Source of the DNA: Gammaproteobacteria bacterium
Lineage (GTDB): Bacteria; Pseudomonadota; Gammaproteobacteria; Ga0077536
Direction: 5' to 3'
Length of the DNA stretch: 61,878 nucleotides
NCBI GenBank assembly: GCA_020845935.1
Contig: JADLEV010000052.1
Location: 1-61,878 of the forward strand
Shown here piece by piece: positions 1-61,878 of this stretch (position 1 is its first letter; every line of letters starts with the position of its first letter). A program made the translations under genes and the position numbers. A model generated the notes under the pieces. It saw only the letters and a list, made by a program, of their open reading frames with translations. It did no database searches and had not been told where the DNA came from.

Positions 1-782
1 AGTTTCTGGTCGATCACTCGCGCCGGACCGCCGCCATCGCACGGGTCATCGCCCGGCTCGAAGGCGTGGATGCGCTGCTGCCGGTCGTCATCGCGCTGTT
101 TCACGATGCCGGGAAATTCAACGACGGTGCCTACCACGCGGACGGGATTGCGGAGGAGGAACATGCCGCGATCCACGCGGGCCGCATGCTGGCCGCCGCC
201 GGCATGGTGCCGGACGAGATCGCCGTGGTGCAGGAATCGCTGCGCGCGCTCTATGACGAGCGCCACCCCTGCGTCGGCCCGAGCCGCATCGTGCAGGACG
301 CCGATCGGCTGGACAAGCTGGGGGCGCTCGGTGTCGGCGCATTCTTCACCAAGGCGACGCTACGCGGCCGCGGCCTGGTCGACGCGCTGCTGCAAACGGC
401 GAGCCGCGAGCTGACCTATGCGCTGGCGGCGCCGCGCGCGATGTTCACCGCGAGCGGCCGGCGCCTCGCCACGGAGCGCGCGGCCAGGACCGTGGCATAT
501 TTCGACGAGCTGTTCGCCGATCTGGAGCATTGGGGCATCGCGCAACTGGAACGGCGCACGCTGGCGCTTGCCGGCGAATTCCGCACCCGTGACGGCACCG
601 CGATCGATACCCTCGAGGTGACTCTGGTGCTGCCGCGCGCCTGCCCGGCGTGTGGCGGGGTGCTGGATCTGGCGCACCGGCGCGAGCGCGGCATCAAGTG
701 CGAGAAACTGGTGGCGAGGATTTCGTGCCCGGCGTGCGGGCATGAGCACGGGACCGCCTTTTGTCTGCCGGTGCTGGCCTGA
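1..782 (+). CDS. HD-domain phosphohydrolase with C-terminal zinc-ribbon-like motifs (5' partial)
   Basis: Frame 3 is open from the window edge (FLVDHSRRTAAIARVI... precedes the track Met at 66). HD-superfamily motifs ALFHDAGK and DADRLDKLGA. C-terminal CPACGG...CPACGH pair. Confidence 0.6.
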   Translation, partial: FLVDHSRRTAAIARVIARLEGVDALLPVVIALFHDAGKFNDGAYHADGIAEEEHAAIHAGRMLAAAGMVPDEIAVVQESLRALYDERHPCVGPSRIVQDADRLDKLGALGVGAFFTKATLRGRGLVDALLQTASRELTYALAAPRAMFTASGRRLATERAARTVAYFDELFADLEHWGIAQLERRTLALAGEFRTRDGTAIDTLEVTLVLPRACPACGGVLDLAHRRERGIKCEKLVARISCPACGHEHGTAFCLPVLA

Positions 783-1155
783 CGGGGCATTCAGCCGTCC
801 GGCAGTGGCGTGAATTCCCGCTCATCGCCGTCCGGCCACCGCATGCGTCCGGCACGCCAGTCTTGCCTTGGCCAGCCCGAGGGACACAACCCACGGCCGC
901 CCGAATCGTCCCGGAAATCGCGAGGCACAGCCTGCGGCCGCCATGCGCCGATAGCCCTCACCGCCGGTTTCGATGGCCATCGGCGGCTCTGTCTGGGCGT
1001 CGGCCGACACCCACGGAGCGTGCCCACCGGACGGTGCCGGCAAGCGGACACCCTGTTATGCTGCGGCTTGCTTGTCAGGCCGATACCGGCGATAACCTAC
1101 TAAATTCGTTAGTATTTCTTGAAACCGGTAAAATGATACGACAATTCGCATTTAG

Positions 1156-1169
1156 TTGATCGGTGTCAA
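1156..1169 (+). promoter_or_regulatory. Candidate FNR/CRP-family operator
   Basis: TTGATcggtGTCAA matches the TTGAT-N4-ATCAA consensus at 9 of 10 positions. It lies in the only AT-rich stretch (about 1085-1200) of the 514-nt spacer, ~135 nt upstream of the first cluster gene. Confidence 0.3.
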
Positions 1170-1301
1170 TTGGACCCGGTCTCTGGCTCGGGAAACTTAG
1201 CCTCGCCGGAATATCGCCTGGCCTATCCTGAATAGTTCCTGGAAGATCTTGTTCAGCGCTGATTCAACACGCAATACCCGGACCCCGGGCTGGAGTTGGC
1301 T

Positions 1302-2453
1302 GTGGAAACACTCGTTCCTCTGAAAGAAATCGCCGACGCGATCAAGCTGAACGGCGGCGTCACCGCCGACCTGTGCTACCAGTGCGGCACCTGCGACGTC
1401 GTCTGCCCGTGGAATCGGGTGAGCAGGTTCAGCATGCGCAAGATCGTCCGTCAGGCGGCGCTCGGTCTCACCGAGATCGAGAGCGAGGACATCTGGCGCT
1501 GCACCACCTGCGGCACCTGCCCGCAGCGCTGCCCGCGCGGCGTCAATCAGATCGAACTCGGCCGCTCGTTGCGCCGCATCGCGACCGAGTATGGCGTCTT
1601 TCCGGACTCGGTGACGCCGATCGTCACCGTCGCCGGCAGCCTGATGAGCGAAGGCAACCCGTTCGATCTGGCGCGCGGCAAACGCGCCGAGTGGGCCCAG
1701 GGGCTCGGGGTCAGGCAGTTCAAGGAAGGCATGGAGATCCTGTACCTGCCGGGTTGTTACCTCGCCTACGATCCGCGAATGAAGAAGGTAGCGGTCGCGA
1801 CCGCGAAGATCCTGAACGCCGCCGGCGTCGATTACGGCATCCTTGGCGACAAGGAAAGCTGCTGCGGCGAGAGCATCCGCAAGGCCGGCAACGAGGAAGC
1901 GTTCCGCCACCTCGCCAAGTCGAACATCAAGAACCTGATTGAGGCCGGCGTGAAGAAGATCCTGGTCTCGTCGCCGCACTGTTATCACACCTACAAGAAT
2001 GAATACCCCGAATTCGGCGTGCACTTCGAGATCGTGCACATCTCGCAGTACCTGAAGCAGTTGATGCAGGAGGGCCGGTTGCAGCCAAAGCAGGAATACG
2101 TCCGCAAGATCACCTACCACGATCCGTGCTATCTCGGCCGGCACAACGGCGTGTTCGACGCGCCGCGCGAGGTGTTGAACAAGGTGCTCGGCACCGAGCT
2201 GAACGAACTGGCCGAACGGCGCGAAAACAGCTTCTGCTGCGGCGGTGGCGGTGGCCGCATCTGGATGGAGACGCCGAAGGAGGAACGCTTCTCCGACGTG
2301 CGGCTGCGCCAGGCCGTCGATCTCGGCGCCGAGGTGCTGGTGACGGCGTGCCCGTATTGCATCACCAACTTCACGGATTCGAGCCTGCGCCTGGATCAGG
2401 GCCAGGCGATCGAGGTCAAGGACATCACCGAAGTCGTCGCGGAAAGTCTCTAG
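1302..2453 (+). CDS. HdrD-like Fe-S protein (2x[4Fe-4S] plus two CCG domains); BamD-like
   Basis: CYQCGTCDVVCP and CTTCGTCPQRCP ferredoxin motifs, then two CCG-type motifs (SCCGES; FCCGGGGG...ACPYC). GGAG lies 6 nt before GTG 1302; the track's TTG 1296 is an alternative start. Confidence 0.8.
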   Translation: METLVPLKEIADAIKLNGGVTADLCYQCGTCDVVCPWNRVSRFSMRKIVRQAALGLTEIESEDIWRCTTCGTCPQRCPRGVNQIELGRSLRRIATEYGVFPDSVTPIVTVAGSLMSEGNPFDLARGKRAEWAQGLGVRQFKEGMEILYLPGCYLAYDPRMKKVAVATAKILNAAGVDYGILGDKESCCGESIRKAGNEEAFRHLAKSNIKNLIEAGVKKILVSSPHCYHTYKNEYPEFGVHFEIVHISQYLKQLMQEGRLQPKQEYVRKITYHDPCYLGRHNGVFDAPREVLNKVLGTELNELAERRENSFCCGGGGGRIWMETPKEERFSDVRLRQAVDLGAEVLVTACPYCITNFTDSSLRLDQGQAIEVKDITEVVAESL

Positions 2454-2461
2454 GAGGTACC

Positions 2462-5400
2462 GTGAGCACCACAGCGATCGAACAATTGCAGTTGAGCCGC
2501 CAGAACAGCGATCGGCTCGGCGACGTCATGGTCGTCGGTGCCGGCATCAGCGGCATCCAGGCTGCGCTGGATCTGGCCGAAACCGGCTTTCGCGTCTATC
2601 TGGTCGAGAAGGCCCCGGCGATCGGCGGCAAGATGTCACAGCTCGACAAGACCTTCCCGTCGAACGACTGCTCGATGTGCATCGAGTCGCCGAAGTTCAT
2701 CGAGTGCAGCCGCCATCCGAACATCGAGATCCTGACCACCACCGAGATCCTGCGGGTCGAGGAATCGGACGAGGGCGACTTCCAGATCACGCTGAACCGA
2801 AAGCCGCGCTACGTCATCGAGGATCGCTGCACCGGTTGCACCACCTGCGTCGAGTTCTGTCCGGCGCAGATGCCGGACCCGTACAACCAGCGCCTCAACC
2901 TGACCAAGGCGATCCACATCCAGTTCTCGCAGGCGACGCCGCTGGTCACCTACATCGATCCGGAGCACTGCTTCTATCTCAAGGACGAGCGCTGCCAGAT
3001 CTGCGTCGGCGTCTGCAAACACAACGCCATCGATCTGCACCAGAAGCCGCAACGCCGTACCGTCACGGTCGGCTCGGTGGTGCTGGCGCCGGGCTTCGAG
3101 ACCTTCGACCCCGCGCTGCGCGGCGACTTTGGCTATGGCCGGTTCAAGAACGTCGTCACCAGCCTCGAATTCGAACGGATGATCTCGGCCACCGGCCCGG
3201 GCGCCGGCCACGTGCTGCGGCCGTCCGACAGCAAGCATCCACACCGCATCGCCTGGGTGCAGTGCGTCGGCTCGCGCCAGGTGATCCCCGGCGGCAACAG
3301 CTATTGCTCGTCGGTCTGCTGCTCGTACACCCAGAAGCAGGTGATCCTCGCCAAGGATCATCTGCCCGAGCTGAACGCGACCGTGTTCCACAACGACATC
3401 CGCGCCTTCAGCAAGGACTTCGAACGCTACTACCAGCGCGCCTCGGGGCTGTCCGACGTGCGCTTCATCCGCAGCTATACCTCGGTCGGCCGTGAGTTGC
3501 CGGGGTCGGACAACGTCACCATCCGCTACGCGACCGACGAGGATGGGGTCAAGGAGGAGGAGTTCGATCTGGTGGTGCTGTCGGTGGGTCTGAATCCGCC
3601 GAAGGATGCCAAGGATCTCGCCGCCAAGTTCGGCATCGAGCTGAACGCGCATGGCTTCTGCAAGACCAATCCGATGAATCCGATCGAGACGACCCGTCCG
3701 GGCGTCTTCGCCAGTGGCGCGTTCTTTGGGCCGGCGGACATTCCGGAATCGGTCTGGTCCGCGAGCGGCGCGAGCGCGCTGTGCGGCACCGTGCTCGCGG
3801 CGCGACGCGGCAAGCTGAGCCGTGAGCGTGAATATCCCGAAGAGCGCGATGTCTCGAAGGAAGAGCCGAAGGTCGGCGTATTCGTCTGCCATTGCGGCGC
3901 GAACATTGGCCGCGTCGTCAACGTGCCTTCGGTCGTCGAATACGCCAAGGGCCTGAAGAACGTGGTGCACGCGCAGGAAAGCCTGTTCGCCTGCTCGACC
4001 GACAACGCCCAGCAGATCTCGGACGTGATCCGCGAGAAGGGGCTGAACCGCGTCGTCATCGCGGCCTGCTCACCGCGCACGCTGGAGCCGCTGTTCCGCG
4101 ACACCGTGCGCGAGGGCGGCATCAATCAGTACTTCATGGACATGGCCAACATCCGCGAGCACTGTTCGTGGGTGCATTCGAAGGAGAAGGACGCGGCGAC
4201 GCAGAAGGCGAAGGAGATCGTCAGCATGTCGGTCGCTCGCACCAGCCTGCTCGAACCGCTGAGCGAGATCGAGCTGCCGATCAACAAGTCGGTGCTGATC
4301 ATCGGCGGCGGTGTCGCCGGCATGAACGCGGCGCTGACGATGGCGAGCCAGGGCTTCGAGGTCAGCCTGGTCGAGAAGGACAAGGATCTCGGCGGCATGG
4401 CGCGCCGCATCCACTACACGCTGGAAGGCACCGACGTGCAGGCCTACGTCAAGGAGATGTCGCAGCAGGTCTACCGCAATCCGCAGATCCGCGTGATCAC
4501 CGAAGCGGTAATCGAGGAAGTCTCCGGCTACGTCGGCAACTTCGTCACCAAGGTGCGGGCGCAGAAGCGGCTGCGCGAGGTCAAGCACGGCGCGGCGATC
4601 ATCGCCATCGGCGCCCAGGAATACCAACCGACCGAACACCTGTACGGCCTGCACACCGGCGTCCTGACCCAGCTCGAACTCGAAGGCCGCATCGCCGCGA
4701 GTGAACCGGCGGTGACCGGCGCCGAAGGCGTGGTGATGATCCAATGCGTCGGCTGCCGCAACAAGGAGCGCAACTACTGCGCCCGCGTCTGTTGCAGTCA
4801 GGCGATCAAGAACGCGCTGAAACTGAAGGAGCAGAAGCCCGAGCGGGAGGTGACCATCGTCTACCGCGACATGCGCACCTATGGCTATCGCGAGAACTAT
4901 TACCGCGAGGCGGCGAGCAAGGGCGTCCGCTTCGTCCGCTTCACGCCGGAGCACGAACCGGTCGTGGCGCCGATCCGGGAAGGCGGCAAGGAACAGCTGC
5001 GCGTGACGGTGTTCGATCCGATCCTGGGCCAGCCGCTCGCGCTCGATACCGATCTGGTCGCGCTGTCCGCTGCGGTCGTGCCGTCGGCGTCGGCGCAGCA
5101 GATCTCGCGCCTGTTCAAGGTGCCGCTGAGTCCCGATGGCTTCTTCCTCGAAGCGCACGTCAAGCTTCGGCCGGTCGATTTTTCCGCCGAGGGCGTGTTC
5201 CTTTGCGGCACGGCGCACTATCCGAAACACATCGGCGAGACCATCAGTCAGTCCTGCGGTGCCGCCGGCCGCGCCATCGCGACGTTGTCACAAGATGCCG
5301 TGATCGCCACTGGCGCCATCTGCGACGTCAAGGAAGATGCCTGTGTCGCCTGCGGCGCCTGCATCTCGGCCTGCGCCTACGACGCGATCGATTTCGTTGA

Positions 5401-5542
5401 AACGGCGCATGGCAAGAAGGCGCACGTCAACCCGATCCTGTGCAAGGGCGACGGGCTGTGCAATTCGAAGTGCCCGACCAAGGCCATCTTCCTGAACCAT
5501 TTCACCGACGAAGAAATCTTCGCTCAGATCGACGCGGCATAG
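2462..5542 (+). CDS. Large HdrA-like flavoprotein, two tandem HdrA-type FAD modules plus ferredoxin domains (~1026 aa); BamE-like
   Basis: Two dinucleotide-binding motifs (VVGAGISGIQAALDLAE; IIGGGVAGMNAALTMAS). HdrA hallmarks DCSMCI and VFVCHCGANIG. Several CxxCxxCxxxCP motifs. AGGAGG lies 5 nt upstream of GTG 2462; the track start 2126 overlaps the previous gene and is rejected. Confidence 0.8.
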   Translation: MSTTAIEQLQLSRQNSDRLGDVMVVGAGISGIQAALDLAETGFRVYLVEKAPAIGGKMSQLDKTFPSNDCSMCIESPKFIECSRHPNIEILTTTEILRVEESDEGDFQITLNRKPRYVIEDRCTGCTTCVEFCPAQMPDPYNQRLNLTKAIHIQFSQATPLVTYIDPEHCFYLKDERCQICVGVCKHNAIDLHQKPQRRTVTVGSVVLAPGFETFDPALRGDFGYGRFKNVVTSLEFERMISATGPGAGHVLRPSDSKHPHRIAWVQCVGSRQVIPGGNSYCSSVCCSYTQKQVILAKDHLPELNATVFHNDIRAFSKDFERYYQRASGLSDVRFIRSYTSVGRELPGSDNVTIRYATDEDGVKEEEFDLVVLSVGLNPPKDAKDLAAKFGIELNAHGFCKTNPMNPIETTRPGVFASGAFFGPADIPESVWSASGASALCGTVLAARRGKLSREREYPEERDVSKEEPKVGVFVCHCGANIGRVVNVPSVVEYAKGLKNVVHAQESLFACSTDNAQQISDVIREKGLNRVVIAACSPRTLEPLFRDTVREGGINQYFMDMANIREHCSWVHSKEKDAATQKAKEIVSMSVARTSLLEPLSEIELPINKSVLIIGGGVAGMNAALTMASQGFEVSLVEKDKDLGGMARRIHYTLEGTDVQAYVKEMSQQVYRNPQIRVITEAVIEEVSGYVGNFVTKVRAQKRLREVKHGAAIIAIGAQEYQPTEHLYGLHTGVLTQLELEGRIAASEPAVTGAEGVVMIQCVGCRNKERNYCARVCCSQAIKNALKLKEQKPEREVTIVYRDMRTYGYRENYYREAASKGVRFVRFTPEHEPVVAPIREGGKEQLRVTVFDPILGQPLALDTDLVALSAAVVPSASAQQISRLFKVPLSPDGFFLEAHVKLRPVDFSAEGVFLCGTAHYPKHIGETISQSCGAAGRAIATLSQDAVIATGAICDVKEDACVACGACISACAYDAIDFVETAHGKKAHVNPILCKGDGLCNSKCPTKAIFLNHFTDEEIFAQIDAA

Positions 5543-5555
5543 GCTGGAACGAACC

Positions 5556-6323
5556 ATGGCGATACCCGAAAACTTCCGACCCAAAATCCTGGGCTTCCTC
5601 TGCAACTGGTGCAGCTACGCCGGCGCCGATCTCTGCGGCACGTCGCGCTATCAGTATCCGCCGAGCCTGCGCATCATCCGCATGATGTGCTCGGGCCGGA
5701 TGGATCTCGACTTCGTGCTGCGCGCGCTCAGCAACGGTAACGACGGCGTCTTCATCGGCGGCTGCTGGCTCGGCGAATGCCATTACGTCACCGAAGGCAA
5801 TTACGACGCGCTGTCGGTGCTGCATCTGGCAAAGAAGCTGCTGGCAAAGGTCGGCATCAATCCGGCGCGCATCCGGCTGGAATGGGTGTCAGCGTCGCAG
5901 GGCAACCGCTTCGCCGAGGTCGTCACCGAATTCACCAACGAACTGACCACACTCGGCCCGCTCGGTGAAGGCGAGGGCATCGATCCGGCGACGCTGAAGC
6001 TGAAGCTCGATGCCGTGGCGCGGCTATTGCCGTACATCAAGCTGGTCGAGCGTGAAAAGATCCGCGTGCGCTTCGAGAACAAGGAGGAATACGCCGAGTT
6101 CTTCGACAGCCCCGCGCTGAACGCGCTGTTCGACACGACCATCGCCGACAAGCTCGCGATCAGCCAGATCCTCGGCTTGCTGCACGAGCGCCAGCGCTCG
6201 ACCCGCGAAATCGCCGATACGCTCAACATGCCGATATCGGAAGTCACCGAACGGCTCAAGGATTCGTCGCGGCAGAAGCTGGTCCGCTTCGACGAAGCCG
6301 AAAAGTGCTACGCCCTCGCCTGA
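5556..6323 (+). CDS. MvhD/FlpD-like (methyl-viologen-reducing hydrogenase delta subunit family); BamF-like
   Basis: ILGFLCNWCSYAGADLCG...RMMCSGR...IGGCWLGECHY is the typical MvhD cysteine pattern. Starts 14 nt after the HdrA-like stop. Confidence 0.8.
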   Translation: MAIPENFRPKILGFLCNWCSYAGADLCGTSRYQYPPSLRIIRMMCSGRMDLDFVLRALSNGNDGVFIGGCWLGECHYVTEGNYDALSVLHLAKKLLAKVGINPARIRLEWVSASQGNRFAEVVTEFTNELTTLGPLGEGEGIDPATLKLKLDAVARLLPYIKLVEREKIRVRFENKEEYAEFFDSPALNALFDTTIADKLAISQILGLLHERQRSTREIADTLNMPISEVTERLKDSSRQKLVRFDEAEKCYALA

Positions 6324-6334
6324 GCGCAAACACC

Positions 6335-6790
6335 ATGACGGATACGACCAAAGTCCAACAAATCATCGATCGTCACGATGCGCGCGAAGGCGCGTTGATC
6401 GAGATCCTGCTCGACATCCAGCACGAGTTTCACTGGTTGCCGAGCGAAGCCCTGGAACTCGTCAGCGATCGGCTCAACGTGCCGATGGGCCGGATCCGGC
6501 ATACCGCGACCTTCTACAAGGCGTTCAGCCTGGTGCCGAAGGGCCGCCACGAGATCAACGTCTGCATGGGCACCGCCTGCCATGTCCGTGGCGCGCAACG
6601 GGTGCTCGAAGTAATCCAGAACACCACCGGCCTGATGCCCGGCGAAACCGACGCGGAGATGAAATACAGCCTCGACACCGTCAACTGCATCGGCTGCTGC
6701 GCGCTCGGTCCGGTCATCGAGATCGACAAGGAGCAGCACGGCAAGCTGGTGCCTGGCAAGACCGCTGCGTTGTTGAAGAGATATGAATAG
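6335..6790 (+). CDS. NuoE/HoxE-like [2Fe-2S] thioredoxin-like subunit; BamG-like
   Basis: NVCMGTACHVRG...CIGCCALGP is the NuoE-type 2Fe-2S motif. ATG 6335 gives the typical ~150-aa size. Confidence 0.85.
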   Translation: MTDTTKVQQIIDRHDAREGALIEILLDIQHEFHWLPSEALELVSDRLNVPMGRIRHTATFYKAFSLVPKGRHEINVCMGTACHVRGAQRVLEVIQNTTGLMPGETDAEMKYSLDTVNCIGCCALGPVIEIDKEQHGKLVPGKTAALLKRYE

Positions 6791-8708
6791 CATGCTGAAT
6801 ACCTCCGCCGATCTCGAACGCCATCGCGCCGAACTGCTCGCCCGGCGCGATCCCGACAAACATTGCATCGCCGTCTGCGCGGGCGCCGGGTGCCTCGCGA
6901 GCGGCGCGACCAAATTGATCGCCGCGCTCGACGCCGAGATCGACAGGCAGGGTCTGGGTGACAAGGTCGAGGTCAAGGGAACCGGCTGCCCCGGCTTTTG
7001 CGAGCGCGGCCCGGTGGTCGTGATCGAACCGAACGAGACGACCTATCTCGACGTCAAGGCCAAGGACGCGACCGAGATCATCAACAAGACGATCAAGAAC
7101 GGCGTGCTGGTCGATCGGCTGCTGTATGCCGATGCCGACGAAGCGCGCATTGCGCGCGGCGCCGATATCCCGTTCTATCGCAACCAGCAGCGCAACATCA
7201 TCGGCAACAACATCAAGCTCGATCCCAAGCGGATCGAGGATTACCTCGCGATCGGCGGTTATGGCGCGCTGGCGAAGGCGCTGACGACGATGACTGCCGC
7301 CATGGTGGTCGATGAAGTGAAGCGATCCGGCCTGCGTGGCCGTGGCGGCGGCGGCTTCCCGACCGGCATCAAGTGGGACGCCGCACGCAATGCGCCCGGC
7401 GACGAGAAGTACGTGATCGTCAATGCCGACGAAGGCGATCCGGGCGCGTTCATGGATCGTGCCGTGCTCGAAGGCAATCCGCATTCGGTGATCGAGGGTC
7501 TGGTCATCGGCGGCTTTGCCATCGGCGCGCGCCACGGTTACGTCTACGTGCGCCAGGAATATCCGCTCGCGCTCGAAAACATCACCATCGCGATCCGTCA
7601 GGCCGAGGAACTCGGTCTGCTCGGCACGAACATTCTCGGTTCTGGTTTCGACTTCAAGATCACGGTGCAACGCGGTGCCGGCGCCTTCGTCTGCGGCGAG
7701 GAAACCGCGCTGCTGCTGTCGCTCGAAGGCAAGCCGGGCGAGCCGCGCGCGCGCCCGCCCTATCCGGCGACCAAGGGCCTCTGGGGCAAGCCAAGCAACA
7801 TCAACAACGTCGAGACCTGGGCAAACATTCCGCTGATCATCGCCAACGGCGCCGCCTGGTTCAGCGAGCTGGGCACCGATCGCAGCAAGGGCACGAAGAT
7901 CTTCTCGCTGGTCGGCAAGATCAAGAACACCGGCCTCGTCGAAGTGCCGATGGGCGTGACGCTGCGCAACATCATCTACGACATCGGTGGCGGCATCCCG
8001 AACGGCAAGAAGTTCAAGGCGGTGCAGACCGGCGGCCCGGCCGGCGGCTGCATTCCCGAGTCGCACCTCGACACGCCGGTCGACTTCGACGAGCTGATCA
8101 AGGCCGGCGCGATCATGGGCTCCGGCGGCATGATCGTGATGGACGAAGACACCTGCATGGTCGATGTCGCGCGCTACTTCCTGAACTTCCTGTCGCAGGA
8201 ATCCTGCGGCAAGTGCTCGCCGTGCCGTGAAGGCATCAAGCAGATGCACCGCATCGTCAAGAACATCACCGAGGGCCACGGCAAGGAAGGTGATCTGGAG
8301 ACGCTGGAAGAACTGGCGGTCGCCGCGAATGCGTCGCTGTGCGCGCTCGGCCGCAGCGCGCCGAACCCGGTGCTGTCGACGCTGCGGCACTTCCGCGCAG
8401 AGTACGAAGCGCATATCCGCGACAAGCAATGTCCGGCGCTGTCCTGCAAGAGCTTGATCTCGTACTACATCAATCCGGATGCCTGCACCGCGTGCCTGCT
8501 GTGCTTCAAGAACTGCGCCTCGCAGGCCATCATCGGTGATCGCGATCACATCCACGTTATCGATCAATCGAAGTGCGATCGCTGCCGCACCTGCTACGAG
8601 GTCTGCCCGCCGAAATACAATGCCGTGGTCCGGGTCTCCGGCCGCACGGTGCCGGATCCGTTGCCGGAGGAACAACGCCTCCGCGTCCGTACCGGCGCGG
8701 CGAGCTGA
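6783..8708 (+). CDS. NuoF/HoxF-like NAD(P)H- and FMN-binding subunit with N-terminal 2Fe-2S and C-terminal 2x[4Fe-4S] extensions; BamH-like
   Basis: GLRGRGGGGFPTGIKW (FMN site) and ESCGKCSPCREG (N3 cluster). N-terminal CAGAGC...CPGFCERGP. C-terminal CTACLLCFKNC and CDRCRTCYEVCP. Start 6783 overlaps the NuoE-like stop; ATG 6792 is an alternative. Confidence 0.85.
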   Translation: MNSMLNTSADLERHRAELLARRDPDKHCIAVCAGAGCLASGATKLIAALDAEIDRQGLGDKVEVKGTGCPGFCERGPVVVIEPNETTYLDVKAKDATEIINKTIKNGVLVDRLLYADADEARIARGADIPFYRNQQRNIIGNNIKLDPKRIEDYLAIGGYGALAKALTTMTAAMVVDEVKRSGLRGRGGGGFPTGIKWDAARNAPGDEKYVIVNADEGDPGAFMDRAVLEGNPHSVIEGLVIGGFAIGARHGYVYVRQEYPLALENITIAIRQAEELGLLGTNILGSGFDFKITVQRGAGAFVCGEETALLLSLEGKPGEPRARPPYPATKGLWGKPSNINNVETWANIPLIIANGAAWFSELGTDRSKGTKIFSLVGKIKNTGLVEVPMGVTLRNIIYDIGGGIPNGKKFKAVQTGGPAGGCIPESHLDTPVDFDELIKAGAIMGSGGMIVMDEDTCMVDVARYFLNFLSQESCGKCSPCREGIKQMHRIVKNITEGHGKEGDLETLEELAVAANASLCALGRSAPNPVLSTLRHFRAEYEAHIRDKQCPALSCKSLISYYINPDACTACLLCFKNCASQAIIGDRDHIHVIDQSKCDRCRTCYEVCPPKYNAVVRVSGRTVPDPLPEEQRLRVRTGAAS

Positions 8709-8721
8709 CGAAGCGACTGCC

Positions 8722-9357
8722 ATGACCGACATCACGTTGACCATCGACGGCCAGACCGTCACCGCGAGCGAAGGTGCGACCGTGCTCGACGCCGCGCGCG
8801 CCGCCGGCATCGCCATTCCGACCGTTTGCCATCACGAGAAGCTGGAGCCGTTCGGCGGCTGTCGGCTGTGCGTGGTCGAGGCCGAAGCGGGTGGCCGCAC
8901 CAGCCTCGCCGCCTCCTGCATCTTCCCGGTCCAGCAGGGTCTGAACGTGCGCACGCGCACGCCGCAGATCGAGCAGGTGCGCAAGGTGCTGACCGAGCAG
9001 CTGCTGGCGCACGCGCCGGAATCCGAGGTGCTGCTGAAGCTCGCCGAGGACTACCACGCCAACAAGGATCGCTTTCCGCGTGAGCCCTCGTTCTGCATTT
9101 TGTGCGGCCTGTGCGTGCGCTATTGCGCTGAGGTGAAGCAGCTCAACGCGGTCAGCTTCGTCGACCGCGGTCCGACCCGCGAGATTAGCTTCGATCCTGA
9201 GATCGCGAACCGCGAGTGCTGGGAGTGCAAGGAGTGCTTCCCGCTGTGCCCGACTTCGGCCCTGCAGGCGGCCTATGTATTGATGAAATCACTGACGGCA
9301 TTTTCCCCATCGGCGCACTGCGCGGCCGCGACCCCGGCCAAACAGGCGACAGCGTAG
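8722..9357 (+). CDS. NuoG N-terminal-like [2Fe-2S]/[4Fe-4S] ferredoxin (~211 aa); BamI-like
   Basis: MTDITLTIDGQTV...CHHEKLEPFGGCRLCVVE plant-type 2Fe-2S motif, then CILCGLCVRYC and CWECKECFPLCP. Internal ATG 8722 chosen; the track start 8479 overlaps the NuoF-like gene. Confidence 0.75.
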   Translation: MTDITLTIDGQTVTASEGATVLDAARAAGIAIPTVCHHEKLEPFGGCRLCVVEAEAGGRTSLAASCIFPVQQGLNVRTRTPQIEQVRKVLTEQLLAHAPESEVLLKLAEDYHANKDRFPREPSFCILCGLCVRYCAEVKQLNAVSFVDRGPTREISFDPEIANRECWECKECFPLCPTSALQAAYVLMKSLTAFSPSAHCAAATPAKQATA

Positions 9358-9368
9358 AGGCAAGAACC

Positions 9369-11315
9369 ATGAGATACGCGGACACTGGATTCGATCTGGA
9401 AATCGACTTGACGCGCGGTAGCATCGAAAAGGTGCCGAACGATCCGCGCGATACCGAACTGTTCCTCGGCGGGCAGGGCATCGCCGCCAAGATCCTCTTC
9501 GAGCGCGTGCCGCCGGAGACCGATCCCTTTTCCGAGGACAACCTGCTGATCTTCAGCGCCGGTCTGCTGCACGGCACGCCGGCGCCGGCGGCGAACCGCA
9601 CCGCGGTGAACACGCTGTCGCCGCAGACTGGTCTGATGTCGCACTCGCTGTTCGGCGGCTTCTTCGGGCCGGAGCTGAAATACGCCGGTTACGATCGCAT
9701 CATCATCCGCGGCAGGTCGCCGACGCTGGTGTACCTTTACATCCACAACGACACGGTCGAAATCCGCGATGCCGCCCATCTGCATGGCATGGGCTGCACC
9801 GAGACCGGCGATGTGCTGAAGGCGGAGCTGCATGATCAAGGCTTCCAGGTCGCGGCAATTGGCCTCGCCGGTGAAAACCGGGTGTTCATGGCCTCGATCG
9901 ATCACAACTACGCCAGCGCCGCGCGCGGTGTCGGCGTGATCATGGGCGACAAGAGACTGAAGGCGATCGCGGTGCGCGGCACCAAGGATGTCAACATCGC
10001 CAAGGCCGCCGAGCTGTTCCCGATCACGCACGAGATCCATCAGAAGATGGCGAAGAGCGACGGCTGCGGCGACTGGATGGCGGTCGACGAGGACGACAGC
10101 TTCCATCACAACCACTTCGCCTGGGGCAACGCGCGCACGCGGCGCAAGGATTTCTGGAGCGACGAGTTACAGGAGCGCTGGACCCGGCTCAAGTACGACC
10201 ACATGGATCGGCAGACGGGCTGCTACAACTGCCCGAAGAAATGCCGCAACGTGATCAGCTGGCCCGGCAAGCGCCGCTTCGGCTACAAGTGCTTCGGCAA
10301 GGACACTTATCACATGGCGGCGTTCCTGGAACTCGATTTCAGCTACGAGATCCTGGGCGACGCGCAGGAGTACGGTGTCGATTCATACTCGACGCCGCAG
10401 GTGATGGCGTTCGCGCTGGAGCTGCTCGAGGACGGCATCCTGAGCCGGGACGATTTCCCCGGCATGCCGGACGACAAGCGCGGCCAGTTCTTCTGGCTGC
10501 TGGAGAAGATCGTCCGCCGCGAAGGCATCGGCGACATCCTCGCCGATGGCGTCTCCGCCGCGGCCAAACGCATCGGCAAGGGCGCCGAGAAATACGATCA
10601 CAACACCACCAAGAAGTTCGAACAGTTGCCGATCAAGCTCGGCAAGCTGAACCCGGCCTACTTCCTGATGATCGCGACCGGCGAGAAGATGAGCATCACC
10701 CAGATCGAAGGCTCGTTCCCGCAGGACCCGCTGCCGACCAAGGAGCAGCGCGAGGAGTTCGTTGCGAAGTGGGAGGCGGTGCCGGACGAGAAGTTCAAGC
10801 AGTACTTCCTCGAATGGGAGAAGCGCAACGAGATCGCCGACGAGCGGACCTGCGAGATCGTCGACTGGAACGAGGCGATGCACTACATCGATGACGCCAT
10901 CGGCACCTGCGGTTTCGTCTCCTCGTTCCGCGGCCAGTTCGGCGGCAGCGTGCCTTACCACATGAACAACCTGCCGCAGATCATCTCGCTCGCGAGCGGC
11001 ATGGAAGTCACCAAGGAAAGTCTCTGGAAGAACTTTCAGCGCATCCGCACGCTGGTGCGCGCGGTCAACGTCCGCCGCGGCCTGCGCCGCGAGCACGAGC
11101 GGCCGCCGGAAGATCACTGGGCGGTGCGCGACGAGCAGTACGAGCAGGCGCTGCTCAGCATGTATTACAAGTTCAAGGGCTGGAACGAAGAAGGCATCCC
11201 GACGCGCGACACGCTGGAGCGCCTCGACCTCGGTTGGGTCGCGGACGATCTCGAAGCGCGGGGCATTCTGGAACCAGCCAGCACCGTGACCGCCCGCACG
11301 GGCACCGCGGGTTAA
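9369..11315 (+). CDS. Tungsten/molybdopterin aldehyde:ferredoxin oxidoreductase (AOR) family protein, ~648 aa; BamB-like
   Basis: AOR-family N-terminus MRYADTGFDLEIDLTRGSIEKV...FLGGQGIAAKIL. AOR-type cluster motif GCYNCPKKC. It is longer than classical ~600-aa AORs. Followed by its own ferredoxin gene. Confidence 0.8.
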   Translation: MRYADTGFDLEIDLTRGSIEKVPNDPRDTELFLGGQGIAAKILFERVPPETDPFSEDNLLIFSAGLLHGTPAPAANRTAVNTLSPQTGLMSHSLFGGFFGPELKYAGYDRIIIRGRSPTLVYLYIHNDTVEIRDAAHLHGMGCTETGDVLKAELHDQGFQVAAIGLAGENRVFMASIDHNYASAARGVGVIMGDKRLKAIAVRGTKDVNIAKAAELFPITHEIHQKMAKSDGCGDWMAVDEDDSFHHNHFAWGNARTRRKDFWSDELQERWTRLKYDHMDRQTGCYNCPKKCRNVISWPGKRRFGYKCFGKDTYHMAAFLELDFSYEILGDAQEYGVDSYSTPQVMAFALELLEDGILSRDDFPGMPDDKRGQFFWLLEKIVRREGIGDILADGVSAAAKRIGKGAEKYDHNTTKKFEQLPIKLGKLNPAYFLMIATGEKMSITQIEGSFPQDPLPTKEQREEFVAKWEAVPDEKFKQYFLEWEKRNEIADERTCEIVDWNEAMHYIDDAIGTCGFVSSFRGQFGGSVPYHMNNLPQIISLASGMEVTKESLWKNFQRIRTLVRAVNVRRGLRREHERPPEDHWAVRDEQYEQALLSMYYKFKGWNEEGIPTRDTLERLDLGWVADDLEARGILEPASTVTARTGTAG

Positions 11316-11332
11316 CACGAGAGGCAGCAGAA

Positions 11333-11875
11333 ATGGCGACCAAGACAGCAACCAAACTCGTCAAGGAAATCCGGGTAGACATCAGCAAGTGCACCGGCTG
11401 CCGCGCCTGCGAGATGGCGTGCTCGGCGTACCATGCCAAGCCGCGCTACAGCAGCATCAACCCGGCGCGCTCGCGCATCCGCGTCGTCAGCAGCGAACAC
11501 AATGATGAATACGTGCCGATCCGCTCGACCGACTACACGCCGTCGGAATGCAACGGCCGGCGCACCTACGTCATCGAGGGCAAGGAATACAGCGATTGCA
11601 GCTTCTGCGGCTCCCCCTGCCCGTCACGCGATCTGTTCTTCGAACCGGACTCAGGCTTGCCGCTGAAGTGCGACATGTGCGAGAGCATCCCGGAGATCAT
11701 TCCGATGTGCGTGCAGGCCTGCGGCGAAAGCGCGCTCACCTACCACAAGTACGATGTCATGGTCGACGCCAAGGACCAGGAGCGCCGCGGCGGCATCGAG
11801 ATCGGCCTCGAGAATCTCGTCAACCAGTATGGCGTCGACGCGATCCTCGAAGGCCTGAAGCGGATGCAGAAGTAG
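11333..11875 (+). CDS. Poly-[4Fe-4S] ferredoxin subunit partnered with the AOR-family protein; BamC-like
   Basis: CTGCRACEMACS, CSFCGSPCP and CDMCE...CVQACG cysteine clusters. ~180 aa. Starts 17 nt after the AOR stop. Confidence 0.7.
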   Translation: MATKTATKLVKEIRVDISKCTGCRACEMACSAYHAKPRYSSINPARSRIRVVSSEHNDEYVPIRSTDYTPSECNGRRTYVIEGKEYSDCSFCGSPCPSRDLFFEPDSGLPLKCDMCESIPEIIPMCVQACGESALTYHKYDVMVDAKDQERRGGIEIGLENLVNQYGVDAILEGLKRMQK

Positions 11876-12184
11876 CCGCGCAGATTACGACGCCAGATAA
11901 GTCCAGGAGGGACGTGTTCAGAGCGCGTTTGGTGTCGCTCGTTTGTTACATTCCGGACGGGGATTTGCAGTGAGGATGCGCCTGCCGAACTGCTATCGCG
12001 ACGCGGCCAGGGATCATGTGATGGAATTTCTCGGCAGCACGGGCGGATGCGATCAATAGGCCAATGGCACTTCACCGTTCCGGTAGGTCGCACCTCCGCT
12101 TCGGCCAGAAACGTGCACCGCTACCGGTCTCCCCTCTTCAGGAACAAGGTGAAGGAACCGGTGCTGAAGAACCGCGAGCTGAAC

Positions 12185-12201
12185 GGGGCAAGGACTGCCC
12201 C
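12185..12201 (-). terminator. Stem-loop just downstream of the ptsI stop (weak terminator candidate)
   Basis: GGGGCA-aggac-TGCCCC, a 6-bp GC stem 10 nt after the stop. No U-tract, so it may be only a stabilising hairpin. Confidence 0.25.
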
Positions 12202-12211
12202 AAAGGCCGCG

Positions 12212-13963
12212 CTACTCCGCGGCAACGGCCAGACCGGTGTTGATCTCGCGCAGCAGGGTCCGTTGCTCATGCTGGCTGCCGGCGGCAAGGAATGATTCCG
12301 CCAGCGGCTCGATGAGCTGCAGCTCGGTGGTGTTGATGATGTGCTTGATTGCCAGCAGGTTGCGCGGGTGGACACTGAATTCGCGCAGGCCCAGCGCCAG
12401 CAGCAGCCGCGTGTAGCGTGCATCACCAGCCATCTCGCCGCACATCGCGACCGGTTTGCCGGCGCGACGGCCGGCGGCCAGGGTCATCGCGATCAGGCGC
12501 AGCACGGCCGGATGCAACGGGTCGTACAGATAGCTGACCCCTTCATTGACGCGATCGATCGCCAGTGTGTACTGGATCAGATCGTTGGTGCCGAGCGACA
12601 CGAAATCGAGCTGCGCGGCGAAGGCATCGGCGCACAGCGCGGCAGCCGGCACCTCGACCATGCCACCGATCGGCATGGTTGCGTCGAAGGCGATGCCCAG
12701 CCGCCGGAATTGGTCACGGATGTCATCGATCAGCGCCAGCACCTGCGCCAGCTCATCCAGATTCGACAGCATCGGGATCATCAGTCGTGTGTTGCCGAAT
12801 GCCGAGGCGCGGATGATCGCCCGCAACTGCGGCAGGAACAGCCCGGGCTCGCGCAGGCACAGCCGCACCGCGCGCAGGCCGAGCGCCGGATTCGCTTCGC
12901 CCTGCTGCGTCTGGCCGGGCAGCGCCTTCTCGCCGCCGACGTCCAGCGTGCGCATCGTGACCGGCATGCCTTGCATGTCCTTGATCAGGTCGCGATAAGT
13001 CGTGAACAACTCCTCCTCGCCGGGGCGATCGGCACGGTTCAGGAACAGGTATTCGGTGCGATACAGGCCGATGCCTTCGGCGCCGACATCGCGCGCCAGC
13101 ACGAAGTCGAGCGGCAGTTCGACATTCGCGCGCAGCGTCACGTCGCACCGATCGATCGTCCGCGCCGGCTGCGCCCGCAGCGCATCCAGTTGGCGCAGAC
13201 AGACGCTGCGTTCGTCCTGCCGGCGGCGGTAGTGCGCGAGTACGCGCTCATCGGGGTCGACGATGACGACACCAGCGCCGCCATCAACGATGATCAGTTC
13301 ATCCTCGCCGATCAGCTGCCGGCCGCCATGCAGGCCGACGATTCCCGGAATGCCGAGGCTGCGCGCCAGGATCGCGGTATGCGAGGTCGGGCCACCGTAT
13401 TGGATGGCGAACGCGGCGATGCCGTGATGTTGCATCAACACGGTGTCGGCCGGGCTCAGATCATCGGCGAGCAAGATGTAGCCGCGCAGCCGGCTGTCGG
13501 GCTGCTCATGCCGCATCGGGCCGTGATTCAGCAGGATCCGCTGCACCCGATTGACCACGTGTTCGACGTCGTCCTTGCGTGTGCGCAGGTAGGCATCGTC
13601 CATCTCGTCGAACACCGCGACCAGTGCATCGCGTTGCAGCTTCAGCGCCCACTCGGCGTTGCAGCGGCGTTCGCGGATGATGCGAACCGGCTCGCTGGTC
13701 AGCGTCACATCCTCCAGCATCAGCAGATGGGTGTCGATGAACGCGGCGATGCCCGGCGCCGCCGCCCGCGGAATGTGATCGCGCACGGCGCGAAGCTGTA
13801 GCCGCGCCAGCGCCAGAGCGTCCTGGAAGCGCCGGATCTCGGCTTCGATCCCGGCCGCCGCAATGGCGTACTCGGGGATCTCGAACTGACTGCGCTCGAC
13901 CAGGTGGACGCGGCCGATGGCGATGCCATCGGAGACGCCGGCACCGTGGATGGCGATGGTCAC
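12212..13963 (-). CDS. ptsI: Phosphoenolpyruvate-protein phosphotransferase (PTS enzyme I)
   Basis: GGPTSHTAILARSLGIP active-site His motif and a PEP-utilising C-terminal domain. The GTG start overlaps the HPr stop (GTGA). The upstream part of the 870-aa track ORF is not coding. Confidence 0.85.
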   Translation of the reverse strand: MTIAIHGAGVSDGIAIGRVHLVERSQFEIPEYAIAAAGIEAEIRRFQDALALARLQLRAVRDHIPRAAAPGIAAFIDTHLLMLEDVTLTSEPVRIIRERRCNAEWALKLQRDALVAVFDEMDDAYLRTRKDDVEHVVNRVQRILLNHGPMRHEQPDSRLRGYILLADDLSPADTVLMQHHGIAAFAIQYGGPTSHTAILARSLGIPGIVGLHGGRQLIGEDELIIVDGGAGVVIVDPDERVLAHYRRRQDERSVCLRQLDALRAQPARTIDRCDVTLRANVELPLDFVLARDVGAEGIGLYRTEYLFLNRADRPGEEELFTTYRDLIKDMQGMPVTMRTLDVGGEKALPGQTQQGEANPALGLRAVRLCLREPGLFLPQLRAIIRASAFGNTRLMIPMLSNLDELAQVLALIDDIRDQFRRLGIAFDATMPIGGMVEVPAAALCADAFAAQLDFVSLGTNDLIQYTLAIDRVNEGVSYLYDPLHPAVLRLIAMTLAAGRRAGKPVAMCGEMAGDARYTRLLLALGLREFSVHPRNLLAIKHIINTTELQLIEPLAESFLAAGSQHEQRTLLREINTGLAVAAE

Positions 13964-14229
13964 TCCGGTTCTCCGAACTTGCCGTTGATCAGATCGGTCA
14001 AGGCGATGATGGCGTTTTCCTCGTCGGGACCATCGGCACGGATCGTGACCGCGCTGCCCCGCGCGGCGGCGAGCATCATCACGCCCATGATGCTCTTGGC
14101 GTTGACCTGCTTGCCGTCCCGCGCCACGGTAATCTCGCTGGTGAAGCCGGCCGAGGTCTGCACCAGCTTCGCCGCGGCGCGCGCGTGCAGGCCCAGTTTG
14201 TTGATGATGCCAATCGTTCGTTCGATCAT
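13960..14229 (-). CDS. ptsH: HPr/NPr phosphocarrier protein
   Basis: MIERTIGIINKLGLHARAAAKLV (His15 context) and NAKSIMGVMML (Ser46 context). 89 aa from internal ATG 14229. Confidence 0.85.
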   Translation of the reverse strand: MIERTIGIINKLGLHARAAAKLVQTSAGFTSEITVARDGKQVNAKSIMGVMMLAAARGSAVTIRADGPDEENAIIALTDLINGKFGEPE

Positions 14230-14379
14230 GATGCCGGTGATTATTGCAAAACCCCGGTGCTTGCCCAAGGTCGTTGGAAGGTAAGCACTCTTGTGCTCGA
14301 TGCGGCGGAGCCCGGTCCGGGCACGTACCGGCCCCGGTGATTCCGAACAGGTCCAGGAGGGACTTATGCGAAGAACAAT

Positions 14380-15261
14380 CTAAAGATCCCGATGCCGCAA
14401 CATGCAGTCGAGGCCCTGCTCCCGCAGCATGGCGGCGACCGCTTCGGCGACATACACCGAGCGGTGTCGGCCACCGGTGCAGCCGAAGGCGATGGTCAGG
14501 TAACTGCGATCGCGCTGGGCGAACCGCGGGATCCAGTCGCGCAGGAATCGGCTGACCGTAGCGATCAATTCCTCGACTTCGGGCGAGTGCGCCAGGAAAT
14601 CGCAGACCGGCGCATCGCGCCCGGTCAGGGGCCGCAGCGCGGGATCCCAGTACGGATTCGGCAGGCAGCGCGCGTCGAATACCAGATCGGCGTCCCGCGG
14701 CAGGCCTTTCTTGTAACCGAACGACAGGATCTGGATCACCATGCTGCCGGGTCGATGCCCGGCGACGCGCACGCCGATCAGCTCGCGCAACTGGTGCACA
14801 TGCAGGTTCGAGGTGTCGATGCACAGATCGGCGCAGGCCTTGATCGGTTCGAGGACCTGCACCTCGCGATCGATGGCCAGCGGCAGCGGGGTGCCGCCGT
14901 CGGACAAGGGATGCCGGCGCCGCGTTTCGCTGAACCGCTGGATCAGCGTCTCGCGCGCTGCCTCGATGAAAATAAGTTCCGGCATCAGCGGCAAATGCCG
15001 CAGTTGCTCCAGCAACGTCGGCAACTCGGTCAGTGCCGCGACCGGGCTGCGCGCGTCGATGCCGATGGCGACCTCGCGATAGTGCGGCAGATCGCTGAAT
15101 GCGATCTCGCGGGCAAAAGTCAGCAACAGGTTGACCGGGAGATTGTCGACGCAGAAGAAGCCGCCATCCTCGAGCGCGTGCAGCACGGTCGACTTGCCGG
15201 CGCCGGACACGCCCGAGACGATGATCAACCGCCGCGTGGCGGGGTTGGCCGGATCAGGCAT
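14380..15261 (-). CDS. rapZ: RNase adapter protein RapZ (YhbJ)
   Basis: LIIVSGVSGAGKSTVLHALEDGGFFCVDNLP Walker A and C-terminal GCTGGRHRSV motif. Overlaps the hprK stop by 8 nt. Confidence 0.9.
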   Translation of the reverse strand: MPDPANPATRRLIIVSGVSGAGKSTVLHALEDGGFFCVDNLPVNLLLTFAREIAFSDLPHYREVAIGIDARSPVAALTELPTLLEQLRHLPLMPELIFIEAARETLIQRFSETRRRHPLSDGGTPLPLAIDREVQVLEPIKACADLCIDTSNLHVHQLRELIGVRVAGHRPGSMVIQILSFGYKKGLPRDADLVFDARCLPNPYWDPALRPLTGRDAPVCDFLAHSPEVEELIATVSRFLRDWIPRFAQRDRSYLTIAFGCTGGRHRSVYVAEAVAAMLREQGLDCMLRHRDL

Positions 15262-16273
15262 CGCAAGGCTCCCTGGCCGAGGCATCGATCAGCCGCTGCT
15301 GGCGTTCGGCGAAATCCTGCGCGGCGCGATAACCGCCCAGCTTGAGGATGTGGTTGCGCGCGGCGCATTCGACCAGTACCGCGAGGTTGCGCCCCGGCGC
15401 CACCGGCAGCGTGATCTCCGGGATCTGGACATCGAGGATCTCGCGATCCCGGTAGCTGCCTTCGAATCGATTCAGTTGCTCCATGTTGGCCGGAGTCGCC
15501 GGTTCGAGCCGGATGATCAGGCGCAGGTACTTGTTCTTCTTGATTGCGCCGTCGCCGAACAACTGGCGGACATTGAGGATGCCGATACCGCGGACCTCGA
15601 GGAAATCCTGCAAGGCCTCCGGACAGGCGCCGTTGACGATTTCCGGCGCGATGCGGAAAAACTGTGGCGCGTCGTCGGCAATCAGCCGATGACCACGAGT
15701 GATGAGTTCCAATGCCAGTTCGCTCTTGCCGACCCCGGCCGGACCGGTCAACAGCACGCCAATGGTCGCGACTTCCAGGTAGACACCATGCAGCGTCACG
15801 ATCTCGGCGAAATGACCGGTCAGAAAGTGATGGAGCAGATCGGTCAAGCGATTGCTTGACAGCGGCGACACGAACAGGGGCTGCGCGGCCTGATCGCATA
15901 AATCCATGAGTGGTTCCGGAACCGGCTGGCCATCGCCGACGATGACACAGCACGGTTGCTGCGCCAGCAGTTGCTCGAGCGCATCACGCCGCGAAATGCT
16001 GCGCAGGGCACCGAGGTAACGAAGTTCCGACGGGCCGAGGATCTGGACCTGATTGGGATGGATCAGATTCAAATGACCAACCAGAGATTTCTCGGCACCG
16101 CCGCTGTCGCGGCGTTGCCGCTCACCGGCAAGCGCCGCTTCGCTTGCTGCGAGCCAGCGATCCTCATCCACCAGCGCCGTGGCGACAATCTTTCGCGTAC
16201 CGCCGGACAGCCCCGCGACCCATTCCAGCCGCAAACGCTCGCGCTGTGTTTCGAACAATTGCGAGACCTGCAC
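15254..16273 (-). CDS. hprK: HPr kinase/phosphorylase
   Basis: GVLLTGPAGVGKSELALELITRGHRLIADD P-loop region typical of HprK/P. Full-length (~339 aa). Confidence 0.85.
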   Translation of the reverse strand: MQVSQLFETQRERLRLEWVAGLSGGTRKIVATALVDEDRWLAASEAALAGERQRRDSGGAEKSLVGHLNLIHPNQVQILGPSELRYLGALRSISRRDALEQLLAQQPCCVIVGDGQPVPEPLMDLCDQAAQPLFVSPLSSNRLTDLLHHFLTGHFAEIVTLHGVYLEVATIGVLLTGPAGVGKSELALELITRGHRLIADDAPQFFRIAPEIVNGACPEALQDFLEVRGIGILNVRQLFGDGAIKKNKYLRLIIRLEPATPANMEQLNRFEGSYRDREILDVQIPEITLPVAPGRNLAVLVECAARNHILKLGGYRAAQDFAERQQRLIDASAREPCDA

Positions 16274-16292
16274 TGCCGTTGCTCCGGTGCCG

Positions 16293-16757
16293 TCAGCGGT
16301 TGCCCGGGCCGGCGCCGGTCAGCACCCGGTAGGCCGTGGCCGCATCCGGTGCCCGGCGCAGCTCGCGGCGGACCGATTCCTGCGCGAGCACGGTGGCGAT
16401 CTCCGCCAGCAGCGTGAGATGTTCCGTCGGCGCGGCCGCCGACACCGACAGGCCGACGAAGATATCGACCGGCTGGTTGTCGCTGGCGTCGTAGTCGAGC
16501 GGGGCGCGGGTGATGATGCAGGCACCGAGCGCCTCGCGCTGCGCGGCGCTGCGGCCATGGGGGATGGCGATGCCATGACCGAGGCCGGTGCTGCCGAGCC
16601 GCTCGCGGGCCAGGAAGCTCGCGAGGAGCTCGCCGCGATCGAGCGCGGCGTCGGCGCTGGCGATCAGATCGGCGAGATGGTTCAGGACGGCGGGCTTGTC
16701 GCGCAGGTCGGCCGCGACGGTAACCCGCGCAGGAGCAAGCAGTCGGGCGAGGCTCAT
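16293..16757 (-). CDS. ptsN: PTS IIA-Ntr (nitrogen regulatory IIA)
   Basis: GLGHGIAIPHGR phosphorylation-site motif. Position between hpf and hprK. Confidence 0.85.
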   Translation of the reverse strand: MSLARLLAPARVTVAADLRDKPAVLNHLADLIASADAALDRGELLASFLARERLGSTGLGHGIAIPHGRSAAQREALGACIITRAPLDYDASDNQPVDIFVGLSVSAAAPTEHLTLLAEIATVLAQESVRRELRRAPDAATAYRVLTGAGPGNR

Positions 16758-16806
16758 GGCTGCGCGGGCCGCCGGTGCCGCTAGCGGCTTGGCACGGCGC
16801 GCGGTG

Positions 16807-17124
16807 TCATTGCGCCTTGAGGCCGCCTTCGCGGCGGTGATGGTCGGTCAGCTTCTCCTTGTAGCGCTTGACCTGGCGGTCCAGCTTGTCGGCAACCTCG
16901 TCGATGGCCGCGTACATGTCCTGGTGCCCAGCCACCGCGTGCAGCGTCGTGCCGGAGACCTGAATGGTCGTTTCGGCCTTGTTGCCTTGCTTCTCGAGCG
17001 TCAGCACGACGTGCGCATCGACCACGTGATCGAAATGCCGGATGACGCGGTTCAGCTTGTTCTCGACATAGCTCCGCAGCGCGGGCGTGATCTCGAGATG
17101 GTGACCGGTGATATTGATCTGCAT
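16807..17124 (-). CDS. hpf: Ribosome hibernation promoting factor
   Basis: MQINITGHHLEITPALRSYVENKL is a typical HPF/YhbH N-terminus. Internal ATG 17124 chosen. Confidence 0.85.
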   Translation of the reverse strand: MQINITGHHLEITPALRSYVENKLNRVIRHFDHVVDAHVVLTLEKQGNKAETTIQVSGTTLHAVAGHQDMYAAIDEVADKLDRQVKRYKEKLTDHHRREGGLKAQ

Positions 17125-17152
17125 GTACGTCTCCTCGTTGAAAATGAACTTG

Positions 17153-18661
17153 CTACGACAACCGTTTGCGTTCGTTCGATGGCGGAATGGCCATGGCTTC
17201 GCGATATTTCGCCACCGTGCGCCGCGCGACCATGATGCCCTGAGCGGACAGGATGCTGGCGATCTTGCTGTCGCTGAGCGGTTTGTTGGCATGTTCCGCG
17301 GCGATGATCTTGCGGATCACGGCGCGGATCGCGGTCGATGACGCCTCGCCGCCGGCATCGGTCGCGACATGACTGGAAAAGAAGTATTTCAGTGCGAAGA
17401 TGCCGCGTGGGGTGTGCATGTACTTGCGCGTGGTGACCCGCGACACCGTCGATTCGTGCAGTTCGAGCGCCTCGGCGATGTCATGCAGTACCAGCGGCTT
17501 CATGGCCTCGTCGCCATGCTCGAGAAAATCGCGCTGCCGGCGGACGATCTCGCTGGCGACGCGGTGCAGCGTCTCGCTGCGGCTTTGCAGGCTCTTGATG
17601 AACCAGCGTGCTTCCCGCAAGTGCGACTTCAGCGTGTTGTTGGTGACGCTGCTGTCGGCGCGCCGGATCATGCTGGCGTAATGCGGGTTGACGCGCAGTT
17701 GTGGCAACGCATCCGGATTCAGCTCCACCCGCCAGACACCATTGTGCTTGCGCACGAAGACCTCCGGCACGACGTATTCGACCGGTTCGTCGGTGTACCG
17801 CGAGCCGGGCCGGGGATTGAGCGACTGAATCAGATTCACGACCTGCTGCAATTCCTCCGGGGTCAGCCGCAGCCGGCGCAGCAGCGTCGAGAAGTCGCGT
17901 GAGCCGAGCTGATCGAGATAATCGCGACAGACCAGCTGCGCCAGTTCCAGCCTCGGCGTGTCCGGCGCGAACTGGCGCAGTTGCAGCAGCAGGCATTCGC
18001 TGAGATTGCGCGCGCCGACGCCGGTCGGATCGAGCGTCTGCACGAGTTTCAGCATCGCTTCAATCTCGTCGTTGTCGACCGCCAGCGCCTCGTCCTTGCT
18101 CAGGGTCTCGCGCAGTTCATCGATGCTGGTGTCCAGGTAGCCGTCCGGAGTGATGGTATCGACGATGGCGTCGACGATGGCCCGGTCGGTGGCCGACAGG
18201 TTCAACAGATTGACTTGCCACAGCAGATGGTCCTGAAGGCTTTCGCGGGTGGAACGAAAACGCTCGAATTCGGAGGTCTCGCCGTCCTCGCGTCCGGACG
18301 CTGTCGCCGACGTGGCCGTGGCCGTGTCGAAAATGTCGTCCCACTGGCTGTCGACCGGCAGGTCTTCCGGGATCTCGCTGGTCGATCCGGCGCTGTCTAT
18401 CTCCTCGGCTTCGGCGCCGAAGCCATCACCGGTTTCGCGCGCTTCGCCATCGCCGGAATCCAGCGCGCGTTCGACGGCGCTGCCGGATTCGAATTCGCCG
18501 GGCTCGCCGTCGTCGAGCTCCAGCATCATGTTGGAGTCGAGCGCTTCCTGCACCTCCTGGCGCAGTTCCAGCGACGACAGCTGCAGCAGGCGTATCGCCT
18601 GCTGCAGCTGCGGCGTCATCGTCAGGTGCTGACCTAATTTGAGCTGAAGTGTTTGTTTCAT
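17153..18661 (-). CDS. rpoN: RNA polymerase sigma-54
   Basis: MKQTLQLKLGQHLTMTPQLQQAIRLLQLSSLEL N-terminus and C-terminal RpoN box ARRTVAKYRE. Confidence 0.9.
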   Translation of the reverse strand: MKQTLQLKLGQHLTMTPQLQQAIRLLQLSSLELRQEVQEALDSNMMLELDDGEPGEFESGSAVERALDSGDGEARETGDGFGAEAEEIDSAGSTSEIPEDLPVDSQWDDIFDTATATSATASGREDGETSEFERFRSTRESLQDHLLWQVNLLNLSATDRAIVDAIVDTITPDGYLDTSIDELRETLSKDEALAVDNDEIEAMLKLVQTLDPTGVGARNLSECLLLQLRQFAPDTPRLELAQLVCRDYLDQLGSRDFSTLLRRLRLTPEELQQVVNLIQSLNPRPGSRYTDEPVEYVVPEVFVRKHNGVWRVELNPDALPQLRVNPHYASMIRRADSSVTNNTLKSHLREARWFIKSLQSRSETLHRVASEIVRRQRDFLEHGDEAMKPLVLHDIAEALELHESTVSRVTTRKYMHTPRGIFALKYFFSSHVATDAGGEASSTAIRAVIRKIIAAEHANKPLSDSKIASILSAQGIMVARRTVAKYREAMAIPPSNERKRLS

Positions 18662-18748
18662 CGATACCGCGGTCGATTCGCGCTGCCGGGCATTCCGTTG
18701 GAATTCCTTATCGGCTGCGGCCAAGATTAGCACAGCGGGCTTGGCGCC

Positions 18749-19504
18749 CTACATCGTGAACCGCTCGCCGAGATAGACGTCCCGGACTTTGTCGTTGGCA
18801 AGGATTTCGGCGGCCGAGCCCTGGGCGATGATCTCGCCATCGTTGACGATATAGGCGCGATCACAGACCCCCAGCGTCTCGCGCACGTTGTGATCGGTGA
18901 TCAACACGCCGATGCCGGTACTGCGCAGATGCTCGATGATGTGCTGGATGTCGAGCACCGAGATCGGATCGACGCCGGCGAACGGTTCATCCAGCAGAAT
19001 GAACGCAGGTTCGGTCGCCAGCGCCCGGGCGATTTCCAGGCGGCGGCGCTCCCCGCCGGACAGCGACAGACCAAGGCTGTCGCGCAGATGGGCGATGTGG
19101 AAGCGGTGCATCAGTTCGTCGAGGCGCTCGTCACGCTGCGCGGCGGTGAGTTCGCGCCGCATTTCGAGCACGGCGTAGATGTTCTCGGCGACCGTCAGCT
19201 TGCGAAACACCGAGGCTTCCTGCGGCAGGTAGCCGAGACCCTTACGGGCGCGGACATCGATCGGTGCGGTCGAAATGTCCTCGCCACCCAGCAGGATGGA
19301 ACCGGCATCAGCCGCAATCAGGCCAACGATCATGTGGAAACTGGTGGTCTTGCCGGCGCCGTTCGGGCCGAGCAAGCCGACCGCTTCCCCGGCACGGACG
19401 TCCAGGCTGACGTCCTTGACCACACGCCGCGCGCGGTACGATTTGGCGAGGTTGCGGACGCTCAGGATCCGGTCCGGCGTTGCCGGCGTCGCGGTCTCGC
19501 TCAC
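18749..19504 (-). CDS. lptB: LPS export ABC transporter ATPase
   Basis: GPNGAGKTT Walker [16 protein letters not shown] signature. Synteny with lptA/lptC/rpoN. Confidence 0.9.
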
Positions 19505-20073
19505 GGTTCCTCCTGCCGCTTGCTGGGCGGCCAGACGACACGGACGCGTTCCCCGGACTGCACCGCTCCATCCGCACCGGCGTGGGCGGTGATCCGGTTC
19601 TGCTCGGTGTCGTATTCGATGCGATAGGCGTCAATGGTTTCGTCACCGCGGGTGGCGTGCGCCTGCTCTATCAGAATCAGCAGGTTGCGCTGCTCGTACA
19701 GTTCGATGGTTCGCGCGCGACCGGACAAGTCGTTGCGATTGTCGTCGGCGCGCTGCTGGAACGTCGCCGGCTGGCCCTCGAGCACGGCCCGATCCAGCTG
19801 CTTGTCGTCACCCCGATACATCCGCAGCCGATCCCCGGTCATGCGAATGCTGCCCTGGGTGACGATGACATTGCCGGTGCAAATCGCGGTGCCTTCCATT
19901 TCTTCATAGCCGCAGAAGTCCGCGTCGATGTTGATTTTTTGGTCGCGGTCGGTGGACAGCGCCTGTGCCATCGCGGCCGCCGCCAGCAGCGCGGCACCGG
20001 CTGCCCAGCGCAGCCACCGTGTTGCGCGCCATCCGGCAGGCAGCTCCGCCCGCGGGCTATTCGGTTCGGTCAT
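19501..20073 (-). CDS. lptA: LPS transport periplasmic protein LptA
   Basis: Signal peptide, OstA-like repeats (ITADHAGAD-type text). Overlaps the lptB start by 4 nt. Position. Confidence 0.75.
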
Positions 20074-20629
20074 ACTGAATCACTACCTGTTTCAGGATTT
20101 CTACGCGGTTCTCGGCCAGATTGGCGCGCAGGCCGATACCGGTGGTGGTGCTGCGCGACTCGCGAATCGTGGCCGCGCGATCGGTTTCGGCGTACTGCCG
20201 GTCCGGCAACACGCGCAATTCCGACGTGGACACGTGGATCCGGACCGCGCCGTCGGCAGCCCGGCGCCAGATCTCGACCGGGCCGTGCAACAGTACCTCG
20301 GTGCCGTCGCCGTTGCTCCAGCCAGACTCGGCCTGCACCAGCCAGGACCAGTCGTTGTCATTGTAGATCTCGAGGCTGGGGTGAACCAGCGTCGCGGTAT
20401 CGTCGTCGGCGAAATGTTCGAGCCGCGCCGCGCGCAGCACGCTCCGCAGCCGGCCGGCGGCGTCGTGCTTGCGGCGCTCCATGTCCACCAGATAGTAATC
20501 GGCAACTCGCGCAACGGCGGCCGGCGGTCGACTTTCGTCCTGATACCGGGCGCGAAGCAAGAAGCTCAGGCCGGCGACGATCGCGAGCAACGCCAGCAAC
20601 AGCCATGCGCGGCCATTGCGCCGCACCAT
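20057..20629 (-). CDS. lptC: LPS export system protein LptC
   Basis: N-terminal membrane anchor MVRRNGRAWLLLALLAIVAGL. ~190 aa. Position upstream of lptA. Internal ATG 20629 chosen. Confidence 0.65.
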   Translation of the reverse strand: MVRRNGRAWLLLALLAIVAGLSFLLRARYQDESRPPAAVARVADYYLVDMERRKHDAAGRLRSVLRAARLEHFADDDTATLVHPSLEIYNDNDWSWLVQAESGWSNGDGTEVLLHGPVEIWRRAADGAVRIHVSTSELRVLPDRQYAETDRAATIRESRSTTTGIGLRANLAENRVEILKQVVIQYDRTE

Positions 20630-20649
20630 CGCGCCCGTCGCGGAGCCGT

Positions 20650-21171
20650 TCACGACGGTGTCGGGTCGGCGGGCGTCCGGGCGGCCAGCAGCAAATCGCA
20701 TACTTCGCGCACCGCGCCATCGCCGCCGCGCGCCGTGGTGCGCCAATGCGCGGCGGCGACGAGCTCGGGATGGGCATCGGCCACGGCCACGGCAAGACCG
20801 GCACGGCGCAGCATGCCGAGATCCGGCAGATCGTCGCCGACACAGCAGGTGGCATCCGCGGTCAGGCGCAGTTCGTGCAACAGCGCATCGAACACCGCTT
20901 CCTTGTCGCGAACGCCCTGAAACACGCGCGCGACGCCGAGTTCCTCCATTCGCACCGAGACGATCGGCGAGCTGCGGCCGGACACGACCGCGATGCGGCA
21001 GCCCGCTTCGCGCAATCGCACGATGCCGTGGCCATCGCGGGCGTGAAATACCTTGCACAGTTCGCCGCCACCGCCGAAGTACAGGCGGCCGTCGGTCAGC
21101 ACGCCATCGACATCAAGCACCAGCAGCCGCGTCCGGCTGGCGCGCGCGATGATTTCCGGCATCGGCAACAT
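20650..21171 (-). CDS. kdsC: 3-deoxy-D-manno-octulosonate-8-phosphate phosphatase
   Basis: LLVLDVDGVLTDGRLYF HAD motif I and GDDLPD motif. ATGA overlap with the kdsD stop. Confidence 0.8.
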   Translation of the reverse strand: MLPMPEIIARASRTRLLVLDVDGVLTDGRLYFGGGGELCKVFHARDGHGIVRLREAGCRIAVVSGRSSPIVSVRMEELGVARVFQGVRDKEAVFDALLHELRLTADATCCVGDDLPDLGMLRRAGLAVAVADAHPELVAAAHWRTTARGGDGAVREVCDLLLAARTPADPTPS

Positions 21172-22148
21172 CAGATCACGCGCCGTCGCAACAGATCGTG
21201 CATGTTCAGCACGCCGACCAGGCGCGCCATGCCGTCGACGACCGGCAGGCCATTGATCCGGTGCTGCTGCATCAGATGCAGCGCTTCCGCGGCGAGACGG
21301 TCCTCGCAGATGGTGACGCAACCGGGCGTCATGACGGCATCGATTCGTGTCCGCCGTGCGTCGATGTCGCCGGCCAATGCGCGCCGCAGGTCGCCATCGG
21401 TGAACACGCCCCGAACCCGCCGCTCACCATCGGCGATGACGGCCAGGCCCAGACCGCCGCGCGTCATCTCGGCCAGCGCCTCGGTGACCGGCGCGCCGGG
21501 CGCAACGCAGGGGATCGCGGCGCCGCGATGCATCAGCTCGGCGACCTTTACCAGCAGGCGCAGACTGCCGCCCGGATGCCGCCGTGCGAAATCATGGACC
21601 GTGAAGCCGCGCGCTTCGAGCAAAGCAATCGCCAGCGCGTCGCCCATCGCCAGGGCCGCGGTGGTCGAAGAAGTCGGTGCCATGCCGAGCGGGCAGGCTT
21701 CCTGCGCGACCCCGACATCGAGCACGACATCGGCTTGCGTCCCCAGCGTCGAGTCGCCTTTCCCGGTCAGCGCGATGAGCGGCACGCCCAGCCGCTTCAG
21801 CAACGGCAGCAACTGCACGATCTCGTCGGTCTCGCCGGAGTTCGAGATCGCGAGCACGACATCCTGCTCGGTGACCATGCCCATGTCGCCATGGCTCGCC
21901 TCGCCTGGATGGATGAAGAACGAGGGCGTGCCGGTGCTCGCCAGCGTCGCCGCGACCTTGCCGCCGATGTGTCCGGACTTGCCCATGCCGAGCACCACGA
22001 TCCGGCCCCGGCAGGCGATCATGATCCGACAGGCGGCGGCGAAGGACTGATCGATGCGCGGCAACAGTGAGCCCAGCGCGTCACGTTCGATCTCGATGAC
22101 GCGTCGCGCCAGCGCGATGAAGCGATCGTCATCGGTCGCCGCGGTCAT
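21171..22148 (-). CDS. kdsD: Arabinose-5-phosphate isomerase (SIS plus tandem CBS)
   Basis: GRIVVLGMGKSGHIG SIS motif, C-terminal CBS pair. Synteny with kdsC/lptCAB. Confidence 0.9.
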   Translation of the reverse strand: MTAATDDDRFIALARRVIEIERDALGSLLPRIDQSFAAACRIMIACRGRIVVLGMGKSGHIGGKVAATLASTGTPSFFIHPGEASHGDMGMVTEQDVVLAISNSGETDEIVQLLPLLKRLGVPLIALTGKGDSTLGTQADVVLDVGVAQEACPLGMAPTSSTTAALAMGDALAIALLEARGFTVHDFARRHPGGSLRLLVKVAELMHRGAAIPCVAPGAPVTEALAEMTRGGLGLAVIADGERRVRGVFTDGDLRRALAGDIDARRTRIDAVMTPGCVTICEDRLAAEALHLMQQHRINGLPVVDGMARLVGVLNMHDLLRRRVI

Positions 22149-22313
22149 CGTGGCATACGCTGGAATGGAGCGGGATCGCGCGGCGGCCTGGGCATGCGCC
22201 GTATTTCAACCGATCCGCTCCCTCTGGTGCAATCCAGGCAGCGCGCCCGCATTAGAATGTGGCCACGCGTCCGTCGACAGATCGGGACTTTAGGTGAAAG
22301 GTGCGAAACGACG

Positions 22314-22991
22314 ATGAGGGTAATGTTGCTCGCGGCGGGACGCGGCGAGCGGTTGCGGCCGCTGACCGATAGGGTGCCGAAGCCGTTGTTGCCGGTCGGT
22401 GATCGATCCCTGATCGAGCACCATATCGCGCGCCTGGCCGCGGCTGGTTTTCGCGAGTTTGTGATCAACACCGCGCATCTTGGTGCGCAACTGGTGGACC
22501 GCCTCGGTGATGGCCGGTGCCATGGCGTGCGGATTGACTGGTCCCACGAGCCGGAGGGCGCGCTCGATACCGGCGGCGGTATCGCCCAGGCCTGGCCATT
22601 GCTGGGCCATGGTCCCTGCGTGGTCGTCAGCGCGGACATTTTCACCGACTACGATTTCCGGGCGTTGCCGCGGCAACCGGACGGTCTCGCCCACCTGGTG
22701 CTGGTCGACAATCCATCGCATCACCCGTCCGGCGATTTCCAACTGCACGGCAAACAGGTCGGTCTGCCGCAGGATGACGGGGTGAACCTGACCTATTCCG
22801 GCATTGCCGTGTTGCGCCGGGAGCTGTTCAGCGAGTGCGATGCGGTGCGGTTTCCGCTCGCTCCGCTGTTGCGGCTTGCGGCGATGCAGGGTCAGGTCAC
22901 CGCGGAACACCACCACGGCGTGTGGCTCGATGTCGGCACGCCGGAACGGCTGGCCGCGGCGCGGGCTCTGGTTACGACCGGTAGCGCGTAG
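22314..22991 (+). CDS. Sugar-1-phosphate nucleotidyltransferase (MurU-like)
   Basis: [28 protein letters not shown] nucleotidyltransferase signature. ~225 aa. The specific MurU assignment is a resemblance call only. Confidence 0.6.
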
Positions 22992-23652
22992 GGTCCGGGA
23001 CGCCGGCGTCAAGAAAGCCCTGGCGCCTCAGCCGGCAACTATCGCAGCGGCCGCAGGCGCGACCGGTGGTGTCGGCCTGATAGCACGAAATCGTCTCCGC
23101 ATAATCGACCCCGAGCGTCAGCCCGGTACGAATGATGTCCGCCTTGGTGCGCGTGAGCAGCGGAGCGTGGACGCGAAAGTGCAGCGTGCCTTCGACGCCG
23201 GCCTGGGTCGCGGTCGCCGCGAGCTGTTCGAAGGCGGTGATGAAGGCGGGCCGGCAGTCGGGATAACCCGAGTAATCGACCGCGTTGATGCCCACATAGA
23301 TGTCGCCGGTGCGCAACACTTCCGCCCAACCGAGCGCCAGCGCCAGGAACACCGTGTTGCGCGCCGGCACGTAGGTGATTGGGATGCCGGTGGTCGGGGT
23401 TTCCGGCACGGCAATCGCGGGGTCGGTCAGCGCCGAGCCGCCGAACTGGCCGAGATCGATGCGCACGGTCCGGTGTTCGATCGCGCCCAGCCGGTGCGCG
23501 ACCCGTGCCGCGGCTTCCAGTTCGACCCGATGGCGCTGGCCATAATCGATGCTGAGCGCGTGACAGTGCTCGTGCTGCGAGCGCGCGATGGCGAGCGTCG
23601 TTGCCGAATCGAGGCCGCCGGAAATCAGCACGACGCAACGGCTACCGGCCAC
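22972..23652 (-). CDS. queC: 7-cyano-7-deazaguanine synthase
   Basis: [15 protein letters not shown]-loop and C-terminal [10 protein letters not shown] zinc motif. GTG 23652 gives ~226 aa and overlaps the queE stop. Confidence 0.85.
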
Positions 23653-24343
23653 GCGCCTCACCCCAGAGGATCTTGTGCAGTTGCAGTTGCAGGCGCACCG
23701 GCAGGCGGTCGGCAAGGATCCAGGCGGCGAGGTCCGGCGCCGGCAACCAGCCGTGGCAGGGCGAGAACAGGACACCGCAGCGTCGCGCCAGATCGAACTC
23801 GCGCAGGCGCGCCACGGCCCAGTCGTAATCGGCGCGATCGCACAGCACGAATTTGATTTGATCCGTTCCGCGCAGGTGTGGCAACAGATCGCCGCGATTG
23901 CGTTCGACCTCGCCCGAGCCGGGCGTCTTGATATCGACGATCTTGCAGATGCGCGGATCGATACCGGCGAGGTCGAGCGCACCGCTTGTTTCGAGGGAAA
24001 CATCCAGGCCGGCGTCGGCGAGGCGCCGCAGCAGTTCGCGGCAGTGGGGTTGCGCCAACGGCTCGCCGCCAGTGACACACACATAGTGCGCAGCGAACGC
24101 TCGCACCTTTGCCACGATGGCGTCGAGCGTCAGCAACGCACCGCCGCTGAAGGCATAGCTGGTGTCGCAATAGCGGCAGCGCAACGGACAGCCGGTCAGC
24201 CGGATGAACGCGGTCGGCAGGCCGGCGCGCTCGGATTCGCCTTGAATCGACCAGAAGATTTCCGTGATCCGCAGCGTCGGCACGGCGACGGCCGGCGGCT
24301 GCAAGCCGTCGCCGGCCGTGGCTTCCGCTGGCGTGCGGTTCAC
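23642..24343 (-). CDS. queE: 7-carboxy-7-deazaguanine synthase (radical SAM)
   Basis: [10 protein letters not shown]...[10 protein letters not shown] cluster motif typical of QueE. Confidence 0.85.
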
Positions 24344-25332
24344 CGCATCGTTTCGGCGCGGATGCGCGCGAGCCGTTCGTCCGCGAGCTGCGCGGCGGTG
24401 CTGGAAGGGTAATGGTCCTTCAACTGCTGCAAGGTCGCGCGCGCCAGATCGCGTTGGCCGAGCTCGTCGTAGCTGTAGCCGATCTTCAGCAGCGCGTGCG
24501 AGTACTTCTGGCTGTCCGGATAGAGTTGCAGCAATTTCTGGTACTCGGCGATCGCGGTGTCGAACTTGCGCAACGTATAGAACGCTTCACCCAGCCAGTA
24601 TTGGGCGTTGTCGACATACTGGCTCGCCGGATGTTGCGCGAGAAACAGGCGCAAGGCGGCGATGGCCTGATCGTACTGGCCGGCCTTGAGCAGGCCGAAC
24701 GCATCGTTGTAGGCCTTTTCGCTTTCCGGCGTATCGACCGTGGCGATCCGCGCCGCCGGCACCCCGGCCTGTGCCGCCGGCGGGTTGCTGGCTTGCGGTG
24801 TCGTGGCGATCGGCACCAGCGCACCGCCGACCGTGGCTGGCGCCGGCCGCTGCGGTGCCGCAAACGGGTCATCGAGGAATTCGGGTTCGCGCGCGGGCGC
24901 AGCCGTCGTGACGTTGAACGCACCTTCGGCCGGCATGCCGGCCGCGACCGGAGCATCGTTCGGCAGGATCGTCGCCAGCGGTGGCTCGGCAGCGGTATCG
25001 GCGGAGCCTGCCGCGCCGGTCTCGAGGCCACGCAGGCGGCCGTCGAAGTGGCTGTACACCTCGCGCTGCTGCTTGCGCAATTGTTCCAGCGCGAAATTCT
25101 GGCTCTCTATCCGGCCCTGTAACTGTTGCACTTGGAACTGCAAGGCTTCGACCTGCTGCAACAGCTCGACCAGTCCCTGACCTTCGACGACCCGTTCCAG
25201 CCGCGCCAGCCGTTGCGTCAGCTCGGGATCGACTGGTTGCTGCGGTGCCGAGCGCTGCGCCAGCGCGCCATGCAGCGGCAGCAAGGTCGCGACCACCACA
25301 ACGGCCGCGGCGCGTTTCGTTGAACTGTTCAT
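24340..25332 (-). CDS. cpoB: Tol-Pal system protein CpoB/YbgF (coiled coil plus TPR)
   Basis: Signal peptide, coiled-coil N-terminus, C-terminal TPR (YNDAFGLLKAGQYDQAI...). Position after pal. Confidence 0.8.
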   Translation of the reverse strand: MNSSTKRAAAVVVVATLLPLHGALAQRSAPQQPVDPELTQRLARLERVVEGQGLVELLQQVEALQFQVQQLQGRIESQNFALEQLRKQQREVYSHFDGRLRGLETGAAGSADTAAEPPLATILPNDAPVAAGMPAEGAFNVTTAAPAREPEFLDDPFAAPQRPAPATVGGALVPIATTPQASNPPAAQAGVPAARIATVDTPESEKAYNDAFGLLKAGQYDQAIAALRLFLAQHPASQYVDNAQYWLGEAFYTLRKFDTAIAEYQKLLQLYPDSQKYSHALLKIGYSYDELGQRDLARATLQQLKDHYPSSTAAQLADERLARIRAETMR

Positions 25333-25374
25333 GCTGAGACTCCGCGAGCGGAACGCCGGCGACGACGCTCCTGC

Positions 25375-25941
25375 TCAGTACTTGATTTCCACGCGCCGGT
25401 TCAGCGCGTATGCCTCTTCGTTGCTGCCGTCGTTGGCCGGTCGCTCCTCGCCGAAACTGACGACGCGGATCTGGCCGGCCGCGGCGCCGAGCAGCACCAT
25501 CTGTCGCCGCACAGCCTGCGCCCGGCGTTCGCCCAGCGCCAGGTTGTATTCGCGCGAACCGCGCTCATCGGCGTGGCCCTCGAGCGTGATTACCTGCGAC
25601 GGCCGGCTGGCCAGCGCGTTGGCGTGGGCCTCGACGACGCGACGATATTCCTCGCGGATATTGCTGCTGTCGTATTCGAAATAGATCGTGCGCACCGACA
25701 GCGAGCCGTCGGATTCGCCATCGAGCATGGTCGTGCCGGCGGCGTCGGCGTCCCGGATACCCTGAGTCGTCGCCCGTTGGCCGTCGATATCATTCATTTC
25801 GTCCCGGCTGATGCTGCGGTCCTCGACCACGGCGCCGGTAGTCTTCTTGGCGGACGAACCACAGCCGGCCAAGGCCACCAAGCCCGCGAGCAGCAAAACG
25901 CCAAAGCCAAACTTGTGCATTGCTTTCATTGTCATCTCCAC
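25375..25941 (-). CDS. pal: Peptidoglycan-associated lipoprotein
   Basis: Lipobox LAGC. OmpA-like domain (TLEGHADERGSREYNLALGERRA). The true start may be the internal Met at about 25929. Confidence 0.85.
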   Translation of the reverse strand: MEMTMKAMHKFGFGVLLLAGLVALAGCGSSAKKTTGAVVEDRSISRDEMNDIDGQRATTQGIRDADAAGTTMLDGESDGSLSVRTIYFEYDSSNIREEYRRVVEAHANALASRPSQVITLEGHADERGSREYNLALGERRAQAVRRQMVLLGAAAGQIRVVSFGEERPANDGSNEEAYALNRRVEIKY

Positions 25942-25955
25942 GAAATCACAGTGTC

Positions 25956-27281
25956 TTATTCCCGGAACGGCCCCCAGGCGGGCTCGCGCACCTCGCCGTA
26001 AGGCACCGCCAGGCGTTGCCGCACGCGGCCATTCACCGAGACGGCGGCGAGTTCGGTCCCCAACACGCCATCGGTTGCATACAAAATCATTTGCCCATTC
26101 GGTGCGAAGCTCGGCGACTCATCGAGTTTCGAATTGCTCAGGATGCGGAAACTGTCGTCCTTGAGACCGAGGACCGCGATCCGGTAGCCACCGTCGTTCT
26201 GGTGCACCAGCGCCAGCATATCGCCATCCGGGGCGAAACGCGGGCGCGCATTATACGAACCTTTGTCGAAGGTCACACGGCGCACCTGGCCGCTCGGATA
26301 ATCCATCAGGTAGATCTGCGGGCCGCCACCCCGATCGGAGGTGAACGCAAGGCGCCGGCCGTCCGGCGACCAGCTCGCCTCGGTATCGATCGCGGGGTCG
26401 GCGGTCAGGCGCTGCAACTGGCCGCTGTCGAGATCGCGGACGTAGATCTCGGGGTTGCCATCGCGCGACAGCGTCATCGCCAGGCGCCGGCCGTCCGGCG
26501 AGAACGCGGGCGAACTGTTGATGCCCTCGCCGGAGGCGACCACCTGACGGTTGCCGGTCGGCACATCCTGCACGTAAATCGCGGAGTTCCGGTTTTCGAA
26601 CGAAACATAGGCGATGCGCTCGCCATCCGGTGCCCAATCGGGCGACATGATCGGCTGCGGCGATTCGAGCAGCGTCCTGGCGTTGGCGCCATCGATGTCG
26701 GCGACCAGCAGCCGGTAGCGCTTCACGCCGTTGTCCCGATCGACCGTGACGTAGGCGATTCGGGTCGCGAACGCGCCCTTCTTCCCGGTGAGCTGTTCAA
26801 ACACAACGTCGGCGATGCGATGCGCGGTGTGCCGCAGATTCGCGGCGGTCGCCGGCATGCGGTAGCCGGCGATCTGATTGCCCTGAATCACGTTGACCAC
26901 GCGAAACGATATCTCGTAGCGGTCCGGCGCGGTCGTGGCGATCGAGCCGATGACCAGGCTGTCCATGTTGAGCCGCCGCCAATCCTCGAACTTGATCGCG
27001 GAAAACTCGGACGGCCGATCCGGCATCTCGGTGACCGGCATCGGCTTGAACACGCCGCTGCGTTCGAGATCCGCGGCGACGATGTCGGCCAGGTCGACCG
27101 GCAGATCGGCGCTGCCCGCGAACGGCACGACCGCAACCGGCTGGGCACTCTCGGAGCTGCGGGTGATGCGGATCGTGATTTGTGCGTCGGCGGTCGGCAC
27201 CAGCGCCAGCAGCGCGCATAGCAGCCACAGGGGATGCCTCAGGCGTTCGCGCCAGCGGACTTCAGTTCGGTTGAAACTCAA
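25956..27281 (-). CDS. tolB: Tol-Pal system beta-propeller protein TolB
   Basis: Signal peptide, repeated SPDG/APDG propeller motifs. Confidence 0.9.
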   Translation of the reverse strand: MSFNRTEVRWRERLRHPLWLLCALLALVPTADAQITIRITRSSESAQPVAVVPFAGSADLPVDLADIVAADLERSGVFKPMPVTEMPDRPSEFSAIKFEDWRRLNMDSLVIGSIATTAPDRYEISFRVVNVIQGNQIAGYRMPATAANLRHTAHRIADVVFEQLTGKKGAFATRIAYVTVDRDNGVKRYRLLVADIDGANARTLLESPQPIMSPDWAPDGERIAYVSFENRNSAIYVQDVPTGNRQVVASGEGINSSPAFSPDGRRLAMTLSRDGNPEIYVRDLDSGQLQRLTADPAIDTEASWSPDGRRLAFTSDRGGGPQIYLMDYPSGQVRRVTFDKGSYNARPRFAPDGDMLALVHQNDGGYRIAVLGLKDDSFRILSNSKLDESPSFAPNGQMILYATDGVLGTELAAVSVNGRVRQRLAVPYGEVREPAWGPFRE

Positions 27282-28155
27282 TATTGATCTCCTGCATCTT
27301 GCGAAACACGCGCGGTTCGGAGGGCACTGGCAGCGGTACCGCCTTCGCCACCGCGATCAGCGCCTGCCGATCGAATACCGCGTTACCGCTGGACTGGACG
27401 ATGCGGGTCTCCACGACATCGCCACCGGGCATCAGCTTGATGTAGATGGTACAGCGAAGGCCCGGAGGCTGCCCGCTCAGCGAAAACAGTGCCTCAACCT
27501 TGGCGCGAATGCGGGCCGCGTGCTCCGCGATGTCCCGCTGGTCCGCCTGGTCCTGTTGTTGGGCACGGCGGGCTTCTTCTGCCTTGCGTGCCTCCTCCGC
27601 CTTCCGTTTCTCCTCGGCAAGCCGTTTCTCTTCGGCCAGCCGTTGCTCCTCGGCCTTCTTCTTCTCCTCGGCGAGGCGCTTTTCGTCCGCCTTCTTTTTT
27701 TCTTCGGCGAGACGCCTTTCTTCGGCTAGCTTCTTTTCCTCGGCCTGGCGCTTTTCCTCCGCGACCCGACGGACTTCGGCTTGACGTTGTTCCTCGACCT
27801 TCTGCTGCTCGGCACGCTCGCGTTCGGCCTGCGCCTCGGCGCGACGCTGCTCCGCTTCGGCGCGCTTGCGTTCCGCCTCGCGTGCCTGCCGCAGGCGTTC
27901 CACTTCGGCGTCCCGTTGGCGCTTCTTTTCCGCTTCGATTGCGGCCGTGTCGATCACGGTCGCTTCGACGATCGGCTGCTCCGGCGCCAGGATCGGCTTG
28001 GCGCGGAAATCGATGTTCAGAATCAGTACCGCGAACAGGACCACGTGCAGCAGGATGGAAATGATGACGGCGACCGACAGGCGGCGTCGTCGCGGCGCCG
28101 GCGGCCGATCCCCGGCGGCGGATGCGACCGCTCGTCGTGCGCCGGTTGCGGCCAT
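27262..28155 (-). CDS. tolA: TolA
   Basis: N-terminal TM helix, long Lys/Glu/Ala-rich helical domain, conserved C-terminal domain. Position. Confidence 0.75.
   Translation of the reverse strand: MAATGARRAVASAAGDRPPAPRRRRLSVAVIISILLHVVLFAVLILNIDFRAKPILAPEQPIVEATVIDTAAIEAEKKRQRDAEVERLRQAREAERKRAEAEQRRAEAQAERERAEQQKVEEQRQAEVRRVAEEKRQAEEKKLAEERRLAEEKKKADEKRLAEEKKKAEEQRLAEEKRLAEEKRKAEEARKAEEARRAQQQDQADQRDIAEHAARIRAKVEALFSLSGQPPGLRCTIYIKLMPGGDVVETRIVQSSGNAVFDRQALIAVAKAVPLPVPSEPRVFRKMQEINIEFQPN
27541..27924 (-). repeat. Degenerate in-frame tandem repeats encoding the TolA domain II (AEEK/RLAEEKK units)
   Basis: Reiterated ...EEKRQAEEKKLAEERRLAEEKKKADEKRLAEEKKKAEEQRLAEEKRLAEEKRKAEEARKAEEAR... Confidence 0.6.
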
Positions 28156-28156
28156 G

Positions 28157-28597
28157 TCAGCGGGTACCGGAAACCGGCGTGCTCAACAGACCGACCTTGT
28201 CGACGCCTGCCTGTTGCAGCAGCGTCATGACCTCGACGACCCGGCCATAGTCGACCGCGCGGTCGCCGCGGACGTAAATCGACGCCTCCGGCTGATTCTT
28301 GTGAAACGCGGCGACACGCGCCTGCAACGTTTCTTCATCGATGGGTTTCGCGGCATCGCCACGAGCGCCACCCCAGTCGAAATAGATGGCACCGCTCTGA
28401 TCGACCGATACCGTCACCGGTTCCTGCTGTTCGTTGTCGATCGGCTTCGACGGTGCTTCCGGCAATTCGACCTTAACGCCCTGCGTCACCAGCGGCGCGG
28501 TGATCATAAAGATGATCAGCAGCACCAGCATGACGTCGATGTACGGCACGACGTTCATGTCGGACATCAGACGCTTACCATGGCGCTGCTGTTTCAT
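28157..28597 (-). CDS. tolR: TolR (ExbD family)
   Basis: MSDMNVVPYIDVMLVLLIIFMITAP ExbD/TolR signature. Confidence 0.85.
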   Translation of the reverse strand: MKQQRHGKRLMSDMNVVPYIDVMLVLLIIFMITAPLVTQGVKVELPEAPSKPIDNEQQEPVTVSVDQSGAIYFDWGGARGDAAKPIDEETLQARVAAFHKNQPEASIYVRGDRAVDYGRVVEVMTLLQQAGVDKVGLLSTPVSGTR

Positions 28598-29268
28598 GCA
28601 TGCACCTGGCGTTGCAGGATCGACGAGAACTCATCGATGAAGATGTCGTAGCGGCTGTACAGCCGATCGATGTCGGTTGCATAGCGGTTGAATGCGATCA
28701 CCGCCGGGATCGCCGCGAACAGGCCCATCGCGGTCGCGATCAATGCCTCCGACAAACCCGGTGCCACCATCGCCAGCGTCGCCTGGCCGACATTGGCGAG
28801 CGACTTGAATGAATTCATGATGCCCCAGACCGTGCCGAACAGACCGACATAGGGACTCACCGAGCCGACCGTGGCAAGGAACGGCAGATTGAGTTCGAGT
28901 TCCTCGATCTGCCGGTTCAGCGCGATCCGCATCGAACGCTGCGCGCCTTCGAGGACGGCCATCGGCGGGATGCCTTCACGCTTGCGCAAGCGCGCGAATT
29001 CGCGAAAGCCCGCTTCGAAGATGCGCTCCATGCCTTCGCGTGCCTGGCGGCCGGAACTGATGCGGCTGTACAGGCTGGTCAGATCCTCGGTGGCCCAGAA
29101 CGTGTCCTCGAAGCGCTTGGCTTCGAGCTTCGCCGCGCGCATCTCACTGCGCTTGCGCACGATCAGCGCCCAGGACATCACCGACGCGACCAGCAACGCC
29201 AGCATGACCGCCTTGACCAGGACCGATGCCCCGAGGATCAGGCTGATGATGGAAAGATCAGTTGCCAC
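28594..29268 (-). CDS. tolQ: TolQ (MotA/ExbB family)
   Basis: LATVGSVSPYVGLFGTVWGIMNSF signature. Confidence 0.9.
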   Translation of the reverse strand: MATDLSIISLILGASVLVKAVMLALLVASVMSWALIVRKRSEMRAAKLEAKRFEDTFWATEDLTSLYSRISSGRQAREGMERIFEAGFREFARLRKREGIPPMAVLEGAQRSMRIALNRQIEELELNLPFLATVGSVSPYVGLFGTVWGIMNSFKSLANVGQATLAMVAPGLSEALIATAMGLFAAIPAVIAFNRYATDIDRLYSRYDIFIDEFSSILQRQVHA

Positions 29269-29674
29269 CCGAAATTGCCTCCGCGATGGATTGTGGAATG
29301 CCTGTTGGTCGGAACCGCGTCGCTTCGACGCAGGCGCACAGCACGATCGCGCGGCACAGATCGTTGCCTTGCGGATCCTGTACCAGTTGTTCGAACTCGA
29401 TACTGGCGGGTCGCAAGCGCTGGACCCTTGTTGCGACGACGAGTTCCGCGTCGAGCCGCGCCGGCATCATGAAATCGATCTCCATCCGGCGCAGCGTGAA
29501 CAGAAGGCCCTGCTCCTGCGCCAGTCGCCGTTGTTCGAAACCGAGCGTGCGCAGCCATTCGGTGCGACCCCTCTCCATGAAGCGGAGATAGCCGGCGTGA
29601 TAGACGACGCCACCGGCATCGGTGTCCTCGTAGTAGACCCGGAGCGGACGCGTGTGGGGTGCGCGCGACATCAC
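29258..29674 (-). CDS. ybgC: Tol-Pal-associated acyl-CoA thioesterase (4HBT family)
   Basis: [31 protein letters not shown] hotdog-fold motif. Position. Confidence 0.8.
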
Positions 29675-30729
29675 GGCACTCCGGCGTCGCCGGCGTCGAA
29701 CAGGTCGCCGGCGTGCGGCACTTTCGCCGGCGGCAGCAAGCCGAAATGCTCCCAGGCCAGCCGCGTCGCCATGCGCCCGCGCGCGGTGCGCATCAGAAAG
29801 CCCTGCTGGATCAGAAACGGTTCGAGCACATCCTCGATCGTGCCGCGCTCCTCGCTGATGGCCGCTGCCAGCGAATCGATGCCGACCGGGCCGCCGTCGA
29901 ACTTCTGCACGATGGCGAGCAACAGCTTGCGATCCATCATGTCGAAACCATGCTCATCGACATCGAGCAGATCGAGCGCGCGATTCGCCAGCTCCCGCGT
30001 GATGCGGCCGTCGCCCTTGACCTCGGCGAAGTCGCGCACGCGCCGCAGCAGACGGGTCGCGATGCGCGGCGTGCCACGCGAGCGGCGCGCGATCTCGTGC
30101 GCGCCGTGTTCGTCGATCGCGACCGCGAGGATGCCGGCGGAGCGCGTGACGATGCGCGCCAGGTCGGCACTGGTGTAGAACTCGAGCCGCTGCACGATGC
30201 CGAAGCGATCGCGCAGCGGCGAGGTCAGCAGACCCGCACGCGTGGTCGCGCCAACCAGCGTGAAGCGCGGCAGATCGAGCTTCAGCGCGCGCGCTGCCGG
30301 GCCCTCGCCGATCATGATGTCGAGTTGGAAGTCCTCGAGTGCGGGGTAAAGAATCTCTTCGACCACCGGACTCAGCCGGTGGATCTCGTCGATGAACAGC
30401 ACGTCGCGCGGTTCGAGATTGGTCAGTAGCGCCGCGAGATCGCCCGGCCGCTCCAGCACCGGCCCCGACGTCTGGCGCAGATTGACGCCGAGTTCGTTGG
30501 CGATGATGTGCGCCAGGGTCGTCTTGCCGAGACCCTGCGGGCCGAAGATCAGCACGTGATCGAGCGCGTCGCGCCGGCCGCGCGCGGCACCGATGAAGAT
30601 CTCCAGTTGCTCATGGACCGCGCGCTGGCCGATGTAGTCAGCCAGCTTGAACGGGCGGATCGACAGTTCTTCGGTGCGTTCCGGATCCGCGGCGACCGCG
30701 GTCAGCAAGCGTTCGGGATCGTTGCTCAT
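29671..30729 (-). CDS. ruvB: Holliday junction helicase RuvB
   Basis: [19 protein letters not shown] Walker A and the RuvB C-terminal domain. Confidence 0.95.
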
Positions 30730-31331
30730 CCGGCGCGCACCAGACTCTTCAATATTTCGCGGATGATGTCTTCACTGCGCTTGTCGCGACAATCGATGCC
30801 ATGCACATACCGGCTCGCCTCCTGCGGCTTGTAGCCAAGCGCGATCAGTCCGCTGATCGCGTCTGCGACCGGATCGACGGTGCCGGACGCGGCGGTCGTC
30901 ACCAACGGGCCATCACTCTCGCCGTCGAGTTCCGGCAGACGATCACGCAGTTCGACCAGCAGACGTTGCGCGGTCTTCGGGCCGACGCCCGGCACCCGGG
31001 TCAGACGCGCGGCATCGCCGTCACGCACGCATTGCGTCAGATCCTCGGCGCCGATGCCGGACAGGATCGCCAGTGCCATCTTCGCACCGACGCCGTTGAC
31101 CTTCAGCAGGCTGCGAAACAACTGCCGCTCGTCGTCGTTGCCGAAGCCGAACAACTGTTGTGCGTCCTCGCGCACCAGATGATGGATGTAGAGGAACACC
31201 TCCTGCTGCAACGGCGGCAATCGGTAGATCGTCGGCAGCGGCGCCTGCACTTCGTAGCCGATGCCGTTGACCTCGATGAGCAGCAGTGGCGGATGTTTCG
31301 CGGTCAGCTTGCCGCGCAGGCTGCCGATCAT
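30726..31331 (-). CDS. ruvA: Holliday junction DNA-binding protein RuvA
   Basis: MIGSLRGKL...NGIGYEV N-terminus, HhH motifs ([14 protein letters not shown]; [12 protein letters not shown]). Confidence 0.9.
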
Positions 31332-31846
31332 CGCCGCCGTCCGAAGCGCATGCCGTGCCCGGCCGCGATGCGCTGCTGGCCGGCCTGGGTGTTGATGTGA
31401 CAGATGGCGGCGGCGAGCGCGTCGGCGGCATCGGCCACCGGCCGGCTTTGCAGCTGGAGCAATATCGTCACCATGTGCTGCACCTGTTTCTTGTCGGCAT
31501 GACCGCGGCCGACGACGGCCTGCTTGATCTGTGTCGCCGAGTATTCGAATACCGGCAGATCGGCGCAGCCGGCGGCAACGATGGCGACGCCGCGGGCCTG
31601 ACCGAGCTTCAACGCCGAGCTGGGGTTCTCATGCATGAATACCTTCTCCACGACCGCCTGGTCGGGACCGTGCGCGGCAATCACCTCGGACAGGCCACGG
31701 AAGATCAGCCGCAAGCGCTCGGCCGCGGCGCCGTCCCCGGTGCGGATGGTGCCGGCGGTGAGACAGTCCATGCGATTGTGCTCGGTGCGGATGACGCCAT
31801 AACCGGTAACGCGCGAACCAGGGTCGATGCCGAGCACGATACTCAC
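31328..31846 (-). CDS. ruvC: Holliday junction resolvase RuvC
   Basis: ILGIDPGSRVTGYGVI N-terminal catalytic motif. Confidence 0.9.
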   Translation of the reverse strand: MSIVLGIDPGSRVTGYGVIRTEHNRMDCLTAGTIRTGDGAAAERLRLIFRGLSEVIAAHGPDQAVVEKVFMHENPSSALKLGQARGVAIVAAGCADLPVFEYSATQIKQAVVGRGHADKKQVQHMVTILLQLQSRPVADAADALAAAICHINTQAGQQRIAAGHGMRFGRRR

Positions 31847-31852
31847 GTCGAC

Positions 31853-32596
31853 CTACAATTGCTCGAGAATATCGGCGCTGATCGAGGCATTGGAGTAGAC
31901 CTTCTGTACATCGTCGAGATCGTCGAGCAGATCGAGCATCTTCATCAGCCGGGTCGCGGTATCGAGGTCGAGACTGGTGGTGGTCGCGGCGTGCATCGTC
32001 ACTTCGGCCGATTCGGGCGCGTGGCCGGCGGCGATCAGCGCCTCCTTGACCGTCACCATGTCATCGGCATCGGTCAGCACCTCGAACGCACCTTCGGTAT
32101 CGGCGACGACATCCTCAGCGCCGGCTTCGAGCGCCGCGGCGAGCAAGGCGTCCTCGTCGGTGCCGGCGGGGAAGTTGAGGACACCGCGCTTGCGGAACAG
32201 ATAGCCGACCGAGCCATCGGTGCCGAGGTTGCCGCCATATTTGGTGAAGGCATGGCGCACGTCGGCGACGGTGCGGTTGCGGTTGTCGGTCATGCAATCG
32301 ACCATCACCGCGATGCCGCCCGGCCCGTAACCCTCGTAACGCACCTCCTCGACATTTGCGCCGTCGGACTCGCCGGCGCCGCGGGCGACGGCGCGCTCGA
32401 TCGTATCCTTCGGCATGTTGTTCGACAGCGCGTTGTCGATCGCCGCGCGCAGCCGCGAATTGCCGCTGGTATCGGCGCCGCCCATGCGCGCGGCGATGGT
32501 CACTTCACGGATCAGCCGCGAATACAGTTTGCCGCGCTTGGCGTCCTGCTTGCCCTTGCGGTGCTTGATGTTTGCCCACTTGCTGTGTCCCGCCAT
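31853..32596 (-). CDS. yebC: YebC/PmpR family transcriptional regulator
   Basis: MAGHSKWANIKHRKGKQDAKRGK hallmark N-terminus. Internal ATG 32596 chosen. Confidence 0.9.
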   Translation of the reverse strand: MAGHSKWANIKHRKGKQDAKRGKLYSRLIREVTIAARMGGADTSGNSRLRAAIDNALSNNMPKDTIERAVARGAGESDGANVEEVRYEGYGPGGIAVMVDCMTDNRNRTVADVRHAFTKYGGNLGTDGSVGYLFRKRGVLNFPAGTDEDALLAAALEAGAEDVVADTEGAFEVLTDADDMVTVKEALIAAGHAPESAEVTMHAATTTSLDLDTATRLMKMLDLLDDLDDVQKVYSNASISADILEQL

Positions 32597-32621
32597 GGTC
32601 GTCTCTCTCGGTGGCTCCTCG

Positions 32622-33698
32622 CTATGCGTCGTTGGCGCCGTAAATACGGGTCTGGTGTTGCTTGGAAAAATCGAGCAGTCGCTTGATCGGCACGACCGCG
32701 CGCGTCGCGATCGCCGGCGCGACGGTGATTTCATTGTTGCCTGCGCGCAAGGTCGCGGCGAGCTTGCGCAGATCGTTCATCGCCATCCATGGGCAGTGCG
32801 CACAACTGCTACAGGTGGCACCGTGCCCCGCGGTCGGCGCCTCGAGCAGGATCTTGTCCGGCACGACTTCACGGATCTTGTGGAACAGACCGCGATCGGT
32901 CGCGACGATCAATTCGCGCGCCTTGCTGCGCCGCGCCGCCTGGATGATGCCGGTGGTCGAGCCGATGTAGTCGGCGAGTTCGAGTACCGACGGCGGCGAT
33001 TCCGGGTGCGCCAGAATCTCGGCACCGGGATGCGCCTGCACCAGCTCATGCAGCTCGCGCGCCTTGAATTCCTCGTGCACGACGCACGAGCCCGGCCAGA
33101 GCAGCATGTCGGCGCCGGTCTTCTGCTGGATGTATTCGCCGAGATAGCGATCCGGCGCCCACAGGATCTTCTCGCCGCGATCGCTCAGGTGCATGATGAC
33201 CGCCTCGGCGCTGCCGGAGGTCACCATCCAGTCGGCGCGCGCCTTGACTGCGGCGCTGGTGTTCGCATAGACGACCACGGTGCGATTGGCGTGCTCGTCG
33301 CAGAACGCCGCGAAGCGATCGATCGGGCAACCGAGATCGAGCGAGCACTCGGCGTGCAGGTCCGGCATCAGTACGCGCTTTTCCGGATTCAGGATCTTCG
33401 CCGTTTCGCCCATGAAGCGGACGCCGGCGACGACCAGCGTGCTGGCCTGGTGCTCATGGCCGAACCGCGCCATGTCGAGCGAATCGGAGACATGGCCGCC
33501 GGTTTCGTCGGCCAGCGCTTGCAGCGCCGGCTCGGTGTAATAGTGCGCGACCAGCACGGCATCCTGGGCGCGCAGCAATTGCTTGATTTCGTCACGCAGC
33601 GCGTCGCGCTCGGCCGCGGGAATATCGGTCACGGTGGTGAACGGCACGTCGAATTGCGGCAGCGCGACGTTCGCGAGCACAGTGGAATTGGTGGTCAT
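32622..33698 (-). CDS. nadA: Quinolinate synthase
   Basis: [10 protein letters not shown]...[12 protein letters not shown] and [10 protein letters not shown] motifs. Internal ATG 33698 chosen. Confidence 0.9.
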
Positions 33699-33702
33699 CG
33701 GC

Positions 33703-34344
33703 TCATCTCCCGGTTGCTGGCACGGCGACGCGATACAGCATCGCCGGCCGACTGCTGCCGTTGCGCTGCTGGCGGCCGGTCGCCTCGATGATGCCGTGGT
33801 TGCGGATCTGTTTGCGGAAATTACGCTTGTCGAGCTCGCGGTCAAGGATCAAACCATACACGCGTTGCAATTCGGTCAGCGTGAACTGCGGCGGCAGCAG
33901 GTGCAACGCGATCGGCGCATAACGCAGTTTGCCGCGCAAGCGCTCGATGCCGCAGGCGATGATCCGATCATGATCGAACGCGAGCGCCGGCAGCGCATCG
34001 ACCCGGAACCAGCGCGCCGCGGCCGCATCGCTCGCGGCGTCGAGCGGCTCGCCGTCACCGGCGGCAAGTCCGAGGTAGGCCACGGTGACCGTGCGGCCGC
34101 GTGGATCGCGACCCGGATCGCCGAAGGTGTACAACTGTTCGAGATAGACGTTGGCAAGACCGGTTTCTTCGGCCAGTTCGCGCGCGGCGCAGGTATCGAG
34201 CGTTTCACCCGCTTCGAGAAAGCCGCCAGGCAGTGCCCAATGCCCGGCAAACGGCGGGTGCGCCCGCTCGATCAACAGAACTTCGAGGGCCGCATTTCCG
34301 ACCCGAAACACCACCGCATCCGTCGTTACCGCAATGTCGTGCAC
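33703..34344 (-). CDS. Nudix-domain protein with C-terminal winged-helix-like domain (NrtR-like NAD regulator candidate)
   Basis: Nudix box [24 protein letters not shown]-terminal ...[27 protein letters not shown]... resembles the NrtR DNA-binding domain. The stop lies 4 nt before the nadA start. Confidence 0.65.
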
Positions 34345-34563
34345 TTCGCCCCGCCGCTACTCGAACCCGATTGTTGGCGCGCAGCTTAGTGTTGTCGATA
34401 CACCTTTGCAATGGGCGCCGCCGACTCAGCGCGAGTGCCTGGTGCTCCAGACAACGTCGCCCGTGTTCTTCGACCGTTCGCCACTTCATGCATATTCCCG
34501 CACGTTTTTTTCGCGCGCGCGCTCGCGCATAATCGCCGCGCCCGTAACGATGGAACTTTGCCC

Positions 34564-34707
34564 ATGGAGCAGCGGCAAGCCGGTTTCACCCTGCTCGATA
34601 TCCTCGTCGCTTTCGCGATCGGGGTGGGAGCACTCGCGATCCTCTGGCGCATGTTGGCCGGCGATCATCGCGCCCTAGCCAGCACGGCGCGCCAGCGAAA
34701 CGTGTAA
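34564..34707 (+). pseudogene. Truncated prepilin-type (type IV pilin / T2SS pseudopilin-like) N-terminal ORF, 47 aa
   Basis: MEQRQAGFTLLDILVAFAIGVGALAIL is a prepilin cleavage/methylation-type N-terminus (Asp instead of the usual Glu at +5). The ORF stops exactly where the repeat/lower-GC island begins. Confidence 0.45.
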
Positions 34708-34757
34708 GGTACCCTTAAACCGGTTTTTGAACGGATAAGGGTACTGACCTCATTTGG
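34698..34757 (+). repeat. Copy A of a ~55-60-nt hairpin-containing repeat (ends ...TAAGGGTACTGACC)
   Basis: AAACGTGT...GTACCCTTA-n18-TAAGGGTAC-TGACC. Perfect 9-bp stem at 34709-34717 / 34736-34744. Direct copy at 36058-36112. Confidence 0.65.
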
Positions 34758-34894
34758 TCCGACGGACCCCTTTGATCGGTTTGGAATTAACGAATGGCTT
34801 CATTGCGCGCAAGATCCCATATGTTCGGGTTCTGTTTCTCTAACTGATCTTCGAACCACCGCCATCTCCTATCACGAACCAGTACTGCTTCTCT

Positions 34895-35103
34895 TACCGT
34901 GATAGGCACCAGATACGCGAAGACCGTTGCCGGCGGCTCGGAAGCAAACTCTGTCAGAGACTTTTCGAACGGGCTAGGGTTGGTAACAAAGATCGCAGCT
35001 AAGGTCGAACCCGATCCTTCGCGAAGACCGGTTGGCGATCATGGCCGCGTTGCACAATGTGATAGGGGTAATCGGTGATGAATGCACGACAGTAACGTGG
35101 CAT
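34895..35103 (-). pseudogene. Decayed REP-associated / IS200-like Y1 transposase (PF01797-type) remnant
   Basis: The minus strand from ATG 35103 reads MPRYCRAFITDYPYHIVQRGHDRQPVFAKDRVRP*. This fits the family N-terminus pattern MPR..R....P.H..QRG..RQ.VF..D.D. A shifted frame gives ATVFAYLVPI (compare ..AYCLM.NH) at 34901-34930. The HUH region is missing. Confidence 0.45.
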
Positions 35104-35177
35104 TGCGGAACCTCCCTGGCCCTACCATTGCGCGTCAGTCCGTTTCTAACGTTCCACCCGATGACCGTCAAGCCAAC

Positions 35178-35212
35178 AAAATAAACCTGACACCATTTTG
35201 GCTAGAGCGTGG
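35178..35212 (+). repeat. Left copy of a 35-nt inverted repeat
   Basis: AAAATAAACCTGACACCATTTTGGCTAGAGCGTGG matches the reverse complement of 41399-41433 at 28 of 35 positions. Confidence 0.55.
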
Positions 35213-35390
35213 TCAAGCCATTCGGGCCCAGGAGCCGCGTCATCGCACCGAAGCGGCCGTCGTATTGCTGAGATCGGGGTGGTTCAGGGCATTGGTCACG
35301 CGGATGGGTAAGCGGGCAGGTTCGAGACAGTCGGCTGAAAAGGTGGCTGTCCCCGGATTTCCCCACAGCCCACAGGGCTAATGGGTGACC

Positions 35391-35420
35391 CTTTAACGCT
35401 CTTTAACGCTCTTTAACGCT
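35391..35420 (+). repeat. Perfect 3 x 10-bp tandem repeat (CTTTAACGCT)3
   Basis: Read directly from the sequence. Followed by a GT-rich tract (35432-35460). Confidence 0.95.
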
Positions 35421-35468
35421 GCGTGCGCCCTGTTTGTGTCGGAGTGCGTGTGCCTGTGTGTATCCGTT

Positions 35469-35909
35469 CTAGGTCGCGAGCAACGCCTCAGCCTGTTTGC
35501 GCTGATACGCCTTGTAAAGCATGTAGAGACCAACCGGTAATAGAACGATGCCGATGAGTGCCGCCAACAATAAAAACCCGAGAACCGTCAGCGCGATACC
35601 CCACCCCAGCCAGTACGACATGCTAATCCCGTAGGTGATGCCGGTACCATCATTGCGAACAAGGATTCCCTTGATCCCGCTGCTGCTGTCTTGGCCGACA
35701 ACTGTTGCCTGATCGCCATCGGTCAAATCGATGTCGCCACTGGGAAATTTCATTGACACGGGTCGATTGCCGACGCGAAAAGTGAAGGCTTTCTCGGTCT
35801 TCATCGTCGTGCGCCCCATCCCAAATGCGCCCGACGTGGATGTCGCGCTCTTGACTTCGGTGGACTGCCTGAAGTTGATAACCGGACCTGAGATCTTTGT
35901 TAGTGCCAA
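35469..35909 (-). CDS. Hypothetical small membrane protein (soluble N-domain plus two C-terminal TM helices)
   Basis: 146-aa ORF. GGAGGAG lies 7 nt upstream of the TTG start. C-terminal WLGWGIALTVLGFLLLAALIGIVLLPVGLYMLY. No family recognised. Lower-GC context. Confidence 0.55.
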   Translation of the reverse strand: MALTKISGPVINFRQSTEVKSATSTSGAFGMGRTTMKTEKAFTFRVGNRPVSMKFPSGDIDLTDGDQATVVGQDSSSGIKGILVRNDGTGITYGISMSYWLGWGIALTVLGFLLLAALIGIVLLPVGLYMLYKAYQRKQAEALLAT

Positions 35910-36057
35910 TTGATGCTCCTCCGACGCCTAAGAGTATCGGGAGAATAAACACCATTATTACCCATGTCAAGATGCGGTTGTTCTTGGGCCACAGCTAATT
36001 TGTTCTCCCGCCGTACGCAGGATCGCCACCCTTTCACGCGACAACGCCGAACTGGTT

Positions 36058-36112
36058 AAACGTGTCACCCCTTGAACGTGGCCAGGTGGTTTAAGGGTAC
36101 TGACCCGAATGG
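36058..36112 (+). repeat. Copy B of the hairpin-containing repeat
   Basis: AAACGTGTCACCCCTTGAACG...GTTTAAGGGTACTGACCC. Same orientation as copy A. Abuts the 3' end of the IS4-family transposase fragment, so it may contain that element's terminal IR. Confidence 0.65.
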
Positions 36113-36115
36113 CAC

Positions 36116-36574
36116 TTACTTAAGCTTCTTCGGATGCCCATGAAGCCTGATGTGCGCCCTAGCCTCGAGTCGTCGATTGGTGAGCAGTGGATAGGGTTTC
36201 GGTCGTCGTTTGATGGCTCTTGGCTCGACTCGTCCGGGGCGGTCACCGACTCGTTGTTGAGCGATCAAGACAAACAGAACGGAGAGCTGCATATCGTCGC
36301 TATCCGGTGCACGCTGGTTCCAGGCCAGCCACAGCTGGACAGTGTGTTTGAAGCTCAGTGCACGGGGTAACCGATCGGCAAGCAGCGCCGCTTGTGCCAT
36401 GACCAGCCGGATCAGGTTGTAGGCCAGCAGATAGACCCAAATCTCCTTGGTCGCCATCTCCGGCGTCTTACAGCTGAACACTTCAAGGCCCAGGGTGGTC
36501 TTGATGCTGCGCAGATCCAGTTCTACATGCCAGCGGCTGCGATAAAGCGCTTTCAGAGAGGCTTCCCTCGGTTT
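36116..36574 (-). pseudogene. IS4-family DDE transposase, C-terminal fragment (interrupted by the IS3 element)
   Basis: YRSRWHVELDLRSIK is an exact Y-2-R-3-E-6-K (YREK) signature of IS4-family transposases. The reading frame is cut at the IS3 boundary. Confidence 0.75.
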
Positions 36575-36596
36575 TTCGTCTGCCAACGGGTGGGTT

Positions 36597-37523
36597 TCAT
36601 GCTACCAATTGTTCCTGATGCTGCACCTTGAGCCAGTGTTCCAGGAACTGAACTGGCGACTTATAGCCGAGGGTGGAATGCCGACGTTTTCGATTGTAGA
36701 AGACCTCGATGTATTCGAAGGCGGCAGCCTTGATCTCAGCGTGGGTCGCGTAGCGAATGCCATGCACCCGCTCGTTCTTGAAACTGTTGAACCAGCTCTC
36801 CGTCGGCGCGTTGTCCCAGCAGTTGCCCTTGCGGCTCATCGAGCAGGTCATGCCGTACCCTTCGAGCTGATCCTGAAAGGCTTGGCTGGCGTACTGGCTG
36901 CCGCGATCAGAGTGATGTACCAGCCCCGGGGCCGGCCGCTTCCTGAACCAGGCCATGCTCAGCGCGTCGGTCACGATGTCCACCGTCATACGCGGCTTCA
37001 GCGACCAGCCGACGATCTCGCGGTTGAACAGATCGAGCACGATCGCCAGGTACAACCAGCCTTCATCCGTCCAGAGATAGGTGATGTCCGAGGTCCAGAC
37101 CTGATTCGGCGATGTCGGCGAGAAGTTTCTGGCCAGCAGGTTCTCCGCCACCGGCAGGCCATGCTTCGAGTCCGTCGTGGCCCGGTAACGCCGCTTGTGG
37201 CGGGCCTGGAGGCGGTGGTCGCGCATCAGCCGTTCGACGCGAGCCTTGCTGGCCGAAAAGCCTCGCGCACGCAGTTCGCGCACCATGCGCGGGCTGCCAT
37301 AGGCGCCTTTGAGTTCGGCGTGAATCGAGTGGATCAGGACCAGCATCCGGCCATCGGTCAGGCGCTGGCGGTCCGGTGCGCCACCGCGCTTCCAGGCGCG
37401 ATAACCACTGATGCTGACGTCGAGCACCTCGCACATTGCGGACAACGCAAACGCCTTGCCTTGTCCGGCAATCCAGGCGTACTTCACAGAACATCTTTCG
37501 CGAAGTACGCCGCCGCTTTTTTT
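36597..37523 (-). CDS. IS3-family transposase OrfB (DDE integrase domain), expressed as an OrfAB fusion by -1 frameshift
   Basis: HSDRGSQYAS...CWDNAPTESWFNSFKNE motifs. The frame overlaps the orfA end at A AAA AAA (37517-37523). Confidence 0.8.
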   Translation of the reverse strand, partial: KKSGGVLRERCSVKYAWIAGQGKAFALSAMCEVLDVSISGYRAWKRGGAPDRQRLTDGRMLVLIHSIHAELKGAYGSPRMVRELRARGFSASKARVERLMRDHRLQARHKRRYRATTDSKHGLPVAENLLARNFSPTSPNQVWTSDITYLWTDEGWLYLAIVLDLFNREIVGWSLKPRMTVDIVTDALSMAWFRKRPAPGLVHHSDRGSQYASQAFQDQLEGYGMTCSMSRKGNCWDNAPTESWFNSFKNERVHGIRYATHAEIKAAAFEYIEVFYNRKRRHSTLGYKSPVQFLEHWLKVQHQEQLVA

Positions 37524-37774
37524 AGGATTTCGGTCTCCCGCTTGAGCCGGACGTTTTCCGCGCGCAGCCGCGAAAGCTCCATTTCCTCGGCCGTCACCAC
37601 ACGGCTGCCTGCCCCCTGGAGTCTGCCTTGTTTCGCCGCCGTCACCCAGTTGCGCAGCGTCTGATCGCGCAGCCCGAGTTCCTTGCAAACCGCGCCAACC
37701 GTTTGCCCTCCAGAGACGCGCTTTACCGCCAGTTCCTTGAACTCTATCGTGTACGTCTGTTTCGGTATGTTCAT
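37484..37774 (-). CDS. IS3-family transposase OrfA (HTH)
   Basis: MNIPKQTYTIEFKELAVKRV... HTH plus leucine-zipper-like C-terminus (ELSRLRAENVRLKRETEILKKAAAYF). Confidence 0.85.
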   Translation of the reverse strand: MNIPKQTYTIEFKELAVKRVSGGQTVGAVCKELGLRDQTLRNWVTAAKQGRLQGAGSRVVTAEEMELSRLRAENVRLKRETEILKKAAAYFAKDVL

Positions 37775-37825
37775 TTCCTGTCTTCCAAAAGTGTCTTCGA
37801 TTTTAGTTCACCTTTGGCAGACGAA

Positions 37826-37990
37826 TTTTCGGGGGAAGCTCAAGCCTCGGGGCTTACGCGGATAGTTTGCGACATGCAGCGGCCCCTCACACGCCCGGCA
37901 ACCCCGAAGCCGAATTGCAGCGGCGAGTTCCTTGATCGATGTGGGAAAGAAAACGAAAAAAAAGCGGGATCTTGCAGAACGACGTGGCAC
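37826..37990 (-). pseudogene. Upstream piece of the IS3-disrupted IS4-family transposase gene
   Basis: Removing the IS3 and one copy of the 3-bp duplication joins ...LHVANYPRKPRGLSFPRK in frame to PREASLKALYRSRWHVELD... Further upstream the frame is broken, so the N-terminal half is missing or degenerate. Confidence 0.5.
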
Positions 37991-38250
37991 ACTTGGGAGG
38001 TCTCCTGGTCTGATAACCGGAGACTCCCCCCGAGGGGATCCTGCTCAAACCATCACCAAACTTGATCGCCACGTGCAGAATCACCATCAAAAGCGGTGAC
38101 CGTGCTCACTGGTGCGCTTTTTTTGGGGTGGGAGTGCTTCGTGCGACAATTCTGTTCTCACGCAGAGTGCGGGAGGGCTGTTCGGGAGAGCACCTTGGGC
38201 GGCTCCCTCGCTGTGGCTCTTTCCGATAAACCCACATCCTGGAGAGGAAA

Positions 38251-39057
38251 ATGTCCGACGAAAAAACAGCAGCCCGTGTTTGGCAGGTGGATGAACGGTG
38301 GACAGGCCGGATACGACTCCCAAACGTAGAAAAAGACACCCCGCAGGACGAAGAGTGGTGCGAGATTCTTGAGAACGGCGAGTGGAGCAAGGTGCGCTTT
38401 CATGACTACGCGCACATCTACGAGCGCCCAGGTTTGTATGAGGCGCTGTTCTACGGGCTGATGAAGTGCGACTCGCCACGGCGCGTGGTGGGCCTGCTGA
38501 AGGACCTGCGCACCGAGCCTGACTGGCCGCAGGAACCGTTGCGGGTGCTGGATCTGGGCGCCGGCAATGGCATCGTGGCAGAAGAGCTGCGTCGTGCGGG
38601 GGCCAGCCGCGTGGTGGGTCTGGACATTCTTCCGGAAGCCAGGATGGCCGCCGCGCGCGACCGTCCTGGGGTGTACACGGACTACATCGTGGACGATCTC
38701 TGTCAGCCTTCCGCCACCACCAAGGCCAGGCTCAATGACATGAGGCCCAACGCCCTGGTATCCGTGGCAGCACTGGGTTTTTGTGACATTCCCGCGTTGG
38801 CGTACTACAACGCCGCAAGCTTTGTGCGCCCCGGCGGGGCGCTGGCGTTCAACATCAAGGAAGAGTTCCTGGATGCGCGTTACACCCACGGCTTCTCGGA
38901 GCTTCTTCGGCGAATGGTGGAGGAGAGGGTGGTGCGGCTGGAAGCCACCCGACGCTACATTCACCGCTACGGCATTGCCGGCCAGCCGTTGCATTACACC
39001 GCCATGATTGCCACCAAGATGACAGAGATTCCGCGGAGCATGGTTGTGGACCCGTGA
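38251..39057 (+). CDS. Class I SAM-dependent methyltransferase
   Basis: VLDLGAGNGIVAEEL motif I. ~268 aa. The stop overlaps the start of the ABC ATPase gene (GTGA). Confidence 0.75.
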   Translation: MSDEKTAARVWQVDERWTGRIRLPNVEKDTPQDEEWCEILENGEWSKVRFHDYAHIYERPGLYEALFYGLMKCDSPRRVVGLLKDLRTEPDWPQEPLRVLDLGAGNGIVAEELRRAGASRVVGLDILPEARMAAARDRPGVYTDYIVDDLCQPSATTKARLNDMRPNALVSVAALGFCDIPALAYYNAASFVRPGGALAFNIKEEFLDARYTHGFSELLRRMVEERVVRLEATRRYIHRYGIAGQPLHYTAMIATKMTEIPRSMVVDP

Positions 39058-39818
39058 TTGAACTGCACTGCGTCCAGGTGACCTATCCCGGCGGCGTTGC
39101 GCTGCAGGATCTCAGCCTGACCGTGGCTGCCGGACAGATGCTGGTGTTGGTAGGCGAATCCGGAAGTGGCAAGACCACCACCCTCAAACTGGTGAACCGC
39201 CGGGTAGACCCAACCTCAGGCACAGTGTTGGTGGACGGCCGCAACGTTGCCACCGTGGATGCCATTGCCCTGCGCCGCAGCGTGGGCACGGTTTTTCAAC
39301 GCTTTGGCCTGTTTCCACACATGACTGTGGCCGAAAACGTGGGGCTGCTGCCGCGCCTGATGGGCTGTTCCGCGGCGGACATCCACGCACGGGTGAACAC
39401 GCTGCTGGAGATGGTGGGACTTGCCCCGCAGGTCTTTGGAGACCGGTTTCCCGCGGAGCTGTCCGGCGGCCAGCAACAGCGGGTGGGCGTGGCACGGGCC
39501 TTGGCGCCGAGGCCGCGTATTCTGCTGATGGATGAGCCCTTTGGCGCGCTGGATCCGGTCACACGCGAGGGCCTGGCCACACAGGTTCGCCAACTGCATG
39601 TGGACCTGGGCCTGACCACGGTCTTGGTCACCCATGACATGACCGAGGCATTGCTCATGGGGGACCAGGTGGCGGTGATGCATGCCGGTGTGTTGCTGCA
39701 ACTTGGCACGCCTGCGCAATTGCTCCATGCGCCCAGCAGTGACCGCGTTCGCGCCTTGCTGGAAACTCCCCGCCTGCAGGTCGAACGCCTGGGCCGGCTG
39801 GTGTCAGGTGCCGCTTGA
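39054..39818 (+). CDS. ABC transporter ATPase, osmoprotectant (glycine betaine/choline/proline betaine) type, without a CBS tail
   Basis: GESGSGKTT Walker A, LSGGQQQRVGVARAL signature, LLMDEPFGALD Walker B. Confidence 0.85.
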   Translation: MIELHCVQVTYPGGVALQDLSLTVAAGQMLVLVGESGSGKTTTLKLVNRRVDPTSGTVLVDGRNVATVDAIALRRSVGTVFQRFGLFPHMTVAENVGLLPRLMGCSAADIHARVNTLLEMVGLAPQVFGDRFPAELSGGQQQRVGVARALAPRPRILLMDEPFGALDPVTREGLATQVRQLHVDLGLTTVLVTHDMTEALLMGDQVAVMHAGVLLQLGTPAQLLHAPSSDRVRALLETPRLQVERLGRLVSGAA

Positions 39819-41395
39819 TGTCCGCCAGCCTGTCCGAACAGCTTGAGCACCTTCCCGAATACATGGGCGCACACATGCTGCTGTGCGGTGTGGCGTTGTT
39901 GTTGGGCCTGTGCATCAGTCTTCCAATGGCGCTGCTGGTGGTCCGCCGACCTCGGGCAGCAGCGGTGGTGCTGGGCAGCGCGGGGGTGATTCAGACCATT
40001 CCCAGCCTGGCACTTCTTGCGTTGATGGTGCCACTGCTGAAATCATTTGGATTTCTGCCGGCGCTGGTGGCTCTGGTGCTCTACAGCATGTTGCCCATCC
40101 TTCGGAACACCGTTACCGGCATTTCCCAAGTGGATCCCAACCTCACCGAGGCAGCCAACGCGCTGGGCCTCACGCCCGGTCAGATGTTGCGTCTGGTGGA
40201 GATTCCATTGGCCCTGCCCATCATTGTGGCCGGGGTGCGTACCAGCGCCGTGTGGGTGGTGGGCATTGCCACCCTGTCCACACCGGTGGGGCAGACCAGC
40301 CTGGGCAACTACATCTTTGGTGGCCTACAGACGCGCAACTGGACAGCGGTCATGGTGGGGTGCGTGTTGGCCGCAGCGTTGGCGTTGCTGATCGACCTGC
40401 TGCTGGCCCTTGCCGAACGCGGCGCCAGGCTGCGGCGGCCCATGCACACGGTCCTGGGACTTGGTGCCCTGGTGGTGGTGCTGGTGACAGGGTCTTTGTG
40501 GCCGCACCTGGCCACCTCGCGGCCGCCTGACACACGTCAGGTCGTTGCTCCGCAGACCTCTGCCGGCGCCGCGAGCCAAAGTGCGCCGGTGACCAGCGTC
40601 AGGGTGGGCGCCAAGACCTTCACCGAGCAGTACATTCTGGCTGCCCTCATGGAGCGCCACCTGCGCGCCGCAGGCCTGGTCGTCACCCGCGCGGACAGTC
40701 TGGGGTCCACCGTGGCGTTTGATGCACTGTGCCGCAGTGAGATTGATGTGTACGTGGACTACAGCGGAACGCTGTGGGCCAACGCCATGAAACGCCAGGA
40801 CAAGGCGCCGCCTTGGAAGGTTCTGGCAGAGTTGGCCGGTTGGCTTGCAGACCGCCATGGCGTCCGCCTGCTGGGCGCCCTGGGTTTTGAAAACGCGTAC
40901 GCGCTGGCTATGCGCCGGGACCGCGCCACACAGCTGGGCATCGCCACGGTGCAGGACCTGACCCATCATGCCCCTCTGCTTGCGGTGGGCAGCGACTACG
41001 AGTTCTTTCAGCGCCCGGAATGGCGCACGCTGCAACAGACGTATGGGCTGGCGTTCAGGGAGACCGTCAGCTTTGACTCCACGTTCATGTATCCCGCGGT
41101 GGTGGAAAACAAAGTAGACATCATCACCGCGTTCTCATCAGACGGACGGATTGCTGCCTACGACCTGGTGGTGTTGGATGACCCGCGTCACGCCTTTCCA
41201 CCGTATGACGCGGTGGTGCTGCTCAGCCCCCGGGTGGCCACAGATGCCGCCGTGGTGGGTGCACTTCAGGAGATGCTGGGGCGCATTGATGTGGCGCACA
41301 TGCGGCAGGCCAACCTCATGGTGGACCGTGACGACGACAAATGGACACCGGACCAGGCCGCCGGGTGGCTGGATGAACAGACCCGCAGACCGTAG
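39815..41395 (+). CDS. Fused ABC permease / substrate-binding protein (OpuBC/OsmF-type quaternary-amine binding domain)
   Basis: N-terminal multi-TM permease with an EAA-like loop (EAANALGLTPGQMLRLVEIPLALP). C-terminal periplasmic domain (VRVGAKTFTEQYILAALM...DVYVDYSGTLW). Confidence 0.85.
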   Translation: MMSASLSEQLEHLPEYMGAHMLLCGVALLLGLCISLPMALLVVRRPRAAAVVLGSAGVIQTIPSLALLALMVPLLKSFGFLPALVALVLYSMLPILRNTVTGISQVDPNLTEAANALGLTPGQMLRLVEIPLALPIIVAGVRTSAVWVVGIATLSTPVGQTSLGNYIFGGLQTRNWTAVMVGCVLAAALALLIDLLLALAERGARLRRPMHTVLGLGALVVVLVTGSLWPHLATSRPPDTRQVVAPQTSAGAASQSAPVTSVRVGAKTFTEQYILAALMERHLRAAGLVVTRADSLGSTVAFDALCRSEIDVYVDYSGTLWANAMKRQDKAPPWKVLAELAGWLADRHGVRLLGALGFENAYALAMRRDRATQLGIATVQDLTHHAPLLAVGSDYEFFQRPEWRTLQQTYGLAFRETVSFDSTFMYPAVVENKVDIITAFSSDGRIAAYDLVVLDDPRHAFPPYDAVVLLSPRVATDAAVVGALQEMLGRIDVAHMRQANLMVDRDDDKWTPDQAAGWLDEQTRRP

Positions 41396-41398
41396 CTT

Positions 41399-41433
41399 CG
41401 TCACTCCAGCGAAAAAGGTGCCAGGTTTATTTT
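41399..41433 (-). repeat. Right copy of the 35-nt inverted repeat
   Basis: The reverse complement AAAATAAACCTGGCACCTTTTTCGCTGGAGTGACG matches 35178-35212 at 28 of 35 positions. It starts 4 nt after the ABC gene stop. Confidence 0.55.
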
Positions 41434-41454
41434 TCCGCGGTCCCGGATCGAGAC

Positions 41455-41640
41455 TTGGCGTATGACGCGGCCGATAAAGTACTGGATCTGACCGATCAGC
41501 TGAGCAGCACGTACGATGAGTCCTTTGATTACGATGTCATGAGCCTCCTGACGGATGCCGATGGCGCGTATGGTGTGTGGGAATACGCTTACGACGGTAC
41601 TGGAAATCGTACGCAAGCGATACTCGACCGTCAGACTCTC
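41455..41640 (+). pseudogene. RHS/YD-repeat protein fragment
   Basis: AYDAADKVLDLTD ... FDYDVMSLLTDADG ... WEYAYDGTGNRTQ are three YD-repeat-like units (consensus Y.YD..GN/R). No credible start, and the frame runs on into the antisense of aspS. Confidence 0.4.
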
Positions 41641-41706
41641 GACAAGAAATCCATGGGCACCGACGACGAGGCGCCGGCGGGTGGACCGCAACCGTCGCTG
41701 GTTCGC

Positions 41707-43479
41707 TCAGCGCAGCGGTTTGGCGAGGCGGATGCCGAGTTCGCGCAACTGAGCCTCGGTGACCTCGGTCGGCGCTTCCGTCAGGGGACAGCTTGCGGTC
41801 TGGGTCTTGGGGAACGCGATCACATCGCGAATCGAACTTGCGCCCACCATCAGCATCACCAGGCGGTCGAGACCGAAGGCGATGCCGCCGTGCGGCGGGC
41901 AGCCTTGCGCCAACGCGCGCAGCAGGAACCCGAACTTGTGGTCGGCTTCCTCGGGGCCGATGCCCAACAGGTCGAAGATCGCCTGTTGCATCTTGCGATC
42001 GTGGATACGGATCGAGCCACCGCCGATCTCGGTGCCGTTCAACACCATGTCATAGGCGCGCGACAGCGCCGCGCCGGGATTGGCGCACAGCTCTTCGATC
42101 GAGGCGACCTGCGGTGCGGTGAACGGATGATGCAGCGAGTCCCAGCGCTTTGGCTCGGCGTTCCATTCGAACATCGGGAAATCGCAGACCCACAGCGGAA
42201 ACCAGCCGGGCCGGGTGACGCCCAGATCGTGACCGAGCTTCAGGCGCAACGCGCCGAGCGCCTGGTTGACGACGGCGCTGGTATCGGCGCCGAAGAAGAT
42301 CACATCGCCGGTCTCGGCACCGGTGCGTTGCAGGATCGCGGCGAGGACCTCGTCCGGCAGGAATTTGAGGATCGGCGATTGCAGTCCGTCGCGGCCAGAG
42401 GCGGCATCGTTGACCTTGATGTAGGCCAGGCCTTTCGCGCCGAATATCGCGATCCATTCGGCGTAGTCATCGATCTGCTTGCGGGTCAGCTTGCTGTTGC
42501 CGCCCGGCGCGCGCAGCGCGGCGACCCGGCCCGCCGGATCATTGGCCGGCCCGGAGAACACCTTGAACTCGACCGCGCGTACCAGATCGCCAATCTCGAC
42601 CAGTTCGAGCGAGACCCGCAGATCCGGTTTGTCCGAGCCGTAGCGTGCCATCGCCTCGGCGTAACTCAGCCGCGGCAACGGTGGCAGTTCCAGATCCAGC
42701 GTCTCGCGGAACAGCGTGCGGATCATCTGTTCCATCAACGCCATCAGCTCGTGTTCGTCGAGGAACGAGGTCTCGATATCGAGCTGGGTGAATTCGGGCT
42801 GGCGATCGGCGCGCAGATCCTCGTCGCGGAAACAACGGACGATCTGATAGTAGCGATCCATGCCGGCCATCATCAGCAGCTGCTTGAACAATTGCGGCGA
42901 TTGCGGCAAGGCGAAGAAATGGCCGTGATGGGTGCGGCTCGGCACGAGATAGTCGCGCGCGCCCTCGGGGGTCGCCTTGGTCAGCATCGGCGTCTCGATC
43001 TCGAGGAAACCGTGCTCGTCGAGGAAGCGCCGCAGCGTACCGGCGGCCTTCGCCCGCAGGCGGAGATTGGCCTGCATCGGCGCGCGGCGCAGGTCGATCA
43101 CTCGGTTGCCGAGGCGGACATCCTCGTGGATCGACGGGTCATCGAGCTGGAACGGCGGCGTCTCCGCGCTGTTCAGGATTTCCAGTTCCCGCCCGAGGAT
43201 CTCGACCTGACCGGTCGTCAGCGTCTCGTTCGCGGTACCTTCCGGACGCCGGCGCACGACGCCCTTGACCCGCAACACGAATTCCGAGCGCACGCGCTCG
43301 GCGACCGCGAAGCTCGCCGGGGTATCCGGATCGAACACGACCTGGACCAGACCCTCGCGATCGCGCAGATCGAGGAAGATGACCCCGCCGTGATCCCGGC
43401 GATGATGGACCCAACCGCAGACCGCGACTTCGCCGCCGATCAGTGCCTCGGTGATCCGTCCGCAATAATGTGTTCGCAT
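41707..43479 (-). CDS. aspS: Aspartate-tRNA ligase
   Basis: [44 protein letters not shown]-terminus and class II motifs ([18 protein letters not shown]; GGGSIRIH). Confidence 0.95.
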
Positions 43480-43614
43480 GCTCATGTCGTTGCCGGACAA
43501 CCCGGGGCAGAAGGAAGGCGGGGATGATACGGACTCGGGTTGAGAGCGGCAACAACAGGGGCGACGCCATGCCGGGCGTCGCCTGGTTCGATCGTATCCG
43601 CCGTTGCTGGCGGG

Positions 43615-43911
43615 TCAGGCGTCGCCGGTCGTCGCCTTAGTTTCCGTCGCCGCCGGTTTCTTGTCCGCGCCGTCGGTGGATTTGGCGGTTGCTTCGTCCG
43701 GGGTCTTGGCCGGGGTGGGCTTGTTCTTGTTGTCGCGGAAATCGGTGACGTACCAGCCGCCGCCCTTGAGCTGGAAGCCGGCGCGGGAAATCAGCTTGCG
43801 CAGTTCCGCCCTGCCGCAGGCCGGGCAATCGGTCGCCAGCGGATCGCTTACCTTCTGCATGATTTCGAGGTGGTGACCGCAGGCGTTACAGGAATATTCG
43901 TAGATCGGCAT
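43615..43911 (-). CDS. FmdB-family zinc-ribbon protein
   Basis: MPIYEYSCNACGHHLEIMQKVSDPLATDCPACG hallmark. Internal ATG 43911. Confidence 0.75.
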   Translation of the reverse strand: MPIYEYSCNACGHHLEIMQKVSDPLATDCPACGRAELRKLISRAGFQLKGGGWYVTDFRDNKNKPTPAKTPDEATAKSTDGADKKPAATETKATTGDA

Positions 43912-43986
43912 GGTGGCAGTGCGTCCGATGGAACCCGGCGGCAAATATGGCGATTTGTCCGGAGATTTCAAGCCTCTTCAGCACCA

Positions 43987-45156
43987 TCAATAGCGCAGGC
44001 CGACATAATTCTCGGCGAGCAGGCGCTGTGCGGTGTCCGAACGGATGAGTTGCTCCTGCTCCGCACGCTGCATGCGCCGGTCGAACGCGTCGTGTTCCGG
44101 AAAGCGGTGCAGCAGCGTGCTCATCCACCAGGAAAAGCGCTCGGCCTGCCAGACGCGCGCGAGCGCACGCTCGGAGTAGCGCTCGAGCCCGGAAAAGTCG
44201 CGGTCCTGATAGTACTGGCGCAGGCCCGTGGCCAGATAGTGGATATCCGAGGCGGCGAGGTTGAGTCCCTTGGCGCCGGTCGGCGGCACGATGTGGGCGG
44301 CGTCGCCGGCAAGGAACAGGCGGCCCCATTGCATCGGTTCGGCAACGAAGCTACGGCATTGGGTAATCGATTTCTCGAGCGCCGGCCCGGTGACGATGCG
44401 ATCGGCGGCCGCTTCCGGGATGCGTCGCTTCAGTTCCTCCCAGAAGCGTTCGTCGGGCCATTGCTCGACGGCATCGGCCGGATCGCATTGCACGTAATAG
44501 CGGCTGAGCTTGGCGTTGCGCATCGAGCACAGGGCAAAGCCGCGATCGTGCGCGACATAGATGAGTTCCGCGCTGACCGGTGGCGTCTGCGACAGCACGC
44601 CGAGCCAGGCGAAGGGATAGACCCGGTGATACTCGCGGCGCAACGCGTGCGGAATGCTCTGGCGGCTGACGCCGTGGAAGCCGTCACAGCCGGCGACAAA
44701 GTCACAGGCCAGCCGCTGCCGGGTGTCGCCAACGCGGTAGCTGACGTAAGGTGCGTCACCATCGAGGCCATGCAGCGTGACATCCTGAACGTCATGCAGG
44801 ACCCGGCCGCCGAGCCGATCCCGGGCGTCGTAGAGATCGCGGGTCAGCTCGGTCTGACCATACACGATCACCGCGCGCCCGGTCAGTTTGCGGAAGTCGA
44901 TGCGGCAGCCGACACCGGACAATTCCAGTTGCGTGCCGTCGTGGATGAAGCCTTCGCGATCCATCCGATCGCCGGCCTGGGCCTGGCGCAGCAGGTCCGC
45001 CATGCCCTGTTCCAGCACGCCGGCACGGATGCGGCTGAGCACGTGCTCGCGCGATTGCCGCTCGAGCACGACGCTTTCGATACCCGCCAGATGCAGCAAC
45101 TGACTCAGCAGCAGACCGGACGGCCCGCCACCGATGATGACAACCTGGGTACGCAT
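43987..45156 (-). CDS. pobA: 4-hydroxybenzoate 3-monooxygenase
   Basis: MRTQVVIIGGGPSGLLLSQLLHLAGIESVVLER FAD motif, DGFHGVSR, LAGDAAHIVPPTGAKGLNLA. ~389 aa. Confidence 0.85.
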   Translation of the reverse strand: MRTQVVIIGGGPSGLLLSQLLHLAGIESVVLERQSREHVLSRIRAGVLEQGMADLLRQAQAGDRMDREGFIHDGTQLELSGVGCRIDFRKLTGRAVIVYGQTELTRDLYDARDRLGGRVLHDVQDVTLHGLDGDAPYVSYRVGDTRQRLACDFVAGCDGFHGVSRQSIPHALRREYHRVYPFAWLGVLSQTPPVSAELIYVAHDRGFALCSMRNAKLSRYYVQCDPADAVEQWPDERFWEELKRRIPEAAADRIVTGPALEKSITQCRSFVAEPMQWGRLFLAGDAAHIVPPTGAKGLNLAASDIHYLATGLRQYYQDRDFSGLERYSERALARVWQAERFSWWMSTLLHRFPEHDAFDRRMQRAEQEQLIRSDTAQRLLAENYVGLRY

Positions 45157-45477
45157 GCTGTCCTTCCTCCCACCAATGAATGCGGCTTGGCCGATACGAC
45201 GATGATTCGGGCCCGCCCGTCTGCGACTCTGTTCACCCGTTATCCGCGGGCCCCTCGGTTAGGCTATCACCACTACAACGATAAAAGCTCCGAACGAGAC
45301 CCCTGTGACTGGCCGGCGGGTGGCGAGTGTTGCTGGTGATCCTGCCTGGTGCCAGCGTCCAGACCCGGGCGCTGTCGCCGTGAATGTGACCTTCGACGAC
45401 CTGGGTGCGGGAAGCACACTGGCCGTTCGGGGTGGCGGTATATCCTCACCGATCGGCGCTGATCCGGTGGCTATCTG

Positions 45478-45645
45478 ATGGAGCCGGCAGTTTTCAACGG
45501 CGAACCCCGGCTCATCAGCAATCTCGAATTGCAGATGCTTGCGACCGCCTATGGCTCCTCAGTTGTTCCGCTGCCGGCGGCACTGCCGCTGTTGCTGAGT
45601 GGCCTTGGCGTACTCGGCCTGCTGCCTCGCCGCGTGCGGAACTGA
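45478..45645 (+). CDS. 55-aa ORF ending in a VPLPA-CTERM-type sorting signal (possibly the tail of a decayed gene)
   Basis: ...SSVVPLPAALPLLLSGLGVLGLLPRRVRN*: VPLPA motif, hydrophobic helix, Arg cluster. Too short for the ORF track. A 58-codon frame-2 ORF upstream (...VNVTFDDLGAGSTLAV...) ends in TGA overlapping this ATG. Confidence 0.4.
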   Translation: MEPAVFNGEPRLISNLELQMLATAYGSSVVPLPAALPLLLSGLGVLGLLPRRVRN

Positions 45646-45671
45646 CGGGGAAGCAGCAGCGTGCCGGGAAC

Positions 45672-46454
45672 CTAAGGATATAGCCTGCTCCGCAACGCCG
45701 GGTCCTGCCGGTAGAAGGCCCGAAGCTGTGCATAAACCTCCGGATACTCGTCGCGCACTTCCCGCGGACATTCGAAGAACGCCTCGGTGAATACCGCGAA
45801 GAATTCATCCGGTCCTTCGGCGGCGTAGGGATCGACCAGCGGTTCACGCCCGGCGTCGAGTTCCGCGCGCAGCGTGTCGAACGCGGTCCGAAACGCGCGC
45901 GTCCACGCCGCGGGATCCAGGTCGTGGTGCAGCGGTGGCATGCCATTGGCGTCACCGTTGCGCATGTCAATCTTGTGTGCCAGCTCGTGCAGGACGACGT
46001 TGTAGCCATCGAGTTCCAGCGAATCCTCGACATCGGCCAGTGACAGTATGACCGGTCCCTGTTGCCACGACTCACCGCTCAGGACCTTGTCCATGACATG
46101 GACGACGCCGGCCTCGTCGGCCACTTCGTGCCGGCTGCGGAATTCAGCGGGATAGACGATGACCTCGACGAAGCCGCCGTACCAGTCGCTGTCGAGCCCA
46201 AGGATCGGAACCGCCGCAAACCCGGCGATGAGTTCGCGCTGTTGATCGGTCACGACGGCGCCGCGCACGCCGTGAAAGGTCTTTTCGAACAGGAAGATCG
46301 ATGCGAGCTCGTGCAGTCGGTGCTGCTCCACGGGCTCGAAGGCATGCAGCAGAGGCACCGACGCACACAGCCGTTGCCAGCGTGGCGCCGGGATCGCGTG
46401 CGTGCGCAGGGCGCGGCGCCGTCTCCAGTTGCGTAGCCTGTCCAACATCGTCAA
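45672..46454 (-). CDS. mtfA: MtfA-family (peptidase M90) zinc metallopeptidase
   Basis: VVLHELAHKIDMRNGDANGMPPL HExxH context and overall MtfA-like layout. Confidence 0.75.
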   Translation of the reverse strand: MTMLDRLRNWRRRRALRTHAIPAPRWQRLCASVPLLHAFEPVEQHRLHELASIFLFEKTFHGVRGAVVTDQQRELIAGFAAVPILGLDSDWYGGFVEVIVYPAEFRSRHEVADEAGVVHVMDKVLSGESWQQGPVILSLADVEDSLELDGYNVVLHELAHKIDMRNGDANGMPPLHHDLDPAAWTRAFRTAFDTLRAELDAGREPLVDPYAAEGPDEFFAVFTEAFFECPREVRDEYPEVYAQLRAFYRQDPALRSRLYP

Positions 46455-46549
46455 TACCTGAATCCCGGATTGGCCTGCGGTTGCGGTAGCGGTCCCGCTT
46501 CTGGCATGCGCATCAGTGTTTTGGCTGCTTCCTTTATCATGGCCGTGCC

Positions 46550-46969
46550 ATGTTGACCATCACCCGCGACCTCGCCATCCCCGAGCACGAGATCGAACTC
46601 GAGGCGATCCGCGCCCAGGGCGCGGGCGGCCAGAACGTCAACAAGGTGTCGAGCGCCATTCACTTGCGCTTTGACATTCGTGCCTCGTCGCTGCCGCAGG
46701 CCTGCCAGGAACGGTTGCTGGCGCTGGCCGACCGGCGGATCACCGCGGACGGGGTCATCGTGATCAAGGCGCAACGATTCCGCAGTCAGGACAAGAACCG
46801 GACTGAGGCGCTCACCCGGCTTGCCGATCTGATCCGCAAGGCGCTGCATGTGCCGCGCCCGCGCCAGCCTACCGCACCGACCAAGGCCGCGCGGCAACGG
46901 CGGGTCGATGCCAAGACCCAACGCGGCAAGGTGAAATCGTTGCGCGGTCCGGTGCGGCGCGACGACTGA
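46550..46969 (+). CDS. arfB: Alternative ribosome-rescue factor ArfB (peptidyl-tRNA hydrolase, GGQ)
   Basis: GAGGQNVNKVSSAIHLRFD GGQ motif and a basic C-terminal tail. 139 aa. Confidence 0.85.
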   Translation: MLTITRDLAIPEHEIELEAIRAQGAGGQNVNKVSSAIHLRFDIRASSLPQACQERLLALADRRITADGVIVIKAQRFRSQDKNRTEALTRLADLIRKALHVPRPRQPTAPTKAARQRRVDAKTQRGKVKSLRGPVRRDD

Positions 46970-47025
46970 ACGGCGCGCACCAGGCGTCGCTGCACAGTGC
47001 GATCGGTGCCCGGTACAATGCCGCC

Positions 47026-49188
47026 ATGATGGCGAATCCTTTACTCGATCCACTCAATACCGCGCAGCACGCCGCGGTCACCGCGGATGCGCCGCAGGTG
47101 CTGGTGCTGGCGGGAGCCGGCAGCGGCAAGACCCGCGTTCTCGTGCATCGCATGGCCTGGTATATCGAAACCGGCCAGGCGACGCCACACTCGATTCTCG
47201 CCGTGACGTTCACCAACAAGGCGGCGGCAGAAATGCGCGGTCGCATCGAAGCGCTGCTTGAGCGGCCGATGCGGGGCATGTGGGTCGGCACGTTTCACGG
47301 CATCGCCCACCGGTTGCTGCGCGCGCACTGGCGCGAGGCGAAGCTGCCGGAGCAGTTTCAGATCCTCGACAGCGAGGATCAGTTGCGGCTGCTGAAACGC
47401 ACCATCCGCGATCTGCAACTCGATGAGGAGCAGTGGAGCGCGCGCGAGGCGCAGTGGTTCATCAATGCGCGCAAGGACGAAGGGCTGCGCCCGGAACATC
47501 TGGATGACCATGCCGACGCGTTGCTCGCGATTCGGATCCGGATCTACCGTGCCTATCAGGAGCAGTGCGAGCGCAGTGGCCTGGTCGATTTCGCCGAGCT
47601 GCTGTTGCGGGCCCATGAGCTCTGGCGCGACACGCCGGCCCTGCTGCGGCATTATCGCGAGCGCTTTCGGCATGTGCTGGTCGATGAGTTCCAGGATACC
47701 AATGCGATCCAGTACGCCTGGCTGCGGCTGCTGGTCGGTGACGACGGCAATCTGTTCGCAGTTGGCGACGATGATCAGTCGATCTACGGTTGGCGCGGCG
47801 CGCGCGTCGAGAACATGCAGCATCTGCACCGCGATTATCCGGGCCACGCGTTGTTGCGGCTGGAACAGAACTACCGCTCCACAGGAACGATCCTCGCCGC
47901 CGCCAATGCACTGATCGCGAACAACGACAACCGCCTCGGCAAGGAGCTCTGGACCAGCGGCGACAAGGGCGCGCGGCTCAATCTGTTCGCCGCGTTCAAC
48001 GAGCTCGAGGAGGCGCAGTATTGCGTCGAGCGCATCAAGGACGCCTATGGCCACGGCAGACGCTATGCCGATTGCGCGGTGCTGTATCGGGTCAGTGCCC
48101 AGTCCCGGGTGTTCGAAGATGCCTTGCGCCAGGCCGGAGTGCCGTATCGCGTGCACGGCGGCTTCCGCTTCTACGAGCGGGCTGAAATCAAGGATGCGAT
48201 GGCCTATCTGCGGCTCGCGGTACATCGCGGCGACGATGCCGCGTTCGAGCGCGTCTGCAATGTCCCGGTGCGCGGCATCGGTCAGCGCACGGTCGAACAG
48301 GTGCGCGCACGGGCAAGGGAATCCGGCAGCAATCTGTTTGCCGCCGCGCGAACCCTGGTTGAGCGACGCGAGTTGCCGGCACGGGCGCACGGCGCGCTCC
48401 AGGCATTCCTGTATCTGCTGGACACCCTGGAGGCGCGCGTGCTCGCCGCGCCGTTGGCCGCCGCGATGCAGGCGGTGATCGATGGCAGCGGTCTCATCGC
48501 GCACTATCAGAAGGAAAAAGGTGAACGCGGCGTCGATCGCATCGAGAACCTCAAGGAACTCGTGACCGCCGCCGGCGATTTCAAGCCCGACCCGGACAAC
48601 GACCTGCTGCCACTGCAGGCGTTCATTGCGCATGCGGCACTCGAAGCAGGCGAAGGACAGGCGGACGCCTTCGAGGACAGCGTGCAATTGATGACACTGC
48701 ATTCGGCGAAGGGGCTGGAGTTTCCCTGCGTGTTTCTCGTCGGCCTTGAAGAAGGGCTGTTCCCGCATCAGCGCAGCAGCGGTAATTTGGCAGAACTCGA
48801 AGAGGAGCGCCGCCTCTGCTATGTCGGCATCACGCGCGCGATGGAGCGGCTCTATCTGAGTCACGCCGAATGCCGGCGGCTGCACGGTACCGATCTCTAT
48901 CCGCAGCCCTCACGGTTTCTGCGCGAGATTCCGGCGGAACTGCTCGAACCGGTGCGCCGTGCCTTTACCGCCGCGCCACCCCGTCCCTATCGCGACACAG
49001 TGACGATCGAACCAGGCAACGAACCGGGCGGTTTGCGCCTTGGGCAGAGGGTGGTGCATCGGACCTTTGGAGAGGGCGTCGTGCTGCACCTTGAAGGCAG
49101 CGGCGAACACGCACGCGTGCAGGTCAACTTCGCGACCGGCGGCGCCAAATGGCTGATTGCCGCGTTTGCCGGTTTACAACCGAAGTAA
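47026..49188 (+). CDS. uvrD: DNA helicase II
   Basis: LVLAGAGSGKTRVLVHR Walker A, VDEFQDTN, LEQNYRST, TLHSAKGLEF and VGITRA helicase motifs. Confidence 0.9.
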   Translation: MMANPLLDPLNTAQHAAVTADAPQVLVLAGAGSGKTRVLVHRMAWYIETGQATPHSILAVTFTNKAAAEMRGRIEALLERPMRGMWVGTFHGIAHRLLRAHWREAKLPEQFQILDSEDQLRLLKRTIRDLQLDEEQWSAREAQWFINARKDEGLRPEHLDDHADALLAIRIRIYRAYQEQCERSGLVDFAELLLRAHELWRDTPALLRHYRERFRHVLVDEFQDTNAIQYAWLRLLVGDDGNLFAVGDDDQSIYGWRGARVENMQHLHRDYPGHALLRLEQNYRSTGTILAAANALIANNDNRLGKELWTSGDKGARLNLFAAFNELEEAQYCVERIKDAYGHGRRYADCAVLYRVSAQSRVFEDALRQAGVPYRVHGGFRFYERAEIKDAMAYLRLAVHRGDDAAFERVCNVPVRGIGQRTVEQVRARARESGSNLFAAARTLVERRELPARAHGALQAFLYLLDTLEARVLAAPLAAAMQAVIDGSGLIAHYQKEKGERGVDRIENLKELVTAAGDFKPDPDNDLLPLQAFIAHAALEAGEGQADAFEDSVQLMTLHSAKGLEFPCVFLVGLEEGLFPHQRSSGNLAELEEERRLCYVGITRAMERLYLSHAECRRLHGTDLYPQPSRFLREIPAELLEPVRRAFTAAPPRPYRDTVTIEPGNEPGGLRLGQRVVHRTFGEGVVLHLEGSGEHARVQVNFATGGAKWLIAAFAGLQPK

Positions 49189-49225
49189 AGACAGTCTCGC
49201 GCCGAAGGACGGCGAGATCTGCAGG

Positions 49226-49762
49226 CTAGATCCCGCCCTGATCCGGCAGGCGGCTGAGCATGTAGCGCACCGCCGCTTCCAGTTCGGCATCGGTCAGACT
49301 GGCCATGCCGCCACGCGGCAGCATCACCCCGTTTGGCCCGCTCACGCCTTCGATGACGCTATGCAGCAGCGCTTCCACGCCCTTTGGTGCACGCTCCGCC
49401 CAAGCCGCAGGGTCGCCAGTCTTCGGGGCTCCGGCAATGCCTTGCTCGTGGCAGGTGAAGCAGATCTTGCGATACTCAGCCTCCCCGGGGGCGGCGTCAG
49501 CGACCGGCACGGTTCGCTCGCCGGCATCGGTCGTGGTGGGAGCGGCGGAACTTGTCGCTGCGGCGGAGATCTTTTCGCCGCTCACGTTCACTTCCCCAAT
49601 CGGACGGATACGCTCTGCAATCTCTGCCTCGGTTTGCTGCGAGACGGCGTGGTCACGATAAATTTCGCTGGCGATGAACACGATGGCGATCGCCAGTATG
49701 ACGAGCGCCGACATCATGAAGTAAATGCCGCGAAAGAACGATTCGTCCTGCTTGCCGCTCAT
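49226..49762 (-). CDS. Membrane-anchored cytochrome c5-type monohaem cytochrome
   Basis: CFTCHEQGIAGAPKTGD haem motif. N-terminal TM helix. The internal ATG 49762 is preferred over the track start 49813. Confidence 0.7.
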   Translation of the reverse strand: MSGKQDESFFRGIYFMMSALVILAIAIVFIASEIYRDHAVSQQTEAEIAERIRPIGEVNVSGEKISAAATSSAAPTTTDAGERTVPVADAAPGEAEYRKICFTCHEQGIAGAPKTGDPAAWAERAPKGVEALLHSVIEGVSGPNGVMLPRGGMASLTDAELEAAVRYMLSRLPDQGGI

Positions 49763-49873
49763 GCTGGGTTCCCCGGAAATCGACTGGCTGGATGGCGCGG
49801 TAGTATAAGCCAATCGTGCGGTGTTACGGGCAAAGCACCAGCCACAGTGGCAGCCCGCTAACGAGAGAGAAGC

Positions 49874-49950
49874 TGGCGCGCCCGACAGGATTTGAACCTG
49901 TGACCCCTGCCTTCGGAGGGCAGTACTCTATCCAGCTGAGCTACGGGCGC
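49874..49950 (-). tRNA. tRNA-Arg (anticodon CCG)
   Basis: Manual fold of the reverse complement: acceptor GCGCCCG/CGGGCGC, anticodon stem CTGCC/GGCAG with loop CTCCGAA, T-arm ACAGG-TTCAAAT-CCTGT, encoded CCA. Confidence 0.9.
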
Positions 49951-50077
49951 GACGGTGGCCGGGACCGTGGAAAGAGTCCGCACCGGCGCTGCTAATAGTA
50001 GCGATCCAGGTCACGGACCGCCAGTGGATGATCAACGCAATTCTTTGCCGGCGATGATCCGCGGGTCGTTGAGACTG

Positions 50078-51853
50078 CTAGCCTGCGGCCGCGGTTTCGC
50101 TGCACTCGCGCTCGGTGAGGCACAGATTGCGGCCGCGGCGCTTGGCCAGAAACATTGCTTCGTCAGCCCGATCGAATACCTGCTGGATTGAGTCGCCTTC
50201 CTGGAACTCGGCAACCCCGCAAGACACGGTAATCGAAACCGGCATCGTCTTATAGTGGAACCGGCATTTGGCGATCATGGTGCGCAGTTTGTCGACTACG
50301 GCCTCGGCGTCGCGTAATCCCGTTTCTGGCAGGATCAACAGGAATTCCTCACCGCCAAACCGACTCAGGTGATCGCTCGCACGCAGATGTTCCTGCAGTC
50401 GTATGGCGATGGTCGTAAGCACCTTGTCGCCAGCGGCGTGGCCGTAGCTGTCGTTGATTTGCTTGAAGTTGTCGACATCTATTACCGCGAGCGACAGGCT
50501 GCCACCATGACGATGCCACCGCGCATAATCGGATTCGATACGCGCTTCATAGCCAAGGCGATTGGGGATTCCGGTCAGCACGTCAAGCATGGCGCGCTCA
50601 TGTTCCACCTCGAGGTCCGAGCGCAGGCGAGTGGTCGTGCTCTCAAGGTCGCGGATCTCGTTGGTCAGCGCGTCAAGCGCACCCTTTGCTTCAATGAACC
50701 GCTTGTCCTCCTGAGCCATGTAGGCGGAAAGACTGCTGTTGATCTGATTCAAACGATCGTCGATTCGTGATTTCAGCATCGCGATGTCGGTAACGCCGTC
50801 GATTCCAAGCCGGATTTCGACCAGATGCTGGCCGATCGTGCCGTTCAGAATTTTGCTGTCAGCCATGCTGCTGGTGTGCAGCGCGCGCGCAATCCCCACA
50901 TGGACGTCGATGTCATTGAGTCGGCGAACCAGTTGCTCGAGGAATCCGGTGAGTTGCCGTATCTCCGCTTGCAACTGCGCTTTCATGTATTCGATGAGGT
51001 CGACCAATGCGGACAATGCGGAACGCAGGTCGACAAGGGTACTGGCCGTTGTCAAGGTTTTCCGAATCCTTTCAGCGCGATCCCGTGCCGAATCCGGCAC
51101 AGACATGCGATCGAGCATCCCCAGCAAGAGATCCGTGAAGGCCGGCAACATCGAGTGGTCCGCTACCGCAACGACAGGTTGGGCGAAGGCGCCTTCCAAC
51201 ATTCGGGCCAGTTGCTCAACCAGGTTCAGGATTTCGGTCTGGCTCGACGCCTGCACGAACCGGTTCTGCAAGACCTTCAGTTGCGGCGCCAGAGCGCTCG
51301 GTGCGGTCAGGCTTTCGAAGAGGTGGCGAAAGTTCTCCTTTGCATCACCAGCGCTCGTGGCTTTTGCGCTGGTTTCGCCGATGCGATTGAGAAAACCCGC
51401 ACAATCTCGGATGAAGTCATCGATGGCCAAGTCGTCCAGAGCGCTTGCGCGGGTGCGCAGTTCGCGTAACTCTTCGGCCGACACAAGGGCGGGTTCCAAG
51501 CGGCCCAACAGGCGGAACATCGTGTCGCCGACCCGATTTGACTGGTTGGCGCTCGCCAGTGGGACGACACAGTTGATCGCTTCGTCAACGAGTTGGTTGA
51601 GTTCGTTGGTGCGTTGTTGGCCGCTGCGCACCAGATTGCCAAGCTTTTTCAGCCGGCTATCAATTTCCGGAGAGCGGCCGTGAAAGGCAAACAGCAAGCG
51701 AAGCAGGCCGCGCTGCAAACGAACAACGGCTTCCGACAGCTGTTGCTCGCGAACCTGTGCGACCGGCGCGCCGGACCGTAAAGCATCGCCCTTCGTCTGG
51801 TACATACCCAGTACTTCGAGACCTCTCGTTGACCGTTCAGCCTGGGCAGGCAA
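50078..51853 (-). CDS. Diguanylate cyclase (GGDEF) with a long helical N-terminal region
   Basis: C-terminal RFGGEEFLLILPE active site, with RASD as a possible RxxD I-site. About 400 aa of the N-terminus has no recognised domain. Confidence 0.8.
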   Translation of the reverse strand: MPAQAERSTRGLEVLGMYQTKGDALRSGAPVAQVREQQLSEAVVRLQRGLLRLLFAFHGRSPEIDSRLKKLGNLVRSGQQRTNELNQLVDEAINCVVPLASANQSNRVGDTMFRLLGRLEPALVSAEELRELRTRASALDDLAIDDFIRDCAGFLNRIGETSAKATSAGDAKENFRHLFESLTAPSALAPQLKVLQNRFVQASSQTEILNLVEQLARMLEGAFAQPVVAVADHSMLPAFTDLLLGMLDRMSVPDSARDRAERIRKTLTTASTLVDLRSALSALVDLIEYMKAQLQAEIRQLTGFLEQLVRRLNDIDVHVGIARALHTSSMADSKILNGTIGQHLVEIRLGIDGVTDIAMLKSRIDDRLNQINSSLSAYMAQEDKRFIEAKGALDALTNEIRDLESTTTRLRSDLEVEHERAMLDVLTGIPNRLGYEARIESDYARWHRHGGSLSLAVIDVDNFKQINDSYGHAAGDKVLTTIAIRLQEHLRASDHLSRFGGEEFLLILPETGLRDAEAVVDKLRTMIAKCRFHYKTMPVSITVSCGVAEFQEGDSIQQVFDRADEAMFLAKRRGRNLCLTERECSETAAAG

Positions 51854-51917
51854 TCGCGAACAGACCCGTCGCGCTAGAACGGATCCGGAGCAGCGCCGGA
51901 TTGTCGGCGGGATCGTC

Positions 51918-52568
51918 CTAGTGATTTATGGCTGGTGTATGGCCTCGCCCACGCTCATTAGCGACCAGTTCGTCGACGAGCTTTAACATGTCGATATAGG
52001 AGCCGGCCAATGAACCGGAGGTCCAGTATTTGCCGTTGACCACGATTGCAGGAGTACCGGAGACGTTATAGCGGCGCGAAAGCTGACGGGCACGGTTGAG
52101 CTTGCTGTCGATGTCAAAGGAAAGGAACACCTTGCGGAACGCTTCTTCGTCAACTCCGTTGTTGGCGAAGAACCTTGCCAGCGCCCCCTCGGTATTCAAC
52201 GGCTGATTGTCGCCGTGAATCGCGCGAAAAATCCGGGGATGCATGTCTCCTGCGACGCTGAGTTTTTCCGCGGTGAAAAAGGCCCGGGCATGCGCCTCCT
52301 GGTTCGAAGAGAACACGGCCGGCAGGCGGACGAATTCGATATCGTCAGCCTTGCTCTCCAGCCAACGTTCCAAATAGGGTTCGAAATTGGCGCAGTGCGA
52401 ACAGCCGTACCAGAACAGGTCCACCACCTCGATCCGGTCCGTGCGGCTGGTTGGTTGCGGCGGTGAAACTTCCATGTAGTGGGTGCCAAGCACAAATCGG
52501 CTTTGTGCCAACGATGTCCAGGAGACAATCGAGAGCAGTACCAGGATGCCACCGCGAAGGATTGTCAT
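51918..52568 (-). CDS. dsbA: Thiol:disulfide interchange protein DsbA
   Basis: Signal peptide and FWYGCSHCANFEP active site. Confidence 0.85.
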   Translation of the reverse strand: MTILRGGILVLLSIVSWTSLAQSRFVLGTHYMEVSPPQPTSRTDRIEVVDLFWYGCSHCANFEPYLERWLESKADDIEFVRLPAVFSSNQEAHARAFFTAEKLSVAGDMHPRIFRAIHGDNQPLNTEGALARFFANNGVDEEAFRKVFLSFDIDSKLNRARQLSRRYNVSGTPAIVVNGKYWTSGSLAGSYIDMLKLVDELVANERGRGHTPAINH

Positions 52569-52623
52569 GATCGGCTCCTTAGGGTCCGGTTCACACCAAT
52601 GGACCGCAACCGGACTTGGTTGT

Positions 52624-53220
52624 TCAGTGTAGCGCCGACATGTAGCGGGCGACGGATTCCATTTCCTCGACCGTCATACGTTGGGCGATAGTCTGCATTG
52701 TCTCGTTGCCGTCGGTCGTGCGGTTGCGATCGCGATAATCCCGCAGCTGTTTCACGACGTATTCAGCATTTTGGCCGCGCAATGCCGGGTAATACGCCAG
52801 GCCATTGCCTGAACCGTCGGGGCCATGACAAGCCATGCATGCCGGCACGCCGCTGGCCGGGTTACCACCTCGATAAATTGCAGCGCCGGCGGCCGCTTGC
52901 GAAACATCCATCGAATTGATCGCCGGTTGTGAGCTCGAGTAGTAGGCAGAAATCTCCTGCATGTCCGCGTCGCTCAGTGGCATGGCCATCGGAGTCATGC
53001 TTGGGTCCTGGCGTGCACCGCTCTTGAAGGCTGCCAGCTGCGCCGTAAGGTATTGAACGTGTTGGCCGGCGAGGTTTGGCCAAATTGGCGCAATACTGTT
53101 GCCATCGGCGCCGTGACAGGCGGGACATGGCGCGGCCTTGTCCTTGCCATCCTGCGCCGCAACGACGAAGGTCTGGCAGAGCAGCGCAAGCAGGCACAGC
53201 AAAAAAGACCGGCATGCCAT
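52624..53220 (-). CDS. Dihaem cytochrome c4
   Basis: Two CxxCH motifs (CPACHGADG; CMACHGPDG). Signal peptide from internal ATG 53220. Synteny with dsbA/engB. Confidence 0.8.
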   Translation of the reverse strand: MACRSFLLCLLALLCQTFVVAAQDGKDKAAPCPACHGADGNSIAPIWPNLAGQHVQYLTAQLAAFKSGARQDPSMTPMAMPLSDADMQEISAYYSSSQPAINSMDVSQAAAGAAIYRGGNPASGVPACMACHGPDGSGNGLAYYPALRGQNAEYVVKQLRDYRDRNRTTDGNETMQTIAQRMTVEEMESVARYMSALH

Positions 53221-53285
53221 TGGATATTCGCTCCCAAACGGAATAGAGCGCCTATTATAGCGAGCCAATCGATCAACTGAATGCC

Positions 53286-53921
53286 ATGTCACCAACCTTG
53301 CCGGTATCGGCTGCGTTTCCTCGTTTAGCCTACACGATCAGCGCCCACCAGCTGCAGCAATTGCCAGCGGAAAGCCTCGTGGAAATCGCGATTGCAGGCC
53401 GATCGAATGCCGGCAAATCCAGCGCCATCAACACTGTCTGCGGGCACCAGGGCTTGGCGAAAACCAGCAAGTTGCCGGGGCGTACACAGCAACTCGTGGC
53501 ATTCACTGCGGCTGATGGCCGGTCGCTGGTGGATCTGCCGGGTTACGGTTTTGCGCAGGTCACGAAGCAATTGCGCCAGCACTGGCAAGGGCTGATCGCC
53601 GGGTACCTGAAGCGGCGCCGCACGCTGGCAGGAATCGTCGTCGTGATGGATAGTCGGCGTCCCATGCTGGCACTCGATGTTGAATTCCTGGAGCAGTGCG
53701 CGGCGGCCGGGCGAAGAATTCATGTTTTGTTATCGAAGTCGGACAAACTGAGCCGCAGCGAGGCGAAGCTGACGTTGCGGCGTACCGAAAAAACACTGGA
53801 CGAACAATTCCGCGGGACAACGGTTCAGCTTTTTTCGAGCCTGTCCGGTGACGGCGTCGAACTGGCGCGGTCGATATTGCTTGAATGGTGGCAAGAAGGG
53901 GGGCCCCGGCTCGAAAAGTAA
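53286..53921 (+). CDS. engB: Ribosome biogenesis GTPase YihA/EngB
   Basis: GRSNAGKSSAIN G1 motif, DLPGYG G3, SKSDK G4. Confidence 0.9.
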   Translation: MSPTLPVSAAFPRLAYTISAHQLQQLPAESLVEIAIAGRSNAGKSSAINTVCGHQGLAKTSKLPGRTQQLVAFTAADGRSLVDLPGYGFAQVTKQLRQHWQGLIAGYLKRRRTLAGIVVVMDSRRPMLALDVEFLEQCAAAGRRIHVLLSKSDKLSRSEAKLTLRRTEKTLDEQFRGTTVQLFSSLSGDGVELARSILLEWWQEGGPRLEK

Positions 53922-54129
53922 GGGGGATTGCATGAGCCGGGGCCGTAACGTCACGCCCGTTTGGGGATAACGGACGGACAAGCCCGCGTTGGGAGGGATT
54001 GCGGGCACGTTCCTGAGAACGTACCAATGAGATTGGGTACGCCGCATTAAGTTCCGCGGCGCGAAAAAATTTCTTGGAATTAACTGCGCGGATGCCGCCG
54101 TGGCAGCGCCGCGTTTGTCGAAAATCCTG

Positions 54130-54333
54130 CTAGCGGCTGTACTTGCGGCGGAATTTGTCGACCCGGCCGGCGGTGTCGACGATCTTTTGCTGGCCCGTGT
54201 AATACGGATGACAGGAAGCACAGACGTCTACGTGAAGTTCCGGCTGGTTCAGCGTCGAGCCTGTCTTGAAGGAGTTGCCCCAGCTGCAGGTAACCGTGAT
54301 TTCTCGGTATTCGGGGTGGATATCGGGTTTCAT
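54130..54333 (-). CDS. rpmE: 50S ribosomal protein L31
   Basis: [12 protein letters not shown]... and HPYYTGQQK hallmark. Confidence 0.9.
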
Positions 54334-54459
54334 CGTTTTCGCGCTGCGTCAATCGGAAAATCCGGGCCGCGAATTCTAAGGCAGGAGCCGAGCTCAAGCA
54401 ACCACATTGCGCCGCCGGCCTCTTGCGTGCCGCGCTTGCACCGTGGTGACCGGCGAAAA

Positions 54460-54472
54460 TATAGTGACTATA
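54460..54472. promoter_or_regulatory. Palindrome in the rpmE/bfr divergent spacer (operator candidate)
   Basis: TATAG-TGA-CTATA is a perfect 5+5 inverted repeat 38 nt upstream of the bfr ATG. Confidence 0.2.
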
Positions 54473-54509
54473 GGCTGAACAGGACCGGAGCAACCGGGGC
54501 GAGGGCATC

Positions 54510-54989
54510 ATGAAAGGCGATAAGAAGGTTATCGAGTACCTGAACAAGGTTCTCTACAACGAACTCGTAGCGATAAATCAGTATTTCCTGCATGCCCGGA
54601 TGTACCGGGACTGGGGGCTCGTCGAGCTGGATGAGCACGAATTCAAGGAGTCGGTCGACGAGATGAAGCACGCCGATCTCCTGGTACAACGGATACTTTT
54701 CCTCGAAGGACTGCCGAACCTTCAGGATCTGGGCCGGTTGCGGATTGGTGAAAATGCCACAGAAATGCTGACCTGCGACCTGCAATTGGAACTGGATGCA
54801 TTGCCGGTCCTGCGCGAGGGCGTCGCCCATTGCGAGTCAGTGGGCGACTTTGTTTCGAGGGATCTGCTGAAAGAGATATTGCGCAGCGAGGAAGAACACG
54901 TCGATTGGCTGGAAACCCAGCTTGAACTGATCTCGAAAGTTGGCACGGAGAACTACCTCCAGGCAAAAATGAGCCGCCAGCCAGCCTGA
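54510..54989 (+). CDS. bfr: Bacterioferritin
   Basis: [31 protein letters not shown]... hallmark N-terminus including the haem-ligand Met context. ~159 aa. Confidence 0.9.
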
Positions 54990-55193
54990 AGGGTTGGCAA
55001 AAAGCTCCACTGTCGTTGTCGGTTCAGACTAGAGGAGTCAGGTCGATTGCATGGACCGCATTGCGCCAGAGACTTTCGGCCAGAGACTTCCTGTGTTTTC
55101 CGTGGGGCGTGCCACGCTCGGCATGCGAATATTCTTTTTACTTGTGCAGAGCTTCCCTAAATGGCAGCCGCGCCCGTAGCGCTCTCCCATACT

Positions 55194-55208
55194 TGCGAAT
55201 AGTTCGCA
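55194..55208. promoter_or_regulatory. Palindrome upstream of bfd (operator candidate, possibly Fur-type)
   Basis: TGCGAA-TAG-TTCGCA is a perfect 6+6 inverted repeat 47 nt upstream of the bfd ATG. The half-site TGCGAATA recurs at 55124-55131. Confidence 0.25.
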
Positions 55209-55254
55209 TTAGCGCTATTTTTCTCATGACGACTGACTGGCCGGGCCTGACACC

Positions 55255-55458
55255 ATGTATCTCTGCATCTGCAACGCCGTTACCGAGCGCGACGTCGCAA
55301 ACCTCGTCGACCAGGGGGTTACTTCGCTGGGCGAACTGCGCTCGCGACTACGGGTCGCCGATGGCTGCGGCGGATGCCGGGACGATGCCGAGCAATTTCT
55401 CCGTCGCCAAGCATGCAGCCGGGGAACGAACGCTACCGCTCAGCTGGCGGGTCGTTGA
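55255..55458 (+). CDS. bfd: Bacterioferritin-associated ferredoxin
   Basis: MYLCICNAVTERD...ADGCGGC is the BFD-like [2Fe-2S] motif. Confidence 0.8.
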   Translation: MYLCICNAVTERDVANLVDQGVTSLGELRSRLRVADGCGGCRDDAEQFLRRQACSRGTNATAQLAGR

Positions 55459-55586
55459 AGAAAACGATATCGCGAGCAATCGTGAGCAGCCTGCCGGTCA
55501 GGTGCTGAGCGATTCTCGGCGGATTCGGGTCCGCATTTCCTTGCCAACTGCTGGAAGCCAAGCGCCTCCGCACCAACCCTCGGTTG

Positions 55587-56348
55587 TTACAGCCGCGCAC
55601 CAGCGCGGTCGCCGCACACGGGGCATGCCGGATCGCGGTGTACGCGGATGGTGTGCCATTCAAGGTGCAGTCCATCCAGACACAGCAGGCGGCCGCAAAG
55701 CGGCGTGCCGGTACCGGTCAGAAGCTTCACCGCCTCCATGGCCTGAATGCTGCCGATGATGCCGAGCAGCGGTGCCACCACGCCGGTTCTGGCACAGGTC
55801 TCCTGTTCCGTGCCGGTGTCGTCATAGAGGCAGCGATAGCACGGACTATCGCCCTGGCCAGGAAAAAACACACTGACCTGGCCGTCGAATCGCGTTGCGC
55901 CGCCGAACACGAACGGCTTGCGCTGACGCAGGCACGCCTGGTTGGCAACGAATCTCGTGGCTGCGTTGTCAGAGCCGTCAATGACGAGATCCACCCGGGC
56001 AACCAGATCATCCGCCGACTCCGAGTAGAAGCGCTGCGCGAGACCATCGACACGGACGTGAGGATTCAACGCGCGCAGCCGATCCGCGGCCGAGACGACT
56101 TTCAGCCGCTCCAGATCGCTCGTGGCGTGAATGATCTGACGTTGCAGGTTCGACAGCTCGACGATGTCCGGATCAATCAAGACCAGGTGACCGACGCCCG
56201 CGGCCGCGAGATACATCGCGATCGGAGAACCAAGACCACCGAGACCGATGATCAGCGCGCTTGCCTGAGCGAGCCGCAGCTGGCCCTGAAGATCAATTTC
56301 CGGTACGAGGATCTGCCGGCTGTAACGTAGCAATTGCTGATCGTCCAT
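55587..56348 (-). CDS. moeB: Molybdopterin-synthase adenylyltransferase (ThiF/MoeB family)
   Basis: LIIGLGGLGSPIAMYLAAAGVG nucleotide motif. CYRC...CPVC zinc pairs. Confidence 0.8.
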   Translation of the reverse strand: MDDQQLLRYSRQILVPEIDLQGQLRLAQASALIIGLGGLGSPIAMYLAAAGVGHLVLIDPDIVELSNLQRQIIHATSDLERLKVVSAADRLRALNPHVRVDGLAQRFYSESADDLVARVDLVIDGSDNAATRFVANQACLRQRKPFVFGGATRFDGQVSVFFPGQGDSPCYRCLYDDTGTEQETCARTGVVAPLLGIIGSIQAMEAVKLLTGTGTPLCGRLLCLDGLHLEWHTIRVHRDPACPVCGDRAGARL

Positions 56349-56374
56349 CGTAATTCGCGTGCGACGTTGCCGCG

Positions 56375-56779
56375 TCAGGATGTCTGATACTTCCGCCAGT
56401 GCTGCGGACGTTCGTCACGCCGGCCGTGGCGCCGGTGGCGGTACTGGCTTTGGTAGATGTCCCGGACCAGCGTGTCCCAGTCGATCTGGCGCGCACGCTT
56501 TCGTTCGATCTGAACATCCTCGGTCAGCAACCAAAGCACCGTACGCCAGCGCCAACCGAGGGCCGAGCTTGGTGCATTGCCGGCGGCCCGCAGGTGTGGC
56601 AGCAACTCGCGCAAGGTCACGCGGTGCAGGTCATAACGGAGGCGCAGGATCCGACCCGCTGGCACGACATCGTTTACCCCGGGCATCGCCCGCAGAGCGG
56701 CAAGGCACTGATCGTCCAGCGTAAGTGGCAGGTGGCGCTCCCTGAGCCACGAACCATCGTTGGCATCTGACCTGGCCAC
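56375..56779 (-). CDS. Hypothetical protein
   Basis: ORF between prmC and moeB. GTG 56779 (4 nt after the prmC stop) avoids the 70-nt overlap implied by the track start. Arg/His-rich C-terminus. No family recognised. Confidence 0.35.
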   Translation of the reverse strand: MARSDANDGSWLRERHLPLTLDDQCLAALRAMPGVNDVVPAGRILRLRYDLHRVTLRELLPHLRAAGNAPSSALGWRWRTVLWLLTEDVQIERKRARQIDWDTLVRDIYQSQYRHRRHGRRDERPQHWRKYQTS

Positions 56780-56783
56780 GGTA

Positions 56784-57625
56784 TTACAGACACCCCATGG
56801 TGACGCGGTCGTGCCCCTGTAGATCCACTGCGGTGACCACGTCTGTGAAGCCATGTCCTGTCATGCAATCTCGGACGAGACCAGCCTGTGTCGCGCCATG
56901 CTCCAGCAGCAAGCGCCCACCAACCCGCAATCGCGCCGGGGTCCGCTCGATGATGTGCCGGATCGCTGCCATGCCGTCCATGCCGCCATCGAGCGCCGCT
57001 CTAGGTTCGAAGCCGGTCGGGCCCTGACGCAGCGCCGGATCCGAGGAACACACGTAGGGCGGATTGCTGACGATGAGGTCGTAATTGCCAGGCGGTACGG
57101 CCGTAAACCAGTCACCTTGCAGCAGACGCACGCGCCCGGGGGCAAGGCGAACGACGTTCCGCTCGGCGATGCGCAACGCGCCAGGACTGCGCTCGACGGC
57201 GTCGATTCGCACACGCGGACGTTCACGCGCCAGCGCGATCACGATGGCCCCCGAACCCGTACCAAGATCGAGAATCCGCGCATCGCTTTCACTTGGCAGC
57301 ACGTCCAACGCAAGCTGAACCAGCAATTCTGTCTCCGGCCGCGGCACCAGCGTGGCGGCGGACACCTGCAGTTCGAGGCTCCAGAATTCCTTGGTGCCAG
57401 TAAGGTACGCGATCGGGACCCCTAGGCGACGGGCGCGCAGCCGCCGCCGGAACCGGGCAACGGCGCCTGACGTCAGCGGCGCATCGCCGTCCCGGTACAA
57501 AGCGACGCGATCGAGTTGGCACGTGCTGGCGAGCAACACCTCGGCGTCGAGACGGGCGCTTTCGCTCGCTGCCAACAAGGCGTGCCCTTCCCGCAGCAGC
57601 TGCCGCAGCGTTGGCTTCGGGTCGG

Positions 57626-57629
<4 letters not shown>
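56784..57629 (-). CDS. prmC: Release-factor glutamine N5-methyltransferase
   Basis: [14 protein letters not shown] motif and SNPPY catalytic motif. Overlaps the prfA stop. Confidence 0.9.
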
Positions 57630-58710
<1,081 letters not shown>

Positions 58711-58714
<4 letters not shown>

Positions 58715-60015
58715 GATTGTGCCGAGGCAGTGCCGTCGTCCTTGGATGTCGTGCTATCGCCATCGGGATCCAGACCCCAGAGCCGGCGGGCATTTTCGAG
58801 CAATGCCAGATTGGCCGCGGCATCCGCTTCGCGCAGACGGGTGGTCGGTGTATGCAGCAGGCGATTCATCAGCGCTTGCGTCGCGTGCGCCATCACCTTG
58901 ACCGGATCTTCGCCGGCATCCAGGCGCTTGGCCGCTTGGCGCATGACTTCTTCGCGATGGTGGGCCGCCTGGGCGCGCAGATCGCGGATGGTGTCGACTG
59001 CATTCAGCGATTGCAGCCAGTCCATGTATTCCTGGGTGTAGATGTTGACCAGCTCATCCGCCTTCGCCGCCGCGAGTTGGCGCGCTTCGAGGTTGTCATC
59101 AACCACGCGCTGCAATTGGTCGATGTCGTAAAGGAATACATCCTCCAGATCGCCGGCTTCGGGTTCCACATCGCGGGGCACCGCCAGATCGGCAATGAAC
59201 ATCGGTTGGTGACGTCGCGTGCGCATCGCGGCGGCGAGACCTTCGCGGGTAATGATCGGCAGGCGGCTCGCGGTGGAACAGATAACGATGTCCGCCTGCG
59301 GCAGCACGTTCGGCAAATCGGTCAGGCCGATAGCCTGACCCTCGAACCGTGCCGCCAGTTCCTCGGCGCGCGCCAGCGAGCGATTGGCGACGATCAGCCG
59401 CTCGAGGTCGCGCTCGAACAGGTGCATCGCGACCAGCCTTATCGTGTCTCCGGCGCCGATCAGCAGCGCGGTCTTGTGACGCAGATCGCCGTGGATCTGC
59501 ACCGCCAGCCGGACCGCGGTGAACGCCACGGAGACCGAGTTGGTGCCGATTTCGGTGGTCGAGCGGACCGCCTTGGCGACATGAAACGAAAACTGGAGCA
59601 ACCGTTCAAACAGCTTGCCAGTGGTTCCGGCGGCGTTCGCGGCGCGATAGGCATCCTTGAGCTGGCCAAGGATCTGCGGCTCGCCAAGTACCATCGAATC
59701 CAGACCGCAGGCCACCCGCAGCAGGTGGCGGACCGCAAGGTCGTCCTGCTGCTGGTACAGGAACGGCGTGATCGTTTCGGCGGCAAGCGCGCCCTGCCGA
59801 ACCAGCCACTCCATCGGCTGTCGAACACTTGCGGATTCGATGCAGCAGTAGAGTTCGGTTCGATTGCAGGTCGAAAGAATCAGCGATTCGCTGACCGCGC
59901 CGCCGGCGTTCAGCTCGCGCAGGGCGCCCGGCAGCCGTTCGGCGTCAATCACAAGCTTCTCGCGGACCCCGATGGGCGCGGTCTTGTGGCTGATACCCAG
60001 CATCAATAATGGCAT
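58711..60015 (-). CDS. hemA: Glutamyl-tRNA reductase
   Basis: [16 protein letters not shown] and [10 protein letters not shown] catalytic Cys motif. LIGAGDT NADPH motif. Confidence 0.95.
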
Positions 60016-60293
60016 GTCGGCATACTGCGTCTGGCAGCCTGTTGGGCCATCGTCGCACGTCGCCCGGGGGCAGGGTCCTGTTGTCCGTTCATTCGTGGTT
60101 TATTGCGATGATTGATAAAGAGAATGAACACCAACAGGAACCAGCATCCCGTGCTGCGCAGCAACTGGGCCTGAGTCCGACCGGCTGCTCGCAGGGGATC
60201 CTGGCGCATGAACCCCAAGCATAACTGCGATATAGTTTATCGCACGGTTGCCGATCAGTTTGCAGGCCTTCAGCTCGTAGTGGATACCAGGTT

Positions 60294-61878
60294 ATGGCGA
60301 TGACGATGCGCCCGGTTGTGCGCAGGGGGCCGGTGGCCGTGGTTTGCCTTGCGCTTACATGGCTTGCCGGCTGTACCTCCGTACCGAAAGCCTCCCTGGA
60401 CCCGATGATCGTGCCGACGCCGCCGGAGGTTGCCGGGTCCGTGGCGGATGAACCGGTCACGCCGCCGGCGCCCCGCGCGGAGCCTGCCAGGCAACCGACA
60501 CCCAGGCTGCGCAGCGCAGTTCCGCTATCCGGTCTGCTTTCCGAAGACGCAATGTACCGTTTGCTGGTGGCGGAGTTCGCCATACGGCGTGGCAGCCCGG
60601 CGGATGCGGTGACGAATTACCTCGAGGTCGCCCGCGAGACGCGTCATCCGGAACTGGCGCAGCGGGCGGCTGCGATAGCACTCTACGCCCGCGACAACGA
60701 GGCGACACTTGAAGCCGCGCAGCTCTGGGCCGAAACGGATCCTGATGACATGGAGGCGCGCCAGATCATTGTCGCGATGCACGTTCGGGCGCGCGACGCG
60801 GAGCGGGCGTTCGCGAGCCTCGAAGATCTGCTGGGCCGGGATGCCGCCAATGCCGAAGCGAATTTACGGTCGATGGCCAATTTTCTGAGCCGCGAACCGG
60901 ATCGGGATATCGCGCTGGTGGTATTGCGGCGCCTGGCCGACAAGCGGCCGGAATATATCCCGGCGCAATTGGCCTTCGCGGTGCTTGCCATTCGGGCGAA
61001 CCAGCTCCCGGAAGCGCGCGCGGTCATGGATCGCCTGGTCGCGCAGGGTCAAATCGATGCCGCGATCGCACAGTCCTATCTATCCGTGTTGCAACAGCAG
61101 GGAGAGCAGTCCGGTGCCATCGCGTGGCTGGAGCGGGTCCTGGCCGAGCGTCCCGAGGATTTCGAACTTCGCCAGATTTATGCCCGACTGCTGCTCGATG
61201 CCCGACGGTTCGACGCGGCATTGAGCGAGTACGTGTCGTTGTCGAAGGCGCAACCGGAGCGGGAAGACATCGTGTTCACGCTTGGTCTGCTGAGCCTGCA
61301 ATTGAACCGCGTCGAACAGGCCAATGGTTACTTCAACAAGGTGCTTGAACTCAATCATGGCTTCACCGATCAGGCGCACTTCTACCTGGGGCAGATCGCC
61401 GAATCGCAACAGGCGACCGAGTTGGCGGTGCAACACTATCGACGGGTCAGCGATACGCTCGGCACGGCGGATACCTATCTCGATGCACAAATCCGGATAG
61501 GCATGTTGCTGGCGAAAGGCGGTCGCATCGCTGAAGCACGTGCCCACTTGCACGGGGTGCGACCGCATAACGAAGCGCAGCGCGTCGAATTGGCGCTCGC
61601 CGAAGGAGAAATCCTCACCGAGCAGGGGCGGCCGCAGGAAGCCATGATCGTCTACAACGCGGCGATCGACGAGAGTTACAACAAGAATCTGCTGTATGCA
61701 CGGGCAATGCTGGCGGAGAAGATCGATCGACTCGATATCCTCGAAGCGGACCTGCGGACCATCATCGCGCGCGACCCGGACGACATCGAAGCACTGAATG
61801 CGCTCGGCTATACGCTGGCCGACCGCACGGACCGGGTGCAGGAAGCGTACCAGCTGATCGCGCGAGCACTGCAGCTCG
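60294..61878 (+). CDS. TPR-repeat lipoprotein (3' partial, open to the window edge)
   Basis: Not in the ORF track because there is no stop in the window. I translated it by hand: MAMTMRPVVRRGPVAVVCLALTWLAGC (lipobox), then ~500 aa of TPR-like helices with no stop codon. Divergent from hemA, as in pseudomonads. Confidence 0.7.
   Translation, partial: MAMTMRPVVRRGPVAVVCLALTWLAGCTSVPKASLDPMIVPTPPEVAGSVADEPVTPPAPRAEPARQPTPRLRSAVPLSGLLSEDAMYRLLVAEFAIRRGSPADAVTNYLEVARETRHPELAQRAAAIALYARDNEATLEAAQLWAETDPDDMEARQIIVAMHVRARDAERAFASLEDLLGRDAANAEANLRSMANFLSREPDRDIALVVLRRLADKRPEYIPAQLAFAVLAIRANQLPEARAVMDRLVAQGQIDAAIAQSYLSVLQQQGEQSGAIAWLERVLAERPEDFELRQIYARLLLDARRFDAALSEYVSLSKAQPEREDIVFTLGLLSLQLNRVEQANGYFNKVLELNHGFTDQAHFYLGQIAESQQATELAVQHYRRVSDTLGTADTYLDAQIRIGMLLAKGGRIAEARAHLHGVRPHNEAQRVELALAEGEILTEQGRPQEAMIVYNAAIDESYNKNLLYARAMLAEKIDRLDILEADLRTIIARDPDDIEALNALGYTLADRTDRVQEAYQLIARALQL

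Follow-up and report, generated by a model that had tools for sequence, protein, structure and literature searches.

The locus described here raises the question of whether the full tungsten ring-reducing enzyme of strict anaerobes is encoded in a gammaproteobacterium with oxygen-dependent enzymes. Current reviews place class II benzoyl-CoA reductases (BCRs) in strict anaerobes, which counts against such a reading in this host. We nevertheless consider it likely that a complete class II aryl-CoA reductase of the BamBCDEFGHI type, independent of ATP, dependent on tungsten and driven by flavin-based electron bifurcation, is encoded here in an oxygen-tolerating gammaproteobacterium. Judging from sequence, its aryl-CoA substrate is probably benzoyl-CoA, and the complex is most likely induced anaerobically in a facultative aerobe.

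Gene content and host of the bam cluster

The host is a gammaproteobacterium also able to live with oxygen. The initial annotation had placed the window (the whole stretch analyzed, 61,878 nt) in a gammaproteobacterial context with aerobic markers, and both points are borne out: the nearest AspS relatives in GTDB, no more than 67% identical, come from Gammaproteobacteria MAGs, PobA scores 650 bits against the TIGR02360 equivalog (cut-off 538.7), and two c-type cytochromes, a dihaem c4-like protein with two CxxCH motifs (52624-53295, adjoining engB and dsbA) and a monohaem one (49226-49813), are also encoded. The 62-kb contig contains no dch/had/oah, benzoate-CoA ligase, ETF, KGOR or tungstate-transporter gene, and nothing resembling a class I BCR (BcrABCD/BzdNOPQ) occurs in the window. 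The bam set itself comprises eight plus-strand genes (1302-11875), preceded by an HD-domain gene (hd) and an FNR-type box:

<1-782 (frame 3-782, 259 codons), + strand: hd, 3' part of an HD-domain phosphohydrolase gene; C-terminal CxxC...CxxC zinc ribbon
1156-1169, + strand: FNR-type palindrome TTGATCGGTGTCAA, ~140 nt ahead of the bamD start within the 520 nt that separate hd and bamD
1302-2453, + strand: bamD-like, 383 aa; HdrD/HdrBC-fusion-like, with two cubane [4Fe-4S] motifs and two CCG domains
2462-5542, + strand: bamE-like, 1026 aa; fused double HdrA flavoprotein with ferredoxin domains and two FAD units, one of them bifurcating
5556-6323, + strand: bamF-like, 255 aa; long MvhD-type [2Fe-2S] adaptor with a C-terminal extension of ~120 aa
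6335-6790, + strand: bamG-like, 151 aa; NuoE/HydC-like [2Fe-2S] thioredoxin-fold protein (Pfam 2Fe-2S_thioredx, 7.3e-47; NCBIfam HoxE/NuoE)
6783-8708, + strand: bamH-like, 641 aa; HydB/NuoF-like FMN/NADH subunit carrying a 2Fe-2S Trx-like domain at its N terminus and a 2x[4Fe-4S] ferredoxin domain at its C terminus
8722-9357, + strand: bamI-like, 211 aa; NuoG-N-terminal/HoxU-like [2Fe-2S] plus 2x[4Fe-4S] connector
9369-11315, + strand: bamB-like catalytic subunit, 648 aa; AFOR_N and AFOR_C domains; AOR-family W-bis-metallopterin/[4Fe-4S] protein
11333-11875, + strand: bamC-like, 180 aa; 3x[4Fe-4S] polyferredoxin with 12 Cys

The eight-part inventory claimed at the outset is backed for each subunit by Pfam and NCBIfam profiles, and every domain architecture agrees with that of the Geobacter class II enzyme (BCRII). 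ORF listing and translation likewise reproduce the order bamD-E-F-G-H-I-B-C and the tight spacing (8, 13, 11, -8, 13, 11 and 17 nt). The permuted order noted at the outset is real and is a proteobacterial lineage trait not unique to the window: alpha- and betaproteobacterial MAGs with an 80-84% identical BamB have it too. All eight frames are continuous. The GTG start of bamD at 1302 is supported because relatives have the same start context, GTGGAAAC; bamE also starts with GTG, preceded by AGGAGG. The GC3 of the eight genes (0.79-0.87) resembles that of adjacent housekeeping genes, and since both GC and GC3 agree with the host genome, the cluster is not fresh, unexpressed cargo.

The absence of in-frame TGA codons also holds. 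Many relatives have TGA (Sec) at two positions that read TGC/TGT (Cys) here; both sites, one in BamE and one in BamF, carry Cys throughout the proteobacterial loci. At the BamF site, TGA occurs in 69/86 non-proteobacterial relatives, whereas 26/26 proteobacterial ones have Cys. On this codon evidence, the predicted complex is a selenium-free form of the tungsten enzyme common to many related uncultured Proteobacteria.

Catalytic subunit and proposed electron path

The identity of the 9369-11315 protein had been set beforehand as refutable, and it groups with BamB, not with aldehyde-oxidizing AOR. It matches Geobacter BamB over its full length (PDB 4z3w_A, E=1.5e-232, 777 bits; next best AOR 1aor, 198 bits), with 57.5% identity versus ~30% in the AOR comparison. 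Its C308 aligns with the tungsten ligand Cys322, a residue present in 184/184 BamB-clade sequences and in 0/4 AOR-like outgroups, and C285/C288/C292/C514 correspond to the [4Fe-4S] ligands. By these alignments, the AOR-family protein is a BamB and not an aldehyde oxidoreductase.

It belongs, however, to a second BamB clade ("window-type"), distinct from that of the crystallized Geobacter enzyme. The Zn/proton-relay residues E251, H255, E257 and H260 were called invariant in a recent review (PMC12096430), but in the window-type clade this loop is replaced by GDWMAVDEDDSFHH and only H260 is kept. In the window, GCGDWMAVDEDDSFHH stands where Geobacter has SPQEMKVHDEKWH: E251 is lost, H255 is replaced by E and E257 by D, the loop is ~11 residues shorter, and His246 is the His260 equivalent. 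Thus, of the active-site conservation expected from the crystal structure, the W-ligand and [4Fe-4S] cysteines stood and the Zn/proton-relay motif, except His260, did not; together with the separate clade, this justifies the caution about substrate voiced in the initial annotation. A literature search returned no measured activity traceable to any window-type BamB enzyme.

The electron path, like the tungsten content, is drawn by homology with the Geobacter enzyme, and the mechanistic residues named in a 2026 cryo-EM preprint (bioRxiv 10.64898/2026.04.10.717634) served as the comparison set; those in BamH, BamE, BamF and BamD are conserved, as detailed below. NADH and reduced ferredoxin would enter at the HydBC-like module BamGH, whose FMN would lie near Asp219, making BamH the putative confurcating input module (Pfam Complex1_51K, 1.2e-44; NADH_4Fe-4S, 2.1e-31; 2Fe-2S_thioredx, residues 21-102; Fer4, 561-614); this Asp lies within ADEGDPG and bears the same number as in Geobacter BamH. 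Electrons may then pass through BamI (Pfam Fer2_4, 9.7e-22, and Fer4_7; NCBIfam HoxU and FeFe-hydrogenase N-terminus) to BamF (Pfam FlpD, 2e-48, residues 11-134; PDB MvhD, 153 bits), whose CNWC motif at 16-19 places Cys19 where Geobacter has Sec19, and on to the bifurcating FAD of BamE. The latter matches NCBIfam HdrA2 (933 bits) and PDB HdrA 5odc (614 bits), each in three stretches, and retains CSMC at 70-73 (equivalent to Geobacter Cys59-Cys62), K292 within CCSYTQK (Lys280 equivalent, invariant in 139/139 relatives) and Q780 (Gln768 equivalent).

From the BamE ferredoxin domain, the low-potential electron would reach BamB through the three clusters of BamC, which is predicted to wire the two subunits (PDB 4z3w_E, E=1.9e-56, residues 3-178). 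At the [4Fe-4S] cluster and W-bis-metallopterin (Cys308) of BamB, benzoyl-CoA or a close aryl-CoA analogue would undergo ring reduction to the dienoyl-CoA, with His246 probably donating the proton. The high-potential electron would leave via the HdrD-like BamD, the putative output module, to an ETF- or quinone-linked acceptor. BamD (Pfam CCG, 1.7e-35, and Fer4_8) has 17 Cys (8+5+4), as described for Geobacter BamD. Its first CCG domain ends in CYHT, so that the second Cys of CxxC is gone, and this position is T or S in 138/138 relatives, in agreement with the modified distal cluster reported for BamD (bioRxiv 10.64898/2026.04.10.717634).

The HD-domain companion and the FNR-type box

Homologues of hd in relatives are about 299 aa long; the protein carries a Pfam HD domain (E=2.6e-8), and among solved structures its closest relative is E. 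coli YedJ (3gw7, E=4.5e-9). Homologues 60-67% identical adjoin bam genes in 20/35 proteobacterial loci but in 0/45 non-proteobacterial window-type and 0/80 Geobacter-type loci, and 36 of 44 further hd loci have bam genes within 6 kb. By this distribution, hd is a ninth conserved gene of the unit and a companion of proteobacterial bam clusters and no others, putatively a lineage-specific accessory.

Two FNR-type sites occur in the window versus 0.78 expected, an excess that taken by itself does not reach significance. Among relatives, 6/10 hd-bamD spacers carry such a site with at most one mismatch, a density of 1.9 per kb versus a background of 0.066 per kb (~29-fold); shuffled spacers gave a mean of 0.03 with a site and a maximum of 2. 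The box at 1156-1169 is thus a candidate operator for anaerobic induction, at which an FNR-family regulator probably turns on bam transcription under anoxia.

Alternative readings and comparison with known systems

It is unlikely that the same machine serves another substrate (a substituted benzoyl-CoA, a heteroaromatic CoA ester or a related low-potential compound) in place of benzoyl-CoA. The altered active-site loop and the lack of benzoyl-CoA pathway genes in the window would fit this reading, and division of labor is suggested by the co-occurrence of window-type and Geobacter-type BamBC in one genus (Desulfosarcina, L036/L038 versus L153/L172/L205) or one locus (Ramlibacter and other Burkholderiales; L044, L003, L009 and others). 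However, sampled loci of Firmicutes, Dehalococcoidia and other lineages hold full clusters with window-type BamB only, and the His260 proton donor, the W-ligand Cys and 57.5% overall identity are retained. The closest GTDB relative (L002, BamB 84% identical) points to benzoyl-CoA feeding in: after its bamC, on the same strand, come the three subunits of an XDH-family enzyme that matches 4-hydroxybenzoyl-CoA reductase best, and beyond them an aryl-CoA ligase. An Hcr-like XDH-family enzyme also lies within the bam cluster of L010; such neighbors score 736 and 877 bits, below the equivalog cut-off of 994.55. Operation in the oxidative (aromatizing) direction, from a cyclic dienoyl-CoA (e.g., derived from cyclohexanecarboxylate) to benzoyl-CoA that is degraded by other routes, is very unlikely: it would suit a host with oxygen-dependent aromatic enzymes such as PobA, and reverse-direction assays of the Geobacter enzyme are routine, with electrons passing from dienoyl-CoA to ETF, but the full confurcation and bifurcation apparatus is sensible only for uphill reduction, expression under anoxia is suggested by the FNR-type box, and an oxygen-labile W/Fe-S enzyme would be an implausible feeder of an aerobic pathway.

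A horizontally acquired, nonfunctional or decaying cluster in an aerobe is more improbable still. Lateral spread is implied, since BamB shows 80-84% identity among MAGs of alpha-, beta- and gammaproteobacteria whereas the AspS of this organism is ≤67% identical to anything in GTDB, and the contig carries no pathway partners; against decay stand the eight intact frames with host-like GC3, the catalytic and cluster residues invariant across relatives, the conserved accessory gene and candidate operator, and the I-B-C order retained in relatives at 94-96% identity. As for an AOR/WOR-type aldehyde:ferredoxin oxidoreductase coupled to an atypical electron-transfer module, homologues such as P0008, P0021 and P0026, among others, are named 'aldehyde ferredoxin oxidoreductase' or 'aldehyde dehydrogenase' in databases, and the sole NCBIfam match of BamB is an AOR model, at 232 bits versus a cut-off of 868. 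This identity is effectively refuted by the BamB bit scores (≤198 bits to any AOR, FOR or WOR structure) and by the co-encoding of all seven Bam partners.

Among known systems, the favored aryl-CoA reductase resembles Bam[(BC)2DEFGHI]2 of Geobacter metallireducens (4Z3W-4Z40; 10.64898/2026.04.10.717634), with which it shares all eight subunits and their architectures, BamB and BamC aligned over full length, the W-ligand and [4Fe-4S] ligands, BamH Asp219, the BamE Lys, CxxC and Gln, a long BamF, the modified distal cluster of BamD and cysteine counts that fit the same cofactor set. It differs in its sister-clade BamB with the replaced relay loop, in BamF Cys19 instead of Sec19, in the order DEFGHIBC instead of BCDEFGHI, in the upstream HD-domain gene and FNR-type box, in having no bamOP (ETF) or pathway genes nearby, and in a host with PobA and cytochrome c4 that is not a strict anaerobe.

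Sulfate reducers and Firmicutes, such as Desulfosarcina variabilis (L038), Desulforhabdus sp. TSK (L042) and a Thermincola MAG (L059), also encode window-type BamB, at 69-77% identity, within complete BCDEFGHI clusters. These clusters share the GDWMAVDEDDSFHH loop and all eight genes, but have the canonical B-C-D...I order, no hd, strict-anaerobe hosts, and Sec in most BamF and many BamE proteins. Closer are the alpha-, beta- and gammaproteobacterial MAGs and Ramlibacter lithotrophicus RBP-1 (L002, L006, L015, L032/L098, L097, L017, L044; BamB 80-84% identical), which share hd, the FNR-type box between hd and bamD, and cysteine in place of Sec in both BamE and BamF. The window's own arrangement, hd | D-E-F-G-H-I-B-C, is reproduced exactly in several; others are canonical, split and divergent, or have one DEFG(HI) set serving both a Geobacter-type BC and one of the window type. 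Hcr-like and CoA-ligase genes, missing from the window, accompany some of these clusters, and all are annotated merely as aldehyde oxidoreductases.

Class I (ATP-dependent) BCR is the enzyme expected in facultative anaerobes such as this host; BcrABCD/BzdNOPQ catalyze the same reaction but belong to an unrelated, ATP-driven protein family. Homologous modules are instead found in HdrABC-MvhAGD and HydABC-type bifurcating hydrogenases, whose parts correspond to BamDEF (HdrA, 614 bits; MvhD, 153 bits) and BamGHI (NuoEF/HoxEU-like). In contrast to these, the Bam complex has no hydrogenase or heterodisulfide-reducing catalytic partner, its HdrA is duplicated and fused, and its output is an AOR-family tungsten enzyme.

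The bam cluster and the identity of BamB

Eight contiguous genes of the forward strand (1302-11875) encode B, C, D, E, F, G, H and I, the complete inventory of a class II benzoyl-CoA reductase (BCR) in the broad sense.

Genes of the bam cluster, from the ORF listing and translation
1302-2453, forward strand, bamD-like, 383 aa
2462-5542, forward strand, bamE-like, 1026 aa
5556-6323, forward strand, bamF-like, 255 aa
6335-6790, forward strand, bamG-like, 151 aa
6783-8708, forward strand, bamH-like, 641 aa
8722-9357, forward strand, bamI-like, 211 aa
9369-11315, forward strand, bamB-like, 648 aa
11333-11875, forward strand, bamC-like, 180 aa

The initial annotation had described this eight-part set in the permuted order D-E-F-G-H-I-B-C, with genes separated by -8 to +17 nt. 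Both descriptions hold: the genes are co-directional, Pfam and NCBIfam uphold all eight domain assignments, and the spacers measure, in order, 8, 13, 11, -8, 13, 11 and 17 nt. G+C across the region is 63-66%, and the GC3 of the bam genes (0.79-0.87) resembles that of the surrounding housekeeping genes. Translation of bamD probably starts with the GTG at 1302, since its context, GTGGAAAC, is common to relatives. An ORF at 810-1103 was rejected as a gene, having no homologue in any related locus and no Pfam match, and scans of 700-1400 and 11800-12300 for sigma-70 promoters and intrinsic terminators found nothing.

A PDB-wide sequence search aligned the 648-aa protein with BamB of Geobacter metallireducens (4Z3W; 4z3w_A) over its full length (E=1.5e-232, 777 bits), whereas no aldehyde, formaldehyde or WOR-type enzyme scores above 198 bits; the BamC-like protein matches BamC of the same crystal (E=1.9e-56). 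BamB is told from other AOR/WOR members by Cys322, a protein ligand of tungsten, and by the Zn/proton-relay residues Glu251, His255, Glu257 and His260, the latter four being termed invariant in BamB (PMC12096430). Membership was judged by the tungsten-ligating Cys, which is missing from other AOR/WOR members except YdhV, in an alignment of 188 BamB-like sequences from related loci (184 of the BamB clade and four AOR-like outgroups). Window Cys308 aligns with Geobacter Cys322, and a Cys occupies this position in 184/184 BamB-clade sequences and in 0/4 of the outgroups. Window BamB also keeps the CxxCxxxC...C cluster ligands and is 57.5% identical to Geobacter BamB, as against approximately 30% for the AOR-like outgroups. 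Given the BamB match, the presence of Cys308 and its absence from these outgroups, the protein does not group with the aldehyde-oxidising clades, against which the initial annotation had proposed to place it. An AOR sensu stricto, in which tungsten has no protein ligand, is likewise rejected, as the Cys ligand is present and the match to the NCBIfam AOR model, at 232 bits, falls short of its cut-off (868). The fold has stronger backing from the 57.5% full-length identity to 4Z3W than from an AlphaFold2 model built on a 22-sequence alignment, which was poor (mean pLDDT 54.8).

The BamB-specific residues that the initial annotation had singled out for checking are conserved in part: the tungsten-ligand Cys and the cluster ligands are kept, but the Zn/proton-relay motif is lost except for His260. 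This reflects a sharp split of the BamB alignment into two clades.

The two BamB clades
Geobacter-type: 72-100% identity to Geobacter BamB, 55-60% to window BamB; active-site loop GLGSPQEMKVHDEKWHT
Window-type: 54-60% identity to Geobacter BamB, 68-100% to window BamB; active-site loop G(C/N/V)GDWMAVD-EDDSFHH

The window-type loop is approximately 11 residues shorter and retains only His260, the proposed proton donor; Glu257 is replaced by Asp, His255 by Glu and Glu251 by Ala or Met. Thus, window BamB lies outside the Geobacter-type subfamily, in a sister clade, and the 'invariant' Zn/proton-relay residues hold in only one of two large BamB clades. Either clade has complete B-C-D-E-F-G-H-I clusters of its own: Geobacter-type clusters occur in Geobacterales and many Desulfobacterales, window-type clusters in Desulfosarcina, Desulforhabdus, Desulfobacula, Desulfatiglandales, Firmicutes and others, and the genus Desulfosarcina holds both types. 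The accessible literature yielded no experimental datum unambiguously belonging to the window-type clade. Proteomics of Desulfococcus multivorans BamB1 was set aside as such support because this protein shares 64% identity with Geobacter BamB, more than the 54-60% of window-type proteins, and resembles an intermediate type (L043_75).

Electron-transfer subunits and selenocysteine sites

Residues of BamD to BamI were placed by motif position and by the numbering of a cryo-EM preprint on the Geobacter Bam complex (10.64898/2026.04.10.717634), not by structure. The architecture described there recurs in the window, with a double-HdrA BamE, a long MvhD-type BamF, HydBC-like BamGH and an HdrD-like BamD. 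BamE carries CSMC at 70-73, corresponding to Geobacter Cys59-Cys62; Lys292 (in CCSYTQK), corresponding to Geobacter Lys280 at the bifurcating FAD, which is kept in 139/139 relatives and has the Lys of the HdrA (5odc) motif CCMYAMK as its aligned counterpart; and Gln780, corresponding to Geobacter Gln768 at the non-bifurcating FAD. BamF, at 255 aa, is of the long type and carries CNWC at residues 16-19. BamH combines an N-terminal HydB-type Trx-like 2Fe-2S domain with a C-terminal ferredoxin domain and contains ADEGDPG with the FMN Asp, Asp219, numbered as in Geobacter. BamD has exactly 17 Cys (8+5+4), and its first CCG domain ends in CYHT, the second Cys being replaced by T or S in 138/138 relatives; this loss agrees with the modified distal cluster of Geobacter BamD. 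The Cys counts of BamC (12), BamI (13), BamG (5) and BamH (22) fit the published cofactor set. With these named residues, domains and Cys counts kept, the confurcation and bifurcation wiring appears to be wholly intact.

The enzyme departs from the Geobacter-type W/Se system at its selenocysteine sites. Whereas the latter has Sec19 in BamF, window BamF has Cys19; the aligned codon is TGA in 69/86 non-proteobacterial relatives, including all Geobacterales, and Cys in 26/26 proteobacterial loci. A similar pattern is seen at the second Cys of the BamE CSMC motif (codon 73, window approximately 2678-2680), where 62/108 non-proteobacterial relatives have TGA (in frame, e.g., in the related loci L187, L190, L204, L208, L211 and L214) and 32/32 proteobacterial loci have Cys. 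In Geobacter, the BamE CxxC pair is a redox-active disulfide beside cluster E3 (10.64898/2026.04.10.717634). The codon distribution points to this pair as a putative second, lineage-variable selenocysteine site besides the known one in BamF. As initially reported, no in-frame TGA interrupts the window bam genes, both sites being Cys, and the presence of Cys at both in all proteobacterial loci marks the absence of TGA as a lineage-wide proteobacterial trait.

Cluster layouts, the hd gene and the FNR-type box

The closest GTDB relatives of window BamB are 80-84% identical. Aside from the isolate Ramlibacter lithotrophicus RBP-1, their sources are MAGs assigned to Burkholderiales, Sterolibacterium, Sulfuritalea, Rhodocyclaceae, Xanthobacteraceae, Bradyrhizobium and Rhodospirillaceae, plus a single Gammaproteobacteria bin. 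Still closer BamB proteins, at 96% and 94%, occur in metagenomes, where the I-B-C order is kept. BamB is far more conserved than the window AspS, which is at most 67% identical to anything, and this argues for lateral spread of the bam module among Proteobacteria. Five layouts were found among relatives (L-numbers denote related GTDB loci).

Layouts of bam clusters among relatives
D-E-F-G-H-I-B-C, the window order: also L002, L006, L007, L011, L015, L030, L032/L098, L065, L097
Canonical BCDEFGHI: L017, L019, L031
Divergent split, C-B-I-H-G <- hd -> D-E-F: L104, L109
B-C, hd, then I-H-G-F-E on the opposite strand: Sterolibacterium, Sulfuritalea
Geobacter-type b-C-D-E-F-G set divergent to hd plus window-type B-C: Ramlibacter, many Burkholderiales

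In many Burkholderiales (L003, L009, L012, L014, L021, L044/L125 from Ramlibacter lithotrophicus, L105, L108, L117, L118, L121, L123, L124, L128 and L134), one bamDEFG(HI) set adjoins a Geobacter-type bamBC, with hd and a window-type bamBC running divergently from it. Since the Geobacter complex binds two BamBC per DEFGHI protomer, two distinct catalytic modules may share one bifurcating core.

The hd gene, a partial ORF at the window start (frame 3-782) upstream of bamD, encodes an HD-domain protein with a C-terminal double-CxxC zinc ribbon. Homologues with 60-67% identity adjoin bam genes in 20/35 proteobacterial loci, but in none of 45 non-proteobacterial window-type loci and none of 80 Geobacter-type loci. 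A GTDB search with hd returned nearly only the same MAG lineages, with bam genes within 6 kb in 36 of 44 new loci; a 37% homologue follows bamI in an unrelated MAG (L139). This linkage (e.g., L003:9037-9936 and L125:6001-6777) is confined to alpha-, beta- and gammaproteobacterial genomes, and no loci of strict anaerobes show it. Among solved structures, those closest to it are HD hydrolases of the YedJ/YpgQ type, whose function is either unknown or that of a nucleotide pyrophosphohydrolase. One idea is that the HD protein is a cofactor or nucleotide pyrophosphohydrolase that helps to supply the non-nucleotide W-bis-metallopterin, or else a repair or regulatory factor.

Within the 520-nt spacer between hd and bamD, an AT-richer stretch carries TTGATCGGTGTCAA (1156-1169), which matches the FNR consensus TTGAT-N4-ATCAA at all but one position. 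Within the window alone this is unremarkable, as two FNR-type sites were found against 0.78 expected and 17% of shuffles reach two; a second FNR-like box (50739-50752) lies inside a GGDEF ORF. Of ten spacers from relatives, lying between hd and bamD or upstream of bamD, six contain a site with at most one mismatch and eight one with at most two, many of these boxes reading TTGAY-N4-NTCAAGG. Site density is 1.9 per kb in the spacers versus 0.066 per kb in the background (961 kb of the same loci), and shuffling leaves a mean of 0.03 spacers with an FNR-type site. FNR-family regulators such as AadR and AcpR control class I BCR operons. We infer that an FNR/Anr-family regulator controls bam via this candidate box, i.e., that the cluster is expressed under anoxia, as would befit a facultative aerobe with an oxygen-labile W/Fe-S enzyme. 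The module of hd, Cys in place of Sec and FNR-type box occurs in dozens of alpha- and betaproteobacterial MAGs from groundwater, soil and lakes and in one isolate.

Host context, substrate and relation to known systems

Downstream of the cluster, bamC is convergent with ptsI, followed by ptsH, an EIIA gene, rapZ, hprK, ptsN, hpf, rpoN, lptBA and kdsD; tol-pal, ruvCAB, yebC, nadA, nrtR, aspS, uvrD, prfA, prmC and hemA lie farther along the contig. The rpoN cluster (12212-16757, reverse strand) holds a full nitrogen-PTS set, with hprK, rapZ, the EIIA gene, ptsH and ptsI directly after rpoN-hpf-ptsN. A forward-strand ORF at 12341-13801 was rejected, the real gene being ptsI on the reverse strand, and the longest ORF there (12212-14824, reverse strand) is an artefactual read-through, the true ptsI start lying near 13960. 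PobA, an oxygen-linked marker, scores 650 bits against an equivalog cut-off of 538.7, and a dihaem cytochrome c4-like gene in the gammaproteobacterial dsbA-cc4-engB arrangement is accompanied by a monohaem cytochrome. The housekeeping gene set, PobA and these cytochromes bear out the gammaproteobacterial context and the aerobic markers initially noted.

Two stretches of lower G+C were also observed. The first (34400-38000, 58-59%), between nrtR/nadA and an ABC transporter operon, contains an IS3-family transposase (36597-37688, reverse strand) and, by reading of the translation, an apparent C-terminal fragment of another transposase (36116-36586, reverse strand). The second (49874-56350, approximately 59%) opens with tRNA-Arg(CCG) (49874-49950, reverse strand) and includes a GGDEF protein (50078-51853, reverse strand), dsbA, the dihaem cytochrome c4, engB, moeB and, judged by translation, a bacterioferritin-like ORF (54510-54989). 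The window makes up its whole 61,878-nt contig, and exact-sequence look-ups of window BamD and BamF gave no match. moeB (55587-56348) is the sole cofactor-related gene on the contig; dch/had/oah, benzoate-CoA ligase, ETF, 2-oxoglutarate:ferredoxin oxidoreductase and tungstate transporter genes are all absent from these 62 kb, and Rfam found one tRNA only in the window and no riboswitch (e.g., Moco).

Possible pathway links come from relatives. The closest GTDB locus, L002 (84% BamB identity), shares the window gene order; downstream of its bamC and co-directional with it lie genes for an enzyme of the xanthine dehydrogenase family with FAD, 2Fe-2S and Mo subunits (L002:7356-12783), and an aryl-acid CoA ligase comes next. 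The Mo subunit best matches the alpha subunit of 4-hydroxybenzoyl-CoA reductase (736 bits, below the cut-off of 994.55, versus 543 for XdhA). In another relative, genes for a fused HcrCA-like protein (877 bits, likewise below the cut-off) and for an HcrB-like protein separate bamBC from bamIHGFE (L010:12731-16440); the bam flanks of other relatives hold unrelated genes. Because the product of 4-hydroxybenzoyl-CoA reductase is benzoyl-CoA, these neighbours lend circumstantial support to benzoyl-CoA as the substrate of window-type BamB.

Architecture and BamB clade membership sustain the Bam-type reading of the initial annotation. On these sequence grounds, the locus very probably encodes a Bam-type, W-dependent, bifurcating aryl-CoA reductase, and there is good reason to expect, with somewhat less assurance, that the complex works as such with benzoyl-CoA under anoxia. 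A tentative and rather doubtful further reading is that hd-linked, selenium-free, FNR-controlled window-type Bam is a distinct class II adaptation to oxygen-exposed, energy-rich Proteobacteria, including the aerobically cultured Ramlibacter lithotrophicus. Under such an adaptation, the HD/zinc-ribbon protein would act as a new factor in maturation, repair or regulation, and aryl-CoA specificity might be shifted by the changed active-site loop.

Public annotations label all window-type BamB homologues among the database hits (P0004-P0120) 'aldehyde ferredoxin oxidoreductase' or 'aldehyde dehydrogenase', and neither BamB nor the other Bam subunits attain the cut-off of an NCBIfam model. As a result, class II BCRs go unrecognised by annotation pipelines, and surveys based on annotation or on Geobacter-type bamB may miss the potential for anaerobic aromatic degradation in such hosts. 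If taken from a culturable host more amenable to genetics, a selenium-free version would offer a good way to express and dissect the 1-MDa bifurcating enzyme. In this regard, Ramlibacter lithotrophicus RBP-1, obtained from a co-culture that oxidises Mn(II) aerobically and able to grow with succinate or H2, provides a direct experimental handle on window-type bam.

Reviews, and primary papers from 2025-2026, still regard class II (tungsten, ATP-independent) BCRs as enzymes of strict anaerobes and class I (ATP-dependent) BCRs as those of facultative anaerobes (PMC12096430; 10.64898/2026.04.10.717634). Full-text literature searches found no paper on bam clusters in Burkholderiales or Gammaproteobacteria, and Georgfuchsia toluolica was rejected as a betaproteobacterial class II precedent, as published work shows class I. 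The class II system described here is complete, appears functional and lies among core genes of a gammaproteobacterium with PobA and cytochrome c4; if the adaptation reading were true, the rule that allots class II to strict and class I to facultative anaerobes would be overturned. As judged from its genes, the window system is architecturally a member of the class II BCR family and not of the Geobacter-type BamB subfamily, and it is noteworthy for its host range and for three lineage-specific traits, namely the hd gene, the lack of Sec and the FNR box.
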